Assembly: GCA_963737265.1 (NCBI GenBank)
Contig: CAVTRY010000021.1
Location: forward strand, 128,001 to 192,000
Source of the DNA: an uncultured delta proteobacterium
GTDB taxonomy: Bacteria > Myxococcota_A > Polyangia > Fen-1088
Reading direction: 5' to 3'
DNA: 64,000 bases
The notes below the pieces were generated by a model. It was not told where the DNA came from. It was given only the letters and a program-made list of their open reading frames with translations, and ran no database searches. Positions 1 through 64,000 of the stretch are shown here, piece after piece. Numbering within the stretch: the first letter of the stretch is position 1; each line of letters starts with the position of its first letter. The translations under genes and the position numbers were made by a program.

Positions 1-1205
1 ACATTCATCTCGGCGTCGTCCTTGTGAGCGGAATCAGAAAACGCGCGCAGGGTCTCATCGAATTCCGCAAGGCCATCGCCATCGATCCAAGAATCAAGAT
101 CACGAAGTCGCTCATCGACCCCGAAGTCCAAGGGGCTTTCGAGGAAGCCCTGATCGTGGGCGGCGTCCCGGTGGGCGATCCGGCTGCCCCATCGCTGCCG
201 ACAGCCCAAGCAACGACGGTTCTGGACGAACCCGCGATCGCGCACGGACCTGCCATCCACGGAATCAACCATCCGCCGGTCACGGAGGGCACCCGCGGCC
301 GAGCCGTGGAAATCAAGGCGCAGGTTCCAGCGGGGCTAGGCGCAAGCAGGGTGATGCTAGCCTACCGCGCGGGTGACACCGCCGAATTCCTGGCGCGCGA
401 GATGACGCCCGTGGAGGGCGCGGCGAGTTGGTACCACGAATACATCCCGGCAGAGGCCACGCAGGGCACACGCGCGGCGTATTACATCGAGGCTCGCAAT
501 GCCGACGACGAGGTAATCGCGCGCAGCGGGGCCGACGACGCTGCCCATTTCATCGCACTCGGTCCGGAAACCTCGTCCGACAGCGGCGACAGCTCCAAGG
601 CCGGCAGTGAGGGTGCCAAGCCCCGCAACGAGGGCGATCCCGGGTTGTGGTTCGTGCTGGCGGTGGGTGGCGGCGGCGGCTACTCGTCGGGATCGCCGGA
701 AGCGAATCCTCAAGATGGCGGCACGCCGCCCAAGGACATCAGGGTCTCCGGTTTTACCTTCGCCCGATTGCTTCACGTCGCACCCGAGATCGGATACTTC
801 CAGAATGAGAATCTGATCGTCTCGGCCCAGGGACGGTTCCAGTATGTGCCCGGTGCCGAGACCATCGAGGTCGGGCAAAAAATCCAGCAGCCGTCGCGCT
901 GGGGCGCCGCCGGTCTTATCAAGGTGACCCGGCTCATGGCACGAGCGGGTGGCCGATTCCGGCCCTTCCTTTCGGCACAAGCTGGCGCCGGCCAGATCCG
1001 CCACAGCGTCACCGTCGCCTGCACCGTCAGCACGACCTGCCAAGACACCGTGTCGGGCGGCCTGGGTCTGGCGGGCATGGGTGCGGGCTTCACATACCGC
1101 TTGCGGGACGGAGTCTCTCTTTACGCGGCATTCAGCGTTCTGGTCGGCATGCCGAACGTGATGGTAAACGGCGACCTGAATATGGGTGTCGCGGTCATCC
1201 GATAG
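1..1205 (+). CDS. Hypothetical exported protein, 5'-truncated (TPR-like remnant, Ig-like middle, C-terminal outer-membrane beta-barrel-like region)
   Basis: Frame is open from the window start; EFRKAIAIDP resembles a TPR end; C-terminus has alternating Gly/hydrophobic strands. Confidence 0.6.
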   Translation, partial: IHLGVVLVSGIRKRAQGLIEFRKAIAIDPRIKITKSLIDPEVQGAFEEALIVGGVPVGDPAAPSLPTAQATTVLDEPAIAHGPAIHGINHPPVTEGTRGRAVEIKAQVPAGLGASRVMLAYRAGDTAEFLAREMTPVEGAASWYHEYIPAEATQGTRAAYYIEARNADDEVIARSGADDAAHFIALGPETSSDSGDSSKAGSEGAKPRNEGDPGLWFVLAVGGGGGYSSGSPEANPQDGGTPPKDIRVSGFTFARLLHVAPEIGYFQNENLIVSAQGRFQYVPGAETIEVGQKIQQPSRWGAAGLIKVTRLMARAGGRFRPFLSAQAGAGQIRHSVTVACTVSTTCQDTVSGGLGLAGMGAGFTYRLRDGVSLYAAFSVLVGMPNVMVNGDLNMGVAVIR

Positions 1206-1355
1206 GCAGCTCCGATGGCCGGGCCGGGCATAACCCCGCGACAGCGGTGGGTGGTGGTCGTGGCCGTGGGTCCTGGTCGTCGGCGTGGCCCTGGCCGACG
1301 GTGATCACTCCGGCTACGGCCAAGGCCCTGTGCGACGGTCGCGGGATCAGGAGGA

Positions 1356-1919
1356 TCAGGCGGGCTCGTCGCCGGTGCCGAGCAGGTGGGCAGCCTGGCG
1401 TGCCATCGAAAACAGAACCAACGAAAGCCGATTTATGTAGGGCAGAATGTGCGGGCCAACGGCCTCGGCGGTGGCCAGATGCACCGCGTGGCGTTCGGCA
1501 CGACGGCAAACCGCGCGCGCCACGTGGAGGTACGAGGCGGCCATTCCTCCGCCGGGCAGGATGAAGGCGCGCAGCTTCGGCAACCGCGCATCGATCTCGG
1601 TCACCTCGCGATCGAGAGTGGCCACGTTTGCGGCGACGATACGTGAAGGCGACGCGGTATCGGCAGCGTCGTCGCGCCTTCCTAGCTCTGCGCCAAGGAC
1701 GTACAGCTCGCGCTGGATCCGCCGCAGCGAAGAAACCATGCCCGCCGCCTGCTCGGCAGGCTGATGCGTTTCGAGGTTCGCGCGCGCCAGCCCCAGGAAG
1801 GACGACAGCTCATCGATGCTGCCCAAGCACTCGATGCGCGGATCGTCCTTGCCCACCCGCTGCCCGCTGGCGAGCTGGGTTTGCCCTTGGTCGCCTCGGT
1901 GGAGGTTACGTTCCGCCAT
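1356..1919 (-). CDS. ATP:cob(I)alamin adenosyltransferase, PduO type
   Basis: GDxGxT...RVGKDDPRIECLGSIDEL; FILPGG; LHVARAVCRRAER; YINRLS motifs. Confidence 0.9.
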   Translation of the reverse strand: MAERNLHRGDQGQTQLASGQRVGKDDPRIECLGSIDELSSFLGLARANLETHQPAEQAAGMVSSLRRIQRELYVLGAELGRRDDAADTASPSRIVAANVATLDREVTEIDARLPKLRAFILPGGGMAASYLHVARAVCRRAERHAVHLATAEAVGPHILPYINRLSLVLFSMARQAAHLLGTGDEPA

Positions 1920-2841
1920 GGTTGGCTTCGGCCAGCCGCTTGTTCAGCACCACCAGCTCGCAGATGGGACCACGCCTGTCCGCGCGCGAGTTGATGAGCC
2001 TTCGCGCCGAGACTTCCCGGATGTCGAAGTCCTTGTAGAGCTTGCGAATGAGCGAGGTGTCGCTGTTCGAAAGCATGAGCAAGCACCCCTTCTTGTCGAG
2101 TGCTCGGTAGAGATCGGCGAGCTTTTCCTGGTCCTTCTCGCCAAACGCATCGCGCGTGTAGGCCGTGAAGTACGAGGTGCTCGAGCGGGGATGGTAAGGC
2201 GGATCGAAATAGACAAAATCGTTCTTCTTGGCCTCGAGCTCGAGCAGCCTAAAATCCTCGGTTTCGATCCGCGCGCCCTGGAGCAGTCGCGCTGCTCGCC
2301 GTAGTCCGTCATCGTTGAAAAGGCCGGGATTGGTGTACCTGCCGAAGGGAACGTTGAAAATTCCGCGGCTGTTCACGCGGTAAAGGCCGTTGAAGCAAGT
2401 CTTGTTGAGGTAGATGAGCCGTGCGGCCTTGCTGGCCAGCGAGATAGGCGATTTCTCCCGCATGGCAAGGAAGAAATCCTTGCTGTGTTGTTTCTGATAC
2501 TTGCGCAGAAGCTTGATCACCTGCCCGACATTCTGCTGGACCGCCTTGAAGGTGTCGATAAGCTCCCGGTTGTTGTCCCAAAGCACAGCGGCCCGGGGCT
2601 CGACCAGGGCCTTGAAGTGAAAGAAGACCGCGCCACTCCCCAGAAATGGCTCGATGTAGCGCTTGACGCTGCCTTTCGGCGGGTAGAAGCGCGCAAGCTG
2701 GGGCAGAAGTTGCGTCTTGCCGCCCGCCCACTTGAGAAAGGGCCGCGAAAAGGAAATTTCGCCGCCTTCTTGCCTGCCGGTCGGAAGTTCGAGTTGGACG
2801 GGAGGTTTTATCTTGCCAGACTTTGCTACCACGCCGGGCAT
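1906..2841 (-). CDS. dam: Orphan DNA adenine methyltransferase (Dam/D12 class)
   Basis: PFLKWAGGK, YIEPFLGSGAVF, YLNKTCFNGLYRVN, YFDPPY; start uncertain; no endonuclease nearby. Confidence 0.9.
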   Translation of the reverse strand: MPGVVAKSGKIKPPVQLELPTGRQEGGEISFSRPFLKWAGGKTQLLPQLARFYPPKGSVKRYIEPFLGSGAVFFHFKALVEPRAAVLWDNNRELIDTFKAVQQNVGQVIKLLRKYQKQHSKDFFLAMREKSPISLASKAARLIYLNKTCFNGLYRVNSRGIFNVPFGRYTNPGLFNDDGLRRAARLLQGARIETEDFRLLELEAKKNDFVYFDPPYHPRSSTSYFTAYTRDAFGEKDQEKLADLYRALDKKGCLLMLSNSDTSLIRKLYKDFDIREVSARRLINSRADRRGPICELVVLNKRLAEANHGGT

Positions 2842-3043
2842 TAGAAGCGTCCTGGTAGGAAAAATGCAACGGCAGAGAACAAGATCGTAGGCCACGAGCC
2901 CGCGACAAGTTGCAGAATCGTGATGATCCTGACGAAGAAATTTCTATAGCTTTTGGGCGGCTGTCGTCTAGACTGCCGCGCCTTTAAGAAAGTCCGCTGG
3001 CCACAAGTAGGCCAGCCCAAAAAAGAACAGGTTGCGAAGCACC

Positions 3044-5167
3044 ATGCCGTCCATTGAGAAGGTCAGAAACATCGGAATTTCCGCCCACATCGACTCGGGC
3101 AAGACCACGCTGTCGGAGCGCATCCTCTACTACACCGGAAAAATTCATAAGATCGAAGAGGTCAAAGGGAAGTCCGGTGTGGGCGCGACCATGGACTTCA
3201 TGGATTTGGAGCGCGAAAAGGGCATCACGATTCAGTCCGCTGCGACCACTGCCGAGTGGGATGGCCACACCATCAACCTGATCGACACGCCGGGGCACGT
3301 GGACTTCACCATCGAGGTCGAGCGCGCCTTGCGCGTTCTCGACGGCGCCGTGCTCGTGCTGTGCGGTGTGGCCGGCGTGCAATCGCAGTCGTACACCGTC
3401 GATCGTCAGATGCGCCGCTACAAGGTGCCGCGCCTGGCGTTCATCAATAAGCTGGACCGCGCCGGCGCCAATGCCGAGCGCGTGACCGCGCAGCTGAAGG
3501 AAAAGTTGGCCCTCAATCCCATCACCATCCAGCTCCAGATCGGCGCCGAGGATCGCTTCGAGGGCGTGGTCGACCTCATCAAGATGAAGGCCCTCTTTTT
3601 CGATGGATCGAGCGGCGAAGACGTGCGCGAGGCCGACATCCCAGCCGACATGGAAGAGGCGGCTAAGGTCGCACGCCAGCGCATGATCGAGGCGATAGCC
3701 GACGTGGATGACAGCATCGCCGAGAAATACCTGGCTGAAGTACCGTGCACGCCCGAGGAATTGATCGCGGCACTGCGTAGAGCCACCGTCGCCTTCAAGG
3801 CCACCCCGGTCTTCTTGGGCTCGGCCTACAAGAACAAGGGCGTGCAACCCCTGCTCGACGGCGTCAACCAGTATTTGCCCAATCCGACCGAAGTCGAGAA
3901 CAAGGCCCTCGATCAGAACAAGAACGAAGAGGCCCTGGTGCTCAGCTCGGAGGCCGACAAGCCCTTCGTGGGTCTGGCGTTCAAGCTGGAAGACGGGCGC
4001 TACGGCCAGCTTACGTACATGCGCGTCTACCAGGGCAAGGTGTCGAAGGGCGATTTCATCGTGAATTGCTCGGATCGACTGAAGCGGATCAAGGTGCCCC
4101 GCCTGGTGCGCATGCACGCCGACGAGATGGTGGACATCGACGCGACCCAGGCCGGCGACATCGTGGCCTTGTTCGGCGTGGACTGCGCCTCGGGTGACAC
4201 CTTCACCGACGGTAAGGTCAACTACACCATGACCTCCATGCACGTGCCCGAGGCGGTCATCTCGCTCGCCATCGAGCCCAAAGACAAGACCACCAGTGCG
4301 AACTTCTCCAAGGGGCTCAACCGCTTCACCAAGGAAGACCCAACCTTCCGCGTGCACCGCGACGAGGAGTCTGGCCAAACCATCATCAGCGGCATGGGCG
4401 AGCTTCACCTCGAAATCTACATCGAGCGCATGAAGCGCGAGTACAACTGCATTGTCATCCCGGGCCGTCCCCAGGTGAAATACCGCGAAACCATCACCCA
4501 GCGAGGCGAGTTCAGCTACACCCACAGAAAGCAGACCGGCGGTTCAGGCCAGTACGGCAAGGTTGCCGGGTACATCGAGCCCCTGCCATCGGACCACGCC
4601 GCCGGCTACGAGTTCGTGGACGAGGTCAAGGGCGGATCCATCCCGCGCGAATTCATCTCGGCCTGCGACAAGGGCTTCCAGGAGGCCATGCACAAAGGTC
4701 CGCTCATCGGCTTCCCCATCGTGGGCGTGCGCTGTCTTATCAACGACGGTAACTCGCACCCGGTGGACTCGTCGGAAATCGCCTTCCGCACGGCAGCCCT
4801 CATGGGCTTTCGCGAAGCCTACGGCCGAGCCAAACCGACCATCCTCGAACCCATCATGTTGGTCGAGGTACAGTTTCCCGAGGAGTTCCAGGGTGCCGTC
4901 ATTGGCCAGCTCAACCAGCGCCGCGGTGCCATTCTCTCGACCGAAAAGACCGAAAGCTTCGTGCAAGCCGTGGCCGAGGTCCCGCTGGCCGACATGTTCG
5001 GCTACGCCACCGACATTCGCTCCGCCACGCAAGGCAAGGGCGAGTTCAGCATGGAGTTCAAGCGCTACGCCGAGCTGCCCAAGCAGCAACGCGAGACCAT
5101 GATCCTGGAATTCCGCACCAAGAAGGAAAAAGACGCGGGCGGCGGGTCCAAGCGCGCGGCAGGTTAG
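3044..5167 (+). CDS. fusA: Elongation factor G, stand-alone spdEFG1/mitochondrial EF-G1-like type
   Basis: [42 protein letters not shown]; not in an str operon. Confidence 0.97.
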
Positions 5168-5272
5168 ACTAGCTCGTCAGGCGACGCCAACGCATTCCGG
5201 CACGGGAACATGCCCAATTCGTGGGCCATTCGGGTTATGGAACGGGGCCCAATCTTGCCCTTTGGGGGACTG

Positions 5273-6835
5273 ATGCCGAAGCTTGTGCTCCTTTCCTTGG
5301 TGTTACCGAGCCTATTCGCCGTGTCACCTGCGCGCGCAGGCGACGAACCCGCGGTCCAAGGGGACGGCCCGGTACTGCCCTACCTTCGCGCTCTACATGC
5401 GAAAGTGCACCGTGACTGGGCTGACAACTTCGTGGCCATGGCCGCGGCCCAGTTGCCCAAAGACCACCCCATCAACGCGGCGTCGCGCGCCGTGGATTTG
5501 GAAGTGGTCATTTCCCCCGAGGGACAGTTGGCCGACGTGAAAGTGGCGAACACCTCCGGTGCCGCCGACTTCGACGCCGCGGCCATGGAGGTCATCAAGG
5601 CCGCCGCACCCTTCGCCGTCGCGCCGGAAGACGCGTTGTCGGACGACGGCAATGCCCACGTGTTGTGGACTCTCGCCCGCGACGATCGCCGTTGCTCCGG
5701 ACTCGCCATTCTCTACAACATCCGCGCCCTCGACGTGGCGGTGCCGGCTCTGGTGGCCCAGGGCCGCGACCTGGCGGCCATCGCGCGCTTGCAGAGCTCG
5801 GACGAAAAGGATCGCGAGCGCGCATTCTCGACGTTCGCTCGCGCCTGGCTCGATCTCGCGGAAGACGACAAGGATCTCGACGTGCGTGTCGCCGCCGCCA
5901 ACGCGTCGGCCGGCGACGGCCGCGGCGCCGAACGACTGCGCAGAGCCGTCGAAAACGGCCAGGACTTGGAGCTGGCCGCCCGCGCCCTCGCCGCGCTGAG
6001 GATTCCCCTGTGTACATTGGTGAAGGACAAGCTGGGCTCCGCCGATGCGCGGGACGCCGTGCTTTCGGTGCTGCGTTTCGGGCCCGACGGAGAATGCCTT
6101 TCTTGGATGGTGAATCTGGCGAAGGATCAGAAGGCGGCGCAGGCACAGCGACTCGTGGCCATCGCGGCTCTCGGAAACAACGACGAGGTCGAGGCGAGAG
6201 GCGTAATCCGGAACCTGCTCGGCGACCGCGCTCCCGCGATTCAGGCCGCAGCCATTCTCGCCGGCGCTCGCGCCGGGGCCGGCAAGGGGGCCATGCTCCG
6301 CCTGACCCCGTTGCTGCGCAACCGTTCCGTCGAGATCCGTGCCGCTGCGGCGGCGGCACTGGTACGCGTGGGCGGCGAACCAGCGCTGGTGCACCTGTTC
6401 CTTCTCTTCAAGGAAACGGATCCGCGGCCCTATGAAGCAGTGGCCGAGCAACTGGCCTGGCTTACTGGGCAGGCATCGGCGGACATGCTCGGACGATTTC
6501 TGCGCAGGGAAGATCGCCGCATCCGGCGGGCCGGCGCCCTGGCATTGGCTCGCCGTCGAGACCCGTTTGCCGCCAAGGCTCAGGCCGCGCTGGCAGGCAG
6601 CCCAGACCCCGAGCTGCGCTTCCTCGCCGGCAACGCCGTCGATTCGGACAAGCGCCTCGCCGCCGCGTCCGCCCCCGAGGGCTATGCCTGGACAGAGGAC
6701 TTCGCCACCCTCGCCGAGGGTAGTGGTGGAATCGCCGCGGTCGATTGGATGCTGGCGCAATTCCCAAAACTCAGCCCCGCCATCCGAGTCGACCTCATGG
6801 GAAGTTGGCTAGCCAGCACGCGTGCGGCGAAGTAA
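5273..6835 (+). CDS. Exported protein with TonB C-terminal-like domain and HEAT repeats
   Basis: Signal peptide ending ARA; VVISPEGQLADVKVANTSGAADFDAAAMEVIKAAAPF (TonB_C-like); repeated IRAAAAAAL helices. Confidence 0.75.
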   Translation: MPKLVLLSLVLPSLFAVSPARAGDEPAVQGDGPVLPYLRALHAKVHRDWADNFVAMAAAQLPKDHPINAASRAVDLEVVISPEGQLADVKVANTSGAADFDAAAMEVIKAAAPFAVAPEDALSDDGNAHVLWTLARDDRRCSGLAILYNIRALDVAVPALVAQGRDLAAIARLQSSDEKDRERAFSTFARAWLDLAEDDKDLDVRVAAANASAGDGRGAERLRRAVENGQDLELAARALAALRIPLCTLVKDKLGSADARDAVLSVLRFGPDGECLSWMVNLAKDQKAAQAQRLVAIAALGNNDEVEARGVIRNLLGDRAPAIQAAAILAGARAGAGKGAMLRLTPLLRNRSVEIRAAAAAALVRVGGEPALVHLFLLFKETDPRPYEAVAEQLAWLTGQASADMLGRFLRREDRRIRRAGALALARRRDPFAAKAQAALAGSPDPELRFLAGNAVDSDKRLAAASAPEGYAWTEDFATLAEGSGGIAAVDWMLAQFPKLSPAIRVDLMGSWLASTRAAK

Positions 6836-6932
6836 AGAACAAGCGCATCGAACTGGCCACCGGCGTAGCGAACGGAACTCATTGGGCCGCCGGGCCGGCC
6901 CTTTGATCCAAATGGAATGTGCCAGCGGGAAG

Positions 6933-7130
6933 CTAGCAGGAGCAGCCGGGGCAGCCGCGCATCGAAACGGCGCGCGCGCTTCGCAGGGCGGCCTTCGGGG
7001 CGCTCTTCTTCGCGCCCGCTTTCTTGACCGGCTTCTTGGCCGTCTTCTTGGCGACGATCTTCTTGGCGGGCGCCTTCGTGGCCTTGGTTGATTTCTTAAC
7101 AGTGGTTGCTTTCTTTGCTTTGGTAGGCAT
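6933..7130 (-). CDS. Small Lys/Ala-rich histone H1-like protein (65 aa) ending in GCPGCSC
   Basis: MPTKAKKATTVKKSTKATKAPAKK...; AAG/GCC codon bias; promoter directly upstream. Confidence 0.7.
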   Translation of the reverse strand: MPTKAKKATTVKKSTKATKAPAKKIVAKKTAKKPVKKAGAKKSAPKAALRSARAVSMRGCPGCSC

Positions 7131-7137
7131 GGCGCAC

Positions 7138-7166
7138 ATATTGCCGTCATGTGGTCCCGTGCGCAA
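7138..7166 (-). promoter_or_regulatory. Sigma70-like promoter, leaderless start of the histone-like gene
   Basis: TTGCGC-N17-CAATAT-N7-ATG on the minus strand. Confidence 0.55.
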
Positions 7167-7248
7167 GATCGCAGACGCGAATATGATCGCGGCTGGACCC
7201 ATTCGATTTGGTCGAAAGCGCCGGCGAGGCGGTATGATCTTCCTCAAG

Positions 7249-8307
7249 ATGCGGACTAAACACGCCCGTTTCAGACTGGTGCTGCTCGGCCTCGCCCTGT
7301 CGCTCGGCTGCGCTACCGAGCCGCCCATCCCATCCCCGACCGTCGCCGAATTGCCCGCGGAAAACACACGCCCCGCGACGGCGGCGAGCGCGCCGACGAC
7401 GGTGCACGCGCGCGACAATGGCGATGCTTTTAGCGTGAACGGCGCGGACGGGCTGGTGAGCCTGTGCCAGTCGCTGCGGGACGAAACCTCGGTGAGCTTT
7501 TCTGGCAACGCCGTCGAGCAAGCACGCGCCGCCGATGCGCATGCGCGCCAGCGCGAAGAAGCACTTGCCGGCCGCTACGTGGCTGTCATCCCCGCCAGCG
7601 GATTCGCCTTTCGCACGTATGACCTCGGCGAGCGCAGATTGGTGCTCGATACCCATCGCACGCTGGTCTTGGGTGATGGTGCGGAGTTGTTCGTTTCCGG
7701 CGGAGATTCCGCGCCCGGTTTCGCCTTGGGCCCCGACCTCGCCGATCGGATTCTAATTCAGCGCGCCGCCGACAAACTTTCCCTTCGCGTGATATTTCGG
7801 CCCGCCGGATCGGAGCTGCGCAGGGACGCGTGCCTGTGGCTCGGCGGCGGTCGAGTGGTCAAGATGGAAATCGACCTGCTGGCCGCCGCGTTGGTCGACC
7901 TCGACGGCGCGGTACTCGCGCGCGGGGACACCGGCGATTACGCCGATTCGGCACTCGCCACTCCGGTCCGATCGCCCAAGGTAACCGTCCGCAAGCCGCG
8001 CGCCGCGGATGGTAGAGAACTTTCCACGAGCGCCGCCGAGCCGCTAGCCGCTCTGGCCGAACAGGCGCAGCCTTGCTATGCGCGCGAGCTCGTCGCCCGG
8101 CCCGCCCTGCGCGGCACGCTGGTGCTGTCGATCCGGATCGGCGTTGGCGGACATGTTGAATCCCCTCACGTCGAGATGACATCGCTGGGAGATCCCGCGC
8201 TGGCAAACTGCGTGGCCGAGAGCGCCGCCAAGGTCAAGCTCGTCGGCGTCGGCACTGGCCAGCGCTTCAGCGTGCCCCTGCAGTTCGGATCGGCCGACGA
8301 ACGCTAG
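7249..8307 (+). CDS. Lipoprotein with C-terminal AgmX/PglI (TonB-like) domain
   Basis: Lipobox LSLGC; CYARELVARPALRGTLVL...LANCV...FSVPLQF. Confidence 0.75.
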   Translation: MRTKHARFRLVLLGLALSLGCATEPPIPSPTVAELPAENTRPATAASAPTTVHARDNGDAFSVNGADGLVSLCQSLRDETSVSFSGNAVEQARAADAHARQREEALAGRYVAVIPASGFAFRTYDLGERRLVLDTHRTLVLGDGAELFVSGGDSAPGFALGPDLADRILIQRAADKLSLRVIFRPAGSELRRDACLWLGGGRVVKMEIDLLAAALVDLDGAVLARGDTGDYADSALATPVRSPKVTVRKPRAADGRELSTSAAEPLAALAEQAQPCYARELVARPALRGTLVLSIRIGVGGHVESPHVEMTSLGDPALANCVAESAAKVKLVGVGTGQRFSVPLQFGSADER

Positions 8308-8464
8308 CTCACACGTTGAACTTGAAGGCAGCGCCGAACGCCGCGAAACACAAGGTCTCTCCGTCGACGGATGACTTGCAAAGTGGCCGCGTGCCCCCAG
8401 ACGTACCCCCAAATCTTGACGATGGGGGCTGGTGGACGCCGGTCGCGGTCTTGGGCTGCGCCGC

Positions 8465-8722
8465 TTACCTGTACACCTCTCGCCGGTGGCCGATCTTGAC
8501 CACCAGGACCACCAGGCGGCCGTCCTCGATGGTGTACAGCACGCGGTAGTCGCCCACGCGGATGCGCCAAGCATTGGCTTCGCCTTGCAGCTTGGTGACA
8601 CCCGCCGGCCGCGGATTCTCCGCGAGAGCCTCGATCCTGGCCACCACGCGACGCTGGACGGGCTTATCCAGCGCGCCTAGATCGCGCTCCGCACCCGGGG
8701 AAAGCAGAACGGAATAGCGCAC
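8465..8722 (-). CDS. relE: Type II toxin, RelE/StbE family
   Basis: 85 aa; NPRPAGVTKLQG..WRIRVGDYRVLYTI..VVKIGHRREVYR. Confidence 0.92.
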   Translation of the reverse strand: MRYSVLLSPGAERDLGALDKPVQRRVVARIEALAENPRPAGVTKLQGEANAWRIRVGDYRVLYTIEDGRLVVLVVKIGHRREVYR

Positions 8723-8725
8723 GAG

Positions 8726-8986
8726 CTACAGACCGAGGCGCTTCTTGACCTTGGCCAAGGGGATCGGCTTCTCGCCTTTGGCCTTCATCTCGGCCAGAGC
8801 CTCGCGCGCATCATCGGCATCGATTCGATCTTCCATGGCTTCGAGCAAGGCTAGATCCTCCGCCGGCACGATGGCGGCCAAGGTGTGGCCGTAGCGGGTC
8901 AGCGCGACGCGCTCCTTGGCGTAGGATGCCCGGTTCACCACATCGGAGAACCGCTTGCGCGCCACGGCAGTGGAAACCTTCGTCAT
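8726..8986 (-). CDS. Type II antitoxin, Phd/YefM family
   Basis: MTKVSTAVARKRFSDVVNRASYAKERVALTRYG..AAIVP; immediately upstream of the toxin. Confidence 0.9.
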   Translation of the reverse strand: MTKVSTAVARKRFSDVVNRASYAKERVALTRYGHTLAAIVPAEDLALLEAMEDRIDADDAREALAEMKAKGEKPIPLAKVKKRLGL

Positions 8987-8992
8987 GTCTAT

Positions 8993-9009
8993 GTTGTACA
9001 CCATGAACA
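8993..9009 (-). promoter_or_regulatory. TA promoter/operator: TGTTCA-N3-TGTACA repeats overlapping a TACAAC -10 box
   Basis: Minus strand TGTTCAtggTGTACAACatagacATG; TGTACA cores are typical of YefM-family operators. Confidence 0.5.
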
Positions 9010-9070
9010 GGATAACGTCGATGTCTTCGACGCCCACATGATGCCCCTGCCGACCTGAGGAGACAGCAGC

Positions 9071-9214
9071 TCAAGCACGAATAGATCGAAGGGGCGCCAG
9101 TTCGTGGGCCAGTTCTTTCGGGCTTTCTTGGAAGGCGTCTACGCCGAAATCCGCCAGCTGAGACCGCGTGGTGGCCAGGGTGTGATCCAGGCTTTTCTCC
9201 AGTCGATCCGTCAT
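9071..9214 (-). CDS. Small hypothetical protein (47 aa), possibly a gene remnant
   Basis: ATG at 9214 preceded by GAGGA; MTDRLEKSLDHTLATTRSQLADFG... Confidence 0.3.
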   Translation of the reverse strand: MTDRLEKSLDHTLATTRSQLADFGVDAFQESPKELAHELAPLRSIRA

Positions 9215-9266
9215 CCTTCGCGTTCCTCAGTCTATGACCTCATAAAAGAGCGTGGCCGTCTCGTAG

Positions 9267-9846
9267 GGGTGCTTCCCTGAAATGGGGGCTGTGGCTTCAC
9301 CTCGCCCCGCGCAGGTGGGATCGGAGGGAAAAACAGGGAGGAACGGAGGACCAGAGGAATCACGGGTTGGGTTGACGAGGAGGCGGAGACCCTCGCGAAG
9401 TACGGGGACGTGGAAATTGACGAGCAGGCCCACCGGCAGTCGTAGGAGCTTGGGATAGGTAATGACCTGTGCCAAGTGGGACAGGAAGCAACTGCTCTAC
9501 CGTCTTGACTTCGACGACCAAACGGCCTTCCACCATGAGGTCGAGGCGATAGCCGCAGTCGAGGTCAATGCCTTTGTACTGCAGAGGAATCGCGACCTGA
9601 CGTTGCGTGCGAAATCCACGCAGGCCTAGCTCGCGCGCCAGGCAGTGCTCGTAGGCCGACTCAAGCAGCCCGGGACCGAGGTGACGGTGGACTTCGATGC
9701 AGGCGGCGATAATTTGCCCAGTAAAGTCATCCTGTCTCTGTTTCTCCGTTCCTCGCTGTTCCATATCTGCGTTTTCGGCGGCACTCCGCCAGAAGTTGCT
9801 ACCTCACCGAGCCCCCGGCTGGGGCCCCCGTTTCAGGGAAGCACCC
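9267..9846. mobile_element. Non-autonomous transposable cassette (580 bp) with 23-bp TIRs and 9-bp TSD, carrying GxxExxY
   Basis: GGGTGCTTCCCTGAAATGGGGGC (9267-9289) is inverted to 9824-9846 with 1 mismatch; GTCTCGTAG direct repeat at 9258-9266 and 9847-9855. Confidence 0.85.
9360..9764 (-). pseudogene. GxxExxY (PD-(D/E)XK nuclease family) gene, frameshifted
   Basis: HLGPGLLESAYE, GYRLDLMVE, VVEVK; extra C near 9479, after which the HLAQVITYxKL..GLLVNF continuation is in another frame. Confidence 0.85.
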
Positions 9847-9932
9847 GTCTCGTAGTGCAGTCTTGCAACGGCCTTATCGGCCTATTATCGTATCGCCGGC
9901 TGCTGGCAAGACCTATTCCACTGGACTTCCCG

Positions 9933-11037
9933 TCACACGTTGAACTTGAAGTGAATCACGTCGCCGTCGCGCACGACGTATTCCTTGCCTTCTAGCGCGA
10001 GCTTGGCGTTCTGGCGGCAGGCGGCTTCGGAGCGTAGCCGGATCAGGTCTTCCCACCAGATGACTTCGGCTTTGATGAAGCCACGTTCGAAATCGGTGTG
10101 GATGACGCCGGCGGCTTGCGGGGCCTTCGCTCCGCGGCGGACGGTCCAGGCTCGGCACTCGTCTTCGCCGGCGGTGAGAAAGGTGATGAGATCGAGGACG
10201 GCGTAGGCGGTGCGGGCGACGGCGTGCAATCCGGGCTCTTTGAGGCCAAGACTTTCCAAAAACGCCGGGCGATCCGCGGCGTCGAGTCCGGAAATTTCGG
10301 CTTCGGCGGCGGCGCAGATGGCGACCAGAAGCGCGCCCTCTTTCTTCGCGTGGGCGCGCAAAGCTCTGACAGCGGGATCGCTGTCCACGGCCGCCAACTG
10401 CTTTTCGGCGACGTTGGCCACGTAAAAGACTTTCTTGTGCGTGAGCAGGAACAGCTCGCGCATGAGCTCGTTCTCTTCGTCGGAAAGTCCTTGCGCGCGC
10501 ACGGGTGCGCCCTCGGCCAGTGCCTTCTGCACTTTCAGGCAAACCTCGTAGCGGGCCTTTTCTTCCTTGGACGCCCCGCCCTTCATGGCCGCCTTGGCTC
10601 TGTCGATGCGCTTCTCGACGGTTTCGAGAATCCTTGAGGCACAGCTCGGTGTCGACGGTCAGGACGTCCGACACCGGATCGATGCGGCCATCGACGTGCA
10701 CGATGTTGTCGTCTTCAAAGCAGCGCACGACGTGGGCGATGGCGTCGACTTCGCGAATCGTGGCCAGAAACTGATTGCCAAGGCCCTCGCCCTTCGAGGC
10801 GCCGCGCACGAGGCCGGCTATGTCGACGAAGTTGACCGTCGCGGCGACGGTCGACTTGGGATGGTAGAGCGCAACCAAGGCGTCGAGGCGTGGGTCAGGG
10901 ACCTGCACCACGCCGACGTTGGGTTCGATGGTGCAGAACGGATAGTTCGCCACGGCCGCACCTGCCGCCGAGAGCGCATTAAAAAGCGTCGACTTGCCCA
11001 CGTTGGGCAAGCCGACGATACCGCATGAAATGGCCAT
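9933..11037 (-). CDS. ychF: Redox-regulated ATPase YchF (one +1 frameshift near 10630, likely sequencing error)
   Basis: [44 protein letters not shown]; removing one base gives 367 aa. Confidence 0.93.
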
Positions 11038-11080
11038 AGAATCGCACGGCGCCCGCGCAAAGCGGGCGGCCTGGGCAGGG

Positions 11081-11410
11081 CTAGATCTTGCCCGCCAGGT
11101 TGAAGGCGATGAGCAAGCCGTAGATGACGAGCGACTCGATGAGCGCCAGGGCGACGATCATCGGGACGAAGATCTTGCCCGAGGCTTGCGGGTTGCGCGC
11201 GATGCCGTCGAGAGCGGACGCGGCGGCGCGGCCTTGACCCAAACCGCCACCCAGGGCGGCGAGCCCGATAGCGAGTGCGGCGCCGATGCCGATGAGGCCC
11301 TTGGAATTGTCGGCGGCGGGGGCGGCACCCTGGGCGAAGGCAGCGGCGCTCGAAAGAGCCGTGACGACAAAGGCGGCCATAGGAATGAACAACTTGGCTA
11401 CTCGGCGCAT
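11081..11410 (-). CDS. atpE: F0F1 ATP synthase subunit c with N-terminal extension
   Basis: [21 protein letters not shown]. Confidence 0.95.
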
Positions 11411-11458
11411 CTCAGAATCCTCCTGTACGGGACATGGTGGGTGGGGCGAACCATAAGG

Positions 11459-12229
11459 CTAGTGCTCCTCGTGAGCAATAGCGGTCGAAATGTAAATCGT
11501 CGACAGCAGAGAAAACACGACCGCCTGCACGACTGACACGAACACGCCCATCACAAGGAAGGGCACGGGCACGAGAATGGGAATCAGAGCAAAAAACACC
11601 GCACCGACCTTGTGATCCGCGGTGATGTTGCCAAGAAGACGCATGGAAAGCGACACCGGACGCGCGATGTGGCTGACGATTTCGATGGGAATCATGAGCG
11701 GTGCCAGCCACCACAACGGGCCCATGAAGTGCTTGAAGTACTTGAGGCCGTGTGTGGCAACGCCAAAAACATGGGTCAGGACGAACACCAAGGCTGCCAG
11801 CGCCACGTTGGTCTTGAGCGTCGACGTCGGCGGCAGAAAGCCAGGAATCAGCGACAGCAGATTGCTGAACAGAATGAAGAGAAAAAGCGAGCCGATGAGC
11901 GGAAGGTACTTGCGCGTCGCCTTGGCCCCCATGGGACCTTCCATGAGCCCGAAGATCATGTCGCCGAAAATCTCAAGCAGGTTGCGCAGGCAGAATCGTG
12001 GTGGCGGGACCGCGCCACCGTCGGACGAAAGGCGGATGCTCATGGCGTAGCGCAAGGCGAAGAGCGTGAGCAACAAGAACACCAGCAGACCGCCCAGGAT
12101 GTGGTCGATCTCGAAGTGCGTGGCCTGGAAGACCTGCCACGTCCACCTGCGGCCGAAATAGATTTCAAGGTTTTCGCGCAGGGTTTCGTAACCACGAAAC
12201 AGGCTGAACCACGTCGAGTGCGGACCCAT
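11459..12229 (-). CDS. atpB: F0F1 ATP synthase subunit a
   Basis: NLLSLIPG..PT, ARPVSLSMRLLGN, VQAVVFSLLSTIYI. Confidence 0.95.
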   Translation of the reverse strand: MGPHSTWFSLFRGYETLRENLEIYFGRRWTWQVFQATHFEIDHILGGLLVFLLLTLFALRYAMSIRLSSDGGAVPPPRFCLRNLLEIFGDMIFGLMEGPMGAKATRKYLPLIGSLFLFILFSNLLSLIPGFLPPTSTLKTNVALAALVFVLTHVFGVATHGLKYFKHFMGPLWWLAPLMIPIEIVSHIARPVSLSMRLLGNITADHKVGAVFFALIPILVPVPFLVMGVFVSVVQAVVFSLLSTIYISTAIAHEEH

Positions 12230-12232
12230 GAG

Positions 12233-12622
12233 CTAGGCTCTCCTCTGCTCGCCGGCGGCGGAGCCCATCCACAGGCCGGCGAAAACGAGCGAGATCGGCA
12301 GGACCGATATTCCAATGGCGAATGGCACGAGGGCCAGATTGTAGACACGTATCGCCGCCCATACCAGCGCGAAGAGCACGATCATTTTGGCGCCCAGGGC
12401 CGCAATCAGCCAGGACGCCTGGGTGGTGTCCCCCGCCGCGGCCCGCGCCACGGCCCGCGCGGCCAGACGGCGCAGCACCCAGAGATTGATGCACGCGAGC
12501 ACAGACCCGACGCCCACGCCCACGGCACCCGACTTGCCCCAAACAAAACCGCCAAGCGTGGTCAGGACGACCGCCATGATCAGGTTGGCAAGATCCATGG
12601 CGCCGAAGCTTTTGCTGCTCAT
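12233..12622 (-). CDS. atpI: ATP synthase protein I
   Basis: Four TM segments, INLWVL, GAKMIVL; directly upstream of atpB. Confidence 0.75.
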   Translation of the reverse strand: MSSKSFGAMDLANLIMAVVLTTLGGFVWGKSGAVGVGVGSVLACINLWVLRRLAARAVARAAAGDTTQASWLIAALGAKMIVLFALVWAAIRVYNLALVPFAIGISVLPISLVFAGLWMGSAAGEQRRA

Positions 12623-12873
12623 TTCTGGTCCGGTCTGTCTTTCTCGTCGGCTTCGATACTCTTCTGGTAGCTGCGAACCACTCGAATCAACGCCTTGATG
12701 CCAGCCCCCACCCCTGCCGCGAACCCCACCCACATGAGCCAGGGAGCCACACCGAGTTTGCGATCCAGGTACTGTCCGCCAAGGTAACCTATGCCAATGG
12801 CCACCGAGATTTCAAGACCAACCGCACCCGTCGACGCGGCAATCGACCACATCTTCTTGGCTTCGGGATCCAT
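12619..12873 (-). CDS. AtpZ/AtpI family protein
   Basis: GLEISVAIGIGYLGGQYLDRKLGVAPWL. Confidence 0.8.
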   Translation of the reverse strand: MDPEAKKMWSIAASTGAVGLEISVAIGIGYLGGQYLDRKLGVAPWLMWVGFAAGVGAGIKALIRVVRSYQKSIEADEKDRPDQK

Positions 12874-12920
12874 GGCGCGGCAAACCCAGCAAATGAGTGC
12901 GGAAAAGGACGTTTCTCGCG

Positions 12921-13478
12921 CTAGAAGCGGCTGCTTACCGCCAGGAACGTCATCTTGTCGTTGGTTTCGCGCAAACGAGCCGAAAGGGTCCGAACGAAGC
13001 TCCACAGCAGGTCGTAGGCGAGGTCGCGGTCGACGAACAAAAGATCCGCGACGCTCTCCTTGGTCAGCACCAGCAGCTTGCAGCTTTCGTGGGCGATGGC
13101 GTCGGCGCTGCGGGGAAAATCATCGATGAGCGCCATCTCGCCGAAGTAGTCGCCCGCCTTCAGGATGGCCAACGCTTCCTCGCCCATGCCGGGAACTTGC
13201 CGGCTGATGCGCACCGAGCCCGACAGGATGACGTACAGTTTCTCGCCCGGAGTGCCCTCGGCGAACACCGGCGCACCACGCGGGTAGGTTTCCTCGACGC
13301 CAAGGCTGGCGATGCGCCGCAAGTACACCGCGGGCAAATCGGCGAAGAGGCTAACCTTGGTGAGACAACTCGCGATCTGATCGTGGTTGGCCGCCGAAAC
13401 GACAAGCTCGGCCGCCGGAGTGATGTCCACAACGATGTCAGGCTCGTCGGTCGGATCTGCGTGCGAGCTCTCTCTCAT
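12921..13478 (-). CDS. Cyclic nucleotide-binding domain protein
   Basis: LYVILSGSVRI, GDYFGEMALID..PRSADA. Confidence 0.9.
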   Translation of the reverse strand: MRESSHADPTDEPDIVVDITPAAELVVSAANHDQIASCLTKVSLFADLPAVYLRRIASLGVEETYPRGAPVFAEGTPGEKLYVILSGSVRISRQVPGMGEEALAILKAGDYFGEMALIDDFPRSADAIAHESCKLLVLTKESVADLLFVDRDLAYDLLWSFVRTLSARLRETNDKMTFLAVSSRF

Positions 13479-13598
13479 CGCAGAGGATTATGCTACCGCG
13501 CGGAGCAGACTACCAGACCGGAAAACCCGCGACCGGAAGCTGGTAGCCGGTCAAGACGTGTCTATCCATCGCGGGACCGAGCCCCGGCCGAGCGAGCA

Positions 13599-13671
13599 AG
13601 CCCGCCCGCGAGGCGCAACGAGCGCGCATGGCCCGCGCTATGTAAGCGAGGAGAAACGAAGCGGGCGGGCT
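13599..13671. repeat. Extragenic nested palindrome (REP/MITE-like)
   Basis: AGCCCGCCCGC (13599-13609) inverted to GCGGGCGGGCT (13661-13671), with an inner AGCGCG/CGCGCT stem. Confidence 0.45.
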
Positions 13672-13716
13672 GCGCAGCAGCCGAACGGGCGACGGGAGCG
13701 ATTGATGGACACGTCT

Positions 13717-14676
13717 TCAGTGCGCAAGAAATCGTTCCGTGTCGATGGCGGCCATGCACCCGGTGCCGGCGGCGGTCACGGCTTGACGGTACACGTGGTC
13801 GGCAACGTCGCCGCACGCGAAAACGCCGACGATGTTGGTGGCGGTCGAACCGGGCTTGGTCTGGATATATCCGGTCGCATCCATGTCCAGCTTGCCTTTG
13901 AAAAGATCGCTGTTCGGGGTGTGGCCGATGGCGACGAAAATCCCCTTGCACGACAGATCGCGCGCGCTTCCGTCGCGCGTATCGCGCAAGCGCACCCCGG
14001 TCACGCCCGGCTTGGGCAGATCGCCCAAAATTTCGTCGACCACGGCGTTGGTCACGAAGTCGATCTTGGGATTCCTGCGCGCGCGTTCGAGCATGGCGCG
14101 CGAGGCGCGGAATTCATCGCGCCTGTGCACCAAGGTCACCTTGGTGGCGAGGTTGGTCAGGTACGTCGCCTCTTCCATGGCCGTGTCACCGCCGCCCACC
14201 ACGACCAGATCCAGACCCTTGAAAAAGGAGCCGTCGCAGGTCGCGCACGCCGACAACCCGTGGTTGCGGAATTTCTCTTCCGAGGGAATGTCCAGCCACT
14301 TGGCCGAGGCGCCGGTCGCCACAATGACAGCTTCCGCCAAGAACTCCCCATCGCCTGACGAGATCCCGAATGGCCGCACCGAAACATCCACACTCGTGAC
14401 GTCCGTCGTCACGATGCGTGCGCCGCTGTGTCCAGCCTGCGCACGTATCAGCTCCATCAACTTCGGACCTTGAATTCCGCCGGGAAAACCAGGAAAATTC
14501 TCGACCTCGGTGGTGATGGTGAGCTGGCCGCCCGGCGCCGTGATGGGTTCGACGAGCAAGCCGCCACCTTCAAACATCACCGGCGCGAGGTTGGCTCTGC
14601 CGGCATAGATGGCGGCGGTACAGCCCGCGGGCCCACCGCCGATGATTGCGACTTTGATGTGTTCCGGTCCGGGCAT
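13717..14676 (-). CDS. trxB: Thioredoxin-disulfide reductase
   Basis: [54 protein letters not shown]. Confidence 0.97.
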
Positions 14677-14814
14677 TCCGTTCTCCTCTTGAACGCGCAA
14701 ACCTAGCGCATGCCAGCCGGATAACAAAGCCCGGCGCAAGCTCGAAGCGCGGCAAGCTTGACGTCGGCGCGGTGCTCGTATCTTCTACCGGCCAAATCCC
14801 ATCTCGATTCACTC

Positions 14815-15051
14815 GTGACGCCCTCCACATCACAACGCGGCTCCCGCATTCTCGGTTCGTTGGCCTGCCTGGCGCTCGCGTGCACGTTTCTGGCGGCCGA
14901 GATCGATTTCGCTCGCCGCCATCACGTCGGGATCGCGCCCGAGAAATACTGGTTGCCCCAGTTGTCCCGGATCTGGCTGCCCGGCCTCGGACTTGCGCTG
15001 GTGCTCGGCGCGTTTGCCTTCGTACTTCACAGGCGAGGCGGGCGCGCATAG
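14815..15051 (+). CDS. Small two-TM membrane protein (hypothetical)
   Basis: Two hydrophobic stretches; fills the gap before the glycosyltransferase; start uncertain. Confidence 0.4.
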   Translation: MTPSTSQRGSRILGSLACLALACTFLAAEIDFARRHHVGIAPEKYWLPQLSRIWLPGLGLALVLGAFAFVLHRRGGRA

Positions 15052-15080
15052 CATGCCGAGGTTTCCACCGAGCTTGTCGC

Positions 15081-17240
15081 ATGAACCCCACAACTACCAA
15101 TCCTAGCGAACACAACCCGGCGAATGGCTCGGCGATTCCGGCCCCTAGCGCGACCCGCGGGGTCTGGTTTTGCGCGGGAGGTTCCTTCTTCGATCGCTTC
15201 ACCGAACGGCACATGGTCATCTTCATCCTGCTGTTCGGGGTCCTGCTCTACATTCCCTTCGCCGGCAGCTACGGCTTGCTCGATCCCTGGGAAACCCACT
15301 ACGGCGAAGTCGGCCGCCAGATGGCGACCCGCAACGACTTCATCAGCCTATTCTGGCCGGGTTCGCCGCTCGACACCGAAAACTTCTGGTCGAAGCCAGT
15401 GCTGACCTTCTGGATCATGTCCCTTTCGATGAAGGTCTTCGGCCTCGGCAGCGCGGGCTTGGCCGCTGGCACGTTCGCACAATCGAGCCGCATCGAATGG
15501 GCCATGCGCGTGCCCTTCTGCCTGATGTCGTTACTGGCGCTCCTCGGCGTGTACCTGCCGGTTTCACGTTTCGTCAGCCGCCGCGCGGGCGTGTTGTCCG
15601 TGCTGGCCCTGGCCACCTTTCCGCTCTTTAGCCTGATCGCCCGCCAGGCGATCACCGATATGGCGTTCGTCGGCCCCATGAGCCTAGGTCTCGGCTTGTG
15701 CGCCCTCGCGCTATTCGACGACAAGGACGAAGAGCTGCCGCGGCGGCGTTGGGGCCGGCTGTCGTGGCCGCATCATCCCATCTATTACACGACCGTCGGA
15801 CTGCTGGCGCTCACCGCGCTGCCGCAGATCATCGTCGATTCGCTGCAGCTGCGCTGGCCTCTGCCCACCCGGCCGGTGATCACGTTACCCGGCGCGGTGG
15901 CGATGTTGCCGTACGTCTTGGGTCTTGTCGCTTTCCTCTGGCTGACCGCACGAACGAAGTACAAAGCGCCCTTCTATCTGCACATCGCCGCCATTCTGTG
16001 CGGCATCGCCATGCTGGCCAAGGGGCTGGCCGGACTAGGCTTGCCGGTCATCGTATTTTTGGCCTACCTGCTTTTCACCTGGAACTGGAAACGCCTGGCT
16101 CGCGCGGAGATTTTGCGCGCCTTGCCGCTCGCCATCCTCGCCTGCGCGCTGGTGGCGGTGCCCTGGCACCATGCCATGCTGGTCCGCCACGGTATCCCGT
16201 TCTGGAACGAGCTTTACGGCGACAACCACTGGCGGCGCCTGGTGACCGGGCGCCACGGCGACCGCGGCGGCTTCGAGTATTTCATCCGCGAGATGGGCTA
16301 CGGCTTATTTCCATGGATAGAGCTTGCCCCATCCGCCCTGGCGTGGGTGGTGATGCGCTGTCTCGACCGGCCGGCCACGAACGGCGACGCGACAAGGGCA
16401 GCCGCGGCGGCGGCCAAACGTCGCGACATTCTCTGGTTCGGCGCGATTTGGTTCGTGTCGGGCTACGCTCTCGTCTCGTTCTCCATGACCAAGTTCCACC
16501 ATTACATTTTGCCCGCGCTGCCGGGGCTTGCCGTGGCCATGGGCTGCTTTCTCGACGACGTTCTCACCGAGCGGCGCGGACGGCTCATCCTGCTCGCGGT
16601 TATGGCGGGAGCGCCGCTGCTTGGGCTGGTCACCTTCGACCTCACCTCGGCGCAGAAGAGCGCACAGCACTTCATCTGGCTCTTCTCGTATGACTACATC
16701 AATACGCCGCAGGGCCGCCCCTGGCCGCCGGACATGAACTACATCAAGATCCTTTGGGCGTTTGCCGGCGCCTTCACCGTCGCAACTCTGCTCATGGCGT
16801 GGCAACGGGTTCGAACCTACGCTCTCCTAGCCACGGTTGGCGTCGCGCTCGCATTCACCGGTTTTGTCCTCGACGTTTACATGCGCCAGGCGGCAGCCCA
16901 CTGGTCACAAAAGCCTCTCATCGCCCAGTACTACAAGGAGCGTCGGTCGCCGGACGAGCGCCTGCTGGCGTGGCAGATGTATTGGCGGGGCGAGAATTTC
17001 TACACCCAAAACGAAATCTACCAAGGCCCGATGAGCGACCGTACGGTCTTCTTGGGCGACAAGAACGCCGAGAACTTGAAGGAATACCTGGGACGCCATC
17101 ACGGCACGCGCATGTTCTTTCTCATCGAGCGCACGCGACTCGACGGCTTGCGCGGACTTCTGCCCGAAAGCGCCCGTCCCAGCCTGAAGGTCATCAACGA
17201 CGACAACAACAAGTTCTACCTGCTCACAGCGAATATTTGA
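15081..17240 (+). CDS. ArnT/PMT-family (GT-C) membrane glycosyltransferase
   Basis: LLDPWETHYGEVGRQM, SKPVLTFW, LAKG, TKFHHYILP; many TM helices. Confidence 0.85.
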   Translation: MNPTTTNPSEHNPANGSAIPAPSATRGVWFCAGGSFFDRFTERHMVIFILLFGVLLYIPFAGSYGLLDPWETHYGEVGRQMATRNDFISLFWPGSPLDTENFWSKPVLTFWIMSLSMKVFGLGSAGLAAGTFAQSSRIEWAMRVPFCLMSLLALLGVYLPVSRFVSRRAGVLSVLALATFPLFSLIARQAITDMAFVGPMSLGLGLCALALFDDKDEELPRRRWGRLSWPHHPIYYTTVGLLALTALPQIIVDSLQLRWPLPTRPVITLPGAVAMLPYVLGLVAFLWLTARTKYKAPFYLHIAAILCGIAMLAKGLAGLGLPVIVFLAYLLFTWNWKRLARAEILRALPLAILACALVAVPWHHAMLVRHGIPFWNELYGDNHWRRLVTGRHGDRGGFEYFIREMGYGLFPWIELAPSALAWVVMRCLDRPATNGDATRAAAAAAKRRDILWFGAIWFVSGYALVSFSMTKFHHYILPALPGLAVAMGCFLDDVLTERRGRLILLAVMAGAPLLGLVTFDLTSAQKSAQHFIWLFSYDYINTPQGRPWPPDMNYIKILWAFAGAFTVATLLMAWQRVRTYALLATVGVALAFTGFVLDVYMRQAAAHWSQKPLIAQYYKERRSPDERLLAWQMYWRGENFYTQNEIYQGPMSDRTVFLGDKNAENLKEYLGRHHGTRMFFLIERTRLDGLRGLLPESARPSLKVINDDNNKFYLLTANI

Positions 17241-17268
17241 GCAACCGACCATCGCCATGCGTCATCCG

Positions 17269-17297
17269 TTGACAGGTGTGGGTGCGGGTGGCAATAT
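17269..17297 (+). promoter_or_regulatory. Sigma70 promoter of the prs operon
   Basis: TTGACA-N17-CAATAT; GGAGG RBS before the TTG start. Confidence 0.7.
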
Positions 17298-17342
17298 TCG
17301 CGCCCTCTTGACGGGGAGGGCTTCCCGCCAGGTGGAGGAACA

Positions 17343-18284
17343 TTGACCAAGCCATTCGCCATATTCAGCGGTAACGCCAATCTCGCCCTCGCGCAGTCCC
17401 TTTGCGAACACTTGGGACAGCCCTTGGGCAGCGCGAAGGTGGAACGGTTCGCCGACGGTGAGGTGTACGTCGAGATCAACCAAAACGTGCGCGGCGTGAA
17501 CTGCTTCGTGGTGCAACCGACGTGCACGCCGGTCAACGACAACCTGATGGAACTGCTGGTCATGACCGACGCTCTTAAGCGCTCGTCGGCCAATCCCATC
17601 GTGGCGGTCATTCCCTACTTCGGCTACGCGCGCCAGGACCGCAAGACCCGCCCACGCACGCCGATTTCCGCCCGCTTGGCCGCCGATCTCATCACCACGG
17701 CCGGCGTCCATCGCGTCATGGCCATGGATCTCCACGCTGGCCAAATTCAGGGCTTCTTCAACATCCCGGTCGATCATATCTACGCCATGCCGGTCATGAT
17801 GGACTACATGCGCGGCAAGTTCACCAGTGACGCGGTTATCGTCTCGCCCGACGCTGGCGGCGTGGAACGGGCGCGCGCCTTCTCCAAGCGACTCGATGCC
17901 GGCCTGGCCATCATCGACAAGCGCCGGCCCGCCCCCAATGTCGCCGAGCTGGTGAACATCATCGGCGACGTGAAGGGCCGCGACGCCATCATTATTGATG
18001 ATATGGTCGACACTGCTGGAACCTTGTGCGCGGCGGCCAAGGGACTCGCCGAGCGCGGTGCGCGCGCGGTCTACGCGTGCATTACCCACGGCCTTCTCTC
18101 CGGCCCAGCCCTCGAACGCATTCACGCCAGCACCATCAAGGAACTGATCATCACCGATTCCATCCCGCCTCGCCCCGAGGTCAAAGCTTCACCCAAGGTG
18201 CGCGTCCTCTCCGTGGCGCGCCTGCTCAGTGAGGCCGTCAAACGAATTCACATGGGGGACTCGCTAAGTTCCCTCTTCATCTGA
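17343..18284 (+). CDS. prs: Ribose-phosphate pyrophosphokinase
   Basis: [44 protein letters not shown]. Confidence 0.97.
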
Positions 18285-18315
18285 TAGAGATCCGCACGCA
18301 GCAAAGGACGACATT

Positions 18316-19089
18316 ATGGACTTCGCCAAGGTTTCCGTTGAAATTCGCAGCCAATCGGGCAAAGGCCCGGCCCGCCGTTCGCGCGCCAGCGGCAAATTGC
18401 CCGCCGTGCTCTACGGCCACAAGGTCGACCCGCTGGCCCTGGTGCTAGATCCCGTCGAGCTGTCCCACGCCCTCGACAAGGAGCGCAAGCGCAACACCGT
18501 GTTCACGCTTCAGGTGAAGAACGCCGCCAAGCCCGAGGACGTGACGGCCATGATTCGCGACGTCCAGATCGATCCGATCTCGCGCCGCCCCGTGCACGTC
18601 GACTTCATTCGTGTCAGCATGGAAGAGGAAGTCAAGGTGACCGTACCCCTGGTGCTTACCGGCATTCCCGTCGGTGTCACCAATGGTGGCAACCTGCACC
18701 TCAGCCACCACACCCTGCCCATTGCCGCCCGGCCCGACGCCATTCCGACCAAGATCGAGCTGGACGTGACGGCGCTTGAAATCGGCGACGCCCTCCACGC
18801 CAGCGACCTCAAGTTGCCGGCTGGTGTGCGCACCACCTTGGGCGCCAAGGAATCGATTGCTTCCGTCGTTGCACCTCACGTCGAGAAGGTCGAGGTCGAG
18901 GCCGCCGCTGTGGTCGTCGAGGGCGCGGTTCCGGCCGAAGGTGCCGCCGCCGCCGCTGGCGAAAAAGGCGCCGCAGCAGCCCCCGGGGCAGCCGGCGCGG
19001 CAGGTGCCAAGGGTGCCGCACCTGCGGCCGCCGGTGCCAAGGGCGCGCCCGCCGCGGGTGGAAAAAAAGACGACAAGAAGGGCAAGTAA
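18316..19089 (+). CDS. rplY: 50S ribosomal protein L25/Ctc
   Basis: GKLPAVLYG, VQIDP..HVDF; Ala/Gly/Lys tail. Confidence 0.95.
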   Translation: MDFAKVSVEIRSQSGKGPARRSRASGKLPAVLYGHKVDPLALVLDPVELSHALDKERKRNTVFTLQVKNAAKPEDVTAMIRDVQIDPISRRPVHVDFIRVSMEEEVKVTVPLVLTGIPVGVTNGGNLHLSHHTLPIAARPDAIPTKIELDVTALEIGDALHASDLKLPAGVRTTLGAKESIASVVAPHVEKVEVEAAAVVVEGAVPAEGAAAAAGEKGAAAAPGAAGAAGAKGAAPAAAGAKGAPAAGGKKDDKKGK

Positions 19090-19131
19090 GCAAGGAACCT
19101 GCCCGGGTTTGCCAAGCCTTCATTTTGAGCA

Positions 19132-19716
19132 ATGTGGTTGGTCGTGGGGCTCGGCAATCCCGGCCGGCGGTACGCCGGCAACCGGCACAACGCCGGGTTC
19201 ATGGTGGTGGCCGAGCTCATGCAGCGGGCCGGCGCCGAGACGCCGCGCTCGCGCATGGGCGCCGAGCTCGCCGAAGCAAGCCTCGGTGGCGCGAAGGTGA
19301 TTTTCTGCAGGCCCATGGAATTCATGAACACGAGCGGATTTGCCGTCAGCCGAGCGGCGGCTTACTGGAAGGTGCCACCCGCGCAAACCGTGGTGGTTCA
19401 CGACGATATGGACTTGGACTTCGGTCGGGTGAAACTGGTCGAGGGCGGCGGCAGCGGGGGCCACAACGGCCTGCGCTCCATCGCCACCGCTTGGGGTACC
19501 GAGGCGTTTTGCCGCGTGCGTTTCGGCGTCGGGCGCCCGCCCGAGGGCTGGGACGGGGCCGACTACGTGCTGGCGGATTTTTCGACGCGAGAGCGGCAAA
19601 CGCTGCCAAATCTGATAAAAGGAGCCGCCGATGCCACGCAAGCCATCGTCAAAGACGGTTTGGTGGTGGCGATGAATCGATTCAATAGACGCAAGAAGAT
19701 CGAAAGCGCCGAATAG
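19132..19716 (+). CDS. pth: Peptidyl-tRNA hydrolase
   Basis: VGLGNPG..RHNAGF, FMNTSG, HDDMD, GGHNGLRS. Confidence 0.96.
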   Translation: MWLVVGLGNPGRRYAGNRHNAGFMVVAELMQRAGAETPRSRMGAELAEASLGGAKVIFCRPMEFMNTSGFAVSRAAAYWKVPPAQTVVVHDDMDLDFGRVKLVEGGGSGGHNGLRSIATAWGTEAFCRVRFGVGRPPEGWDGADYVLADFSTRERQTLPNLIKGAADATQAIVKDGLVVAMNRFNRRKKIESAE

Positions 19717-19745
19717 TAGGCTCTTTCACGCCCTCCTTGCACCCA

Positions 19746-19791
19746 CTCCTTGCTCGCGGAATTTTTCCGCGGGACGTAGGCCCAAAGGGAG
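19746..19791 (+). ncRNA. Putative S6:S18 (rpsF) ribosomal leader RNA
   Basis: CTCCTT pairs with the AAGGGAG SD; inner CTCGCGGA/TCCGCGGG hairpin; same architecture as known rpsF leaders. Confidence 0.6.
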
Positions 19792-19796
19792 ACACC

Positions 19797-20327
19797 ATGG
19801 CAGAGAAACGAACAGGATCGTGTCGGGACATTCCCGGCAGAACGCGCGAGTACGAAACCATCTTCATTCTGAAACCCGATGTCACCAACGACGTCATCGG
19901 CCAGGTCAACACCAAGATTCGCCACGTAGTCGAAGCGGGCGGTGGCCAGTTGCTCAAGGTTGAAAACTGGGGCCGCCGCAAGTTGGCCTATGAAGTGAAG
20001 AAACAGCTCAAGGGCGTCTACGTCTTCTTCAACTATCTCGGCAACGCCGGTCTGGTGGAAGAGGTCGAGCGCAACTTGCACCTCACCGACACGGTGATTC
20101 GATTCTACTCGGTGAAGGCCGCCGAGAACGTGGATGCGGCGACCAAGACCTCCGCCGTCACCGACGAGACCTTCGCCAACGCGTCGATTCCCGGACCCGA
20201 CGAGGAAGCCATCGCCACCGGCCAGGCCGGCTCGCGACCGTTCGGCGACGAGGAAGAAGAAGGCGCATTCGATTTCGAGGAAGCAGTATTCGGAAAGGTC
20301 GACGAACCGATCCGGAGAGGAAGCTGA
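19797..20327 (+). CDS. rpsF: 30S ribosomal protein S6
   Basis: REYETIFILKP, WGRRKLAYEVKK. Confidence 0.96.
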   Translation: MAEKRTGSCRDIPGRTREYETIFILKPDVTNDVIGQVNTKIRHVVEAGGGQLLKVENWGRRKLAYEVKKQLKGVYVFFNYLGNAGLVEEVERNLHLTDTVIRFYSVKAAENVDAATKTSAVTDETFANASIPGPDEEAIATGQAGSRPFGDEEEEGAFDFEEAVFGKVDEPIRRGS

Positions 20328-20330
20328 GCC

Positions 20331-20603
20331 ATGGCACGACCAGAAGAAAAAGACGCGGATCTCGAACAAGATTCCGGCAAGAAACGAACCTCGCGCCGAC
20401 GACCCTGCAAGTTCTGCACGGACGAGACCATCATCATCGACTACAAGAACGCTGGACTGCTCAAGTACTTCATTACCGATCGCGGTAAGCTCGTTCCACG
20501 TCGACTGACGGGCAACTGCGCCAAGCACCAACGTTCCATCGCCCGCGCGGTTGCACGCGCGCGCATGATCGCCCTCATGCCCTTCGCCGTGACGGGCAAG
20601 TAG
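20331..20603 (+). CDS. rpsR: 30S ribosomal protein S18
   Basis: [26 protein letters not shown]. Confidence 0.97.
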
Positions 20604-20622
20604 CCGGGAAAAGGAGAAAACC

Positions 20623-21072
20623 ATGCGGGTCATCCTGAGAGAAAACCTGGACAACCTGGGCAAGGCCGGCGAGGTCGTGACCGTGCGCTCGGGTTATGGT
20701 CGCAACTACCTTCTGCCAGCCGGCCTGGCCGTCCCAGCCACCGAAAAGGACGAGGCGCGCTTGCAGCACGAGCAGCGAGTTATCGCGGCGCGCATCACAA
20801 AGCTGGGCAAGGAGCTACAATCCGAAGCTGACCGCCTGTCGCAGGCGTCGGTCTCGCTGGCGCGCGCCGTGGGCGAGGAAGACAAGCTCTACGGCTCGGT
20901 CAACAACCGCGACATCGCCGAGGCTCTGGCCGAACAGGGAATTAAGCTAGATGCCAAGAAGATCCAGCTCGACGAGCCCATCAAGGCACTCGGCATGACG
21001 GAGGTGCCCGTCAAGCTCGGGCACGACGTCACCGCCAAGATCAAGGTGTGGGTCGTCAAGAAAGAGGCCTAG
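20623..21072 (+). CDS. rplI: 50S ribosomal protein L9
   Basis: MRVIL..LGKAGEVVTVRSGYGRNYLLP, KLYGSV. Confidence 0.97.
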   Translation: MRVILRENLDNLGKAGEVVTVRSGYGRNYLLPAGLAVPATEKDEARLQHEQRVIAARITKLGKELQSEADRLSQASVSLARAVGEEDKLYGSVNNRDIAEALAEQGIKLDAKKIQLDEPIKALGMTEVPVKLGHDVTAKIKVWVVKKEA

Positions 21073-21096
21073 AAAGACGCCTAGAAAGACGCCTAG
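21061..21096 (+). repeat. 12-bp tandem repeat x3 spanning the rplI stop codon
   Basis: AAAGAGGCCTAG AAAGACGCCTAG AAAGACGCCTAG. Confidence 0.8.
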
Positions 21097-21158
21097 AAAC
21101 AGGCTCAACCGAAGGCCAGGAAAGTGGGCTGCGCAAGCGGCCCAAAATAAAGCGGCTC

Positions 21159-21190
21159 GCGGCTCAACGTCGTTGAGCCGCTTTGCTTTT
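21159..21190 (+). terminator. Probable intrinsic terminator after rplI
   Basis: GCGGCTCAAC-gtc-GTTGAGCCGC followed by TTTGCTTTT. Confidence 0.6.
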
Positions 21191-21211
21191 CTGGCGTTAC
21201 ACTAGCGGCCC

Positions 21212-22627
21212 ATGCCCGATTTCGCTCAGCAGGTCGAGAGCCTTCCGATGGGAAGGCAACCGCCCCACAACCTGGAGGCGGAACGCTCGGCGCTGGGTGG
21301 CGTGCTGGTCAAGCCCTCGGCCTTCGACGAGATGGCGACGACCATCACCGCCGACGATTTTCTGCTGCCGGCCCATCGCGAGATTTTCGAGTCGATGCTC
21401 GAGCTCGACAAGCGGCGACAGCCCATCGACGTGATTTCTCTCGGTGACGAGCTGAAAAACCGCGGCTCGCTCGGGCGACTCGAAAACGGCCAAGCCTATC
21501 TCATCGAGCTCGCCAACTCGGTTCCCACGGCCGAGAATATCGGCCACTACGCGCGCCTGGTTCAGGAAAAGGCCACGTTGCGCCGCCTCATCGCCGCCTG
21601 CGCCGAGATCCAGTCGCGCGCCTATGGCGAATTCGGCGACTACGAGCAGTTCCTCGACGACTCCGAACGCATGGTGTTTCAAGTCGCGCAGAGGAATCGA
21701 CGCGAGAACGCGCGCCCTATCGGCGAAATCATGAGCGAGGTGCTGGAAAACATCGACGCTCGTGCGCGCGAAAGCAAATCCATCACGGGTGTACCTACCG
21801 GTTTCACGAAACTCGACGAGATCACTGCCGGCCTCCAACCCGAAAATCTGATCATCGTGGCGGCCCGCCCTGGCGTAGGCAAGACCTCGTGGGCGCTCAA
21901 CGTCGCCACCAACGCCGCCCTCATCCACAGAATCCCCGTCTTCGTGTTTTCACTCGAAATGTCCAAGCACGAGCTCATCGAGCGCATGCTCGCCGGCGAG
22001 GCGCGCATCGATTCCAACCGCATGCGCCGCGGCCTCATCGAGTACAACGAGTGGAAGAACAAAATCTACCCGGCCGGTAATCGCATCTCGCAGGCACCCA
22101 TTCTCATCGACGATTCGCCGGGCGTGAACATTCTGGAATTGCGAGCCAAGGCCCGTCGCTTTCGCAGCGACCCGCGTTTCTTTCCAGCCAACCCCAAAGG
22201 ACCGCCGCCGCTCGGGTTGGTCGTCATCGACTACCTCCAGCTCGCGAGCGGCCTGGGCGGCCGCAGGGAAGAGTCCCGCGAGCGCGAAATCGCCGAGATT
22301 TCCCGCGGCCTCAAGGCCCTGGCCAAGGAGCTGCACATCCCCATTATCGCGGTTTCGCAGCTAAACCGCAGCGTGGAAAAGCGCGAAGACAAGACCCCCC
22401 AGCTATCGGACTTGCGCGAATCCGGCGCCATCGAACAAGATGCGGATATCATCCTCTTCATTCACCGAGATGAAATGTACAACGCGGATCCCACCGGCCA
22501 CGGCAAGGCCTTGCTCAAGATCGGCAAGAACCGCGCCGGCCCGACCGGGGAGGTGGATTTGACCTTTATCCGCGAGTACACAAGATTCGAGAACTATGCC
22601 GCCGAGGACGAGGAGGCGCCGGGCTAG
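21212..22627 (+). CDS. dnaB: Replicative DNA helicase
   Basis: PPHNLEAERS, AARPGVGKT, FSLEM, IDYLQL, SQLNR, LRESGAIEQDAD. Confidence 0.97.
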   Translation: MPDFAQQVESLPMGRQPPHNLEAERSALGGVLVKPSAFDEMATTITADDFLLPAHREIFESMLELDKRRQPIDVISLGDELKNRGSLGRLENGQAYLIELANSVPTAENIGHYARLVQEKATLRRLIAACAEIQSRAYGEFGDYEQFLDDSERMVFQVAQRNRRENARPIGEIMSEVLENIDARARESKSITGVPTGFTKLDEITAGLQPENLIIVAARPGVGKTSWALNVATNAALIHRIPVFVFSLEMSKHELIERMLAGEARIDSNRMRRGLIEYNEWKNKIYPAGNRISQAPILIDDSPGVNILELRAKARRFRSDPRFFPANPKGPPPLGLVVIDYLQLASGLGGRREESREREIAEISRGLKALAKELHIPIIAVSQLNRSVEKREDKTPQLSDLRESGAIEQDADIILFIHRDEMYNADPTGHGKALLKIGKNRAGPTGEVDLTFIREYTRFENYAAEDEEAPG

Positions 22628-22629
22628 CG

Positions 22630-23712
<1,083 letters not shown>

Positions 23713-23759
23713 CTGTGCGGCGGGTGGCGCTCATTCCCGCGTGGGAAGCCGACAGGCTG

Positions 23760-24494
23760 CTACACCTCGTTGCGGCGAACGGAAATCGCCAGACGCGCGA
23801 CGCTCTTTAGGACGTGCGGCACGCGCTTGAGCAAGTTGATCGATGGTGGACGCTTCTCGTGCACGGCGAACGGGATCTCCACCACCTTCTTCTTCTCGCG
23901 GTGGGCCCGAATCACGAACTCGCTGGCGAACACATCGCGGTCGAGGACGCAACGCCTGGCGGTTTCGAGCAGCTCCACGCGCTTGAAGGCTTTGAGCCCG
24001 TGCGTGTCGGTGCCGCGGTAGTGGCAGACCGCGCGCAAAAGCCCGTTGTAGACTTGCGTGCCGAGACGCCGCACCATGGGACGCTGGTCGTTCGATCCCA
24101 CCATGGCCTTCGAGCCGACCACGAACTCGGTATCGGTCCTTTCGAGTAGCGCCAGTGCACGCGCGTAGAATTCGGTGTCGCACAGATCGATTTCGTCGCA
24201 GATGACGATCTTGCCGCGCGCCTCGAGAATTCCCGTCTTCATGGCCAGTCCATAGTTGGGCTGCCCGATGGAGATCAGGCGCACCACCGAATGCTCGGCC
24301 TCCAGCTCCTTGCCGATCTCGACCGTGCGATCGCGCGAGCCGTTCTCGCACAGAAGCAGCTCGTACGAAAAGCCGAAGGGCCGCAGCTTCTCGCGCAGCT
24401 CCAGGACCGACCCGCGCAGGATCCCCTCTTCGTTGTAGATCGGGATCACGATGGATACGTCGGGGGGCGTGCTGGTGGCGGCGGCCTGGCTCAT
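23760..24494 (-). CDS. Glycosyltransferase family 2 (DPM synthase-like)
   Basis: [31 protein letters not shown]. Confidence 0.88.
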
Positions 24495-24612
24495 GTCTCT
24501 CTCCGGGATGGACGACTTCGATAGATATCATGAGATTCGCCGTACGCGAAGACGACACTGGCCACCGCGTAAAGAAGATGCCTCGCTTGGGCGAGGCCCC
24601 TGTGAAACGACG

Positions 24613-25461
24613 CTATGGCAAGTGGATGCGCATCGCTGCCGTATGACAACTATTGCAGCCGCCGGCCGTGATCGTCGTCGGCATCGTGTTTATGTCCGGG
24701 CACTTGCTCACTTGAACGCTGGCCGGGAACGAAATCGCGCTAGCAGTGTAGAAATTGCCCGTACTCCCGGTGACCATTGTGATCTTGGTGCCCTTGCTGT
24801 CCGTGATCGTCACCGTGGCGCCCGCAACAGCGGCCGCGCCAGCGGCGGTTGTGTAGACCGTCCCGGCCGCCGTCATATGCGGGCTCTGGGTCGCTCCGTG
24901 GCAGGATGTGCAGTCTTTGCCGGTGTTCATCCCGGTTGGGCCGCCGGTCGCGGCGGGAACGCATGCGGCCGTGCTGCCGCCCGTGCCGGTCGCGCCGCCC
25001 GCGCCCGTGGCGCCGTCCGCCGGTCCGCCGTCGGCGCCGGCTGAATTCCCCCCGCTGCCATTGCCGCCGGTGTTACGACCGCCAACGCTGCCCAACGCAC
25101 CGCCAGTAGCCGCGCCCGACGAACCTCCGCTCGCGCTACCGGTGTTTCCGCCCTTGGCGGTACCTGTGGAACCGCCCGTTGCGGCGCTGGTGGAGCCACC
25201 GGTCGCGCCACCGGTCGGGATACCAGCGGTGCCACCACTGGAGCCGCCGGTCGATCCGCCGGAGCTCGCCGCGGCCGTACCTCCAACCGACGCAGGTGCC
25301 CCGCCGCTGGAGACGACGGCTGTTCCACCATTCGGGGTAGCAGCGGCGCCGCCGCTGGATGCGGCTGGGGTTCCACCATTCAGGGTAGGAGGATTGTCCG
25401 TGATCGACGTACCATTGCACCCGACCAGAGCGAGCGAGATGAGCAAGAGTGTCCGTTTCAT
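24613..25461 (-). CDS. Diheme c-type cytochrome lipoprotein with Gly/Thr/Ser linker
   Basis: Lipobox LVGC; CTSCH and CNSCH motifs. Confidence 0.8.
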   Translation of the reverse strand: MKRTLLLISLALVGCNGTSITDNPPTLNGGTPAASSGGAAATPNGGTAVVSSGGAPASVGGTAAASSGGSTGGSSGGTAGIPTGGATGGSTSAATGGSTGTAKGGNTGSASGGSSGAATGGALGSVGGRNTGGNGSGGNSAGADGGPADGATGAGGATGTGGSTAACVPAATGGPTGMNTGKDCTSCHGATQSPHMTAAGTVYTTAAGAAAVAGATVTITDSKGTKITMVTGSTGNFYTASAISFPASVQVSKCPDINTMPTTITAGGCNSCHTAAMRIHLP

Positions 25462-25884
25462 GCATCTGTCCTTTCGGTTTCGCTAGCGGTACCGCGAGAT
25501 CGGCATCGTCAGGCATATTAACGAATAAAAGAGTCTGAAATCTTAAAACGCGGCCGAGCATTCGTCCACGTCGAATCACATGAGACCATAAATGCCGCAT
25601 AAAAATCCTACTGATACTGTCTCTTTTTGCGACGGCGCCATGGCAATGCGCTGACCAAGTAGTGGCGCAGGCAGCCGTCTCTTGCCGTGACAGAACGCGA
25701 CATCCAGGTCGTCCGGCGGACCCCGCGTTGGGAAGTCCAACGGGCGTCCAGGTGCGTCCTTTTAATGCGTGCAAAGAACAACCGATTCGTGGAAACTGAC
25801 ACTGCTTCATGCATTCGGCACGGGAAGCGCGCCCGTGCCATCGCACTTTCGGGAGTCGAAGGACCCTATGCTGAGAGAATTTCA

Positions 25885-26619
25885 TTGAGCCCTATCCGCC
25901 TTGTTCACCTATTCGCAGCCGGAGTGGTCCTGCTGGGCGCGGGGTGCGCCGGGGCGAAGGTGAGCGACCTCGGCAGCCACGCCGACAGCGGGACGACCGA
26001 CGGCGGGATCCAGGGAAACTGCGATCCCATCGCGAACTCGGGCTGCCCCTCGGGCATGAAATGTTCCACGCTGCAGAACGGACAAGCGTTTTCCGTCGGC
26101 TGCAGATCCAAGGGCACCAAGGCTGCCGGTGACGACTGCACGCAGGTCGTGACCACGGCAGGACAGACTGGCGACGACTGCGGCGACGGTCTGGCGTGCT
26201 TCACGGTGCAAGGGGACGCATCGGCGACCTGTCATCAGATCTGCTCGCCGAGCGGAGCCGGAACCGCCTGCCCAAGCAAATTTGTCTGCGGGATAAACGT
26301 CGGCTTGGCGAGCTTGGCCTTCTGTCGGGCGTCTTGCCAACCACTCGAGCAGTCGGGATGCGCGAGCAACGAGGCATGCTACCTCGCCTCAACGGGTGCA
26401 GTGTGCTCCTCACCCGTGGGCACGAAAAGTCCAGGCAACCCGTGCTCGTTGGCCAACGATTGCCTACCCGGCAGCACTTGTGTTCTTACCAGCGCATCGA
26501 GCGGCACCTGTTATTCGTTTTGCTCGACCGCGGGCGGCACGCCGGCCTGCAGCGGCGGCACCACCTGCAACCCGCTGCCAGCACCCCTGCCCGAGCCCAA
26601 CGCCGGCGTTTGCCAGTAG
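25885..26619 (+). CDS. Cysteine-rich lipoprotein (myxobacterial type)
   Basis: Lipobox GAGC; repeated CxPxxxSGC..C modules; start uncertain. Confidence 0.7.
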   Translation: MSPIRLVHLFAAGVVLLGAGCAGAKVSDLGSHADSGTTDGGIQGNCDPIANSGCPSGMKCSTLQNGQAFSVGCRSKGTKAAGDDCTQVVTTAGQTGDDCGDGLACFTVQGDASATCHQICSPSGAGTACPSKFVCGINVGLASLAFCRASCQPLEQSGCASNEACYLASTGAVCSSPVGTKSPGNPCSLANDCLPGSTCVLTSASSGTCYSFCSTAGGTPACSGGTTCNPLPAPLPEPNAGVCQ

Positions 26620-26683
26620 CACGCGCTTCCTCTGATTCGGTTGGGGCTCCCATCGGGAGCCGGGGTGATGCTATCGTGCGCGC

Positions 26684-28018
<1,335 letters not shown>

Positions 28019-28047
28019 CCTACCCATTCGCCTATGCTGGCCTCACC

Positions 28048-29205
28048 TTGAACGAAAGCACGCCCACGAACCGTCACTTGAAACAGGCCATAGGAGCAGT
28101 CGCATTGGCCGCAGCGTGGCTGGGCGTTGGTTGTGGCGGAACGGGACTGCGCGAGCACACGGCGACGCTACTGCCGAGCGGCAAGGTGCTCATCGTGGGC
28201 GATGGCACAGGTGCGGGCGCGAAGGTGTATGACCCAAGGGCGGGCACCTTCGCCGATACCCACGCCTGTGCGGCAAGAAAGGCTCACACGGCGACGCTGC
28301 TTCCGAATGGCAAGGTGCTCGTCGCAGGAGGACGACAGACCCTGGCTCACCTTGCGAGCGCTGACCTCTACAACCCCGCGACGGAGAGCTTCGCCACCAC
28401 GGGCTTGATGACTGACCGGAGGTCATCCCACACGGCGACGCTATTGCCAAACGGCAAGGTGCTGCTGGCCGGGGGATGGGTCGAACGATCTTCCAAGTCT
28501 GGGAACTCCGATACCGCGGAGCTCTTCGATCCGACCCTCGGCGTTTTCACGGCCACAGGAACGATGGCCAGCCCGCGATCGGAGCACACGGCGACGCTGC
28601 TGCCAAACGGTAAGGTGCTCATCGTCGGTGGGCGCACATCCACCTTCGATCTTTCCACCATGTTCAAGAAGCAACCGCGCTTTCTCGCCACGGCCGAGCT
28701 CTATGATCCGGCCACGCGAGCGTTCGCGGCCACCGGATCGATGGCTGTCCCGAAAGCACGCCACACGGCGACGCTGCTAGCAAACGGCAAAGTGCTCATT
28801 GTCGGAGGGACCGCCGGAAGCGATCATGCCCCGTCTGGAACTGCCGAGCTGTATGACCCCGCCGCAGGAGTCTTTGCGCCCACCGGGACGCTGGCCAAGC
28901 CAAGGTCGGAGCACACGGCGACGCTGCTACCAAACGGCAAGGTGCTCATCGCCGGCGGTATTGCCGAAGACGGTACCCCATTCGCCAGCGCGAAATTGTA
29001 CGACCCGTCCACGGGCGGCATTTCACCCACGGGGAACATGGCCCACGCGCGGTCGGGCCACACGGCCACGCTGCTGCCGGATGGCAAGGTCCTCATCGTT
29101 GGCGGCACCGACGGCCGCGATCAGGCGCAATTCGGAGGCGTGGAAATCTACGATCCCGCCACCGGCGTCTTCGCGCCCAACGACGGATCGGTCACGGCCA
29201 GGTAA
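28048..29205 (+). CDS. Kelch-repeat beta-propeller lipoprotein
   Basis: Seven HTATLLxxGKVL repeats with ELYDP-like motifs; lipobox GVGC; start uncertain. Confidence 0.85.
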   Translation: MNESTPTNRHLKQAIGAVALAAAWLGVGCGGTGLREHTATLLPSGKVLIVGDGTGAGAKVYDPRAGTFADTHACAARKAHTATLLPNGKVLVAGGRQTLAHLASADLYNPATESFATTGLMTDRRSSHTATLLPNGKVLLAGGWVERSSKSGNSDTAELFDPTLGVFTATGTMASPRSEHTATLLPNGKVLIVGGRTSTFDLSTMFKKQPRFLATAELYDPATRAFAATGSMAVPKARHTATLLANGKVLIVGGTAGSDHAPSGTAELYDPAAGVFAPTGTLAKPRSEHTATLLPNGKVLIAGGIAEDGTPFASAKLYDPSTGGISPTGNMAHARSGHTATLLPDGKVLIVGGTDGRDQAQFGGVEIYDPATGVFAPNDGSVTAR

Positions 29206-29220
29206 AAGGCGGCCTTTTGA

Positions 29221-30285
<1,065 letters not shown>

Positions 30286-30344
30286 CCAGGTCTATTCTCT
30301 GGAAATTGCCCTCGATCGCGGAGCGGATGCGTTTTGTAAAGGGC

Positions 30345-30956
30345 ATGATCGACATCGAGGAAGCGAAACGGATTTTGGCGGCTTTCGAGCGCGAAGGGGT
30401 GGAATACGTCATGGTCGGCTCGATGGCCATGGCCGCCCAGGGACTGGTTCGAGCCACGCGCGACGTCGATTTCTTTGTCGCCGCAACTGCGGCCAACGTG
30501 GAGCATCTGCGACAGGCGCTCAGGGGCTTGTACAACGACGACCCGAACGTGGACCAGATCCGGGTCGATGATCTTGCCGGCGACTATCCGGCTATCGAGT
30601 ACATCCCGCCGGACGCCCCGTATTCGCTCGATATCCTGTCCCGGCTGGACGAGGCCTTTCGCTACGAGACCATCGAAAGCGAGGAGGTGTTTCTCGATGG
30701 AATCCGGATTCCTGTCGCCACGCCGGCGATGCTCTACCGCATGAAGAAGGACACGGTGAGGTCCCAGGACCGCCTAGACGCCGAGCAAATTCGCCGTCTT
30801 TTCGAAATCGAGGGGAAGTGTCCGGTCAGGGAAGCGGTGTCGGCCGGAACCGCTCAGGTCGGCGAAACTAATGCAAACACGAGACTGGCTTGGGCGTTCG
30901 CTGTTGACTACGCAATCGATTCCATCAGGAAGAATCCGATTGGCACGGAGAGGTAG
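30345..30956 (+). CDS. Nucleotidyltransferase (AbiEii/MNT-like TA toxin family)
   Basis: VGSMAM..G..RATRDVDF; MKKDTVRSQDRLD. Confidence 0.75.
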   Translation: MIDIEEAKRILAAFEREGVEYVMVGSMAMAAQGLVRATRDVDFFVAATAANVEHLRQALRGLYNDDPNVDQIRVDDLAGDYPAIEYIPPDAPYSLDILSRLDEAFRYETIESEEVFLDGIRIPVATPAMLYRMKKDTVRSQDRLDAEQIRRLFEIEGKCPVREAVSAGTAQVGETNANTRLAWAFAVDYAIDSIRKNPIGTER

Positions 30957-31000
30957 GCTCGCTAGCCCCTCAAGAATGACTCACCCGGGGCTGGCAGCCC

Positions 31001-31669
31001 TTACACTCTGTGCTCGTTCCTTACGATCTTCCTTGCCCCGCCAAACCACGCCAGGCTCCAGTTCTTGGGTGGCTGGATCTTCTCTAGCCGGTCCAACTGG
31101 CCAATCGCGCTCAGCCGCTTGTAAATCAATTGCCAGGCGCACGGGCGGTCTTCGGCGACCTCGCAGCGCTCTGCCGTGCTTCCGCCGCACGGGCCGTTCA
31201 GCATGTGCTTCGCACAGCGGGTGACGGGGCAGATACCGCCGAAGTCGGCAAGCATGCAGTCGCCGCAGGCCATGCACTTTTCCGTCCACACGGCTTGCTC
31301 TTCGAGAATGCCGAGAAAGTTGGTGTTGAGGCCGGCATAGACGGCTTTGCTGGGAAAACGTTCGGCGAGGGCTTGCACGCCGGCGCCGCAGCCGAAGGAG
31401 ACCACCGCTTCGTTGCGCTCGACGGCGGCGGCGAGGTCTTTGATGAACTCGTTTTCGCACTGGCGCTCGATGGTGGTTTGCTCGATCTCCACCGGCTGGT
31501 CCGCCAGCTTGCGCGCCATGCGCGTGGCGTACGCGGCGATGCCGACTTCGCGCTCGCCGCCAGCCAGGCACACGGTTACGCAGGTGCCGCAGCCGACGAA
31601 CAGCACCTTCTTGTGTCGGTCGATGAGTTGTTTGAGCTCGGTGACGGGTTTGGGGCTGGCGACGATCAT
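31001..31669 (-). CDS. metV: MetV (MTHFR C-terminal-like Fe-S/Zn subunit)
   Basis: GCGTCVTVC, RQCE, CGAGVQ, CMACGDC, CPVTRCAKHMLNGPCGG, CAW. Confidence 0.88.
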   Translation of the reverse strand: MIVASPKPVTELKQLIDRHKKVLFVGCGTCVTVCLAGGEREVGIAAYATRMARKLADQPVEIEQTTIERQCENEFIKDLAAAVERNEAVVSFGCGAGVQALAERFPSKAVYAGLNTNFLGILEEQAVWTEKCMACGDCMLADFGGICPVTRCAKHMLNGPCGGSTAERCEVAEDRPCAWQLIYKRLSAIGQLDRLEKIQPPKNWSLAWFGGARKIVRNEHRV

Positions 31670-32133
31670 GGCGTTCCACTCTTTCTCAGGGGATTCGGGC
31701 CCAGGCTTTCCACGGTCTCGACGATTTCCTTCACGCGCTCGACGAAGGTCGGCGCCATGGCGGCGGACAGGTTCACCATGCGCAGGCGCTCGCGGCCCAC
31801 GCCGATCTGGTCGAGCATCTCGCGCAGGTATTCGCTGCGCTTCTTGGCGCGTAGGTTGCCTTCCAGGAAGTGGCAGCCGCCCTCGAGACACCCGGCGATG
31901 AGCACGCCGTCGATGCCTTTTTCGAAGGCGGCGAGGATGTGCTCCATCTCGATCTTGCCGGTGCACGGCACGTGCATCACGCGCACGTTGGACGGGTACT
32001 GCATGCGGCGCGAGCCGGCGAGGTCGGCGGCAGCGTAGGCGCAGTAATTACAACAAAAGGCGATGATTTCCGGATGCCACTTGCCGTTGCCGACCGAGTC
32101 GGGCGCTGTTGTCGATTGAGCAGGCTCGGTCAT
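31666..32133 (-). CDS. mvhD: MvhD [2Fe-2S] subunit
   Basis: AFCCNYCAYAAADLAG, VPCTGK, GCLEGGCHFLEGN. Confidence 0.92.
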   Translation of the reverse strand: MTEPAQSTTAPDSVGNGKWHPEIIAFCCNYCAYAAADLAGSRRMQYPSNVRVMHVPCTGKIEMEHILAAFEKGIDGVLIAGCLEGGCHFLEGNLRAKKRSEYLREMLDQIGVGRERLRMVNLSAAMAPTFVERVKEIVETVESLGPNPLRKSGTP

Positions 32134-35100
32134 CGCGCGGCCCCTTCGTTGACGAGCAATTCGTCGAGCATGGCGGTCATCTGGCTGCATTCCTGATGTT
32201 GCAAGGTGATGGTGTGGGCCGGGCAGGCGGCGGCGCACGAGCCGCAGCCCATGCACTTGGCGCCCTGGATCTCGGCCTTCTTCAGGTCGTTGATCATGGG
32301 CGCGCCATAGGGGCAGGTCTTCACGCAGGTGGCGCAGGCCACGCAGTCGGTGGGGTCGACCTTGGCGATCTGGCCCGCGATGTCGAGGAAGGCGCGCGAG
32401 AGAACGGTAGCGGCGCGACCCGCCGCTGCCTTGGCCTGCGCAATGGTCTCGTCGATGAAGCGCGGCGAGTGGGCCAGGCCGGCCAGGTATTCGCCTTCGT
32501 TGGCGAGATCCACCGGGCGCAGCTTGGGGTGGGCTTCGAGGAAGAAGCCGTCCGCGGTGAGCGCGCTTCGCAACAAACCCGAAATCGCGGGATTGTCGGC
32601 GGCCGGCGCGATACCGGTCGACAACACCACACGGTCGGGCTTGAAGACGATCTCGCGGCCGTTGCTGGCGTCGACCACACTGACTTGCAAACCGTTGGCA
32701 TCGCTGACTTGCGGGTCTTGCTTGTCGGCGTAGCGAATGAAGAGCACGCCCGCTTGGCGCGCTTGCTGGTAGGCCAGCTCGCGGAAGCCGTAGGTGCGGA
32801 TATCCTTGTACAGGACGACGACCTTGGCCTTGGGCTTCTGCCGCTTCAGTTCGAGGGCGTTCTTGATGGCTTCCGAACAACACACGCGACTGCAATAGGA
32901 GTGCTTGTCGTTGCGGCTGTCCACGCACTGGATCATCACGACCAGCGGCGACTCCGGGCCGGCCAACGCCTTCTTCGCCAGCGTCTCTTCCAGTTGGCGC
33001 TGGGTCACCACGGCCGGATGTTTGCCGTTGAGGTAGAGATCTGTCTGGCGTTCCGAACCTCCGACGGCTAGCACGATCACGCCGTGAGAAAGGGTCTGTT
33101 CTTTGCCAGCCTCGGCGACGCGGGTCTTGAAGTTGCCCACGTGGCCGGTGATCTGCACCGGCGTGGTCTGCAGATGAACGGTGATCTTGGGGTGCTTCTG
33201 AACTCGGGTGACGAGGTCGTCGAGGTAGCCCGCGACATCCGAGCCTTCGAGGGTGAAATGGATGTTGTTTAGCTGACCGCCGAGCACGGCTTCCTTCTCG
33301 CACAGGTGCACGGGGAAGCCTTGGTCGGCGAGCGCCAGCGCGGTGGTCATGCCGGCCAAGCCACCGCCCAACACCAATGCGGTCTGCACCACGGGCAACT
33401 TGCCGGTGCCGAGCGCCTTCAGGTTGCGGGCGCGCGCCACCGCCATGCGCATGAGGTCGGTGGCCTTTTCGGTCGCTGCCGCCGGGTCGTTGCGATGCAC
33501 CCACGAGCATTGGTCGCGGATGTTGGTCATGGCGAAGAGGTATTGATTGAGGCCCGACTCGCGCAGGGTCTCTTGGAAAAGCACTTCGTGCGTGCGCGGC
33601 GAGCACGACGCAACCACCAGGCGGTTGAGCCGCTTGTCGCGAATCACGTCCTTGATGTGCTGCTGGCTGGTGTCCGAGCAGGCGTACAGGTTGGTTTCGG
33701 TGTGCACGGTGCCGGGCATCTTGGCCGCCGATGCGGCCACCGCCTTCACGTCCACCACCGCCTGCGATGTTGTGGCCGCAGTGGCAGATGAACACGCCCA
33801 CGCGCGGCTTTTCGTCGGTGACGTCGCGCTCCCACGGATACTCGTGGCGCTGAATCATGGTACCGCGCACAGCGGACAGCTTTTCCATCGCGCAGGCTGC
33901 CGCGCCCGAGGCTTGGGCCACCGATTCGGGAATGTCTTTGGGTTCCTGGAAGGCGCCGGCCACGTAGATGCCGGGCTTGGACGCCGCCATGGGCGCCAGG
34001 CGGTCGGTCTGGCAGAAGCCGAACTGATTGAGATCCAGGCCTAGCTTGGCAGCGGTGTCCTTGACCGAGGCGCTCGGGCGCATGCCGACGGAAAGAACGA
34101 CCAGGTCGAATTCCTGCTGGTTTTCTTTACCCTTATCGTCGAAGTAGCGAATGCGCGCGTTCTTGCTACCCGGCATTTCGACGATTCGCGAAGGCATGGC
34201 GCGAATGAATTTCACGCCGTGCTCGTCGCGCGCGCGGTTGACATAGCTATCGAATTCCTTGCCGAAGGCGCGCACGTCCATGCAGAAGATGGACACTTCC
34301 AGGCCGGCCACGTGCTCGAGCGCGACCATGGCTTCCTTGGTCGCGGACATGCAGCAGATGGATGAGCAGTAGCGGATTGCCGCGGGCGCTGTCGCGCGAG
34401 CCGACGCATTGGATGAAGGCGATCTTCTTGACCGGCTTGCCATCCGACGGTCGTTGCACGTGGCCTTCGGTCGGGCCCGAGGCGCTCAGCATGCGCTCGA
34501 ACTGGACGCTGGACAGTACGTTGGCGTAGCGATCGTGGCCGAATTCGCCGCGCAGCGAGGCCTGAAATTCCTCGTAGCCGGGGGTGAGGATGACCGAGCC
34601 GACCTTGAAGCTTTGGCTGGTGGGCTGCATGTCGTGCATGATGGCGCCGGGTCCGCACGCCTTCACGCACAGGCCGCATTCGCTGCACAGACCGCAAGCG
34701 AGGCAACGCTTGGCTTCGGCCACGGCTTGCTCGGCCGTGAAGCCGAGATCGATCTCGCGGAAGTCGCGCGTGCGATCCTCGACCACGATGCGCGGCATTT
34801 GCTGCTTCGCCTCGGGCGCCGCGGCAGGATTGGGATTGGGCGCGGTGGCCTTCTTCTTCGTGTCGAGCGCCGGCATGGGCTTGCCACGCAGGAAGGCGTC
34901 GATGGCCTCGGCAGCGTGGTGGCCGTGGGCCATGGCTTCGACCAGCGAGGCCGGCCCGAGCACGATGTCGCCGCCGGCAAACACGCCCGGAACCTTCGTC
35001 GCCAGCGACGGATCGGCGGCAATCTTGCCGTTCTCGAGCGGCACACCGGCTGCCTGAGCTATGTCCGCGGTCTGGCCGATAGCGATGATGACGTTGTCGG

Positions 35101-36627
35101 CGTCGACGGTGAAATTCGATCCCTCGACCGCCACCGGACGGCGCCGGCCCGAAGCATCGGGCTCGCCCAGGGTCATGCGCAGGCATTCAAGGCCGCGCAC
35201 CCGCCCGTCGGCGCCGGCCGAGACCTTCACCGGGTTGGTGAGCAGCTCGAACTTCACGCCCTCTTCCTCGGCCTGCGTGATTTCTTCGGGCAAGGCCGGC
35301 ATTTCGGCGCGGCCGCGGCGGTAGACGACGGTGACTTCCTTGGCTCCCATGCGCAGCGCCGCGCGCGCGGCGTCCATGGCCACGTTGCCGCCGCCGACGA
35401 TGACGGCCTTCTTGCCGAGGGCGACCTTTTCGCCGAGGTTCACCGGGCCGAGGAAATCGAGGCCGTACATCACGCCCGCGGCGCTGTCGCCGGGCAGGTC
35501 CATCTTCTGGCTCTTGTGCGCGCCGGTAGCCACGAAGATCGCGGCATAGCCATCTTTCTTCAGGCCGTCGACGGTGATGTCCTTGCCGAGCTTCACGCCC
35601 AGCTTCACGTCGACGCGCTGGTTGAGGATCTGCTCGATTTCGTAGTCGAGCACGTCGCGCGGCAGGCGATACGCGGGCACGCCCAAGCGAAGCATGCCGC
35701 CCAGGAACGGCCGCGCCTCGAACAAGGTGACGCCGTAACCTTGCGCAGTCAGATCCTTGGCCGCAGTGAGGCCGGCCGGGCCGCCGCCGATGATGGCGAC
35801 CTTTTCCGCCTGAATCTTGGCGGGCGAAAACGGGACAGGCTTGTGGTCTCCGCGCCTTGACGTAGACAAAGTCCGCCGCGAAGCGCTTGAGGTCGCGCAC
35901 CTGCACCGGCTCGTCCAGATCCTTGCGGTTGCACTGTCCTTCGCACGGGTGTTGGCAGATGCGGCCGCACACGGCCGGCAGCGGGCAGCGCTCGCGCACG
36001 AGCTCGTAGGCTTCTTCGAATTTGCCGGCCGCGATGAGCGCGACGTAGCCTTGGGCATTCACGCCGGCCGGGCAGGCCGCCTTGCACGGGGCCATGCCCT
36101 CGGCCTTGGAAATGCCGTACACGTTGGGGATGGCCTGAGCGTAGGGACGGAACACCGCCTTGCGCGTGCCGAGCTTACGGTCAAATTCGCTGGGCAGCGA
36201 CACGGGGCAGGCAATCGGCGCAATCGCCGCAGGCGTTGCACTTGTCGATGTCGACGTAGCGCGGGCGCTGGCGCAGCTTCACCTCGAAGTTGCCGACCTC
36301 GCCGCTGATGCCTTCGATGTCGGCCAGGGTGATGATTTCGATGTTCTTGTTGCGCGCGCACTCGACCAGCTTGGGCGACAGAATGCACATGGCGCAGTCG
36401 CCGGTGGGGAAGGTCTTGTCGAGCTGGGACATGCGGCCGCCGATGGCTGCCGACGGTTCGACCAGGTAGACCTTGAAGCCCGACTCGGCCAAGTCCAGCG
36501 ACGCTTGGATGCCGGTGATGCCGGCGCCACACACCATGACCGCGCCCACAGCCTCGGGGGCTTTGGCGGAGTTGCCGGCAGGGGCTTTGGCCCCGTTTCC
36601 AACGATTGCTTTGCCCTGTTCCATCAT
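32130..36627 (-). CDS. hdrA: Large HdrA (two HdrA flavin modules plus GltD-like NADPH insert, HdrL-like); four +1 frameshifts near 36218, 35855, 34373, 33759
   Basis: GGRMSQLDKTFPTGDCAMC; CVGSRD..YCSSICC; GVFICHCG; ASCSPRTHE; CVDSRN..YCSRVCC; GltD motifs GGGNVAMD, YRR; removing 4 bases gives 1497 aa. Confidence 0.88.
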
Positions 36628-36636
36628 CGTGTTGCC

Positions 36637-37502
36637 CTAAACCCCAATTCCACGGTCGGCCAGAAGCTTCGCCGGGCTGACCACCAGGCTGCGCAGACCC
36701 AAGTCCTTGCGAGAAATGCCGAAGGCGAGGCCGAGCAGTTGGGTGAAGTAGAACACCGGCAGATCGAAGTGTTCGCCGGACGCCTTTTCGGTATCCTTCT
36801 GGCGCAGGTCCAAATTGAGCTGGCACAGCGGACAGGCGGTGGCGATGCAGTCCGCGCCCGCGGCCTTGGCCATGGCCAGGATCTCGCGCGTGAGCGCTTG
36901 ACGATGCCGACGTCGGTGATGGAGTAGCCGGCGCCGCAACACTCGGTCTTGTGCGGCCATTCGAGAATGGTGGCGCCCGCGGCTTCGAGCACCTGGTCCA
37001 TCAGCGTGGGGTTTTCCGGGTCGTCGAACTTGGTCACCTCGGGCGGGCGCGAAAGCAGGCAGCCGTAATAGGTCACGAGCTTCAGGCCCTTGAGCGGCTT
37101 CTTCACTGCCTGCGCGATCTTTGCGGTGCCGATGTCGCGCGCCAGGATCTCAAGCAGGTGCAGAATCTTGGTCTGCCCGTCGTAGTCCTTGCCGACCACA
37201 TCGGCCACGGTTTTGCGCGTTTCCGGGTCGCTGGCGATTTCGTGGTTGGCGGTCTTGAGCCGGTTGTAACAGGCGGCGCAGCCGACGGCGACGGTCTTGC
37301 CCTCGGCCGCGATCAGGTTCTTGGCCGGCAACGCAAGCGCCAGCAGGGGATCGGTCTGGTGTGCCGAGGTCGAGCCACAGCAGGTCCAGCCGGGAATTTC
37401 TGGCAATGCGAGCCCGAGCGCCTTGGCGACCGCCACGGTAGACTTCTGATAATCGTGCGCGGTGCCTTCCATGGAACAGCCGGGGAAAAAAGCGTAGCTC
37501 AC
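36637..37502 (-). CDS. hdrB: HdrB (CCG domains); one -1 frameshift near 36895
   Basis: FPGCS, WTCCG, CAACY, YYGCLLSRP, ECCG, ACPLCQLNLD. Confidence 0.88.
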
Positions 37503-38067
37503 GACTTGTCACCTTTCGCGCTGGCGGCGCGCTTGAACATTTCCTCGCGCTCGCCGCGACCCGGGGCACGGGATTGCCACAGCGGCAGCTTGCCCTTGAG
37601 CAACATCATCGGCAACTTGCCCATGTCCTCGAACAAGCGCATGGTGCGCAGCTTGAACGAGGCCATGAGGCCCGCTTCATTCATGCGGCCGCGCTTACGA
37701 ACCGCGTTCATGAAGATGCTGTTGAATACCGGCACGACGCTCTTGCTCGTCGCCTTGGTCGCCACGCTCATGCGGCGAAGACCGTCGTTCAGGGCCGCCA
37801 CGCTGACCTTTTGCGGGCAACGGGTGGCGCACGTCTGGCACGAGGTGCACTCCCAGATCATGCGGCTCGCCGAGCACCTCATCGCGCTGGCCGAATTGCA
37901 CGCACGCGAACCATGGCGTGCGGCTTGATGTCCGCACCCGCGGCCACCGGACAGCCCGAGGTGCACTTGCCGCACTGAAGGCACGCCATCAGGTTGGCGT
38001 GGCTCTGCGCTTCGACCAGCGACGCAAAATCGCCGGAGATTTCAGCCGCCGCCAAGCTCATCGTCAT
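37499..38067 (-). CDS. hdrC: HdrC (2x[4Fe-4S]); two +1 frameshifts near 37905 and 37870
   Basis: CLQCGKCTSGCP and IWECTSCQTCATRCP in different frames; GRMNE. Confidence 0.85.
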
Positions 38068-40964
38068 TTCTTCGACTCCTCAGCAGGAACCTTGGAAGGG
38101 TTCTTTCCAACTCCCGCCCCGGCAAGAACCGCCAAGGCCTGCGCGCTGACCTTGCGGTAGACGTCTTCCGGTTCGCTCAGCTTGCCATTCACGGTCAGCA
38201 GGTCTTGCACCTTGATGCCGAACAGGCGCTCGTTCTCATCCAGATAGGGACGGATGAGCCGCCAGTCCGCATTGGTGAAGGGCGCGAACACGCCGCCATT
38301 GAGCTGTTGCTCGACGACTTTCTTGTGCGGATCGCGAACGTAAATGGCGCCGCCGGAGGCGAGCGAAAAGAGATTGCTGCCCGAGTACGGCGAGGCCAGC
38401 GGCACCAGCTTGGCGTGCGCGTCGATCTCGATGCCATTGACGATGACGAAGCCGCCGCCGTTGAGCGGGTCGCCGGCCATGAAGGATTCGGCCAAAAAGT
38501 CGAGGCAGGTTCCGTTGATGACGACGCGTGGGCGACCGACGGCGTTGATGAGCGGGCGCCCTGCCCCGTTGCCCATCACGAACACATCGCAACCCTTGGC
38601 ACCGTACATGAACGTCTGGCCGACGTCGCCGTAGATCACCAGCTTGCCCCGTTTCGCGATTTGGCCGACCTGATCCTGGGCGTTGCCGTGGATGTAGATT
38701 TCCTCACCATCCATGCCGCTCGCCAGGTAGTCGCCGCTCGATCCGTAGGTATCGATGCGAACACCTTCCGTATTCGGGCCGAGGCCGACGCCGGTGAAGC
38801 GCTGGCCCCGCAGGCGGTAGACGATGAAGCGCCGCCAACCGGCCTGGTAGGCCTTGCGCAAATACACGGCGTCGCAGTCGTCGCCTTCGGGCGGAAACTT
38901 TTCGGCGTCGATGACTAGGACTTCTTCGCCGGCCAGCGGCGCCGCGATCTTGTTGCGGCTGTCCCAGTGAATGCGACGGAAGCTGCCCTCTCCTGGCTCG
39001 CCAATAATGGGGCTGGCGTCGAAGAGCTTCATCAGCGTCTCTTCAAGCACCGGCAAGATGGTGCTGCGGCGCTTGTTGCCCACGTCGTAGCGGCGATCGT
39101 AAAGCAGCGTGAGCGCTTCGATAGCGGTCGCCTTGGCGCGGCGGTTGTCGCTGGCGGCGACGATTTGGTCGCAAAAGTCGCGCAAGGCGCTGGCTGGCCA
39201 GCTGGGCAGGTTCTGGGCCGCGTGGGTGAAGAGATCCTGCGCCCTGCCCTGCTTGAGCGACTCGACCACGGCCTTGCGAATGCCGGCAGAGACGATTTCG
39301 ACCAACGGCGTGGTCCGCGCCCGATCGCAGCGGACGGTGCCAACGTCCAGTTTCACCTGGTGGCCGAACTTGTCGGCGCAGGAAAGCTTCTTCTTTCCGT
39401 TTTCGCCGGTAATGGTGAAGATGAAGGCGCCGCCGTCGGTGTGGCTGCCGCCACGCGCGTTCCAGTACTTGTCCGCCACAGGCGAGAAGCGCGGATCCTC
39501 GCGCGACAAGCCGCGCAGAGTGGCGTCGATGGCTTGCTTCTCCGAACAGATCAGTCCGATTTGCACGTCGCCGCTGTCCGAGAGCGCGAACACCTGCGGC
39601 CGCAGCATGGCCGTGTCGGTGATGCCGAGTAGCTGCATACGGTTCAAATCGGGGTGGTTGCGCGCGATGATGAAGAACCACGGTCCGTCAGGCGAGGCGT
39701 GGATGTGCGTGGCCTGAATCTCGCGGTAGATGCGTTGCTTGTCCTTGGGGAGTTGATCGAAGTCGAGCTCGGTGGTCGGGGCCAGCGCCTCGATGATGTA
39801 TTCGAGCGGGTACTTGTAAACGCGATCCCACAGGTCGAACAGCTGCGCCGACACTTCCGTGTCGGTGAGAAACTGCTGGCGGATATTGCGCTGACGCAGG
39901 TATTCGCACACCGAATGGTAATTGGCGAAGTCGCCGTTGTGGACCAGCGCCTCATTGATGCCGACGAAGGGGTGCGCGCCGCCGGGGTGCCACACGCGAC
40001 CTTTGGTGGGGTAGCGCTGATGGGCGATCCACACGTGGGCTTTGAAGTCTTCGAGCTTGTAGTAGTCGACGTTCTGCTCGGCGTAGCCCACCAGCTTGAA
40101 TACCAGCTGGTCGCGGCCGTGCGACAGCACGAAGGCGCGCTTCTCGCCGAGCGACGCGTACAGCGAGTCGTTCAAACGGAAGGAATTGCGCCAGACGAAC
40201 TCGTCTTCGAGATCCCGCGGGCTCAAGGCTTGCAGCCCGGTCGATTCCGCGAACGCCTTCAGCGCCGCGGGCTTGACCCGGACGGCGTAGCGATGAATGT
40301 CCGGCGGCCGCACGTCCAGTCCGGGAATGTCGCGGTGGTCGCCGATGTGCTCCTGGCGGGTCGAGAGAGCGATATCGAAGTGTGGCAGCACGAATTTCTG
40401 CTCCACCTCGGCGTGCGCCGATGGATCCAGCAGCGCAATCTGCAACAGGTAGTGCGAATCGAGCACCTCACGCGAAACACCGATCTGCTCTGGCACCAGG
40501 CCCGCCGCCGCAATACCGCCGCCCTTGCCGTTGCCGCGGTTCTGCATCTGGATCGACGGCTCGTGGATAAACTTTCCCCGCACGGGAATATTGCAAGCAA
40601 AACCGGTGACGCCGCAACCACCTTCCTCTACACGGGAACCCTCAAAGGGTTCCCGTGCCCTCCCGCGATGGTCCGGGGCGAGCGAAGCTCGCCCGCTCCC
40701 CACGCGATCGGCTACACGGGAACCCTCAAAGGGTTCCCGTGCCCTCCCGCGATGGTCCGGGGCGAGCGAAGCTCGCCCGCTCCCCACGCGATCGGCTACA
40801 CGGGAACCCTCAAAGGGTTCCCGTGCCCTCCCGCGATGGTCCGGGGCGAGCGAAGCTCGCCCGCTCCCCACGCGATCGGCCTCACTGAGTTCGTCCTCAC
40901 CGGGTTCGTCGTCTGCATAGGCCTCCGAGCGCGTGGCCAGCAGGCGATCGATAGTGTCGCTCAT
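38064..40964 (-). CDS. Glutamate-synthase-related subunit: class II glutamine amidotransferase fused to GXGXG domain
   Basis: GG-CGV (Ntn Cys), NRG, AHQRYPT, AHPF, HNGD; C-terminal GQRF..GSSGDYLASGMDG..GDVGQTFMYG. Confidence 0.88.
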   Translation of the reverse strand: MSDTIDRLLATRSEAYADDEPGEDELSEADRVGSGRASLAPDHRGRAREPFEGSRVADRVGSGRASLAPDHRGRAREPFEGSRVADRVGSGRASLAPDHRGRAREPFEGSRVEEGGCGVTGFACNIPVRGKFIHEPSIQMQNRGNGKGGGIAAAGLVPEQIGVSREVLDSHYLLQIALLDPSAHAEVEQKFVLPHFDIALSTRQEHIGDHRDIPGLDVRPPDIHRYAVRVKPAALKAFAESTGLQALSPRDLEDEFVWRNSFRLNDSLYASLGEKRAFVLSHGRDQLVFKLVGYAEQNVDYYKLEDFKAHVWIAHQRYPTKGRVWHPGGAHPFVGINEALVHNGDFANYHSVCEYLRQRNIRQQFLTDTEVSAQLFDLWDRVYKYPLEYIIEALAPTTELDFDQLPKDKQRIYREIQATHIHASPDGPWFFIIARNHPDLNRMQLLGITDTAMLRPQVFALSDSGDVQIGLICSEKQAIDATLRGLSREDPRFSPVADKYWNARGGSHTDGGAFIFTITGENGKKKLSCADKFGHQVKLDVGTVRCDRARTTPLVEIVSAGIRKAVVESLKQGRAQDLFTHAAQNLPSWPASALRDFCDQIVAASDNRRAKATAIEALTLLYDRRYDVGNKRRSTILPVLEETLMKLFDASPIIGEPGEGSFRRIHWDSRNKIAAPLAGEEVLVIDAEKFPPEGDDCDAVYLRKAYQAGWRRFIVYRLRGQRFTGVGLGPNTEGVRIDTYGSSGDYLASGMDGEEIYIHGNAQDQVGQIAKRGKLVIYGDVGQTFMYGAKGCDVFVMGNGAGRPLINAVGRPRVVINGTCLDFLAESFMAGDPLNGGGFVIVNGIEIDAHAKLVPLASPYSGSNLFSLASGGAIYVRDPHKKVVEQQLNGGVFAPFTNADWRLIRPYLDENERLFGIKVQDLLTVNGKLSEPEDVYRKVSAQALAVLAGAGVGKNPSKVPAEESKK
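40628..40879. repeat. Three perfect 84-bp tandem repeats, each with two hairpins, in frame in a CDS
   Basis: Units start at 40628, 40712, 40796; CACGGGAACCCT-caa-AGGGTTCCCGTG and GGGCGAGC-gaa-GCTCGCCC. Confidence 0.95.
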
Positions 40965-42541
40965 TAGATGGCCTCCTTGGCGGCCAGGTAGTGCAAGACG
41001 TCGCTGCGACCGCGCAGTTCGCAGGTGCTTGGGATCCCGAGGCGCACCAAGATGTCGACCATCTGCTCGCGCCAGGCCGACATCAGGTTGATCAGGCGCT
41101 GGGTCGCCCATTCTAAACTCATCTGCATCATCAATTCAGGATCGGTGCTGGCGATGCCGCGCGGACAGCCGCGGCCGCTTTCGCAACAAGCGCAGCGCAC
41201 GCAGCCAAGCGCCACCATTTCGGCGGTGCCGATAACCACGCCGTCGGCGCCCAAGGCGATGGCCTTCATGATGTCGTAGGCGGTGCGCGCGCCGCCGCTG
41301 ATGATCAAGGTCACCGAGTCGCGAATACCCTCCGCGACCAGGAACTTGTGGACCTTGGCGATGGCGTATTCGATGGGCATCGCGATGTTCTTCTTGGCGA
41401 TGTCGGGCGCGGCGCCGGTGCCGCCGTAGCTGCCGTCGAGGTGAATGATGTGCGCGCCGGCGTAGTAGCTGCCCACGGCCACCATGTCCACGTCGGTTGG
41501 CGTGGACACCTTCACCGAGACCAGCGCATGCGGGTTCACTTCCTTGATCCAATCGAGGTGCTTCTTGTGGTCCTCGACGCTGTACACGCTGTGAAACGGG
41601 AACGGTGAAAACAACGCGTTGCCGGGCACGGCTTCGCGCATACGTGCAACGGCGGGCGTGTTCTTGTCGCCGAGCAAGTGACCGCCAAGGCCGGGTTTCG
41701 CGCCCTGGGCATACTTGAATTCGACGATGCGCACGCGCTGGATGGTGTCTTCGCGAACGCCAAAAAGCCCGGTGGCAACCTGGGTGATGACGTGGTCGTC
41801 GTAGGGTTTGAGCCGGTCGTGGTAACCGCCCTCGCCAGTGCAGGTGAAAATGTTCCAGGCCGCCGCGGTTCGCGCCTTGGCCAAGATCGTGTGGATGCTC
41901 ACCGATCCGAAGGACATGCCGCCGCCGTAAATCGGCAAGTCGATGTGTACCTGCGGGCGGCCGTCATTCCGACGATTGAGATCGAGGCCGGTGTCGACCT
42001 TCGCGGGATCTACTTTGGCCGGCGATTCGGGAAAGCTGAAGCCGATGCGGTCGAAGCCGCCGCCCGATTCGCCGGTGCGATATTCGAGACCTGCTTCCGG
42101 TGCATGGCCGGTTTCGGCCATGTGCCAGGTGGAAAGAATCAAATCGGCGGTCCAGCGTGGATCGCCCATGGTGTCCACGGTCGGGTTGCGCGCCATCAAC
42201 AGCGCTCGGGTCTTGCACTTGGCGACGCAGAAGTGATCGGTCTCGCCGCACGACGGGCCGACGCAAAGGTGGTCGCGCGGGCGCAGAGAAAACGTGTAGC
42301 CGTCCGGTTTGACGTGCACGCCGTGCGGGCACAGCTTGGCGCATTCGCCGCACGCCACGCAGTCGGCCGATCGATTCACCTTGTACTTGCCGAGGGCGTT
42401 GCGATAGCGATCCGGCATGGCCCGCACGGTCCGCTCGACTTTTTCTTGCGGCTCGCCGCTCTGCCCAAGCCCCGGAGCGACGGGCGCGGACGCTGCCTTT
42501 GAACCCGCCGCCTGGACTTCCTGAGCGCTACTTGCAGACAA
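40964..42541 (-). CDS. Glutamate synthase FMN-binding subunit with N-terminal ferredoxin domain
   Basis: CVACGECAKLCP; GGMSFGS, TGEGG, KYAQGAKPGLGGHL, VSVK, DGSYGGTGA, CVRCACC..CPRGI; start could be the ATG at 42418. Confidence 0.9.
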   Translation of the reverse strand: MSASSAQEVQAAGSKAASAPVAPGLGQSGEPQEKVERTVRAMPDRYRNALGKYKVNRSADCVACGECAKLCPHGVHVKPDGYTFSLRPRDHLCVGPSCGETDHFCVAKCKTRALLMARNPTVDTMGDPRWTADLILSTWHMAETGHAPEAGLEYRTGESGGGFDRIGFSFPESPAKVDPAKVDTGLDLNRRNDGRPQVHIDLPIYGGGMSFGSVSIHTILAKARTAAAWNIFTCTGEGGYHDRLKPYDDHVITQVATGLFGVREDTIQRVRIVEFKYAQGAKPGLGGHLLGDKNTPAVARMREAVPGNALFSPFPFHSVYSVEDHKKHLDWIKEVNPHALVSVKVSTPTDVDMVAVGSYYAGAHIIHLDGSYGGTGAAPDIAKKNIAMPIEYAIAKVHKFLVAEGIRDSVTLIISGGARTAYDIMKAIALGADGVVIGTAEMVALGCVRCACCESGRGCPRGIASTDPELMMQMSLEWATQRLINLMSAWREQMVDILVRLGIPSTCELRGRSDVLHYLAAKEAI

Positions 42542-43925
42542 GGTCACCAAAGGCCTCCCGTTCAATGTCTTCCATGAAAATGGCGCGCCCCACTTCACCG
42601 CGCAGGCGGCGGACCTCGCGGATGCCCATGGCGCCCAGTACTTCGATCAATTGCGAGTGCCAGGCCCCGATCAGATTCACCATGCGTTGGGCGGCATGGG
42701 CATCGTTCGCCATGTCGACCTCGGCCACGCATTCTTCCTTGTGATCTTGGGTCGTGGCCCCGCGACACACGCGGCAGCCGAGCGCCACGAGCAGCGCGGT
42801 ATCCACGGCCACCAAGTCCGCGCCGCAGATGATGGTCTTGGCCATGTGCTCGGCCAGCGCGATGCCTCCGGACACAATGAGCGTCACCGCGTCGCGCATC
42901 CCATCCTTTACGAGGTGGACATGGATCTCGCGCAAGACGTCCTTGATGTGGCGCGGGTTTTCGACGCCAACCTCGCGGCCGTGCAGATCGGCGACCAGGT
43001 GGAACACCTTCACGCCTGTTTTGCTCGCCGCAACGATGCGGTCCGCGGCCGAGCCCTGCATGGCCACGCGGAGCCCGCAGATGAGACTTGGATTCGCGGT
43101 CTTCGCTTTTGCGATCAGCGCGAGCGCCTGCGCGCCGTCCACGAATTCCGCCATGCGCACTTGGCGCAACCATGGCTCCGCGCCGCCGAGCCCCTCGCTG
43201 CCGACCAGCGGAACGAGGAACGGCATTTGGTCCGCGGGCGCGCCCGCGACGTCGGCAGCCGGCGCCACGGCGAGAGTCTTGAGTGCCTTGGCCGCAGCCA
43301 ATCGCGCCCGGGCTGACGAGTGGCCGCCGATCTCCCACGGCGGGACGTCCAAAATCAGCGGAATCGGCAAGTCGATCAGCGTGCTGGTTTCGCCCACCAA
43401 CTTGCCGTCGGCGGTGAAGGACAGGCGCATGGGCTTGCTGCCGATGTCGACGCTGGTGCTGATGTACTCGCGGCCGTGGATGCCGTCGCGGGTGGGCCGC
43501 ACGATCTCGGACATGTCGGTCCAGATCGAATCAAAACCCGGACCGCAATAGCGCCCGCAGTAGCCCGCGCCGGAAACCGGAATGCGCCCGCTGTCGGCCT
43601 GATTCCAGGTGGTCGCCATGATGTCGGGCTTCCAGTACTCGTCGCCCATGGCCAGGTACTCTGGGTTGAACGCGATGCCGAGCAGCCCCTTGGTGCAGCC
43701 TTGGACGCAGGAAAGGCAACCGCGGCATTCGTAAAGCGGGTTGACCGAGGTACTTGGATCCCGGTTGTGGGCCGCTTCCTTTTTGTAGGTGTCGTACAGG
43801 CAGCGAGGTTTCACGCAGTTGGTACAGCGCGAACAATCCTCGCGCCAGTCGATGCTGCCGAACTTGCCCACCCGCCGGAAGTGGCCCGGGGTGGCGGCTG
43901 CCTTGATGTGATACTTGTCGGGCAT
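42528..43925 (-). CDS. Degenerate glutamate synthase FMN-barrel paralog with N-terminal ferredoxin domain
   Basis: CSRCTNC, CRGCLSCVQGC; DMSEIVRPTRDGIHGRE; LIVSGG..GAD; lacks GGMSxG/TGEGG/QGAKPG. Confidence 0.8.
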   Translation of the reverse strand: MPDKYHIKAAATPGHFRRVGKFGSIDWREDCSRCTNCVKPRCLYDTYKKEAAHNRDPSTSVNPLYECRGCLSCVQGCTKGLLGIAFNPEYLAMGDEYWKPDIMATTWNQADSGRIPVSGAGYCGRYCGPGFDSIWTDMSEIVRPTRDGIHGREYISTSVDIGSKPMRLSFTADGKLVGETSTLIDLPIPLILDVPPWEIGGHSSARARLAAAKALKTLAVAPAADVAGAPADQMPFLVPLVGSEGLGGAEPWLRQVRMAEFVDGAQALALIAKAKTANPSLICGLRVAMQGSAADRIVAASKTGVKVFHLVADLHGREVGVENPRHIKDVLREIHVHLVKDGMRDAVTLIVSGGIALAEHMAKTIICGADLVAVDTALLVALGCRVCRGATTQDHKEECVAEVDMANDAHAAQRMVNLIGAWHSQLIEVLGAMGIREVRRLRGEVGRAIFMEDIEREAFGDLVCK

Positions 43926-43942
43926 GGGCGGTTGCGGCCGAC

Positions 43943-44842
43943 TTACGCCAGGCGCGCCTCCTCGATGATGCGCGGAACGAGTGATTCGCAGCCGTCGCTG
44001 AGGATGTGAATGCCGCGCACGCCGGCGATGGCCTTCGCCTTGCCGGCGATCTCGGCGACGATGGCGATGCCTTCCTTGGCGACATCGCTGGCCTTGCGCA
44101 AGCGAGCGAGGACCTCGTCGCCAATCGGCGCGAAGCCAGAGCGGGCCTTGAGGAATTCCGCCTGGGCGACGCTGGTCAAGGGCAGCACGCTGGCGAGGAT
44201 GGCGGCTTTCCTGTCTAGCCCGGCCGCGCGCACCGCTTGCATCCATTGCTCGAACCCGGCGATGTCGAAGATGGGGTCGGTGAAGAGCACCTGGGCGCCC
44301 GCAACCAGCTTCTTTTTGAGCTGGAGGACGGCCAGCTCGATCGGGCGCAGATAGGGGTGAACCGCAACTGCAATACTGAAATCGGGTGTGGCTGGCAGCT
44401 TGTTCCCGTCGAAATCCACGCCTTGGGCGGCCATCTTGGACAACGCTTGGCAAAGCTGGGTTGAATCGATGTCGCAAGCGCCGGCCGCTTGCGGAGAGGC
44501 TCCGAGCGATTGATGGGCACCGGTCAGGCACAGAAAACTCTTGATGCCGAGAGCGGACGCCCCCAGCACGTCCGACTCGAGCGCGATTCGGTTGCGGTCG
44601 CGCGTGATCAGCGAAAGCATGGGCTGGATCTTCTCGGCGGCGAGCAAGGCCGCGCACGCCAGCGCCGACCCGCGCACCTTGCCGGGGTTGTCCGCGACCA
44701 CGACACCGTCAAGAACCGCGGGGAAGTAAGCAGCGAGCTTCTTCACAGAAGCGGCATCGGTCCCATGGGGTGGCAAACAGGCTGCTGTGAGTGCCGGCTT
44801 TCCGCCGCCCAGTTTCTCGGCCAATTGGGTCGCTGCTGTCAT
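43943..44842 (-). CDS. metF: MetF-like (MTHFR fold) protein with altered catalytic residues
   Basis: PP.GTD, DN, RDRNRIAL.SD.LGA, LCLTG, KK..AGA, GIHI; E, D and Q active-site positions substituted. Confidence 0.8.
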   Translation of the reverse strand: MTAATQLAEKLGGGKPALTAACLPPHGTDAASVKKLAAYFPAVLDGVVVADNPGKVRGSALACAALLAAEKIQPMLSLITRDRNRIALESDVLGASALGIKSFLCLTGAHQSLGASPQAAGACDIDSTQLCQALSKMAAQGVDFDGNKLPATPDFSIAVAVHPYLRPIELAVLQLKKKLVAGAQVLFTDPIFDIAGFEQWMQAVRAAGLDRKAAILASVLPLTSVAQAEFLKARSGFAPIGDEVLARLRKASDVAKEGIAIVAEIAGKAKAIAGVRGIHILSDGCESLVPRIIEEARLA

Positions 44843-44889
44843 CGCTGTCGTCCTCGTCGTCCTTGTCGTCCAGTTCGTAAAGGAGATTC

Positions 44890-45462
44890 CTAGGGCATGG
44901 CGCCCGTGCGCATCGGATTGGCGGAAATCGTTGCCAGGCGGGCCACAAACGCGTCACGGACCTCAGCGACTTTGCGCGTCACCGCCGTATCGAGAACTGC
45001 GGCCGTCGCGCTGTCTGAGCCTGCACCCAAGGTCATGTCCCGCGCGGCCGAGCCCGGCAGGTGGAAGATCATCAAGCGATTCGCGCCCAGGCCGATTTGG
45101 TTGAGCAATCCGTTCACATGATCGAGTCGGCGGAGGCACCGCCGATTGCCTTCGAGGTGATGGCAATCGCCTTCCTCGCAGCACACCACCCCGATGGCGT
45201 CGGCGCCGTCCTCGAAGGCCTTGAGAAAATGTTCCGGCTGCAAGCGGCCCGCACAGGGCACGACGACTTCGTTGACGGGAATCGGCCAGTTGAAATCGGG
45301 CGTGGACGGGCGCCGCCGAACCCCCGAGGTGGGCTCCAGCCCAGGCCGCGCGCAGTTTTCGCAGATGAAGGCAACGACCGCCGGGGCGCCCGAACGCTGA
45401 ACGGTCGCTGCGACACTTTGCCCCGGGATCGCTTGCGTGCTTGCGGCCCTGATGTCACTCAT
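44890..45462 (-). CDS. mvhD: Divergent MvhD-like Fe-S subunit
   Basis: AFICENC, VPCAGRL, FEDGAD, CC..GDCHHLEGN. Confidence 0.82.
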   Translation of the reverse strand: MSDIRAASTQAIPGQSVAATVQRSGAPAVVAFICENCARPGLEPTSGVRRRPSTPDFNWPIPVNEVVVPCAGRLQPEHFLKAFEDGADAIGVVCCEEGDCHHLEGNRRCLRRLDHVNGLLNQIGLGANRLMIFHLPGSAARDMTLGAGSDSATAAVLDTAVTRKVAEVRDAFVARLATISANPMRTGAMP

Positions 45463-45710
45463 GCGTCAAGCCCCCTTCAAGCTGCGTCGCCTCCATGCAC
45501 GAGTTGCTTCGCGACTTCTTTCTCGGCTGGTCTTGCTTGAACATCTTCGAACATCTTTGCGAAAGCCACAGCACAAAAGCTGGAGGGAACCGTACCCGGA
45601 ACACCTACCGCTTGTCTACTGCGGAGGCTCCTTTTCAGCTATTTTCACCGTCGAATCAACGGTAAATCGACGGCATTACGGATTACAGGGTGCGAAATAT
45701 CTCCGCGGAA

Positions 45711-48050
45711 CTATTTCACGAAGATGCTGGGGACGGGCGGAGCCGCCATGTTGGGGCTGATGCGGAAGCCCGTGTGCGGCGGCTGGTTGTAGGCCGAGTT
45801 CTCGAACGCCACTTGGGCACGGTACGTAGGATCGTGCATAAGCGTGTAGATTCGGCGCTTGGTTACAGCCGTTGTCGTGTACACGAGCAAGGCCGAGTTG
45901 TCCGCCTTGCGCAGAACCAGCTCCTCGCGCCAATCGCCGAGCAGATCTGCGGTCAGCGTTGGGGTCGACTTGGTGCCGTTGTTCGATGCGCACCCGGCCG
46001 CGTCCAGCAAGGTGCCGCCGCCGACCTTGGTGATCGACGTGTCGTTTTCGAGCTCGCGCCATTCGTCGGCATCCCAGTAAATGAGGAAGTTGCTCCCGGC
46101 GTTGGGGGCGCCGCTGGCGCCGCTGGCGCAGTTGACGCTACCAACGCCGCTCGAGCAGGATGCGGCAGTCTCGTCTCCGGCACCGACGTATTCGGCAACG
46201 CCGCGGCCGTTGTCCCCGCCTCCCGTAACGTTGAAGTAGGACGTGCACGTGGCGGCGTCGTGACAGTCGTGCCCCCCTAGGCTCTCGTGAACCGAGAACA
46301 CGGAGATCCCCTTGCCAGCGACGAGCTCGCCTACGTGCAGAGCGTCGCCATGGCCAGTTCCGGCGAGGCACTTGAGGGTTCCTCCGCTGTCGACGGTGGT
46401 TGCGCCAAGGATGATCTCCTGTCCACCATCGCCGTCGGTGTCAGCCGCCATGGCCGAGTGGTCGCCACAGCCGATGACTGCACCGCTGCTGCTCGTGCAA
46501 CTGGGGTGATCGAAAATCCAGTTCTGCGCCAACACCCCGTTCCGGAAGGTCAATGAAGAAACCGTCGTACGCGTGTAGTAACCACGCTGCGTGATGATGC
46601 TCGGCAACCCCGTCGCCACGCCTTTTTCCTTCACGAACGCTACTCCTCCGTTGAAGCGGTCCACCCGGTTGCCGTAGCCGTCGCCCCAGGCCGAGACGCT
46701 GCCGCGGGGCACTGGATAGTTGATGGTCGCCAGTTCCTTGCCATCCGTTCCGCGGAACACCGTGATCCATTCAGGACCGGCGAGGATGTAGCCGGCGGCA
46801 TTACGATAGATCGCGGAGTTGTCGGCGCCGGCGGCAACGCCCGTGCTGAGATAGTTGCCCAAGCCATCCTTGGTCCCCGGCGCCGTTTTTACGGCCAATT
46901 CCGCCTTGCCGTCGCCATCGAAGTCGTACACCGACAGCTGCGTGTAGTGCGCCCCGGCGCGAATGTTCGGTCCCAAGTCGATGCGCCACAGACGCTTCCC
47001 GGCCAACGTATAGCCGTCGATATAGACGTCGCTGGTCACGCCCGATTGGGAATTATCCTTCGCATCCGAAGGATCCCACTTCAGCACGATGTCGAGTTTG
47101 CCGTCGCCGTCGAGATCCCCCGGTGCGCCATCGTTGGCGTTGTAAGTCGCGCTACCGGTCGGTGGCGTCAGCGGGATGCTGATGTAGTTCTGCGCCAAGG
47201 GCGTCGCCGCAGGAGACTGCGTTCCTTCGAGGCCTTTGATGATGGGTGTTACGGTGTAACTCGACGTGGCCTTGCCGGCGGCATCCAAGTAGTTGGTGCT
47301 GTCGGTGACGTTCACGAGCTTCGTTCCATCCCTATAAAGGTTGTACGAAACGTTCGTGGCGGTGGTGTCGTATTCGTAGCCCATCATGCGCCAACCCACA
47401 TAGACGCCGCCGCTGACCACCACCGCGACCACGCCGCGATCCAGATTCTCCATCTGATAGTGTCCGGTTCCCGAGCTTCCCCCCTTCGCCGGCGCTCCAC
47501 CTGTCGCAGTCGTGGTACCGCCCGTGACTGCCACACCACCGGTGCTGCTGCCGCTGATACCGCCGGTTCCGCTCGCGGTGCCGCCGCCGGTTCCGCCAGT
47601 CGTGCTGCCGCCGTTGCTCGTCGTGGCTCCACCGCCGATACCAACCGTGCTGCCGCCCTTGGCGCTCGTAGCTCCGCCGGTGCTATTCGTGGCGCCGCCG
47701 TTCTCGGTCACGAGGCTGCCGCCGTTACTCGTCGCCGCACCGCCGTTCGCCGCGACAACACTGCCGCCGAAACTGGTGCTGGCTCCGCCCGTGGCTTGTC
47801 CGCCCGAGCTGGTGGAGCCGCCGGATGTCGCGCCGCCGCCTCCGGCCACTTTGCCGCCGCTTGCATTTGAGCGCGCTCCTTGCCCACCATTGCACGCTGG
47901 GAGAATCATTCCCACGCTGGCCGTGCACAAGAATGCAAGAATTCGCTCTGCTCGACGCTGTTTTGCATGCTCTTGCTGCATACGTTCACTCAATGTTCCG
48001 AGCCCTTGATCGAGGTTCGCTGGCGCGGTGGTCTTTGCCACCGTCAGCAT
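45711..48050 (-). CDS. Rhamnogalacturonan lyase (PL11, YesW/YesX-like), probable lipoprotein with Gly/Thr linker
   Basis: QMENLDRGVVAV, LGPNIRAGAHYT, WGDGYGNRVDRF, RGYYTR, HGDALH, LGDWREE, YNQPPH; start may be 47981. Confidence 0.92.
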   Translation of the reverse strand: MLTVAKTTAPANLDQGLGTLSERMQQEHAKQRRAERILAFLCTASVGMILPACNGGQGARSNASGGKVAGGGGATSGGSTSSGGQATGGASTSFGGSVVAANGGAATSNGGSLVTENGGATNSTGGATSAKGGSTVGIGGGATTSNGGSTTGGTGGGTASGTGGISGSSTGGVAVTGGTTTATGGAPAKGGSSGTGHYQMENLDRGVVAVVVSGGVYVGWRMMGYEYDTTATNVSYNLYRDGTKLVNVTDSTNYLDAAGKATSSYTVTPIIKGLEGTQSPAATPLAQNYISIPLTPPTGSATYNANDGAPGDLDGDGKLDIVLKWDPSDAKDNSQSGVTSDVYIDGYTLAGKRLWRIDLGPNIRAGAHYTQLSVYDFDGDGKAELAVKTAPGTKDGLGNYLSTGVAAGADNSAIYRNAAGYILAGPEWITVFRGTDGKELATINYPVPRGSVSAWGDGYGNRVDRFNGGVAFVKEKGVATGLPSIITQRGYYTRTTVSSLTFRNGVLAQNWIFDHPSCTSSSGAVIGCGDHSAMAADTDGDGGQEIILGATTVDSGGTLKCLAGTGHGDALHVGELVAGKGISVFSVHESLGGHDCHDAATCTSYFNVTGGGDNGRGVAEYVGAGDETAASCSSGVGSVNCASGASGAPNAGSNFLIYWDADEWRELENDTSITKVGGGTLLDAAGCASNNGTKSTPTLTADLLGDWREELVLRKADNSALLVYTTTAVTKRRIYTLMHDPTYRAQVAFENSAYNQPPHTGFRISPNMAAPPVPSIFVK

Positions 48051-48103
48051 CTCACAGTATTACCCCATAGTTAGGTATTCGAGCCGCGAAATCTTGATTT
48101 ACG

Positions 48104-48853
48104 TCAGGCGCGAAGGTGCGGGTCAGCACCCAAATTGCGTTCGACAGCGGAGAGCGCGGCGAAGATCGTCCGTTCGTCCGCGGCACCCAGCACTCCCCTG
48201 AATGCGTCGGACGAGGCAGACATCTGGGCCAACTTCGACAACCATGGCAAGTAGAGCTCGTCGTATTTGAGGCCGAGCACAAAGAAGAGATGGGTCGGCT
48301 TTCCATCGAGCGCATCGAAGTCGACGCCGTCGCGCGACCGCCCAAGCACCATGAAGGGCCGCACCACCTGCTGGGGATTGCGGCGCACGGTGTGAAGAAA
48401 CGCCACGCCGTTGCCCATCGCACTCGGCATGATGTTCTCACGCTCGACGAGCGCGCCGACGAACCAGGTCTTGTCGCGCACCAACCCGAGGCGGGTGGCG
48501 AGTCCGGCTAGCTCCTCGACCACAGCGGTCTTCTTCTTGGCGTGCAATTCCGGGATGATGTGCTCAGGCTGGAAGCAGCTTTCGAGTGCCAGCATTTCCC
48601 GCGCAGAAGCATCCTTGCTGCGTGCGACGTCGTGCTCGTCAACCAGGCGTGGCGTCACCCCCAGCATCTGGTCGTCCAACCAGGTGTCGATCATGGCCTT
48701 GCGAAAACGCCACTGGTTGCCGATCTTGACGCCCGGCAGGGCGCCGTCTGTGACCAGTTTCAGAACGGTCCGTTCGTTCAGATTTAGATAGACGGCCATC
48801 TGCTTGATGGTCATCAACTGGTCGTCGCTTTCTCGTGCCCCGCCAGACTTCAC
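48104..48853 (-). CDS. Excisionase-like HTH + PTS EIIA (PtsN-like) protein
   Basis: MTIKQMAVYL..LPGVKIGNQWRF; ERE..SAMGNGVAFLH; FDALDGKPTHLFF; AAGGAGG RBS before GTG. Confidence 0.88.
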   Translation of the reverse strand: MKSGGARESDDQLMTIKQMAVYLNLNERTVLKLVTDGALPGVKIGNQWRFRKAMIDTWLDDQMLGVTPRLVDEHDVARSKDASAREMLALESCFQPEHIIPELHAKKKTAVVEELAGLATRLGLVRDKTWFVGALVERENIMPSAMGNGVAFLHTVRRNPQQVVRPFMVLGRSRDGVDFDALDGKPTHLFFVLGLKYDELYLPWLSKLAQMSASSDAFRGVLGAADERTIFAALSAVERNLGADPHLRA

Positions 48854-48871
48854 GCGATGGCTCCTCCTTAC

Positions 48872-48899
48872 TTGACAGGTCGGAAACAATACGTAGACT
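48872..48899 (+). promoter_or_regulatory. Sigma70 promoter for the PTS IIA-ehr operon
   Basis: TTGACA-N16-TAGACT in the divergent intergenic region. Confidence 0.55.
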
Positions 48900-48987
48900 T
48901 ACGTCGGAATTCAAGGAAGTACATTCGTATGCATCCATTTACCAGTCTGGGCGACGCAGAATTTGCTCGCGATTTTCACGGCGCGCG

Positions 48988-49668
48988 ATGCAGTTGACGG
49001 TCGCGGACGCGGCGGCGCTGTTGCGCACGCCAGAGAAGCAAATCTATCGGTGGATCGACGGGGGCGAGCTAGCTTGCAACTGGTTCCACGATCAGCCCAG
49101 GTTCAATCGCACCGAGCTTCTGGAATGGGCGACCGCGCGGCGAATGCCCGTCGCCATCGAACAGTTCATCGACGACGAAGACGAATCTCCTCCGAGCTTC
49201 GTTGAAAGCTTGTCCGCGGGAGGCATTCACCGCCAGATTGGCGGCGCGGATCGCAAGGCCGTGCTTCGTGCCGTGGTAGGCGTGGTGCAGCTTCCAAGCG
49301 GCGACCAAGAGACCCTGCTGCAAGTCTTGCTGGCGCGCGAGGCGGCGGGAACGACGGGCATCGGCGAGGGCATCGCCATCCCGCACGTGCGGCATCCGAT
49401 TGTCATGGGTGGAATGCGGTCCTGTATCTCGCTGTGCTTTCTGGAAAAGCCGGTGGACTTCCACGCCGTCGATGGCGGCCTCGTTCACACGCTTTTTCTG
49501 ATGATCAGCGCCACGGTTCGCGGCCACTTGCAAAGTCTCGCCCAATTGAGCTCGACGCTGCGGGATCCGGGCTTCAAGGACGCGGTTCTTCGCCGCGCAT
49601 CGACGGACGACATTTTGCGCGAGGCCGCCCGCGTGGAAACCGCCTTTCCGCGCCCGGCGCGCCGCTGA
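48988..49668 (+). CDS. Excisionase-like HTH + PTS EIIA (PtsN-like) protein
   Basis: MQLTVADAAALL..IYRWI; ARE..GTTGIGEGIAIPH. Confidence 0.9.
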   Translation: MQLTVADAAALLRTPEKQIYRWIDGGELACNWFHDQPRFNRTELLEWATARRMPVAIEQFIDDEDESPPSFVESLSAGGIHRQIGGADRKAVLRAVVGVVQLPSGDQETLLQVLLAREAAGTTGIGEGIAIPHVRHPIVMGGMRSCISLCFLEKPVDFHAVDGGLVHTLFLMISATVRGHLQSLAQLSSTLRDPGFKDAVLRRASTDDILREAARVETAFPRPARR

Positions 49669-49670
49669 CC

Positions 49671-51677
49671 ATGGTCTGGCTGCTCACCGCGATTGCGCTC
49701 CTCGTGGCGAGCGGCATCCTGGCGTTTCTCGCCTCCCGACGGCCACCCTTGAGCACGGCCATTGCGACGACCGGAGCCGTCGTCGCGTGTGCGCTTGGCC
49801 TGGTTCCCGCCGTTTCCGTGCTGCGCTGCCAAGGAGCGCTTGCGTGGCACATTTCATGGCCCTCGCCGACCGGTGATCTTCTTCTGGGTCTGGATTCGCT
49901 GTCGGCGTTTTTTCTGGCGCCGCTGTTTATGCTAGGGGCTTTGGCGGCCGTCTACGGCCGCAGATATATGCTTGCATTCAGTGGACATAAACGGCTCGGA
50001 CCGCCCACGTGCCTTTTCAATATTCTCTTGGCCGCCATGGTCGTGGTCGTGTTGGCTCGTGGCATGGTGCTCTTTCTGGTGGCGTGGGAAGTGATGACCT
50101 TGTGCTCGTACTTGCTGGTCACCTTCGATCATCAAGACCAGGGAGCGCGAAGAGCCGGGTGGGTGTATCTCGTGGCCGCGCACGTTGGCGAGGCGTGCCT
50201 CATCGCGATGACCCTGCTGCTCGGGCAGAAAGCAGGTGGGCTGGGCTTCGAGAATTTTCGCGCCATGCCGGCAGGCAGCGCAGGCTTTGGTGCGCTCATC
50301 TTTGCCTTGGCGACCGTCGGATTTGGCATCAAGGCCGGATTCCTTCCCTTTCACGTTTGGCTGCCCGAGGCGCACGCGGCCGCACCGTCGCATGTTTCGG
50401 CATTGATGTCGGGTGTCATGATCAAGCTGGGACTCTACGGACTTCTGCGCGTGACGACCTTCCTGCCGCCAGCGTCGTGGTGGGGACCGGCCTTGATGGC
50501 CCTCGGCCTCGGCGGAGCGCTGTGGGGGATCTCGTTGGCGCTTTGCCAACGCGACCTCAAGCGCGTGCTCGCCTACTCCAGCATCGAAAACATGGGGATC
50601 ATCACGCTTGGGCTTGGCCTCGCCTTCTGGCGCGCCAGCCGCGGCGACGTCGTGCTCGCCGGGCTCGCCGCCTGCGGAGCCCTGCTGCACGTGTGGAACC
50701 ACATGCTCATGAAGGGCCTGATGTTCTTCTCGGCCGGCAGCGTGCTCCACGGTGGCGGAAGCAAAGATATGGAACAGTTGGGGGGTCTGATGAAACCCAT
50801 GCCTCGCACCGGGACGGCCATGGTGATTGGAGCGGTGGCCATCGCTGGGTTGCCACCCCTCAATGGCTTTGTCAGCGAGTGGCTGATCTACTTCGGCCTG
50901 ATGGGTTCGTCGCGTGGCGGCGCAGCCAGCGTCGCGGCGCTGCTGGCCACCGGTCTCGTCGCCTTCGTTGGAGCCTTGGCCGCCCTGTGCTTCGTGCGCC
51001 TTGTTGGGGTGGTCTGCCTGGGCGAAAGACGTAGCACCACGGCCCATAAGGCACACGAGTCGCCCATTGGAATGACTGGCCCGATGGGACTGCTTGTTCT
51101 GGGCATTGTGGGACTGTCGATTTTCCCACAAGTGATGTTACAGGTATTTTCCCGTGTATTGCACCAACTATTCGGCCCGGCCGTGGCCGAACAATTGCGG
51201 CGGGTGCAATCATCGGTGGCTCGCCTGGGAATGGTCAACGCCGCCCTGCTGGCTGGCCTTGGCGCGGCCGCGGGGCTGTGGGTGCTGCTCCGGCGTACGC
51301 GCACGCCGTCGGTCGAGCCGATTGCGTCGATTGAAACTTGGGGTTGTGGCTACGCCGCCCCCACGGCGCGCATGCAGTACACGGCGCGATCCTTTTCGGA
51401 GTTGGTTTGCGACCGGCTCTTTCCCTCCTACCTGCGCGCTGTGACCGCGAAGAAAATGCCCACGGCTGCGTTTCCGTCGCCGGGGGCATTTTCGAGCCAA
51501 CACAAGGATCCGCTTACCCGCACTGTCTACGAACCGTTCTTCCTGCGCTGGGCGGACCGTTTCGCACGCTTGCGCTGGGTCCAACAGGGCGCCCTCCACA
51601 TTTACCTGCTGTATATCTTCGTCGTGGCCGTGGTGGCACTCGCATGGGTGTCATGGAGCACGTGGATGGCTTCATGA
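49671..51677 (+). CDS. hyfB: HyfB/NuoL-like antiporter subunit (EhrA-like 1)
   Basis: AWEVM, GFGIKAG..PFHVWLPEAHAAAPSHVSALMSG, LAYSSIEN, TWGCGY. Confidence 0.88.
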   Translation: MVWLLTAIALLVASGILAFLASRRPPLSTAIATTGAVVACALGLVPAVSVLRCQGALAWHISWPSPTGDLLLGLDSLSAFFLAPLFMLGALAAVYGRRYMLAFSGHKRLGPPTCLFNILLAAMVVVVLARGMVLFLVAWEVMTLCSYLLVTFDHQDQGARRAGWVYLVAAHVGEACLIAMTLLLGQKAGGLGFENFRAMPAGSAGFGALIFALATVGFGIKAGFLPFHVWLPEAHAAAPSHVSALMSGVMIKLGLYGLLRVTTFLPPASWWGPALMALGLGGALWGISLALCQRDLKRVLAYSSIENMGIITLGLGLAFWRASRGDVVLAGLAACGALLHVWNHMLMKGLMFFSAGSVLHGGGSKDMEQLGGLMKPMPRTGTAMVIGAVAIAGLPPLNGFVSEWLIYFGLMGSSRGGAASVAALLATGLVAFVGALAALCFVRLVGVVCLGERRSTTAHKAHESPIGMTGPMGLLVLGIVGLSIFPQVMLQVFSRVLHQLFGPAVAEQLRRVQSSVARLGMVNAALLAGLGAAAGLWVLLRRTRTPSVEPIASIETWGCGYAAPTARMQYTARSFSELVCDRLFPSYLRAVTAKKMPTAAFPSPGAFSSQHKDPLTRTVYEPFFLRWADRFARLRWVQQGALHIYLLYIFVVAVVALAWVSWSTWMAS

Positions 51678-53659
51678 GCGGATGGCTGGTCATCGCTGGC
51701 ACGATCCTGGCCGCAGCGAGCGGCGTACCAGGCCTGTTCGTCGGACGAAACAGTCCCGCGGGCGAGCGCTGGGCTACCGCCATGCTGGTGGCGGCCGCCA
51801 TCAGCGGCATCGCTGGAGCGGTGGTGGCGGCCATCGGTTCGTCCACCGGAATCGATCTTGCCTGGCCCGTGCCCGGCGGACGATTTGCCGTGAAAATCGA
51901 CGGCCTTTCCGCGCCATTTGTCGTGCAAATCTTCCTGCTCGCGACACTCGGGTCGGTTTATGGACTGGGCTATTGGAGCCAATCCGAGCACACGCGCGAC
52001 GGGAGAAAGCTGCGCCTTTTCTACGGACTCACGGCCGCCGGTATGGTGTTGTTGGTTTGCGCGCGCAACGCCATGCTGTTCATCGCGGGCTGGGAGATCA
52101 TGGCCATGGCTGCCTTTCTGGCGCTGACCGCACAGGACGACCAGAAAACCGTGCGCGACGTCGGCTACCTCTACATGGCCGCCACGCGCCTCGCGACCCT
52201 GTGCCTGATCGCCATGTTTGCCGTGTTGTTCGTGAGCACCGGCACGTTCGACCTCAGCGCGCCTACCGCCGCCATTTCGTCGGGCGCTGCGAATGCCATT
52301 TTTCTTCTGGCGCTGGCCGCTTGTGGCCTCAAAGCTGGCATCATGCCAATGCACGTTTGGTTGCCCGGAGCCCATGCCAGTGCGCCCAGCCACGTTTCGG
52401 CCATCATGTCCGGCGTGCTTATCAAAATGGGCATCTATGGACTGCTGCGCGTGTTCTCCCTCTTCCCGCACCCACCTTTGTGGTGGGGACAGACCGTCTT
52501 GGTCCTAGGCGCGCTCTCGGGCGTTCTGGGCGTGGCTTTTGCGATAAGCCAGCACGACTTCAAGCGGCTGCTTGCCTATCACAGCGTGGAGAACATCGGC
52601 ATTATTTGTTTGGGAATCGGCATCGCGCTGATTGGGCGCTCGCTGGGCAACGACGTTTTGCTGGTGCTCGGCATTGGCGGAGCAATTCTTCATGTTTGGA
52701 ATCACGGTCTATTCAAGGCACTACTCTTTCTCTCGGCTGGCTCGGTGCTGCACGCCACCCACACTCGCGACATCGATCGACTGGGGGGCCTAGCCAAACG
52801 TATGCCCTGGACCGCCGCCGCCTTTCTCATCGGAGCGGTGGCCATTTGTGGTCTGCCGCCCCTCAATGGATTTGTCAGCGAACTGTTGGTCTTTCTCGGT
52901 CTCTTCCGATCGGCGGCCTTACCCAAGGGAACGCTCTGGCTGGCGGGCGCGCTCGGAGCCCCGGTCCTCGCACTCATCGGTTCGTTGGCGTTGGCATGTT
53001 TTGTCAAGGCCTTCGGTGCCATGTTCCTCGGCGAGCCTCGGTCCACCCATGGCAGTGCCGCAAAGGAAGCTGGCCGCCTGATACTGGGACCGATGGCGGC
53101 GCTTGCGACGTTGTGCCTCCTCATCGGTCTCGTACCGTGGGCCATTGCGCCGCTGCTCGACTCGGCGGTGGCCGCGTGGGCGCCAGAACGTGCGGAGACC
53201 GTACAAACGCTGCTGCGGTTGGCGCCGCTAGGGTGGATTTCGGCTCTCAGTTCCCTGTTGCTTGTGTGCCTCGGTATCGGCTTCGTACTGCTGCGCTCGC
53301 GCACGCGGCTGTCCCCCTTTGGCCAGACTAACAGTCCGGTTGGCACTTGGGACTGCGGCTACGCCGCGCCTGGGCCAACCATGCAGTACTCGTCATCGTC
53401 ATTCGCGCAAACGATTGTTGGGCTGTTTTCCTGGGCGCTTCGCCCCAAGGTCCACAATCCAGGCACGCACGACCTATTTCCACGCCCGCAGACCTTCACC
53501 AGCGAAGTCAAGGATCCCGTGCTCGACGCGTTTCTCATTCCAACCGTTCAGCGCGGAAGCAGTGCGGCCCGCTGGTTCAAGTGGCTCCAGCGCGGAAGCC
53601 AGCAGGCCTATCTTCTTTACATTTTGCTGACGCTGATCGTTCTCCTCTTGTGGCGATAA
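51674..53659 (+). CDS. hyfB: HyfB/NuoL-like antiporter subunit (EhrA-like 2)
   Basis: GWEIM, KAGIMPMHVWLPGAHASAPSH, LLAYHSVEN, TWDCGY. Confidence 0.88.
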   Translation: MSGWLVIAGTILAAASGVPGLFVGRNSPAGERWATAMLVAAAISGIAGAVVAAIGSSTGIDLAWPVPGGRFAVKIDGLSAPFVVQIFLLATLGSVYGLGYWSQSEHTRDGRKLRLFYGLTAAGMVLLVCARNAMLFIAGWEIMAMAAFLALTAQDDQKTVRDVGYLYMAATRLATLCLIAMFAVLFVSTGTFDLSAPTAAISSGAANAIFLLALAACGLKAGIMPMHVWLPGAHASAPSHVSAIMSGVLIKMGIYGLLRVFSLFPHPPLWWGQTVLVLGALSGVLGVAFAISQHDFKRLLAYHSVENIGIICLGIGIALIGRSLGNDVLLVLGIGGAILHVWNHGLFKALLFLSAGSVLHATHTRDIDRLGGLAKRMPWTAAAFLIGAVAICGLPPLNGFVSELLVFLGLFRSAALPKGTLWLAGALGAPVLALIGSLALACFVKAFGAMFLGEPRSTHGSAAKEAGRLILGPMAALATLCLLIGLVPWAIAPLLDSAVAAWAPERAETVQTLLRLAPLGWISALSSLLLVCLGIGFVLLRSRTRLSPFGQTNSPVGTWDCGYAAPGPTMQYSSSSFAQTIVGLFSWALRPKVHNPGTHDLFPRPQTFTSEVKDPVLDAFLIPTVQRGSSAARWFKWLQRGSQQAYLLYILLTLIVLLLWR

Positions 53660-53667
53660 GGGACGTC

Positions 53668-54591
53668 TTGGACCAGATTCACATACCAGTTCATCTCGCA
53701 ATCCACATGGCCTTGGTTTTGGTCATGCCCCTGCTCTTGCTTGGGGTCATCAGCAAGACCAAGGCCGCCTTCGCGGGAAGGGTTGGACCGCCACTGTTGC
53801 AAGGCTACTACGACGTCATCAAGCTGTTGCGAAAGGAATCGATTTTCAGTCGCACCACGACGTGGTTGTTCAAGGCGGGACCCACCGTTGGATTGACGAC
53901 AGCGCTCTTCGCCGCCATTCTCGTGCCACTCGGCGGCCATCCCGCGCCGCTCTCGTTCGAGGGCGACTTGATCCTCTTCGCGTATCTCTTCGGCCTCGGC
54001 CGCTTCTTCACCATCGCCGCGGCCTTGGACACAGGCTCCTCCTTCGAAGGTATGGGCGGCGCCCGCGAGGCCACCTTTTCCTGCCTTGCCGAGCCGGCAC
54101 TCTTTTTCGGACTCATCGTCCTCACCCGCCTCTCTGGTTCGCTGTCGCTGACAACGATGGTAGGCCCCGGGCTTGGCGAAGGATGGCGACACGGCGGCGC
54201 GTCCCTCGTCCTGGTCGCGTCCAGCCTCTTTATCGTTCTGCTGGCGGAGAACTGCCGCATTCCCGTGGACGACCCCAACACCCACCTCGAGCTCACCATG
54301 ATCCACGAGGTTATGGTGCTCGACCACGGTGGCCCAGCGCTCGGCATCATTCACTACGGCGCTGCGCTGAAGGTCTTCGTCCTGGGTGCCTTGGTCGTCC
54401 GCATTGCGATTCCCTACAGCGCCAACCCTTGGGCCAGTTGGGGTGTCTTTATAGCCGGCATGCTTCTCTTGGCGGTACTGATTGGTGTCGTGGAATCGAC
54501 CATGGCGCGCCTACGCATGGCTCAAGTTCCCATCTTATTGGTGGCGGCGTGCCTATTGTCCGCCCTTGGCATCGTCTTGGTCGCGAGGTAG
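53668..54591 (+). CDS. hyfC: HyfC/NuoH-like membrane subunit (EhrB-like)
   Basis: GRVGPPLLQ..D..KL, LDTGSSFEGMG..RE, AENCRIPVDDP.THLELTMIHE; start uncertain. Confidence 0.9.
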   Translation: MDQIHIPVHLAIHMALVLVMPLLLLGVISKTKAAFAGRVGPPLLQGYYDVIKLLRKESIFSRTTTWLFKAGPTVGLTTALFAAILVPLGGHPAPLSFEGDLILFAYLFGLGRFFTIAAALDTGSSFEGMGGAREATFSCLAEPALFFGLIVLTRLSGSLSLTTMVGPGLGEGWRHGGASLVLVASSLFIVLLAENCRIPVDDPNTHLELTMIHEVMVLDHGGPALGIIHYGAALKVFVLGALVVRIAIPYSANPWASWGVFIAGMLLLAVLIGVVESTMARLRMAQVPILLVAACLLSALGIVLVAR

Positions 54592-54596
54592 TCCCC

Positions 54597-55238
54597 ATGC
54601 ACGGCTTGGTCGATCCACTGTTGGTCTCGGTTCTACTCTTCAACCTGTTCGTGTTGGGCACAAGCCGACTGCAAGCGGTTGTCAACGGCTCGGCAATTCA
54701 GGGCGTCCTGCTTGGCGTGCTCACGCTGTGCGTACATCAGACTTTGGGCTTCTGGGCAATTCTGTTCACCCTGGTCGCCATCCTGATCAAAGCCATGCTC
54801 ATCCCGAGCATGCTGCTGCGCGCCCTCCGCGACGCAGCCATTCGCAGGGAGGTCGAGCCATTCATTGGATTCTTGCCTTGCCTATTGCTCGGAGCCCTCG
54901 GCACCGGAGCGGCGCTGGTATTCGCCGGAACGCTGCCGCTTGCCAAAGAACACGCGGGCTCGCTCCTCGTGCCGGCCTCCCTGGCCACGGTATGGACGGG
55001 ATTCTTGATCCTCACGACCCGTCGCAAGGCCATTAACCAGGTCGTTGGCTATTTGCTGCTGGAAAACGGGATCTACATCATGGGACTTACCCTCGTGGAT
55101 GCCATGCCCTACATGGTCGAGATGGGCGTGCTGCTCGATCTGTTTGTCGGCATCTTCGTCATGGGCATCATCCTCAATCACATCAGCCGTGAATTTTCGT
55201 CGATGGACACGGCGCGCATGAGCGCACTCAAGGAGTGA
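54597..55238 (+). CDS. hyfE: HyfE-like membrane subunit (EhrC-like)
   Basis: RREVEP, QVVGYLLLENG, VEMGVLLD. Confidence 0.88.
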   Translation: MHGLVDPLLVSVLLFNLFVLGTSRLQAVVNGSAIQGVLLGVLTLCVHQTLGFWAILFTLVAILIKAMLIPSMLLRALRDAAIRREVEPFIGFLPCLLLGALGTGAALVFAGTLPLAKEHAGSLLVPASLATVWTGFLILTTRRKAINQVVGYLLLENGIYIMGLTLVDAMPYMVEMGVLLDLFVGIFVMGIILNHISREFSSMDTARMSALKE

Positions 55239-55241
55239 ACG

Positions 55242-56672
55242 ATGTTGCTCGCGCTCGTCCTCGTACCCCTCGCTTTCGCCGGTTTGGCTGCCCTTATCCG
55301 GTCGAGCCATAAACGTCCGTGGCTGCTGCCCATTGGCGGCAGCGTGCACCTCGCCCTTGCCGCCATCGCCGTGCTCGGCCCGGCCGCTCCCGAAAGCGCG
55401 TGGCTCGGACTCGATCCGCTCAATCGCATCGTGCTTGGTTTTCTCAGCTTGTTGTTTTTTCTTTGCTCCATCTACGCTCGCGGCTACCTGGCCTTGCGCA
55501 CGAATCAGCCCGCACGCATCTTCACCGCCAGCCTCTTTGTCTTTCTCGCTATGCTTACCCTGGCTGTCGAGGCACAGCATCTTGGTCTGATGTGGGTCGC
55601 AGTCGAAGCCTGCACGCTCAGCTCGGCGCCTCTTCTCTACTTCAATCAGAATCCGCGCTCGCTCGAAGCGACGTGGAAGTACATGCTCATCGGTTCCGTG
55701 GGAATCGCGCTCGCGCTCTTGGGCTCGTATTTTCTCGCCTACTCCGCGCTGCGTGGCGGAATGAGTACTTCGCTTTTCTTCAGGGACTTGGTCCGCGAGG
55801 CGCCCCACCTTTCGCACCCCTGGCTGCGCGCCGCCTTCGTTGTCCTTTTCGTCGGCTACGGCACCAAAATGGGCCTAGCCCCCATGCATTCGTGGAAGCC
55901 CGACGCGTACGGCGAAGCGCCGGGCTTGGTGGGCGCGCTGCTCGCCGGCGGGCTTACCACCTGCGCCTTCTTGGCGATCCTGCGCTTCTTTCAGATCTGT
56001 ATCGCCGCCAATGACGTGGCCTTCGCGCGCAAGATGATGATGACCATTGGGCTGCTTTCGATGGCGGTGGCGGCGGTGTTCATGGTGCGCCAACGCGACT
56101 ACAAGCGCATGCTGGCCTATTCCAGCGTCGAGCACATGGGCATCCTGGTGCTCGGTGTCAGCATTGGCGGCTGGGGCCTCTTCGGCTCGCTCTTGCATCT
56201 GATCAACAACGGACTGACCAAGGGCGTGCTGTTTCTGGCCGCCGCCAACATTCATCGCGCCTACGGCAGCAAACGCGTGGAGGACGTGAGTGGCGTCATT
56301 CGCCGCCTACCCGTCACCGGCGTTCTTTTTCTCGCCGGCTTTTTCGCCATTACCGGCTCGCCACCGTTTGGCCCGTTCTTCAGCGAGTTCACCATCCTGC
56401 GCGCCGCCATTGCTGGCGGGCATTACCTTGTGGCCGGCCTGTTTTTGACCCTGCTGTTTGTCATTTTCGTGGGAATGAGCGCCACCGTATTCGGAATTGT
56501 CCAAGGCGAGCCGTCCGCCAAGGCCGTCGCCAGCGTCTACCAGGACAGATTCTTCACGACCGCACCCATCGTGGTGTTCCTCGGCCTCGTGTTGCTTCTT
56601 GGCATCTACCTTCCTTCACCGGTCAACGACTCCCTTCAGCGGGCGGCTGACTTCATCGAGATGAAGCGATGA
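55242..56672 (+). CDS. hyfF: HyfF-like antiporter subunit (EhrD-like)
   Basis: WVAVE, SLEATWKY, GYGTKMGLAPMHSWKPDAYGEAP, KRMLAYSSVEHMG. Confidence 0.9.
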   Translation: MLLALVLVPLAFAGLAALIRSSHKRPWLLPIGGSVHLALAAIAVLGPAAPESAWLGLDPLNRIVLGFLSLLFFLCSIYARGYLALRTNQPARIFTASLFVFLAMLTLAVEAQHLGLMWVAVEACTLSSAPLLYFNQNPRSLEATWKYMLIGSVGIALALLGSYFLAYSALRGGMSTSLFFRDLVREAPHLSHPWLRAAFVVLFVGYGTKMGLAPMHSWKPDAYGEAPGLVGALLAGGLTTCAFLAILRFFQICIAANDVAFARKMMMTIGLLSMAVAAVFMVRQRDYKRMLAYSSVEHMGILVLGVSIGGWGLFGSLLHLINNGLTKGVLFLAAANIHRAYGSKRVEDVSGVIRRLPVTGVLFLAGFFAITGSPPFGPFFSEFTILRAAIAGGHYLVAGLFLTLLFVIFVGMSATVFGIVQGEPSAKAVASVYQDRFFTTAPIVVFLGLVLLLGIYLPSPVNDSLQRAADFIEMKR

Positions 56673-58201
56673 ACGCAAGAATGGCGACAGACTGGCTGGT
56701 CCTTCGCAACGGAATCGCGGCGCCGCTCGACCGCATCCCCGAGCAGCCACTCGCCGATTTCCGCTTGGACATCATCGCCGCGCCTGCCCGCGGCCGGCGG
56801 GTTGCAGCTCTGTTTGGCCGACCGGTGGACAAGGCAATTGAGCTGGTGGCCGTACTCGCCGCCGATCGCGAGGGGTTGCTGGAGGTCGGAAAGGCCAGGA
56901 TCGAAACCGGCAGCTTCGCCTCGATGACCCCAGAATGCCCCCAGGTTCATCTGTTCGAACGCGAAATCGCCGAGCAGTGGGGAATCCGCCCCGAGGGTCA
57001 TCCGTGGCTCAAACCGGTGCGTTTTCACCGCTCGATGCGCCCCGGCCACGATGCGTGGAACCGACCCAACGATACGCCGCTCATCGTTGGCGTCATGGAC
57101 TTCTACCGCGTCGAGGGCGACGAAATTCACGAGGTCGCCGTCGGCCCGGTTCACGCCGGCGTGATCGAACCCGGGCATTTCCGTTTTCAGTGCCACGGTG
57201 AACAAGTTTTCCACCTCGAGATCTCGCTCGGCTACCAACACCGCGGCATCGAGCGGACACTCATCGGCGGTCCCGCGAAGCGCACCATTCACACCATGGA
57301 AACCCTCGCCGGCGACACGACCGTCGGCCACGCCAGCGCCTATTGTCAGGCGCTGGAGAGCTTGTCGGGAACCCGCCCATCCGCGCGGGCCCTGGCCTTG
57401 CGAGGCGTGGCGCTTGAGCTCGAACGCACCGCCAACCACACCGGTGACCTCGGCGCTTTGGCCGGCGACATCGGCTACTTGCCGTCGGCTTCGTTCTGCG
57501 GGCGCCTGCGCGGCGACTTTCTCAATCTCACGGCGCACCTTTGTGGCAGTCGCTTCGGACGCGGCATGATTCGTCCGGGTGGGGTTGGCTTCGACATCGA
57601 CGCCGCCCGCGTGGCCCAACTTCTCGAACGACTGGAGTCCGCGTACCGAGACGTTTCGGGCGCCGTCCAATTGTTGTGGCAGACCGGCACGGTTCAGGCG
57701 CGCTTCGAAGACGTGGGGCGGGTCAGCCTGGACACCGCCCGCGACCTCGGCTTGGTTGGTCCGGCGGCGCGCGCCTGCGGCCTCCGCCGCGACGTGCGAA
57801 CCCATCACCCCACGGGAATCTTTCAATTCGTCCACATTCCCATGTCGACCATGCACACCGGCGACGTATACGCCCGCGCCTTTCTGCGCTGGCTTGAAAT
57901 CGAACGCTCGGTCGCGTTCATTCGGCAGCAACTACAGGAACTGCCGGCGGGTGTTGCACGGGTGGATTGCGCCCCCCTTTCCCACAATCAATTCTGCGTG
58001 TCGCTCATCGAAGGGTGGCGCGGCGAGATTTGCCACGTGGCGATGACCGACAACGATGGGCGCATTGCCCACTACAAAGTCGTCGATCCGTCGTTTCACA
58101 ATTGGGCCGGGCTCGGCATGGCCTTGCGCGATCAACAGATTTCCGACTTTCCCATTTGCAACAAGAGCTTCAACCTTTCCTATTGCGGGCACGATCTCTA
58201 G
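56669..58201 (+). CDS. hyfG: HyfG/NuoCD-like large subunit lacking Ni-binding CxxC motifs (EhrL)
   Basis: FEREI, VGPVHAGVIEPGHFRF, HRGIE; ETLAGD instead of RxCxxC; NKSFNLSYCGHDL instead of DPCxxC. Confidence 0.9.
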   Translation: MNARMATDWLVLRNGIAAPLDRIPEQPLADFRLDIIAAPARGRRVAALFGRPVDKAIELVAVLAADREGLLEVGKARIETGSFASMTPECPQVHLFEREIAEQWGIRPEGHPWLKPVRFHRSMRPGHDAWNRPNDTPLIVGVMDFYRVEGDEIHEVAVGPVHAGVIEPGHFRFQCHGEQVFHLEISLGYQHRGIERTLIGGPAKRTIHTMETLAGDTTVGHASAYCQALESLSGTRPSARALALRGVALELERTANHTGDLGALAGDIGYLPSASFCGRLRGDFLNLTAHLCGSRFGRGMIRPGGVGFDIDAARVAQLLERLESAYRDVSGAVQLLWQTGTVQARFEDVGRVSLDTARDLGLVGPAARACGLRRDVRTHHPTGIFQFVHIPMSTMHTGDVYARAFLRWLEIERSVAFIRQQLQELPAGVARVDCAPLSHNQFCVSLIEGWRGEICHVAMTDNDGRIAHYKVVDPSFHNWAGLGMALRDQQISDFPICNKSFNLSYCGHDL

Positions 58202-58213
58202 GAGCACGCCGGC

Positions 58214-59023
58214 ATGTACAAACTTCTCATCGAACGCTGGCGGCAGGGACATCGCACCTCGCGCTACCCAAGTGAGTCACCCGTGTTGCCCGATCGCTTT
58301 CGCGGTCTACCGGTCATTGACGCCACAAAATGCCAGGACGGCTGCCGTGCGTGCGCCGAAGCTTGCCCGACCGAGGCCATTACCATCAACGAGCGCAGAC
58401 CCACGGTCGATCTCGGACGTTGCCTCTTCTGTACCGACTGCACGCACGCCTGTCCATCCGCCGCAATTCATTTTGGCCCCGAGTATCGGTTGGCGGCCAA
58501 CACGCGCCCCGAGCTCATCGCTACGAGCGGCGTTTCCAGTTTCGCCCACCCCATCGAAGAGCGCCTGCGCCGCCTGTTCGGACGTTCCCTGAAACTGCGC
58601 CAGGTTAGCGCAGGCGGATGCAACGGCTGCGAATCCGACGTCAACGTGCTCGGTACCCTGGTGTTCGACCTCGGGCGCTTCGGCATCCAGATGGTGGCCT
58701 CGCCAAGACACGCCGACGGACTGATTGTCACCGGCCCCGTCAGCGAAAACATGAAACTGGCGCTCAAGAAGACCTACGATGCGCTCACCCCACCCAAGAT
58801 TGTGATTGCGGTGGGCGCCTGTGCCATCTCCGGCGGACCGTTCGTCGACAATCCCGAGGTGCACAATGGCGCCGCCAGCGTCGTCCCGGTCGACCTGTTC
58901 ATTCCGGGCTGCCCGCCCCACCCCTACACCATTCTCGACGGCCTGCTGCGCCTGCTGGGCAAAATCGAGGGTGGCACGCGCATGTTGCCTGCCACCCTGA
59001 GCTCACGCCCGGTTGGGCAGTAG
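58214..59023 (+). CDS. hyfI: Fused 2x[4Fe-4S] ferredoxin + NuoB/HyfI small subunit (EhrS)
   Basis: CQDGCRACAEACP, CLFCTDCTHACP, GGCNGCE, SPRHAD, GACAISGG, PGCPP. Confidence 0.9.
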   Translation: MYKLLIERWRQGHRTSRYPSESPVLPDRFRGLPVIDATKCQDGCRACAEACPTEAITINERRPTVDLGRCLFCTDCTHACPSAAIHFGPEYRLAANTRPELIATSGVSSFAHPIEERLRRLFGRSLKLRQVSAGGCNGCESDVNVLGTLVFDLGRFGIQMVASPRHADGLIVTGPVSENMKLALKKTYDALTPPKIVIAVGACAISGGPFVDNPEVHNGAASVVPVDLFIPGCPPHPYTILDGLLRLLGKIEGGTRMLPATLSSRPVGQ

Positions 59024-59998
59024 ATACCAGCGGTCGGTCTCGGTATCGATTTCCTGAATTCCATCGAGCGGCACGGAAACTGGCCCCTTCATGGTGGCGC
59101 TGCCATCCGGGCCGAAATGCAACTCGGGAAACTCGACCTCGCAAGGCGGATCGGTGTGCACCATCAGCAGAGGCAGATCCGTGTGCGATCCGAGCAGTTT
59201 GTGCTTGATCCGGTAGGCGGTGAAATCCGGGCTCAGCTCCGAGCGATGGATCACGCATTGGGAAGCGCCCCACGCCAAATGAATGTTCGGGATTCTCGTC
59301 GATGGCCGCCGAACCAGCACAAAGACATCCCCCTGCAGGCCCTTGGGATAGCGCTTGACCGACAGCGGGCCGAACTCGGCGGTCTTGCCGCTGATTTTGG
59401 TCAGGTTGTGCACCAACTCCTGGCCGGCATTCTTGGCCAGATCCACCCTGCCGATTTGCTCGAATTTGTAAGCATCACCCAGCCCCTCGGCCTGCGCCGC
59501 TACCACCGCCGCCTTGGTCGCCCACACCATCCCCGGCACGGTCGCGGGCTCCAGCCGGGAGCAGGCCACAATGGTTTTTCCGAAGGCGTCGGACACTTCG
59601 TTGAACGGACTTTTCTCGATCAGCTCCACATCGCCGTAATGCACGGCGATACGCGCCTGAAATGGCCACAATCCGTATTCGCGCTGGCGATCTCGGCCAG
59701 CCTTGGTGTTGAAGTGGTTGTGGATTCGCCACGCATGTTCCAGCGCCTTGCGGATGTCGCCCGGGTAAACCAGCAGCACACCATCGCCCGCCGGCTTCAC
59801 CACGTATTTCTTCGCCGCGTCTTCGCCCAGGCTGGCGCGCAGGTCGTCGCGAATGCCCCTGCCCAACCGCCCCATCAGCTGGTCGAACCTCAGCAGCGAT
59901 TCGTGCTGGTCGACCAAGGACGAGTAGCGTTCCACGTCCGCGCAAACGACCGCGGCCGGCTGTGGTCTCGATTCAATTTCAATGTCTTCGTTATTCAT
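59003..59998 (-). CDS. Class III nucleotidyl cyclase domain protein with unknown C-terminal domain
   Basis: ADVERYS, KPAGDG, RIAVHYGDV, DAFGKTIVACSRLE; start may be 60031. Confidence 0.8.
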   Translation of the reverse strand: MNNEDIEIESRPQPAAVVCADVERYSSLVDQHESLLRFDQLMGRLGRGIRDDLRASLGEDAAKKYVVKPAGDGVLLVYPGDIRKALEHAWRIHNHFNTKAGRDRQREYGLWPFQARIAVHYGDVELIEKSPFNEVSDAFGKTIVACSRLEPATVPGMVWATKAAVVAAQAEGLGDAYKFEQIGRVDLAKNAGQELVHNLTKISGKTAEFGPLSVKRYPKGLQGDVFVLVRRPSTRIPNIHLAWGASQCVIHRSELSPDFTAYRIKHKLLGSHTDLPLLMVHTDPPCEVEFPELHFGPDGSATMKGPVSVPLDGIQEIDTETDRWYLLPNRA

Positions 59999-60138
59999 GT
60001 TCTTAGGGGTGCCAGAGGGGCGCGCAACCATAGCACCCCTAGCAGCCCGTGGTGAAAGTCTCCGCGTCGCATAGCCGCCGTCGGCCCTGCCAAGGAACGG
60101 GACTTGTCGGTTTCCAGGCGCTATGAGAGGGCTCGACC

Positions 60139-61704
60139 ATGCCGACGTTCGTCCTCGCGCTATTTCTCGCCTTCTTCGTCTTGCAAACGACGGTGGAGGC
60201 GGGCCTGGTGCTGCTCAACATACGTTATCTCGGGCGCTTGCGGGCCGCGGGCACCGAGGTTCCCACGCCGCTGCGCCAACACGTCGACCCGGCGATGGCG
60301 CGCAAGAGCTCCGATTACACCTTGGCGAACGCGCGTTTCGCGCTCGTGCGCGGCGCCTATGGCGCGGGACTGACCCTGGCGATTCTGCTGTCCGGGCTGC
60401 TGCCGGGTGCCGCCGACTATCTTTCGCGCCACGCCCTCGCCGGATCCCACCTCTTCGTCGTCTTCTTGGCCGGACTCTCCGCGGTGCTATCGCTCGCGCA
60501 CCTTCCCTTCGGCCTGTATCACACCTTCGCCATCGAATCGCGTTTTGGTTTCAACCGCACGACCTGGCGGCTGTGGCTCGTCGATCGGGTCAAGGGCATT
60601 CTGCTCTCGGCCGCCATCGGCGCGCCCCTGCTATACGCTATTTACGGGTTCATGGCCTTGACCGGCCGGTGGTGGTGGCTGTGGCTGTTCGCCTTCCTGG
60701 TCGCCCTGCAGGTGGTGATGCTGTGGGCATTTCCCGCGCTCATCGCCCCCATCTTCAACAAATTCGTTCCCCTTCCCGATGGCGATCTCAAACAGCGGCT
60801 GGAGACGCTGGCCCATGCCGCCGGGTTTCGCAATCGCGGACTCTTCGTCGTGGATGCCTCGCGGCGCTCGCGCCATTCGAACGCGTATTTCACCGGGCTC
60901 TTCCGCCCCCGCATTGTCCTTTTCGATACCCTCGTCGACAAGATGACGACCGAAGAAGCCGCCGCAGTGCTGGCGCACGAAATAGGCCACTACAAAGCCC
61001 GCCATATCCACAAACGCCTCCTGCTCAGCCTTGCCGGCATGTTGATCGGGCTGTTTGTGCTCTCGAAGCTCATCGCCTGGCCACCGCTTTTCCAGGCCTT
61101 CGGCTTCGCCGCCCCGTCCTTTCACGCGGCGCTGGCTATCTTCTCCCTCGGTGGCGGCGCCTTCACTTTCTTTCTGGAGCCCGTGGGCGCGTGGCTATCC
61201 CGGCGCGACGAGTACGAGGCCGATCGCTTCTCGGTGCGGCTCGTGCGCCAGCCCGAGGCGATGAAGTCGGCCCTGATTCGTATGAGCGGCGAGAACCTGT
61301 CGAACTTGAACCCACACCCTTGGTACAGCCGCTGGCACTATTCGCATCCGACGCTTGTGGAGCGGATGGCGGCGATCGACTTGTTTGCGGCTGCAGGGCA
61401 CCGCAGGTCGTTCGCGCCTGACCGTGCTCGGATTTCCGCCAGCCAGGCCCGAGCCGATCGCGAAAACAGCAGGGCAAGGCTGGCTCTCAGAAACATCCGG
61501 TTGTTATCGGGTATGTCGCGGCCCGAAGAAACGATCACCGTTGTAGTGAAGCAAGTGCTCCGGAAACTCCGCGACCCAAACCTCGGTTTCCCAGGCGATC
61601 GCCTCCGCGTACTTCTTGAACTCACGAAACGATGGAAACGCCGACACGTAGACGCGACCTGGCTCCGCGTTAGCCAGAACAGCATTCACCTAACACCTCG
61701 TTGA
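60139..61704 (+). CDS. M48 family Ste24-like Zn metalloprotease with anomalous C-terminal read-through
   Basis: NAYFTG, RIVLFDTL, LAHEIGH, EYEAD, SHPTLVER; homology ends near 61390. Confidence 0.9.
   Translation: MPTFVLALFLAFFVLQTTVEAGLVLLNIRYLGRLRAAGTEVPTPLRQHVDPAMARKSSDYTLANARFALVRGAYGAGLTLAILLSGLLPGAADYLSRHALAGSHLFVVFLAGLSAVLSLAHLPFGLYHTFAIESRFGFNRTTWRLWLVDRVKGILLSAAIGAPLLYAIYGFMALTGRWWWLWLFAFLVALQVVMLWAFPALIAPIFNKFVPLPDGDLKQRLETLAHAAGFRNRGLFVVDASRRSRHSNAYFTGLFRPRIVLFDTLVDKMTTEEAAAVLAHEIGHYKARHIHKRLLLSLAGMLIGLFVLSKLIAWPPLFQAFGFAAPSFHAALAIFSLGGGAFTFFLEPVGAWLSRRDEYEADRFSVRLVRQPEAMKSALIRMSGENLSNLNPHPWYSRWHYSHPTLVERMAAIDLFAAAGHRRSFAPDRARISASQARADRENSRARLALRNIRLLSGMSRPEETITVVVKQVLRKLRDPNLGFPGDRLRVLLELTKRWKRRHVDATWLRVSQNSIHLTPR
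61504..61689 (-). pseudogene. BsuBI/PstI-family restriction endonuclease, C-terminal fragment only
   Basis: VYVSAFP..FKKY..IAWETEVWVAEFPEHLLHYNGDRFFGP. Confidence 0.85.
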
Positions 61705-62483
61705 CCGCGGCATCCGCCGATTTTCCCCCAGCCACGCATGCCGCAATCGCATCGAGCTCGATCCTCGCCGGCAGTGGAAGTCCGCGGAGTTCCGTTGCGC
61801 TGACCTGCGTGTTGCCGCTCGAAATCCGAAAGTAGGCATCGATCAGATCCGAGCTAAGAAATGCGGCTAGTCCGATCGCCTCTGACGAGGTTATTTCTCC
61901 GCGCGGACGATGAATGAAGTTCACGTGATTTTCGAGGCCAAGGACATCACCTGGAAGACTTCCAGCGAGGTAAGGGCCCGCCACCAGGCGCCGGACGTCT
62001 TCCTTGGCTGAAAAACGACGAATGAGTATGTACGTGCGGTTCGCAACGAGGAGCTTAGGTCCCGCGCTCCGTTCGATGTGTTCGGGCTTGCGGAAGCCGC
62101 CATCAAGCGGCCAGGTCACGAGACCTGCGCGCACGTGCTGAAGCCAGAGTAGCGGCACTGTGCTGGCGGAAGACGTCTCACGCATGAACTCTTCGGCGCG
62201 AAACGGCACGACCGGTCCGGTCGACACGTCGAGCCTCATCGAAGCCAACGATCCAGTCCATCCTTCGACCAGGTCCATGACCCGAATGTCATGGTCGTTG
62301 GACGGCAAGAACACGGACGAATCGCGTGCCTCGGCAATTACTCGAGAGCGGGGCACAACCTGAATCGCTCGTTCGCCAAGGTCCGCCTCACCTTGTGACG
62401 ACGAAATCGTGACTGACTCGCTCGAACACCTGGGTCTTGGTGTAAATCACGATGATGTTCTCTTGGAGCACGCCGTCTTCACC
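61670..62483 (-). pseudogene. BsuBI/PstI-type (Eco57I-like) adenine methyltransferase, C-terminal half only
   Basis: VLQENII (frameshift near 62430), STGPVVPFR, RRFSAKE..RR, ENHVN, FR..SGNTQVSATELR.LP; motifs I/IV missing. Confidence 0.85.
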
Positions 62484-63708
62484 CCGCCATCTTCTGAATT
62501 CGCTCCACCGCTTCCTCCACGTTCTCGCGGAAACCGAACGCCGACAGCCTGAAATACCCTTCGCCGCAGCTACCGAAGCCGGAACCGGGCGTACCGACGA
62601 CGTTGGCTTCGCCGAGCAGGCGGTCGAAGAACTGCCACGATGTCAAGCCCTCGGGCACGCGCAGCCAGATGTAGGGGGCGTTCTGCCCGCCGAACGCGCG
62701 GTAGCCGGCCTTGGTGAGGCCGTCACGGATGATGCGCGCGTTTTCCATGTAGTAGGCGACGTTGGCGCCGACGGCGGCGGCGCCTTCGGGGCTGAAGGTG
62801 GCGGCGGCGGCGCGCTGGATGGGGTAGCTCACGCCGTTGAACTTGGTGGTGTGGCGGCGATTCCACAGGCCGTGCAGAGGCACGGGCAAGCCTTTGTCGT
62901 CGCGGGCAGTGAGATCCTTGGGAATCACGGTGAATGCGCAGCGGGTGCCAGTGAAGCCCGCGGTCTTGGAGAAGCTGCGGAACTCGATGGCCACGTCGCG
63001 CGCACCGGGGATCTCGAAGATGCTGTGAAGCAGACCGGGCTCGCGGATAAACGCCTCGTAGGCGGCGTCGAATAGGATGATGGCGCCTTCCCGCTTGGCG
63101 TAGGCGACCCACCGTTCGAGCGATGCCCGTGGCATCACGGCCCCGGTCGGATTGTTGGGCGAGCACAGGTAGATGAGATCCACGTGCCCGGCGGGCAAGG
63201 CCGGGTCGAAATTGTTTTCCGCGGTGGTGGGCAGGTAGACCAGCTTGGCGTAGCGTCCGCAGCCGTCCGCGCTGCCAGTGCGCCCGGCCATGACATTGGT
63301 ATCGACGTAAACCGGATAGACCGGGTCGGTCACCGCCACCACGTTGTCGATGGCGAAGATTTCTTGGATGTTGGCGGTGTCGCACTTCGAGCCGTCCGAC
63401 ACGAAGATTTCGTCGCCCTCGACGTTCGCGCCCTGGGCGCGAACGTGTCCGGCAATGGCATCGCGAAGAAAATCGTAACCCTGCTCGGGGCCGTAGCCGC
63501 GGAACGTTTCCCGGCGCGCCATCTCGTCTGCGCCGGCCTTGAGCGCGTCGACAATCGGCGCCGGCAGCGGCAGCGCCACGTCGCCGATTCCCAGGCGGAT
63601 GATGCGCGCGGATGGGTGCGCCACCGAGAAAGCCCGCACGCGCTTGCCGATTTCCGGGAATAAATAGCCGGCTTGAAGTTTCTGGTAGTGGGTGTTGATC
63701 GTCGCCAT
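62479..63708 (-). CDS. dapL: LL-diaminopimelate aminotransferase
   Basis: [55 protein letters not shown]. Confidence 0.96.
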
Positions 63709-63767
63709 GGGGAGCAACCATAGCGCTTTCCTTGCCAACGAGAAACAGTCAGACTGTCGAAGAAATC

Positions 63768-64000
63768 ATGGCAGCAAAATTCAAGCTCGTGCTTCCCCTG
63801 TTCCTTGTCGGCACCGTCGCTGGCAGCCCCATCGGCGCGGCCGGCGCGGATCCTGGTAAAAAACCCAAAGACGCAAAAGACCACCGCCTGGTCGTGCTCG
63901 GCGCGCTCAAGGATGAGCTTGTGCGCTCGAAGCAGAAGTTGCTCATGACCGGCGAAGACGGGCCGTACTTCATCCGCTACCTCGTGCGCGAGTACGACGA
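63768..64000 (+). CDS. Exported protein, probably TldD/PmbA-related, 3'-truncated
   Basis: Signal peptide then ALKDELVRSKQKL..PYFIRYLVRE; frame open to the window end. Confidence 0.55.
   Translation, partial: MAAKFKLVLPLFLVGTVAGSPIGAAGADPGKKPKDAKDHRLVVLGALKDELVRSKQKLLMTGEDGPYFIRYLVREYD

Follow-up and report, generated by a model that had tools for sequence, protein, structure and literature searches.

The window analysed here, a stretch of DNA of 64,000 nucleotides, contains between a Phd/ParE gene pair and ychF a 580-bp element that is very probably a non-autonomous mobile insertion cassette (MIC), derived from an insertion sequence (IS) of the ISKra4 family (prokaryotic Mutator-like, DDE) and carrying as cargo an older module in which a GxxExxY ORF is placed between two arms of an inverted repeat. 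The reading as a mobile insertion cassette, already put forward in the original prediction, is supported by the recurrence of the terminal inverted repeats (TIRs) elsewhere in the genome, and by the identification of a matching IS family. The features of the element are listed in Table 1.

Table 1. Features of the cassette and its surroundings (positions in the window).
Feature	Position	Strand	Remarks
Whole mobile insertion cassette	9267..9846	ORF on -	One of 35 TIR-paired copies, 580 bp
Left TIR, GGGTGCTTCCCTGAAATGGGGGC, downstream of the ORF	9267..9289	+	Together with ~31 more bases, corresponds to one end of an IS of the ISKra4 family
Right TIR, GGGTGCTTCCCTGAAACGGGGGC read inwards	9824..9846	-	Identical to the TIR of metagenome ISKra4-family ISs
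Left copy of the target-site duplication, GTCTCGTAG, 9 bp	9258..9266	.	Direct-repeat search
Right copy of the target-site duplication, 9 bp	9847..9855	.	Direct-repeat search
Inner arm, 3' side of the ORF	9332..9356	+	25 nt, 88%; 8-nt purine-rich units on the complementary reading of the ORF
Inner arm, 5' side, encodes ORF residues 2-10	9736..9760	+	25 nt, 88%
N-terminal portion of the GxxExxY / PD-(D/E)XK ORF, ending at the frameshift	9360..9764	-	PF13366, E 5.1×10−27, profile 2-83 of 117; start ATG 9764-9762
Frame with the GxxExxY C-terminal part, continuing across the left TIR and into the adjacent DNA	9227..9475	-	PF13366, profile 87-113
GGG run, one base more than the consensus GG (frameshift)	9478..9480	.	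Common to 2 other copies

An inverted-repeat search of the window showed that the 23-nt ends of the element are complementary at 22 of 23 positions (96%), which bears out the predicted 580-bp element with 23-bp TIRs and a single mismatch. Chance is expected to produce only about 2.5×10−5 inverted repeats of this quality (23 nt, at most one mismatch, 400 spacings) per 64-kb window. As the genome moreover has 73 occurrences of these ends, the repeat is not due to chance. At the outer edges, the raw direct repeat, CCGTCTCGTAG, occupies positions 9256-9266 and 9845-9855; its right copy opens with two bases (CC) that are also the last two of the right TIR. Because the other copies duplicate 9 bp, we retained GTCTCGTAG as the target duplication, and the perfect 9-bp duplication that had been announced was therefore recovered. 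Contigs of soil-metagenome runs end exactly at 9267 and 9846.

Empty sites were searched for as well. Orthologues of ychF were found in 12 congeners (genus search with window positions 7900-11100), but the intergenic DNA between Phd/ParE and ychF was not conserved in them, so that an empty site of the window copy was not recognisable there. None was seen in 12 congeners either for a second copy, on contig C18, whose left flank was not conserved. Contigs of four soil-metagenome runs, which are possibly the assembly's own source and hence not independent, contained no joint across the element, and a 26-nt stretch of the left flank gave 0 matches in the metagenome contig collection.

As to the content of the element, the sole family match inside the 580 bp was PF13366/PDDEXK_3, i.e. 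GxxExxY. The claim that a GxxExxY gene is the only cargo is correct in this respect, but the gene is not intact in the window copy, where it is frameshifted. Contigs from the soil-metagenome runs omit one base at 9478; the adjoining ychF is also frameshifted. Reading through the TIR is not peculiar to the window copy, and is found in the ORF of intact copies too. Among the 35 paired copies in the genome, the ORF is uninterrupted in 17, including the one at G000:C18:127139-127717, and broken in 18. Many of the breaks are single-base indels in runs, and could be assembly errors. Since the ORF is broken in 18 of 35 copies, selection on the cargo within this genome is not evident. A scan with the sigma-70 consensus only found no promoter-like sequence between positions 9100 and 10000.

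The protein encoded by an intact copy scored 141.8 bits with TIGR04256 (cut-off 35) and 140 bits with PF13366 (cut-off 22). Residues G32, E35, Y38, D75, E85 and K87 are invariant across 61 sequences, and the AF2 model (pLDDT 94.8) has the PD-(D/E)XK, restriction-endonuclease-like fold. Structural comparison aligned it to BpuSI (VIA Z 7.8, rmsd 2.8, 94 aligned), and the best Foldseek match was Cas4 SSO0001 (E 4×10−3). No specific structural relative stands out, as BpuSI, SwaI, Cas4 and Hjc are all generic PD-(D/E)XK matches, and a sequence search of the PDB with the GxxExxY protein matched no solved structure.

We then turned to the distribution of the cassette. The TIR motif gave 73 matches in the 6.55-Mb genome, corresponding to 35 pairs and 3 solo ends, and a fourth truncated copy was found additionally: complete copies of the cassette number at least 35 and truncated ones 4, about 39 sites in total. 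Other TIR copies with different 9-bp duplications had been expected, and this is what was observed. Perfect and mutually different duplications flank 32 of the 35 pairs, 31 of them of 9 bp and one of 10 bp. The tally of target sites excluded four pairs for which the script found no perfect 9-bp duplication, among them the copy with the 10-bp duplication (C21:116013); a weak dyad, CAAG (−10 to −7) and CTTG (+15 to +18), is visible at the insertion sites. Comparison of 31 short copies with their consensus showed two identical to it and most within 0 to 3 substitutions, and the spread is therefore recent. Copies of 564-580 bp contain no transposase, and GxxExxY is their only family match; two copies of 2 kb are cassettes interrupted by an unrelated IS4-like IS with 11-bp duplications.

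Across the order, the TIR motif matched 73 times in this genome (G000), twice in G018, once in G009 and not at all in 86 other genomes, and a control motif gave 0 matches. The two matches of G018 are solo ends with nothing adjoining, and that of G009 lies 188 nt from a contig end. The burst of the cassette is lineage-specific. All GxxExxY copies of the genome but one lie within a cassette; in other genomes of the phylum, 1-9 GxxExxY matches were counted, without the TIR. The proposal that cassettes of this kind account for the scattered occurrence of GxxExxY genes in multiple copies holds for this genome only; the TIR is absent from 86 of the 88 others examined in the order. The cassette illustrates how an uncharacterised gene family can rise from 1-9 to about 40 copies in one lineage.

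A partner IS was sought with a two-variant TIR motif, which retrieved 11 metagenome contigs. Four of them have TIR pairs 1999-2148 bp apart around a transposase gene of the ISKra4 family (intact in three, with ORFs of 463 aa, and split in two in the other), and part of such a gene is present in a fifth. Two of the transposases, scanned against profiles, scored 241.7 and 242.4 bits with NF033572 (cut-off 205). Comparison with these contigs showed that 55 nt of the left end of the cassette match the end of one IS, L176, at 92.7%. In the two complete metagenome ISs with readable flanks (L173 and L178), no clean target duplication was observed. The genome itself harbours a relative, a single-copy ISKra4-family IS of 2120 bp (G000:C20:66979-69098, 256.9 bits with NF033572), flanked by the 9-bp duplication GGAAAGCGG. 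The two ends of this resident IS are alike at 18 of 23 positions, and each resembles those of the cassette at 19 of 23, i.e. 4 of 23 positions differ; its transposase is about 74% identical to the metagenome ones (73-75%). No IS with TIRs identical to those of the cassette was found in this assembly, and no transposase of the C20 type in the five relatives searched. The matching IS that had been anticipated was thus met twice, as ISKra4-family ISs with motif-matching TIRs in metagenome contigs and, in the same genome, as a relative whose TIRs agree at 19 of 23 positions and which is flanked by a duplication of 9 bp. The guess as to its family, IS256 or ISL3, came close: the actual match is ISKra4, and the accessible part of PMC3942029 places IS256 and ISKra4 together in the p-MULT superfamily. 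Elements of p-MULT are described in that part as having inverted repeats of 18-39 bp with a terminal C and direct repeats of 8 or 9 bp, a pattern which the cassette follows (23-bp repeat, ends GGG...CCC, 9-bp direct repeat), and four ISKra4 elements are mentioned there as carrying extra genes (PMC3942029).

The cassette has kept the 23-bp TIRs of an ISKra4-family IS, and at one end some 30 more bases, but not the transposase, and it produces upon insertion the 9-bp target duplication that characterises the superfamily. We propose that the transposase was supplied in trans, either by the resident 2120-bp IS or by a closer, identical-ended IS, similar to those of the metagenomes, which is absent from the assembly. 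It is from the structure of the copies that we infer their transposition. A different driver might be a p-MULT-like IS of 1783 bp, of which the genome has 10-11 copies; no related IS is more abundant there, hence its transposase is likely expressed, and it begins with GGGTG and duplicates 9 bp, as does the cassette. Its TIR, GGGTGGGTTGCACGGG..., agrees however with that of the cassette in these 5 initial bases only, the transposase it encodes is only about 31% identical to that of C20 over 215 residues, and the ISs with motif-matching TIRs, one of which has the 55-nt common end, encode the ISKra4-family transposase that is 73-75% identical to that of C20. It is very unlikely that this IS, and not one of the ISKra4 family resembling C20 or L176, drives the cassette.

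Alternatively, the cassette could be autonomous, the GxxExxY PD-(D/E)XK nuclease cutting the TIRs and moving the element with no DDE transposase. That GxxExxY is the only ORF of the element, that its catalytic residues are invariant, that it is under purifying selection, and that gene and flanking arms co-evolve across phyla, would all agree with such a scheme. Against it, motif-matching TIRs bound ISKra4-family ISs with a DDE transposase, and a GxxExxY gene was present in 0 of the 11 TIR-bearing metagenome contigs; the 9-bp duplication and the 23-bp repeat ending in C are those of p-MULT elements; the 18 copies with a broken ORF still have intact ends; and the GxxExxY module lacking the outer TIRs, which is present in the sister species, is not amplified there. 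To our knowledge, no PD-(D/E)XK enzyme performs strand transfer alone. Autonomy is, in our opinion, highly improbable.

The non-autonomous cassette derived from an ISKra4-family IS can be placed among known elements. MIC231 of the Bacillus cereus group is reportedly a mobile insertion cassette derived from IS231, and MICs of Tn3-like elements in Xanthomonas and a qnrS2 MIC of Aeromonas are also on record in the accessible parts of the sources. Like MICs, the cassette has IS-type TIRs and a target duplication, lacks a transposase, carries a single passenger ORF and is presumably mobilised in trans; it departs from them by its ISKra4-family parent, its MITE-like number of copies (35+4) and a PD-(D/E)XK passenger with an inner inverted repeat of its own. 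MITEs resemble it in size (564-580 bp), high copy number, TIRs with target duplication and absence of transposase, but the cassette has a conserved ORF, intact in 17 of 35 copies and scoring 141.8 bits, whereas MITEs are non-coding. From the ISKra4-family ISs themselves (p-MULT 4), with which it has in common the 23-bp inverted repeat with terminal G...C, the 9-bp direct repeat, motif-matching TIRs and, for one of them, the 55-nt end, it differs by the lack of the transposase and of the 142-aa orf2, which makes it a derivative and not a member IS. The cassette is a clean, datable, passenger-carrying non-autonomous transposon of the little-studied ISKra4 family, with a MITE-like copy number and an identified parent IS.

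The cargo module, of about 475 bp, is compact and consists of the start codon, a 25-nt arm, the GxxExxY domain with its catalytic D/E-x-K intact, and the complementary arm. The inner inverted repeat, not the outer TIR, is what accompanies the GxxExxY family across phyla. In the genome, the 3'-side arm has 80 matches, 70 of which lie within paired cassette copies. At loci from other phyla, bracketing arms (score of at least 16) were detected around 45 of 78 GxxExxY genes, as against 0 and 2 of 78 in the controls, and 8 of 234 permuted arm pairs reached the threshold; these repeat scans covered 78 of 80 loci, two being omitted for too little flank or no forward match. A self-shift test of periodicity (at least 60% self-identity, shifts of 5 to 12), which is a crude one, flagged 11 of 45 arms, and the 8-9-nt units of the arms were otherwise recognised by eye. 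The literature searched, outside of which lay subscription journals and the TIGRFAM/Pfam family descriptions, had nothing on the function, mobility or flanking repeats of GxxExxY/PDDEXK_3. No earlier description of an arm bracket around GxxExxY genes was found in it, and the bracket is new here.

Comparison with the TIR-less cassettes of sister species gave dN/dS values of 0.12-0.36, and the GxxExxY module is under purifying selection. The module is older than the cassette, given its TIR-less occurrence in sister species, this purifying selection and the presence of the same architecture in many phyla.

The inner module resembles the intervening sequences (IVSs) of the 23S rRNA of Coxiella and Leptospira, as far as these are described in the accessible part of PMC4990558: a length of about 430-520 nt, complementary arms of about 25-35 nt, tandem purine-rich units by the start codon and one small ORF. 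It differs from them by its location outside rRNA, by a nuclease ORF instead of the four-helix-bundle S23p, and by the absence of a G.U bias in the arms. Genes for four-helix-bundle IVS proteins located outside rRNA, of which there is none in the cassette's own genome, had the same bracket at 11 of 14 loci. The bracket at 45 of 78 GxxExxY loci and at 11 of 14 loci of these unrelated IVS-protein genes links GxxExxY genes to intervening-sequence-like elements, which supplies substrates for biochemistry, the arms being available as a DNA cruciform or an RNA stem.

This likeness raises the question of whether the inner repeat acts at the RNA level only, as in the 23S rRNA IVS, with the arms pairing in the transcript, RNase III cutting the stem and the nuclease being unrelated to the arms. 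The dimensions are the same, with a median span of 480 nt for the bracketed module, arms of about 30 nt made of tandem units before the start codon and a single ORF of 120-130 aa, as in the accessible description of the Coxiella IVS (PMC4990558); the bracketing of four-helix-bundle genes outside rRNA points the same way, and both stems are formed when the sense strand of the cassette is folded (z = −3.7). The mismatches, on the other hand, are unbiased on the sense strand (44 G.U versus 47 A.C inside the arms, 114 versus 116 with 6-nt extensions). An rRNA gene was found at 0 of the 20 GxxExxY loci searched, and 20 loci scanned against Rfam (E up to 0.1) returned two tRNAs only, with nothing on the arms. 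Events at the DNA level are indicated in addition by ORF-less, arm-only derivatives scattered over sister genomes, and by a deletion resembling a footprint at the arm bases of one genome (G001). A role restricted to RNA is in our view possible, but rather unlikely.

As a best guess, the predicted nuclease acts on the hairpin or cruciform of its own arms. Extending this, we tentatively suggest, without considering it probable, that GxxExxY genes may be the protein part of unrecognised, phylum-spanning hairpin-bracketed cassettes, a sister class to the ORF-bearing rRNA IVSs, in which the nuclease would maintain, copy or excise the cassette by working on the cruciform or stem of its co-evolving arms, and which would spread by lodging in other mobile DNA, the TIR shell derived from ISKra4 giving the burst of 39 copies seen here. 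Such a class, if true, would give this widespread family its first function that can be put to the test, together with a candidate origin for ORF-bearing intervening sequences; the origin of IVSs is called unclear in the accessible part of the Coxiella IVS paper (PMC4990558).

In the sister species, ORF-less derivatives of 307-327 bp with another TIR were found, as well as dispersed arm-only elements of about 130-190 bp. A comparable situation is that of REPIN-RAYT systems, where inverted repeats flank a small enzyme gene and related genomes harbour scattered hairpin derivatives lacking the ORF. The GxxExxY gene is likewise flanked by inverted repeats and has ORF-less hairpin derivatives in sister genomes. 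The RAYT enzyme is, however, an IS200-like tyrosine transposase associated with one genome-wide REP sequence, whereas the GxxExxY enzyme is of the PD-(D/E)XK type and its arms vary from locus to locus. Finally, three different TIR shells were observed in one genus.

Both ends of the element in the original prediction were recovered by a repeat search of the window, as inverted arms of 23 nt identical at 22 of 23 positions, a quality of inverted repeat expected by chance about 2.5e-5 times per window. The predicted 9-bp target duplication was also found, with GTCTCGTAG on both sides of the 580-bp element. The claim that a GxxExxY gene is the only cargo held in part: PF13366/PDDEXK_3 is the sole protein family inside, but in the window copy this gene is broken. 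One ORF covers profile positions 2-83 of PF13366 and a different frame positions 87-113, because a short run has one G beyond the family consensus. This extra G is also missing from contigs of metagenome runs, which are collapsed over many copies. An intact copy of the cassette matches TIGR04256 "GxxExxY protein" at 141.8 bits (cut-off 35). The gene is enclosed by a second, inner inverted repeat (25 nt, 88 %), which had escaped the original prediction; ORF and inner arms together are called the module below. The adjacent ychF is frameshifted as well, one ORF giving the YchF N-terminus followed by an Arg-rich out-of-frame tail, and another frame giving the C-terminal domain (PF06071). An indel in the assembly may explain this, and it bears on the trust to be placed in single-base indels of cassette copies. 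A ParE toxin and Phd/YefM antitoxin pair adjoins the cassette, and this pair, ychF and the cassette ORF all lie on one strand.

Further copies, as foreseen, were abundant. Searching the 6.55 Mb, 25-contig assembly of the same genome, in which the window occupies C21:128001-192000, with the TIR (up to 3 mismatches allowed) yielded 73 sites, namely 35 pairs and 3 solo ends. Thirty-one pairs span 564-580 bp, and the other four 681, 776, 2016 and 2018 bp; the 3 solo ends, plus one additional fragment, are truncated copies. The duplications differ from copy to copy, also as anticipated: they are perfect over 9 bp at 31 pairs and 10 bp long at one, all distinct, while among the remaining pairs two match at 7/9 and one has no duplication. 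When the 31 short copies were aligned, 2 were equal to the consensus and most were within 0-3 substitutions of it; four copies of 564-569 bp form a subfamily 20-25 substitutions away. Judged from the sequences, this near-identity looks like the result of a recent burst. Insertion sites show a weak dyad around the duplicated 9 bp, CAAG at -10..-7 and CTTG at +15..+18. In four soil-metagenome runs, which may be the assembly's own source, word depth was about 59-81 in the cassette vs 2.6-4 in its flanks, and contigs from these runs end exactly at the two cassette boundaries and continue into the flanks of other copies. An empty site was sought in related genomes, soil-metagenome runs and the metagenome collection, and none turned up. 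The ORF is broken in 18 of the 35 paired copies, in many cases by single-base indels in short runs; for this reason, and since the neighbouring ychF is frameshifted too, some breaks may be assembly errors.

Several copies have a more complex structure. One tandem pair consists of two direct cassettes with one copy of CCGTGGCGC between them and the same 9 bp on each outer side. Small secondary insertions are seen in two copies: in one, the matched parts are 187 bp apart and a 12-bp duplication is present; in the other, the insertion measures about 116 bp. Both 2-kb copies are cassettes interrupted by an unrelated IS4-like IS with 11-bp duplications; the two sites are mirror images, just inside one TIR and just inside the other, suggesting a target preference. 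About 10 places in the genome match this IS, whose 438-aa DDE_Tnp_1 protein scores 97.6 bits to NF033592, under its cut-off of 115. To the left of one copy, some 120 bp recur at six places of the congener G010 with 96-99 % identity, far more than the 70-85 % of the genes nearby; a small mobile element or RNA gene common to both genomes may account for this.

Coordinates of the features discussed. Bare numbers count from the window start; C, contigs of G000, the genome holding the window; L, fetched loci; G, other genomes of the order.
Feature	Location	Remark
Cassette	9267-9846	
Outer TIR arms	9267-9289 / 9824-9846	
Target duplication	ends at 9266 and 9855	direct repeat
Inner inverted repeat	9332-9356 / 9736-9760	
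GxxExxY ORF, window copy	9360-9764 (-)	
Run with extra G	9478-9480	
ParE toxin	8465-8722 (-)	pair 8465-9037 (-)
Phd/YefM antitoxin	8726-9037 (-)	
YchF N-terminus ORF	9913-11037 (-)	
YchF C-terminus ORF	9933-10586	
Tandem cassettes	C17:62354-63520	
Copy with 187-bp insertion	C13:547670-548445	
Copy with ~116-bp insertion	C20:7328-8008	
IS4-like IS in cassette	C20:14118-16133; C23:162554-164571	L002, L003; consensus 24-34 and 545-555
~120-bp stretch	C18, about 126444-126565	L005:807-928
Resident ISKra4-family IS	C20:66979-69098	
1783-bp p-MULT-like IS	C22:80702-81343 region	and 9-10 other places
Non-cassette GxxExxY gene	C22:198320-198793	L132
ORF-deleted mini-version	C22:199895-200076	
307-327-bp MITEs	G003, G004	L008, L009, L015-L023
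ORF-less arm-only elements	G009, G005, G010	L014, L119-L123, L126, L128, L129
PF05635 loci outside rRNA	four other genomes	L155-L168; periodic-repeat inverted arms of same kind

The burst is lineage-specific: the TIR motif, run against 89 genomes of the order, gave 73 hits in this genome, 2 in G018, 1 in G009 and none in the others, and a control motif none at all. TIGR04256 matches were found in 29 of 201 sampled genomes of the phylum, at 1-9 per genome in the other positive ones vs 55 candidates here (21 scored). All but one of the GxxExxY copies in this genome sit in the cassette. By protein, the closest public loci belong to MAGs titled uncultured Myxococcales and Deltaproteobacteria.

No other family-bearing ORF and no transposase is present in the short copies. 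A single 2120-bp IS resides in the genome, between two copies of the 9-bp duplication GGAAAGCGG; against NF033572 "ISKra4 family transposase" (cut-off 205) its 466-aa protein reaches 256.9 bits. The ends of this IS are each identical to the cassette TIR at 19/23 positions, and to one another at 18/23; an IS with the exact cassette TIR is not in this assembly. The matching IS that had been proposed was found in a metagenome collection, where the TIR motif retrieved 11 contigs. In four of them an ISKra4-family transposase gene lies between TIRs spaced 1999-2148 bp apart. Three of the four have this gene as an intact 463-aa ORF, together with an extra ORF (142-155 aa) without a family assignment, and the fourth has it in two pieces; part of such a gene occurs on a fifth contig. 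Two of these transposases were scanned and scored 241.7 and 242.4 bits to NF033572, one being 74 % identical to the resident one. Their TIRs fit the two-variant TIR motif, and one IS end (L176) matches the cassette left end over 55 nt at 92.7 %. None of the 11 contigs contains a GxxExxY gene, and no clean target duplication was seen at L173 and L178, the two metagenome ISs with readable flanks. ISKra4 belongs to the prokaryotic Mutator-like (p-MULT) elements, with IRs of 18-39 bp and a terminal C, DRs of 8 or 9 bp, and extra genes in some ISKra4 elements (PMC3942029). A second p-MULT-like IS of this genome (1783 bp, TIR GGGTGGGTTGCACGGG..., 9-bp duplication, 10-11 near-identical copies) has only GGGTG in common with the cassette TIR, and over 215 residues its transposase shares about 31 % identity with the ISKra4-family enzyme.

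The resident and metagenome ISs therefore identify the cassette as the two ends of an ISKra4-type IS with the GxxExxY module in place of the transposase region, that is, as a mobile insertion cassette (MIC), with which it shares IS ends, an absent transposase, a passenger and duplications. The conserved ORF rules out a MITE and the missing transposase an IS. As far as our literature search shows, this is the first MIC of the ISKra4 family and the first with a GxxExxY passenger; no report of GxxExxY or PDDEXK_3 mobility was found in the literature searched. We infer that the 23-bp ends are bound by an ISKra4-family DDE transposase, which inserts the cassette through staggered cuts 9 bp apart; the burst may have been driven by the resident IS with its 19/23 ends or by an exact partner that the assembly lacks. 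The cassette would have originated when a module lay within an ISKra4-type IS whose transposase region was then lost.

The module also exists apart from the cassette. In G005 and G009, the inner part (consensus ~41-47 to 514-523) was found at 81-91 % identity, without outer TIRs and in other contexts; dN/dS between the cassette ORF and TIR-less modules of sister species was 0.12-0.36. MITEs of 307-327 bp are numerous in G003 and G004; their TIR (CCCTTTCAAGGTGTT..., perhaps with GGCAG in front) differs from that of the cassette, and they share a single version of the module with the same internal deletion. Their flanks point to a different and shorter repeat as well, of about 7 bp and the form CTnnnAG (from six pairs only). 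Terminal repeats of a third type (...CAATGCCGGTCAC..., in many cases adjoining CTAG) bound ORF-less elements that keep the two inner arms, with about 130-190 bp between the outer repeats (at least 8 copies read). Three different TIR shells surround one hairpin-bounded module within one genus, for which no prior description was found in the literature searched. In the genome of the window, 70 of 80 arm-motif hits lie in paired cassette copies and 8 more in truncated ones. Its only non-cassette GxxExxY gene, whose neighbours are recA and a gene that we take to be comM/yifB-like, has 33-nt arms of a sequence different from the cassette arms (score 27, null 8); an ORF-deleted mini-version lies just downstream of recA. 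Of 13 genomes of the genus, 7 have this module at the same place and 2 lack it; 1 retains a short footprint at the arm bases, 2 retain 3' remnants, and 1 gave no match there. The module behaves at this site as an old resident, its arms varying between species and remaining complementary within each.

Inner arms around the gene, or bracket, are a hallmark of the GxxExxY family. We scored the best ungapped inverted repeat between 260 nt around the domain start and 260 nt around its end in 78 of 80 fetched loci from many phyla. Scores of at least 16 were obtained for 45/78 loci with their own flanks, against 0/78 when the right flank was reversed, 2/78 when it was complemented, and 8/234 when left flanks were paired with right flanks of other loci. 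Median arm length was 31 nt and median span 480 nt, with the left arm beginning on the start codon or beside it and the right arm coming after the domain. By eye, many arms are made of two to four imperfect purine-rich units of 8-9 nt (a crude test flags 11/45). Since arm sequence varies from locus to locus, it is complementarity that is kept, not sequence. No prior description of this family-wide bracket was found in the literature searched.

The same bracket was present in 11 of 14 loci (nulls 0/14 and 1/14), in four genomes, of the four-helix-bundle PF05635 genes ("23S rRNA intervening sequence protein"), a family unrelated to GxxExxY. The Coxiella 23S rRNA intervening sequence is described as 428-444 nt long, with terminal inverted repeats forming a 28-bp stem and a small ORF whose start codon is preceded by three tandem heptamers, and as excised by RNase III (PMC4990558). 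By this description, the GxxExxY module is laid out like an ORF-bearing intervening sequence, but its ORF is a different one and it lies outside rRNA. No rRNA match was found at the 20 GxxExxY loci searched, and the module, though similarly built, is not itself an rRNA intervening sequence. By analogy, this likeness would suit arms working as an RNA stem cut by RNase III, but arm mismatches do not favour G.U over A.C on the sense strand (44 vs 47), and arm-only derivatives are scattered in genomes as DNA elements. A tentative idea, which we consider less likely than not, is that the nuclease acts on a structure made by its own arms. Residues G32, E35, Y38, D75, E85 and K87 are invariant across 61 sequences, and the predicted structure (pLDDT 94.8) has a generic restriction-endonuclease-like fold.

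Follow-up and report, generated by a model that had tools for sequence, protein, structure and literature searches.

A multiphylum operon combining split glutamate synthase genes with MetF, MetV, MvhD, and Hdr-type electron-transfer genes in an uncultured delta proteobacterium

Gene content of the locus

This study analyzed a 64,000-nucleotide stretch of DNA from an uncultured delta proteobacterium (the window). Profile hits and open reading frames revealed ten co-oriented genes on the minus strand (45462..31001), with coordinates agreeing exactly with the original prediction, in the order MvhD-like, MetF-like, g3, g4, g5, HdrC, HdrB, HdrL, MvhD, and MetV. Pfam and NCBIfam matches bore out the predicted Mvh, MetF, Glt, HdrCBA, MvhD, and MetV composition.

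44890..45462, minus strand: g1, MvhD-like [2Fe-2S] adaptor, 190 aa, intact (Pfam FlpD, 85.6 bits)
43943..44842, minus strand: g2, MetF-like TIM-barrel protein, 299 aa, reading frame intact (Pfam MTHFR, 68.1 bits)
42528..43925, minus strand: g3, 2x[4Fe-4S]-type Cys domain plus FMN-barrel paralog of g4, 465 aa
40964..42418, minus strand: g4, ferredoxin domain plus glutamate synthase FMN (synthase) domain, 484 aa (Pfam Glu_synthase, 309.8 bits)
38064..40964, minus strand: g5, leader, class-II (Ntn) glutaminase, middle region, and GXGXG beta-helix (Pfam GATase_6 and GXGXG)
40628..40880, no strand assigned: tandem repeat (3.0 x 84 bp, exact) that has palindromic arms and lies in frame within the g5 leader (TRF)
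37499..38067, minus strand: hdrC, 2x[4Fe-4S], two single-base insertions (tblastn with the HdrC of relative G008)
36637..37502, minus strand: hdrB, two CCG domains; the assembly lacks one base (comparison with relatives)
32130..36627, minus strand: hdrL, HdrA with an inserted GltD-like NAD(P)H/FAD module, a second HdrA, and a C-terminal ferredoxin domain
31666..32133, minus strand: mvhD, canonical MvhD, 155 aa, intact (Pfam FlpD, 163.5 bits, full profile)
31001..31669, minus strand: metV, 222 aa, intact (Pfam DUF5981, MTHFR C-terminal, MetV type, 126.2 bits)

The ten genes are co-oriented as predicted and closely packed. Many of the reading frames first listed as overlapping are high-GC over-extensions. 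Four-nucleotide ATGA/GTGA overlaps occur at four junctions (g5/hdrC, hdrC/hdrB, hdrL/mvhD, and mvhD/metV), g4 and g5 overlap by 1 nt, and the remaining junctions are gaps of 9-109 nt.

Glutamate synthase genes

Three Glt genes are present; however, the three GltB modules initially read from the sequence proved to be two FMN-domain paralogs (g3 and g4) and one fusion of glutaminase and GXGXG domains (g5). A phmmer comparison matched g4 to residues 883-1172 of A. brasilense GltB (E 5e-53), and the alignment revealed that g4 retains QGAKPGLGG, SPFPFH, GGTGAAP, and SGG..GADGV; this alignment and the Pfam match place an FMN synthase domain with a 2-oxoglutarate-binding loop in g4. With 206.8 bits, g4 fell short of the cut-off (1047) of the NCBIfam model for the glutamate synthase large subunit (NF008730); it is a single-domain protein and not a large fused subunit. 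The ATG at 42418 was used as the g4 start, and an alternative GTG lies at 42547.

The g5 protein comprises 966 aa in the window and about 860-900 aa in relatives. Its putative nucleophile, Cys117, lies within EEGGCGVTG, and HQRYPT, VHNGDF, and TDTEV align to the GlmS residues that we take to be R73, N98-G99, and D123, revealing that the class-II Ntn glutaminase residues are kept. These residues are conserved in six relatives with three phylum labels, and a leader of 31-36 aa precedes the Cys in six relatives. The GXGXG domain matched PF01493 at 40.6 bits (cut-off 32.5). Sequence comparison of g5 with solved structures returned weak matches to GlmS and FwdC (5t5i) only, and no solved GltB. That these residues are intact favours glutamine as the putative nitrogen donor. 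The tandem repeat in the g5 leader (100% matches, TRF score 506) recurs at 19 further sites of the genome at 67-88% identity and in many copies across genomes of the same genus; it is absent from the corresponding g5 site in loci L012 and L013.

BLASTP aligned g3 to g4 at 25% identity (E 3e-27) with gaps across the QGAKPG..SPFPFH region, and the Pfam match of g3 covers the C-terminal part of Glu_synthase (44.8 bits). On this alignment, g3 is a predicted g4 paralog without the 2-oxoglutarate substrate loops. The structural model of g3 contains a confident barrel (residues 155-385), and its best PDB matches were GltB 2vdc/1ea0. The mean column identity of g3 among relatives is 69%, with an invariant block at P116-E153; given this high conservation, g3 may have a separate function outside the model proposed below. 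Gene fusions of g3 and g4 exist: a database search returned 1028 longer proteins matching g3 at E <= 1e-20, spanning 913-1069 aa among the 120 matches listed, and the one that was checked (P0128) is g3-like and then g4-like, at 66% identity.

Hdr genes and the MvhD-like adaptor

In relatives, hdrL is a single reading frame (1529 aa in G012 and 1517 aa in G008). The HdrL of an intact relative matched HdrA2 of NCBIfam in four stretches (945.5 bits), NF009410 (PRK12771) at residues 174-686 (521.9 bits, cut-off 516), and Fer4_20 at residues 177-253, and the window hdrL contains the same modules spread over shifted frames. The HdrA FAD module is interrupted by a GltD-like Fer4_20 and Pyr_redox_2 insert and mvhD lies downstream, which identifies the protein as HdrL. 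The window hdrL reads GGGNVA...VYRR, the GXGXXA form that the available part of PMC12054007 links to NADP. The pyridine-nucleotide module claimed for HdrA at the outset is supported by both the NF009410 match and this motif.

The relative's HdrC matched Fer4_17 (43.2 bits), with the HdrC models below their cut-offs, and its HdrB exhibited two CCG stretches (79.4 bits); in the window hdrB, the second CCG domain falls in a shifted frame. Assignment to CoB-CoM heterodisulfide reductase proper was rejected (HdrB, TIGR03288, 191.8 against 345; HdrC, 60.6 against 160; HdrA, 694.6 against 1400), and, by these profile scores, the HdrA/B/C proteins of the operon are homologs and not equivalogs of that enzyme.

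In g1, Cys34, Cys70, Cys95, and Cys100 are invariant among 38 sequences. Multimer structure prediction, a check suggested earlier, docked g1 on g3 in two of three runs (0.68 and 0.72) but not in the third (0.00); the best of three controls scored 0.00, and a score as high as the median of 0.68 occurs in 116 of 157 solved complexes and in 2 of 215 mismatched pairs. The partner pLDDT was at least 70, the contact agreement between runs was at least 0%, and the predicted g1 interface was the FeS domain of g3. The model thus supports a possible g1-g3 docking. MvhD is known to dock on ferredoxin-like domains in solved Mvh-Hdr structures, and the result may therefore reflect that likeness.

Conservation of the operon

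Five same-genus genomes share this gene order, as do dozens of loci with other phylum labels, a recurrence far beyond chance. Among 80 loci collected, the 46 with at least 5.2 kb before and at least 7.3 kb after g5 were counted as complete. MvhD, MetF, g3, g4, and MetV accompany g5 in 44 of these 46, and these five and g5, that is, MvhD, MetF, MetV, and three Glt genes, form the invariant core. These 44 loci further contain HdrC, HdrB, and HdrL (29 loci), HdrL only (5), HdrC and HdrB with a fragmented HdrL (1), or no Hdr gene (9), indicating that Hdr is an optional addition to the core. The phylum labels include Myxococcota, Acidobacteriota, Actinomycetota, Planctomycetota, Desulfobacterota, Kiritimatiellia, and Chloroflexota.

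These counts reveal that the Glt genes are co-conserved with the Met and Hdr genes, as the original prediction required. In two Dehalococcoidia loci (L057 and L073), MetF, MetV, and MvhD are missing nearby; these loci and the nine without Hdr suggest that the parts can occur apart and do not have to belong to a single complex. Among the database proteins searched, two MetF-MetV fusions but no Met-Glt or Mvh-Glt fusion were found.

Comparison with known systems

The operon resembles archaeal-type split GltS and A. brasilense GltBD (1ea0/2vdc/6s6s) in its Ntn glutaminase, ferredoxin-fused FMN synthase domain with a 2-oxoglutarate loop, GXGXG domain, and GltD-type NADPH/FAD module. In contrast to these systems, a single protein carries both its glutaminase and its GXGXG domain, there is an additional FMN-domain paralog that lacks the substrate loops, the GltD module sits inside the HdrA protein, and MvhD, MetF, and MetV are obligatory neighbours.

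The N-methylglutamate synthase MgsABC consists of three GltS-derived modules (amidotransferase-like, GXGXG-like, and FMN domain) and has no GltD. The operon likewise has three glutamate-synthase-derived modules; unlike in MgsABC, its glutaminase residues are intact, and the Mgs reaction, being redox-neutral, would leave its Hdr, MvhD, and MetV without a function. No gmaS-/mgd-type, GS-like, or sarcosine-oxidase-like genes were found among the scanned cluster genes and neighbours.

The MetFV-HdrABC-MvhD methylene-THF reductase of Moorella thermoacetica was reportedly described by Mock et al. in 2014. This complex is also mentioned in the available part of PMC9012536. The operon shares its six protein families and its hdrCBA-mvhD-metV order, and the MetV, MvhD, HdrB (two CCG), and HdrC of this MTHFR type are all present. 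However, three glutamate synthase genes are inserted in the operon, an HdrL carrying both a GltD insert and a second HdrA module takes the place of HdrA, and the core also exists without Hdr. The presence of the core without Hdr in nine of the 46 complete loci speaks against a rewired Moorella cassette; by gene content, the operon looks like a MetFV/MvhD-linked glutamate synthase that acquired an Hdr module.

HdrA with a GltD/NfnB insert (type III HdrA/HdrL) is a described type (available parts of PMC9012536, PMC12054007, and PMC2702500), in which, as here, a GltD-like module interrupts the ferredoxin domain of HdrA and mvhD follows. The cases in these parts are from sulfate reducers and ANME-1/Bathyarchaeota, beside dsr, fdh, or mvh, and none is reported there beside glutamate synthase genes. 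Literature searches found no published description of an Hdr/MetFV-wired glutamate synthase cluster, in agreement with the earlier statement that no biochemically characterized complex of this composition was known, and the operon has apparently never been studied at the bench.

Proposed function

We propose, with a probability of roughly 0.55, that the genes make up a second glutamate synthase, glutamine-dependent and of the archaeal (split) type, to which a chain of FeS and flavin proteins, and not a free GltD, would carry electrons from HdrL-bound NADPH. A canonical gltB is present elsewhere in the genome, so the operon is not needed to explain glutamate synthesis. The proposal builds on observed gene content, conservation, catalytic-residue status, and g3-g4 fusions; the order of electron flow, NADPH as the donor, and any bifurcation we infer. 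The g5 protein would hydrolyze glutamine at its Ntn cysteine once the leader is removed, and the ammonia would pass to the FMN site of g4, where 2-oxoglutarate would be reductively aminated. Paired with g4, g3 would receive electrons from the MvhD-like g1 through its own double-cluster domain, and MetV and the MetF-like flavoprotein would be part of the same electron wire. In the ten-gene form, NADPH would be oxidized at the GltD-like module of HdrL, and HdrL, HdrCB, and the second MvhD would pass the electrons onward. NADPH-driven glutamate synthesis is strongly exergonic (about -45 to -50 kJ/mol), and the HdrA flavins could therefore split electron pairs and send some to ferredoxin or an HdrB substrate; flavin-based bifurcation is, by this reasoning, plausible.

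The operon might instead encode two enzymes, which we consider unlikely: a ferredoxin-dependent split glutamate synthase (g1-g5 and MetV) and a separate HdrL-HdrBC-MvhD that uses NADPH to reduce ferredoxin, by confurcation or bifurcation with a disulfide, and provides the reductant in trans. Hdr is dispensable in the nine complete loci that lack it, and five of the 46 have HdrL without HdrCB; HdrL/HdrABC/MvhD sets without Glt genes occur in sulfate reducers according to the available parts of PMC2702500 and PMC5947623, and no Hdr-Glt protein fusion was found among the database proteins searched. However, the Hdr genes lie between g5 and metV in the 29 full-set loci, so that metV stays the last gene and the core is split around Hdr, and g5 is coupled to hdrC, as hdrL is to mvhD and mvhD to metV, by overlaps of 4 nt.

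Frame breaks in the hdr genes

Compared with five relatives, this assembly carries seven single-base indels in the hdr block, namely two insertions in hdrC (at about 37904 and 37869), one missing base in hdrB (about 36893/36894), and four insertions in hdrL (about 36217, 35861, 34373, and 33760); the tblastn match of the G008 HdrC splits into three frames. The X1 short-read contigs (at least 99% alike) exhibited the frame-restoring state at all six covered sites: both extra bases of hdrC and three of the four in hdrL are absent, an extra G follows 36893 in hdrB, and the fourth hdrL site has no X1 cover. The frame breaks are therefore most likely consensus errors, and hdrC, hdrB, and hdrL are probably intact in reality.

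It is quite improbable that the Hdr block consists of recent pseudogenes and that this strain runs an Hdr-less enzyme, as some Acidobacteriota naturally do. All seven indels are confined to the 5.9 kb from hdrC to hdrL, in a cluster of 14.5 kb, with a chance of about 0.002 under an even spread (0.41^7, our arithmetic); rpoB, rpoC, and the canonical gltB are unbroken, so indels are not widespread in the assembly, and Hdr-less forms exist among relatives. Nevertheless, in addition to the six restored sites, the block has no stop codons or larger deletions, and its protein pieces are still 80-93% identical to G008. The X1 pieces differ by 2-4 substitutions within the hdr region, whereas outside it four of five pieces have none and the fifth has two, a pattern that fits a locally poor consensus. 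If the seven indels were real, the Hdr module would be dead in the assembled strain.

The MetF-like protein

The g2 family profile matched solved PDB MTHFRs (E 1.5e-18), and the NCBIfam matches of g2 were all under their cut-offs. The family consensus has Glu in TAEC.PP, Asp in LSGD, and Gln in TQ; the Glu column presumably corresponds to E28 of E. coli MTHFR, the Asp and Gln columns align to human and Thermus MTHFR, and LSGD aligns to LRGD of the human enzyme. The window protein has A21, A109, and D189 at these positions. The claim that MetF lacks catalytic residues is thus correct for the window and for four of 61 relatives (L014, L015, L017, and L018), in which all three are replaced, but not for the whole operon family, because 29 of the 61 keep the complete triad. 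The triad is intact in all 17 loci with MetV ahead of MetF, and in 14 of these no Hdr gene is seen.

The suggested co-occurrence with the Wood-Ljungdahl pathway was not borne out: the acetyl-CoA synthase CdhC (PF03598) had 0 matches in the genome (G000, 99.49% complete). A Moorella-type MTHFR was rejected on this absence and on the missing triad of the window MetF. A link between C1 and nitrogen metabolism, in which electrons taken by MetF from 5-methyl-THF (or NADH) would go to 2-iminoglutarate, or glutamate oxidation would conversely drive methylene-THF reduction, is in keeping with MetF and MetV in the core, the triad-bearing relatives, and the match to solved MTHFRs, but it is very unlikely, given that the replaced triad makes an MTHFR-type reaction improbable here, that two further MTHFR genes but no CdhC occur in the genome, and that C1-pathway genes were not seen in the flanks of eight loci. 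In the proposed HdrL-fed glutamate synthase, the MetF-like protein of the window's clade, its folate/NADH catalytic residues lost, would probably be just a structural or flavin-carrying subunit.

In this operon, kept across many phyla of anaerobes, all the parts of a split glutamate synthase stand together with electron-transfer proteins of the methanogen heterodisulfide reductase and acetogen folate reductase types.

Gene layout of the cluster

Because the window has a G+C content of 63%, raw ORF lists over-extend the genes. By using a GC3 frame plot and three-frame translations, we resolved ten minus-strand genes across 45462..31001. The extent and gene list of the original prediction were thereby confirmed, with its labels backed by Pfam and NCBIfam matches.

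Genes of the cluster, each label supported by Pfam and NCBIfam matches
44890-45462, minus strand, g1, MvhD-like
43943-44842, minus strand, g2, MetF-like
42528-43925, minus strand, g3, FMN-domain paralog
40964-42418, minus strand, g4, FMN-domain paralog
38064-40964, minus strand, g5, glutaminase/GXGXG fusion
37499-38067, minus strand, hdrC
36637-37502, minus strand, hdrB
32130-36627, minus strand, hdrL, HdrA-GltD-HdrA protein
31666-32133, minus strand, mvhD
31001-31669, minus strand, metV

Start/stop overlaps of 4 nt (ATGA or GTGA) were found at g5/hdrC, hdrC/hdrB, hdrL/mvhD, and mvhD/metV, and g4 and g5 overlap by 1 nt. A scan for sigma-54 promoters (TGGCAC-N5-TTGC, at most one mismatch) returned seven matches, none of them upstream of g1, at a chance expectation of 5.9; sigma-70 and terminator scans yielded numbers at or below chance. 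The neighbours of the cluster in the window are unrelated to it (a PLP enzyme, a Kelch protein, an aldo-keto reductase, and a PL11 lyase). Two divergent, slightly overlapping ORFs (48104-48889, minus strand; 48835-49668, plus strand), each encoding HTH_17 followed by PTS EIIA_2, are flanked by the PL11 gene (rhamnogalacturonan lyase, 45711-48050) and by a gene for a proton-antiporter-like protein.

Glutamate synthase modules

The g4 protein aligned to the FMN domain of A. brasilense GltB (residues 883-1172; E 5e-53) and retains the loops QGAKPGLGG, SPFPFH, GGTGAAP, and SGG..GADG. In g5, the class-II glutaminase carries Cys117 (EEGGCGVTG) and the equivalents of what we take to be R73, N98-G99, and D123 in GlmS numbering; these residues are kept in six relatives labelled Polyangia, Bryobacteraceae, and Tepidisphaerales, and a GXGXG domain forms the C-terminal third of the protein. 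We hold glutamate synthase chemistry at g4/g5 to be quite probable, more so than any other part of our reading. Relatives of g5 share a conserved leader of 31-36 residues ahead of the Cys, and leaders of this kind are cleaved off in other Ntn amidotransferases.

The leader-coding part of the window's g5 contains 3.0 exact tandem copies (40628-40880) of an 84-bp unit that has two palindromic arms. The array is in frame and stop-free, and with it the leader measures 116 residues instead of about 35. This unit is a dispersed repeat, with 19 other places in the genome (67-88% identity) and many in same-genus genomes. At the g5-leader site it is absent in two relatives' loci (L012, L013), and its copy number is seemingly different in a third (L010).

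The g3 protein is paralogous to g4 (E 3e-27) but without the 2-oxoglutarate loops. Its sequence is nevertheless strongly constrained, with a mean column identity of 69% and two CxxCxxC-type groups that together hold eight invariant Cys. Database proteins in which g3 and g4 are fused number more than 1000, at about 980 aa (one of them, P0128, was checked), and this Rosetta-stone evidence suggests that the two work as a pair. A Foldseek search with the g3 structure model confirmed a GltB/IMPDH-type barrel and gave no pointer to a separate function; the N-terminal residues 1-92 and the block 117-154 were modelled at pLDDT below 50. Residues 116-153 of g3 form a block, PVSGAGY.G...GPGFDSIWTDMSEIVRPTRDGIHGRE, that does not vary among 38 sequences of several phyla. 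It resembles a site for binding or catalysis and falls outside every explanation offered here.

Conservation across genomes

Full-length or near-full-length matches to g5 were present in 9 of the 12 other genomes of the genus, and the whole cluster was syntenic in the five same-genus genomes examined. A scan at one genome per species returned 301 pattern matches, 260 of them encoding a g5 relative. We analyzed the best 80 of these 260 loci, a sample biased towards closer relatives, and counted the 46 that had sufficient DNA on both sides. The original prediction had allowed that similar clusters may exist elsewhere, and the results revealed that MvhD, MetF, g3, g4, and MetV occur together in 44/46 loci, with HdrC, HdrB, and HdrL in addition in 29/46; the invariant core is therefore MvhD/MetF/MetV plus the three Glt genes. 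HdrL alone was added in five loci, HdrCB with a fragmented HdrL in one, and Hdr genes were absent in nine. The two exceptions to the core were Dehalococcoidia loci, L057 with g3-g5 only and L073 with g5 and hdrCB.

Two gene orders were found. MvhD-MetV-MetF stands upstream in loci with Desulfobacterales, Kiritimatiellia, and some Planctomycetota labels, and metV is the final gene in the other order, to which the window belongs. Hdr is an add-on placed between g5 and metV. The flanks of eight relatives' loci (74 ORFs) were variable, with scattered nitrogen hints (an ammonium transporter adjoining L074 and a carbamoyl-phosphate synthase in L080). In L069 (Syntrophobacteraceae label), a second split glutamate synthase set (16000-21383), including a 776-aa protein in which GXGXG and GltD are fused, lies 2 kb past an Hdr-less core operon.

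Predicted contact between g1 and g3

Whether the Met/Mvh side touches the Glt side was addressed by complex prediction of g3 with g1, each with a 38-row alignment. The models scored 0.00, 0.68, and 0.72, and the best of three controls scored 0.00; the median of 0.68 is a mark reached by 116/157 solved complexes and 2/215 mismatched pairs. The partner was modelled at a pLDDT of at least 70, and contact agreement among runs was at least 0%. The modelled interface joins residues 23-29, 51-63, and 83-100 of the g3 cluster domain with residues 30-111 of g1, around the Cys ligands. The prediction is support for, and not proof of, binding of g1 to g3. MvhD docks on ferredoxin-like domains in Mvh-Hdr structures, and likeness to that docking may contribute to the score. 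A single physical complex that includes Hdr is an even bet, and the alternative that the operon encodes two co-expressed enzymes is unlikely.

Hdr proteins and the putative NADPH module

In an intact relative, HdrL begins with an N-terminal HdrA FAD module that is interrupted by a Fer4_20 and Pyr_redox_2 module, followed by the remainder of HdrA, a second HdrA module, and a C-terminal 2x[4Fe-4S] domain. The insert passes the NCBIfam PRK12771 cut-off in this relative (521.9 against 516), which upholds the proposed GltD-like module within HdrA. In the window's HdrL, the second Rossmann fold reads GGGNVA...VYRR, the GXGXXA form that has been linked to NADP (PMC12054007). HdrA with an insert of this kind has been described before, as HdrL in Desulfobacterium autotrophicum (PMC2702500), as HdrA9-11 in ANME-1 (PMC9012536), and as type III HdrA (PMC12054007). 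Two CCG domains are present in HdrB, and HdrC carries two clusters. Because every Hdr score falls below its equivalog cut-off, the cluster's Hdr proteins are relatives of CoB-CoM heterodisulfide reductase and not the enzyme itself.

Frame interruptions in hdrC, hdrB, and hdrL

These three genes are interrupted in the assembly: tblastn with intact proteins of a same-genus genome (G008) changed frame at seven places, which alignment to five relatives resolved into six single-base insertions and one single-base deletion. In relatives, hdrL is one uninterrupted ORF (1529 aa in the same-genus genome G012, 1517 aa in G008). All seven indels are confined to the 5.9 kb from hdrC to hdrL, the remaining 8.5 kb of the cluster being free of them. 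No breaks were seen in rpoB, rpoC, and canonical gltB of this genome. On contig C18 of this genome (16798-17656), a canonical MTHFR gene is divided between two neighbouring matches that differ in frame, with 292 and 97 aa open, which suggests that the assembly has a further single-base indel outside the cluster.

Contigs of the public sequencing run X1 were compared with the cluster, and 30 of 47 placed pieces were at least 99% alike. They lacked the extra base at 34373, 35861, 36217, 37869, and 37904, and one had an added G behind 36893; the frame-restoring state was thus seen at 6/6 covered sites, a support that is not independent proof, because X1 has a depth of only 2-5 and is possibly the source sample. 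Parts of the cluster that lack X1 coverage, such as 33760 and bin 44552-45035, are uninformative; at 33760, a contig from a relative in the RNA library X20 lacked the extra base. The X1 pieces listed inside the hdr region had two to four further differences each, and those outside had none in four of five cases, the fifth (39922-40287, in g5) having two. Locally poor long-read consensus is very probably the cause of the indels, and decay is an improbable one; a decayed Hdr block as the explanation of the locus is less probable still.

Between 31000 and 45500, the window differs from near-identical X1 contigs by skewed substitutions (15 G>A and 5 C>T of 25 places), which could reflect systematic base-calling bias or a strain difference. 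Contigs 92-95% alike from the RNA runs X19 and X20 covered parts of the cluster, one of them spanning the hdrC/hdrB junction; they come from relatives, could be DNA carry-over, and are not counted as proof of transcription. The TGA between ORFs 36826-36059 and 36058-34247 was rejected as a selenocysteine codon: translation on either side of it gives meaningless out-of-frame sequence, and both the relatives and the GC3 plot show frameshifts.

The MetF-like protein and genome context

An alignment of 28 members gave the family consensus VTAEC.PP, CLSGDHQ, and QTQ, and a profile search aligned LSGD to LRGD of human MTHFR and TQ to ITQ. The catalytic E-D-Q triad was complete in 29/61 relatives, including all 17 loci with metV ahead of metF, 14 of which show no Hdr gene. 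All three residues were replaced only in the window (Ala21, Ala109, and Asp189) and in L014, L015, L017, and L018, which bear Myxococcales or delta proteobacterium labels; in the other 28/61, one or two residues were changed, mainly Asp to Asn/Tyr/His, or positions were unreadable. The proposed absence of MetF catalytic residues thus holds for the window and fails as a trait of the operon family, and triad loss is a clade-level degeneration. The window's g2 keeps other family-invariant residues (e.g. TRDRNR and K177-K178), from which we infer that its fold, and perhaps flavin, is retained. A search for MetF fused to Glt domains returned five longer matches, none with Glu_synthase. An enzyme coupling C1 and nitrogen chemistry is an improbable reading, and is unlikely in the window's clade.

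The genome has two other MTHFR genes and a canonical glutamate synthase large subunit on the same contig, about 77 kb from the cluster (C21, 246743-247846; Glu_synthase 518.7 bits; open frame of 1558 aa); the organism therefore has two glutamate synthases. A link to the Wood-Ljungdahl pathway was not found, as a search of the genome for acetyl-CoA synthase returned none. With canonical gltB present and acetyl-CoA synthase absent, the operon appears to be an alternative glutamate synthase in a non-acetogen.

Proposed mechanism and significance

Our main reading, to which we assign a probability of about 0.55, is a glutamine-dependent glutamate synthase whose electrons come through an FeS/flavin wire from NADPH entering at HdrL. 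A flavin-based electron-bifurcating form, with bifurcation to ferredoxin or an HdrB substrate, is a doubtful extension. In that form, two NADPH would be oxidised at HdrL; one electron pair would pass downhill through MvhD, MetV, the MetF-like protein, g1, and g3 to the g4 FMN and yield glutamate, and this exergonic branch would drive the other pair uphill onto ferredoxin or the HdrB substrate. The glutamate dehydrogenase direction provides about -34 kJ/mol and glutamine hydrolysis about -14 kJ/mol, and raising an NADPH pair to ferredoxin costs +25 to +35 kJ/mol. In the full-text literature covered, no paper described MetV, MvhD, or Hdr as forming a unit with Glt genes, although supplementary gene tables could mention such clusters.

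Glutamate synthase is the main route of nitrogen into biomass, and the described forms are, to our knowledge, only NAD(P)H-, ferredoxin-, and F420-linked. Wiring to Hdr/MvhD/MetFV proteins would be a new solution to its electron input, in an operon form present in at least 260 species-level genomes, many labelled peat, fen, or sediment. The occurrence of intact MetF in Hdr-less forms and degenerate MetF in many forms with Hdr offers a natural experiment on the electron-entry subunit. If the reading is true, the enigmatic bacterial HdrL/HdrBC and MetV/MvhD modules would gain a defined, assayable partner. If the enzyme bifurcates, it would be the first assimilatory nitrogen reaction that pays for low-potential reductant, and energy-limited anaerobes would regain part of the ATP spent on GS-GOGAT nitrogen assimilation.
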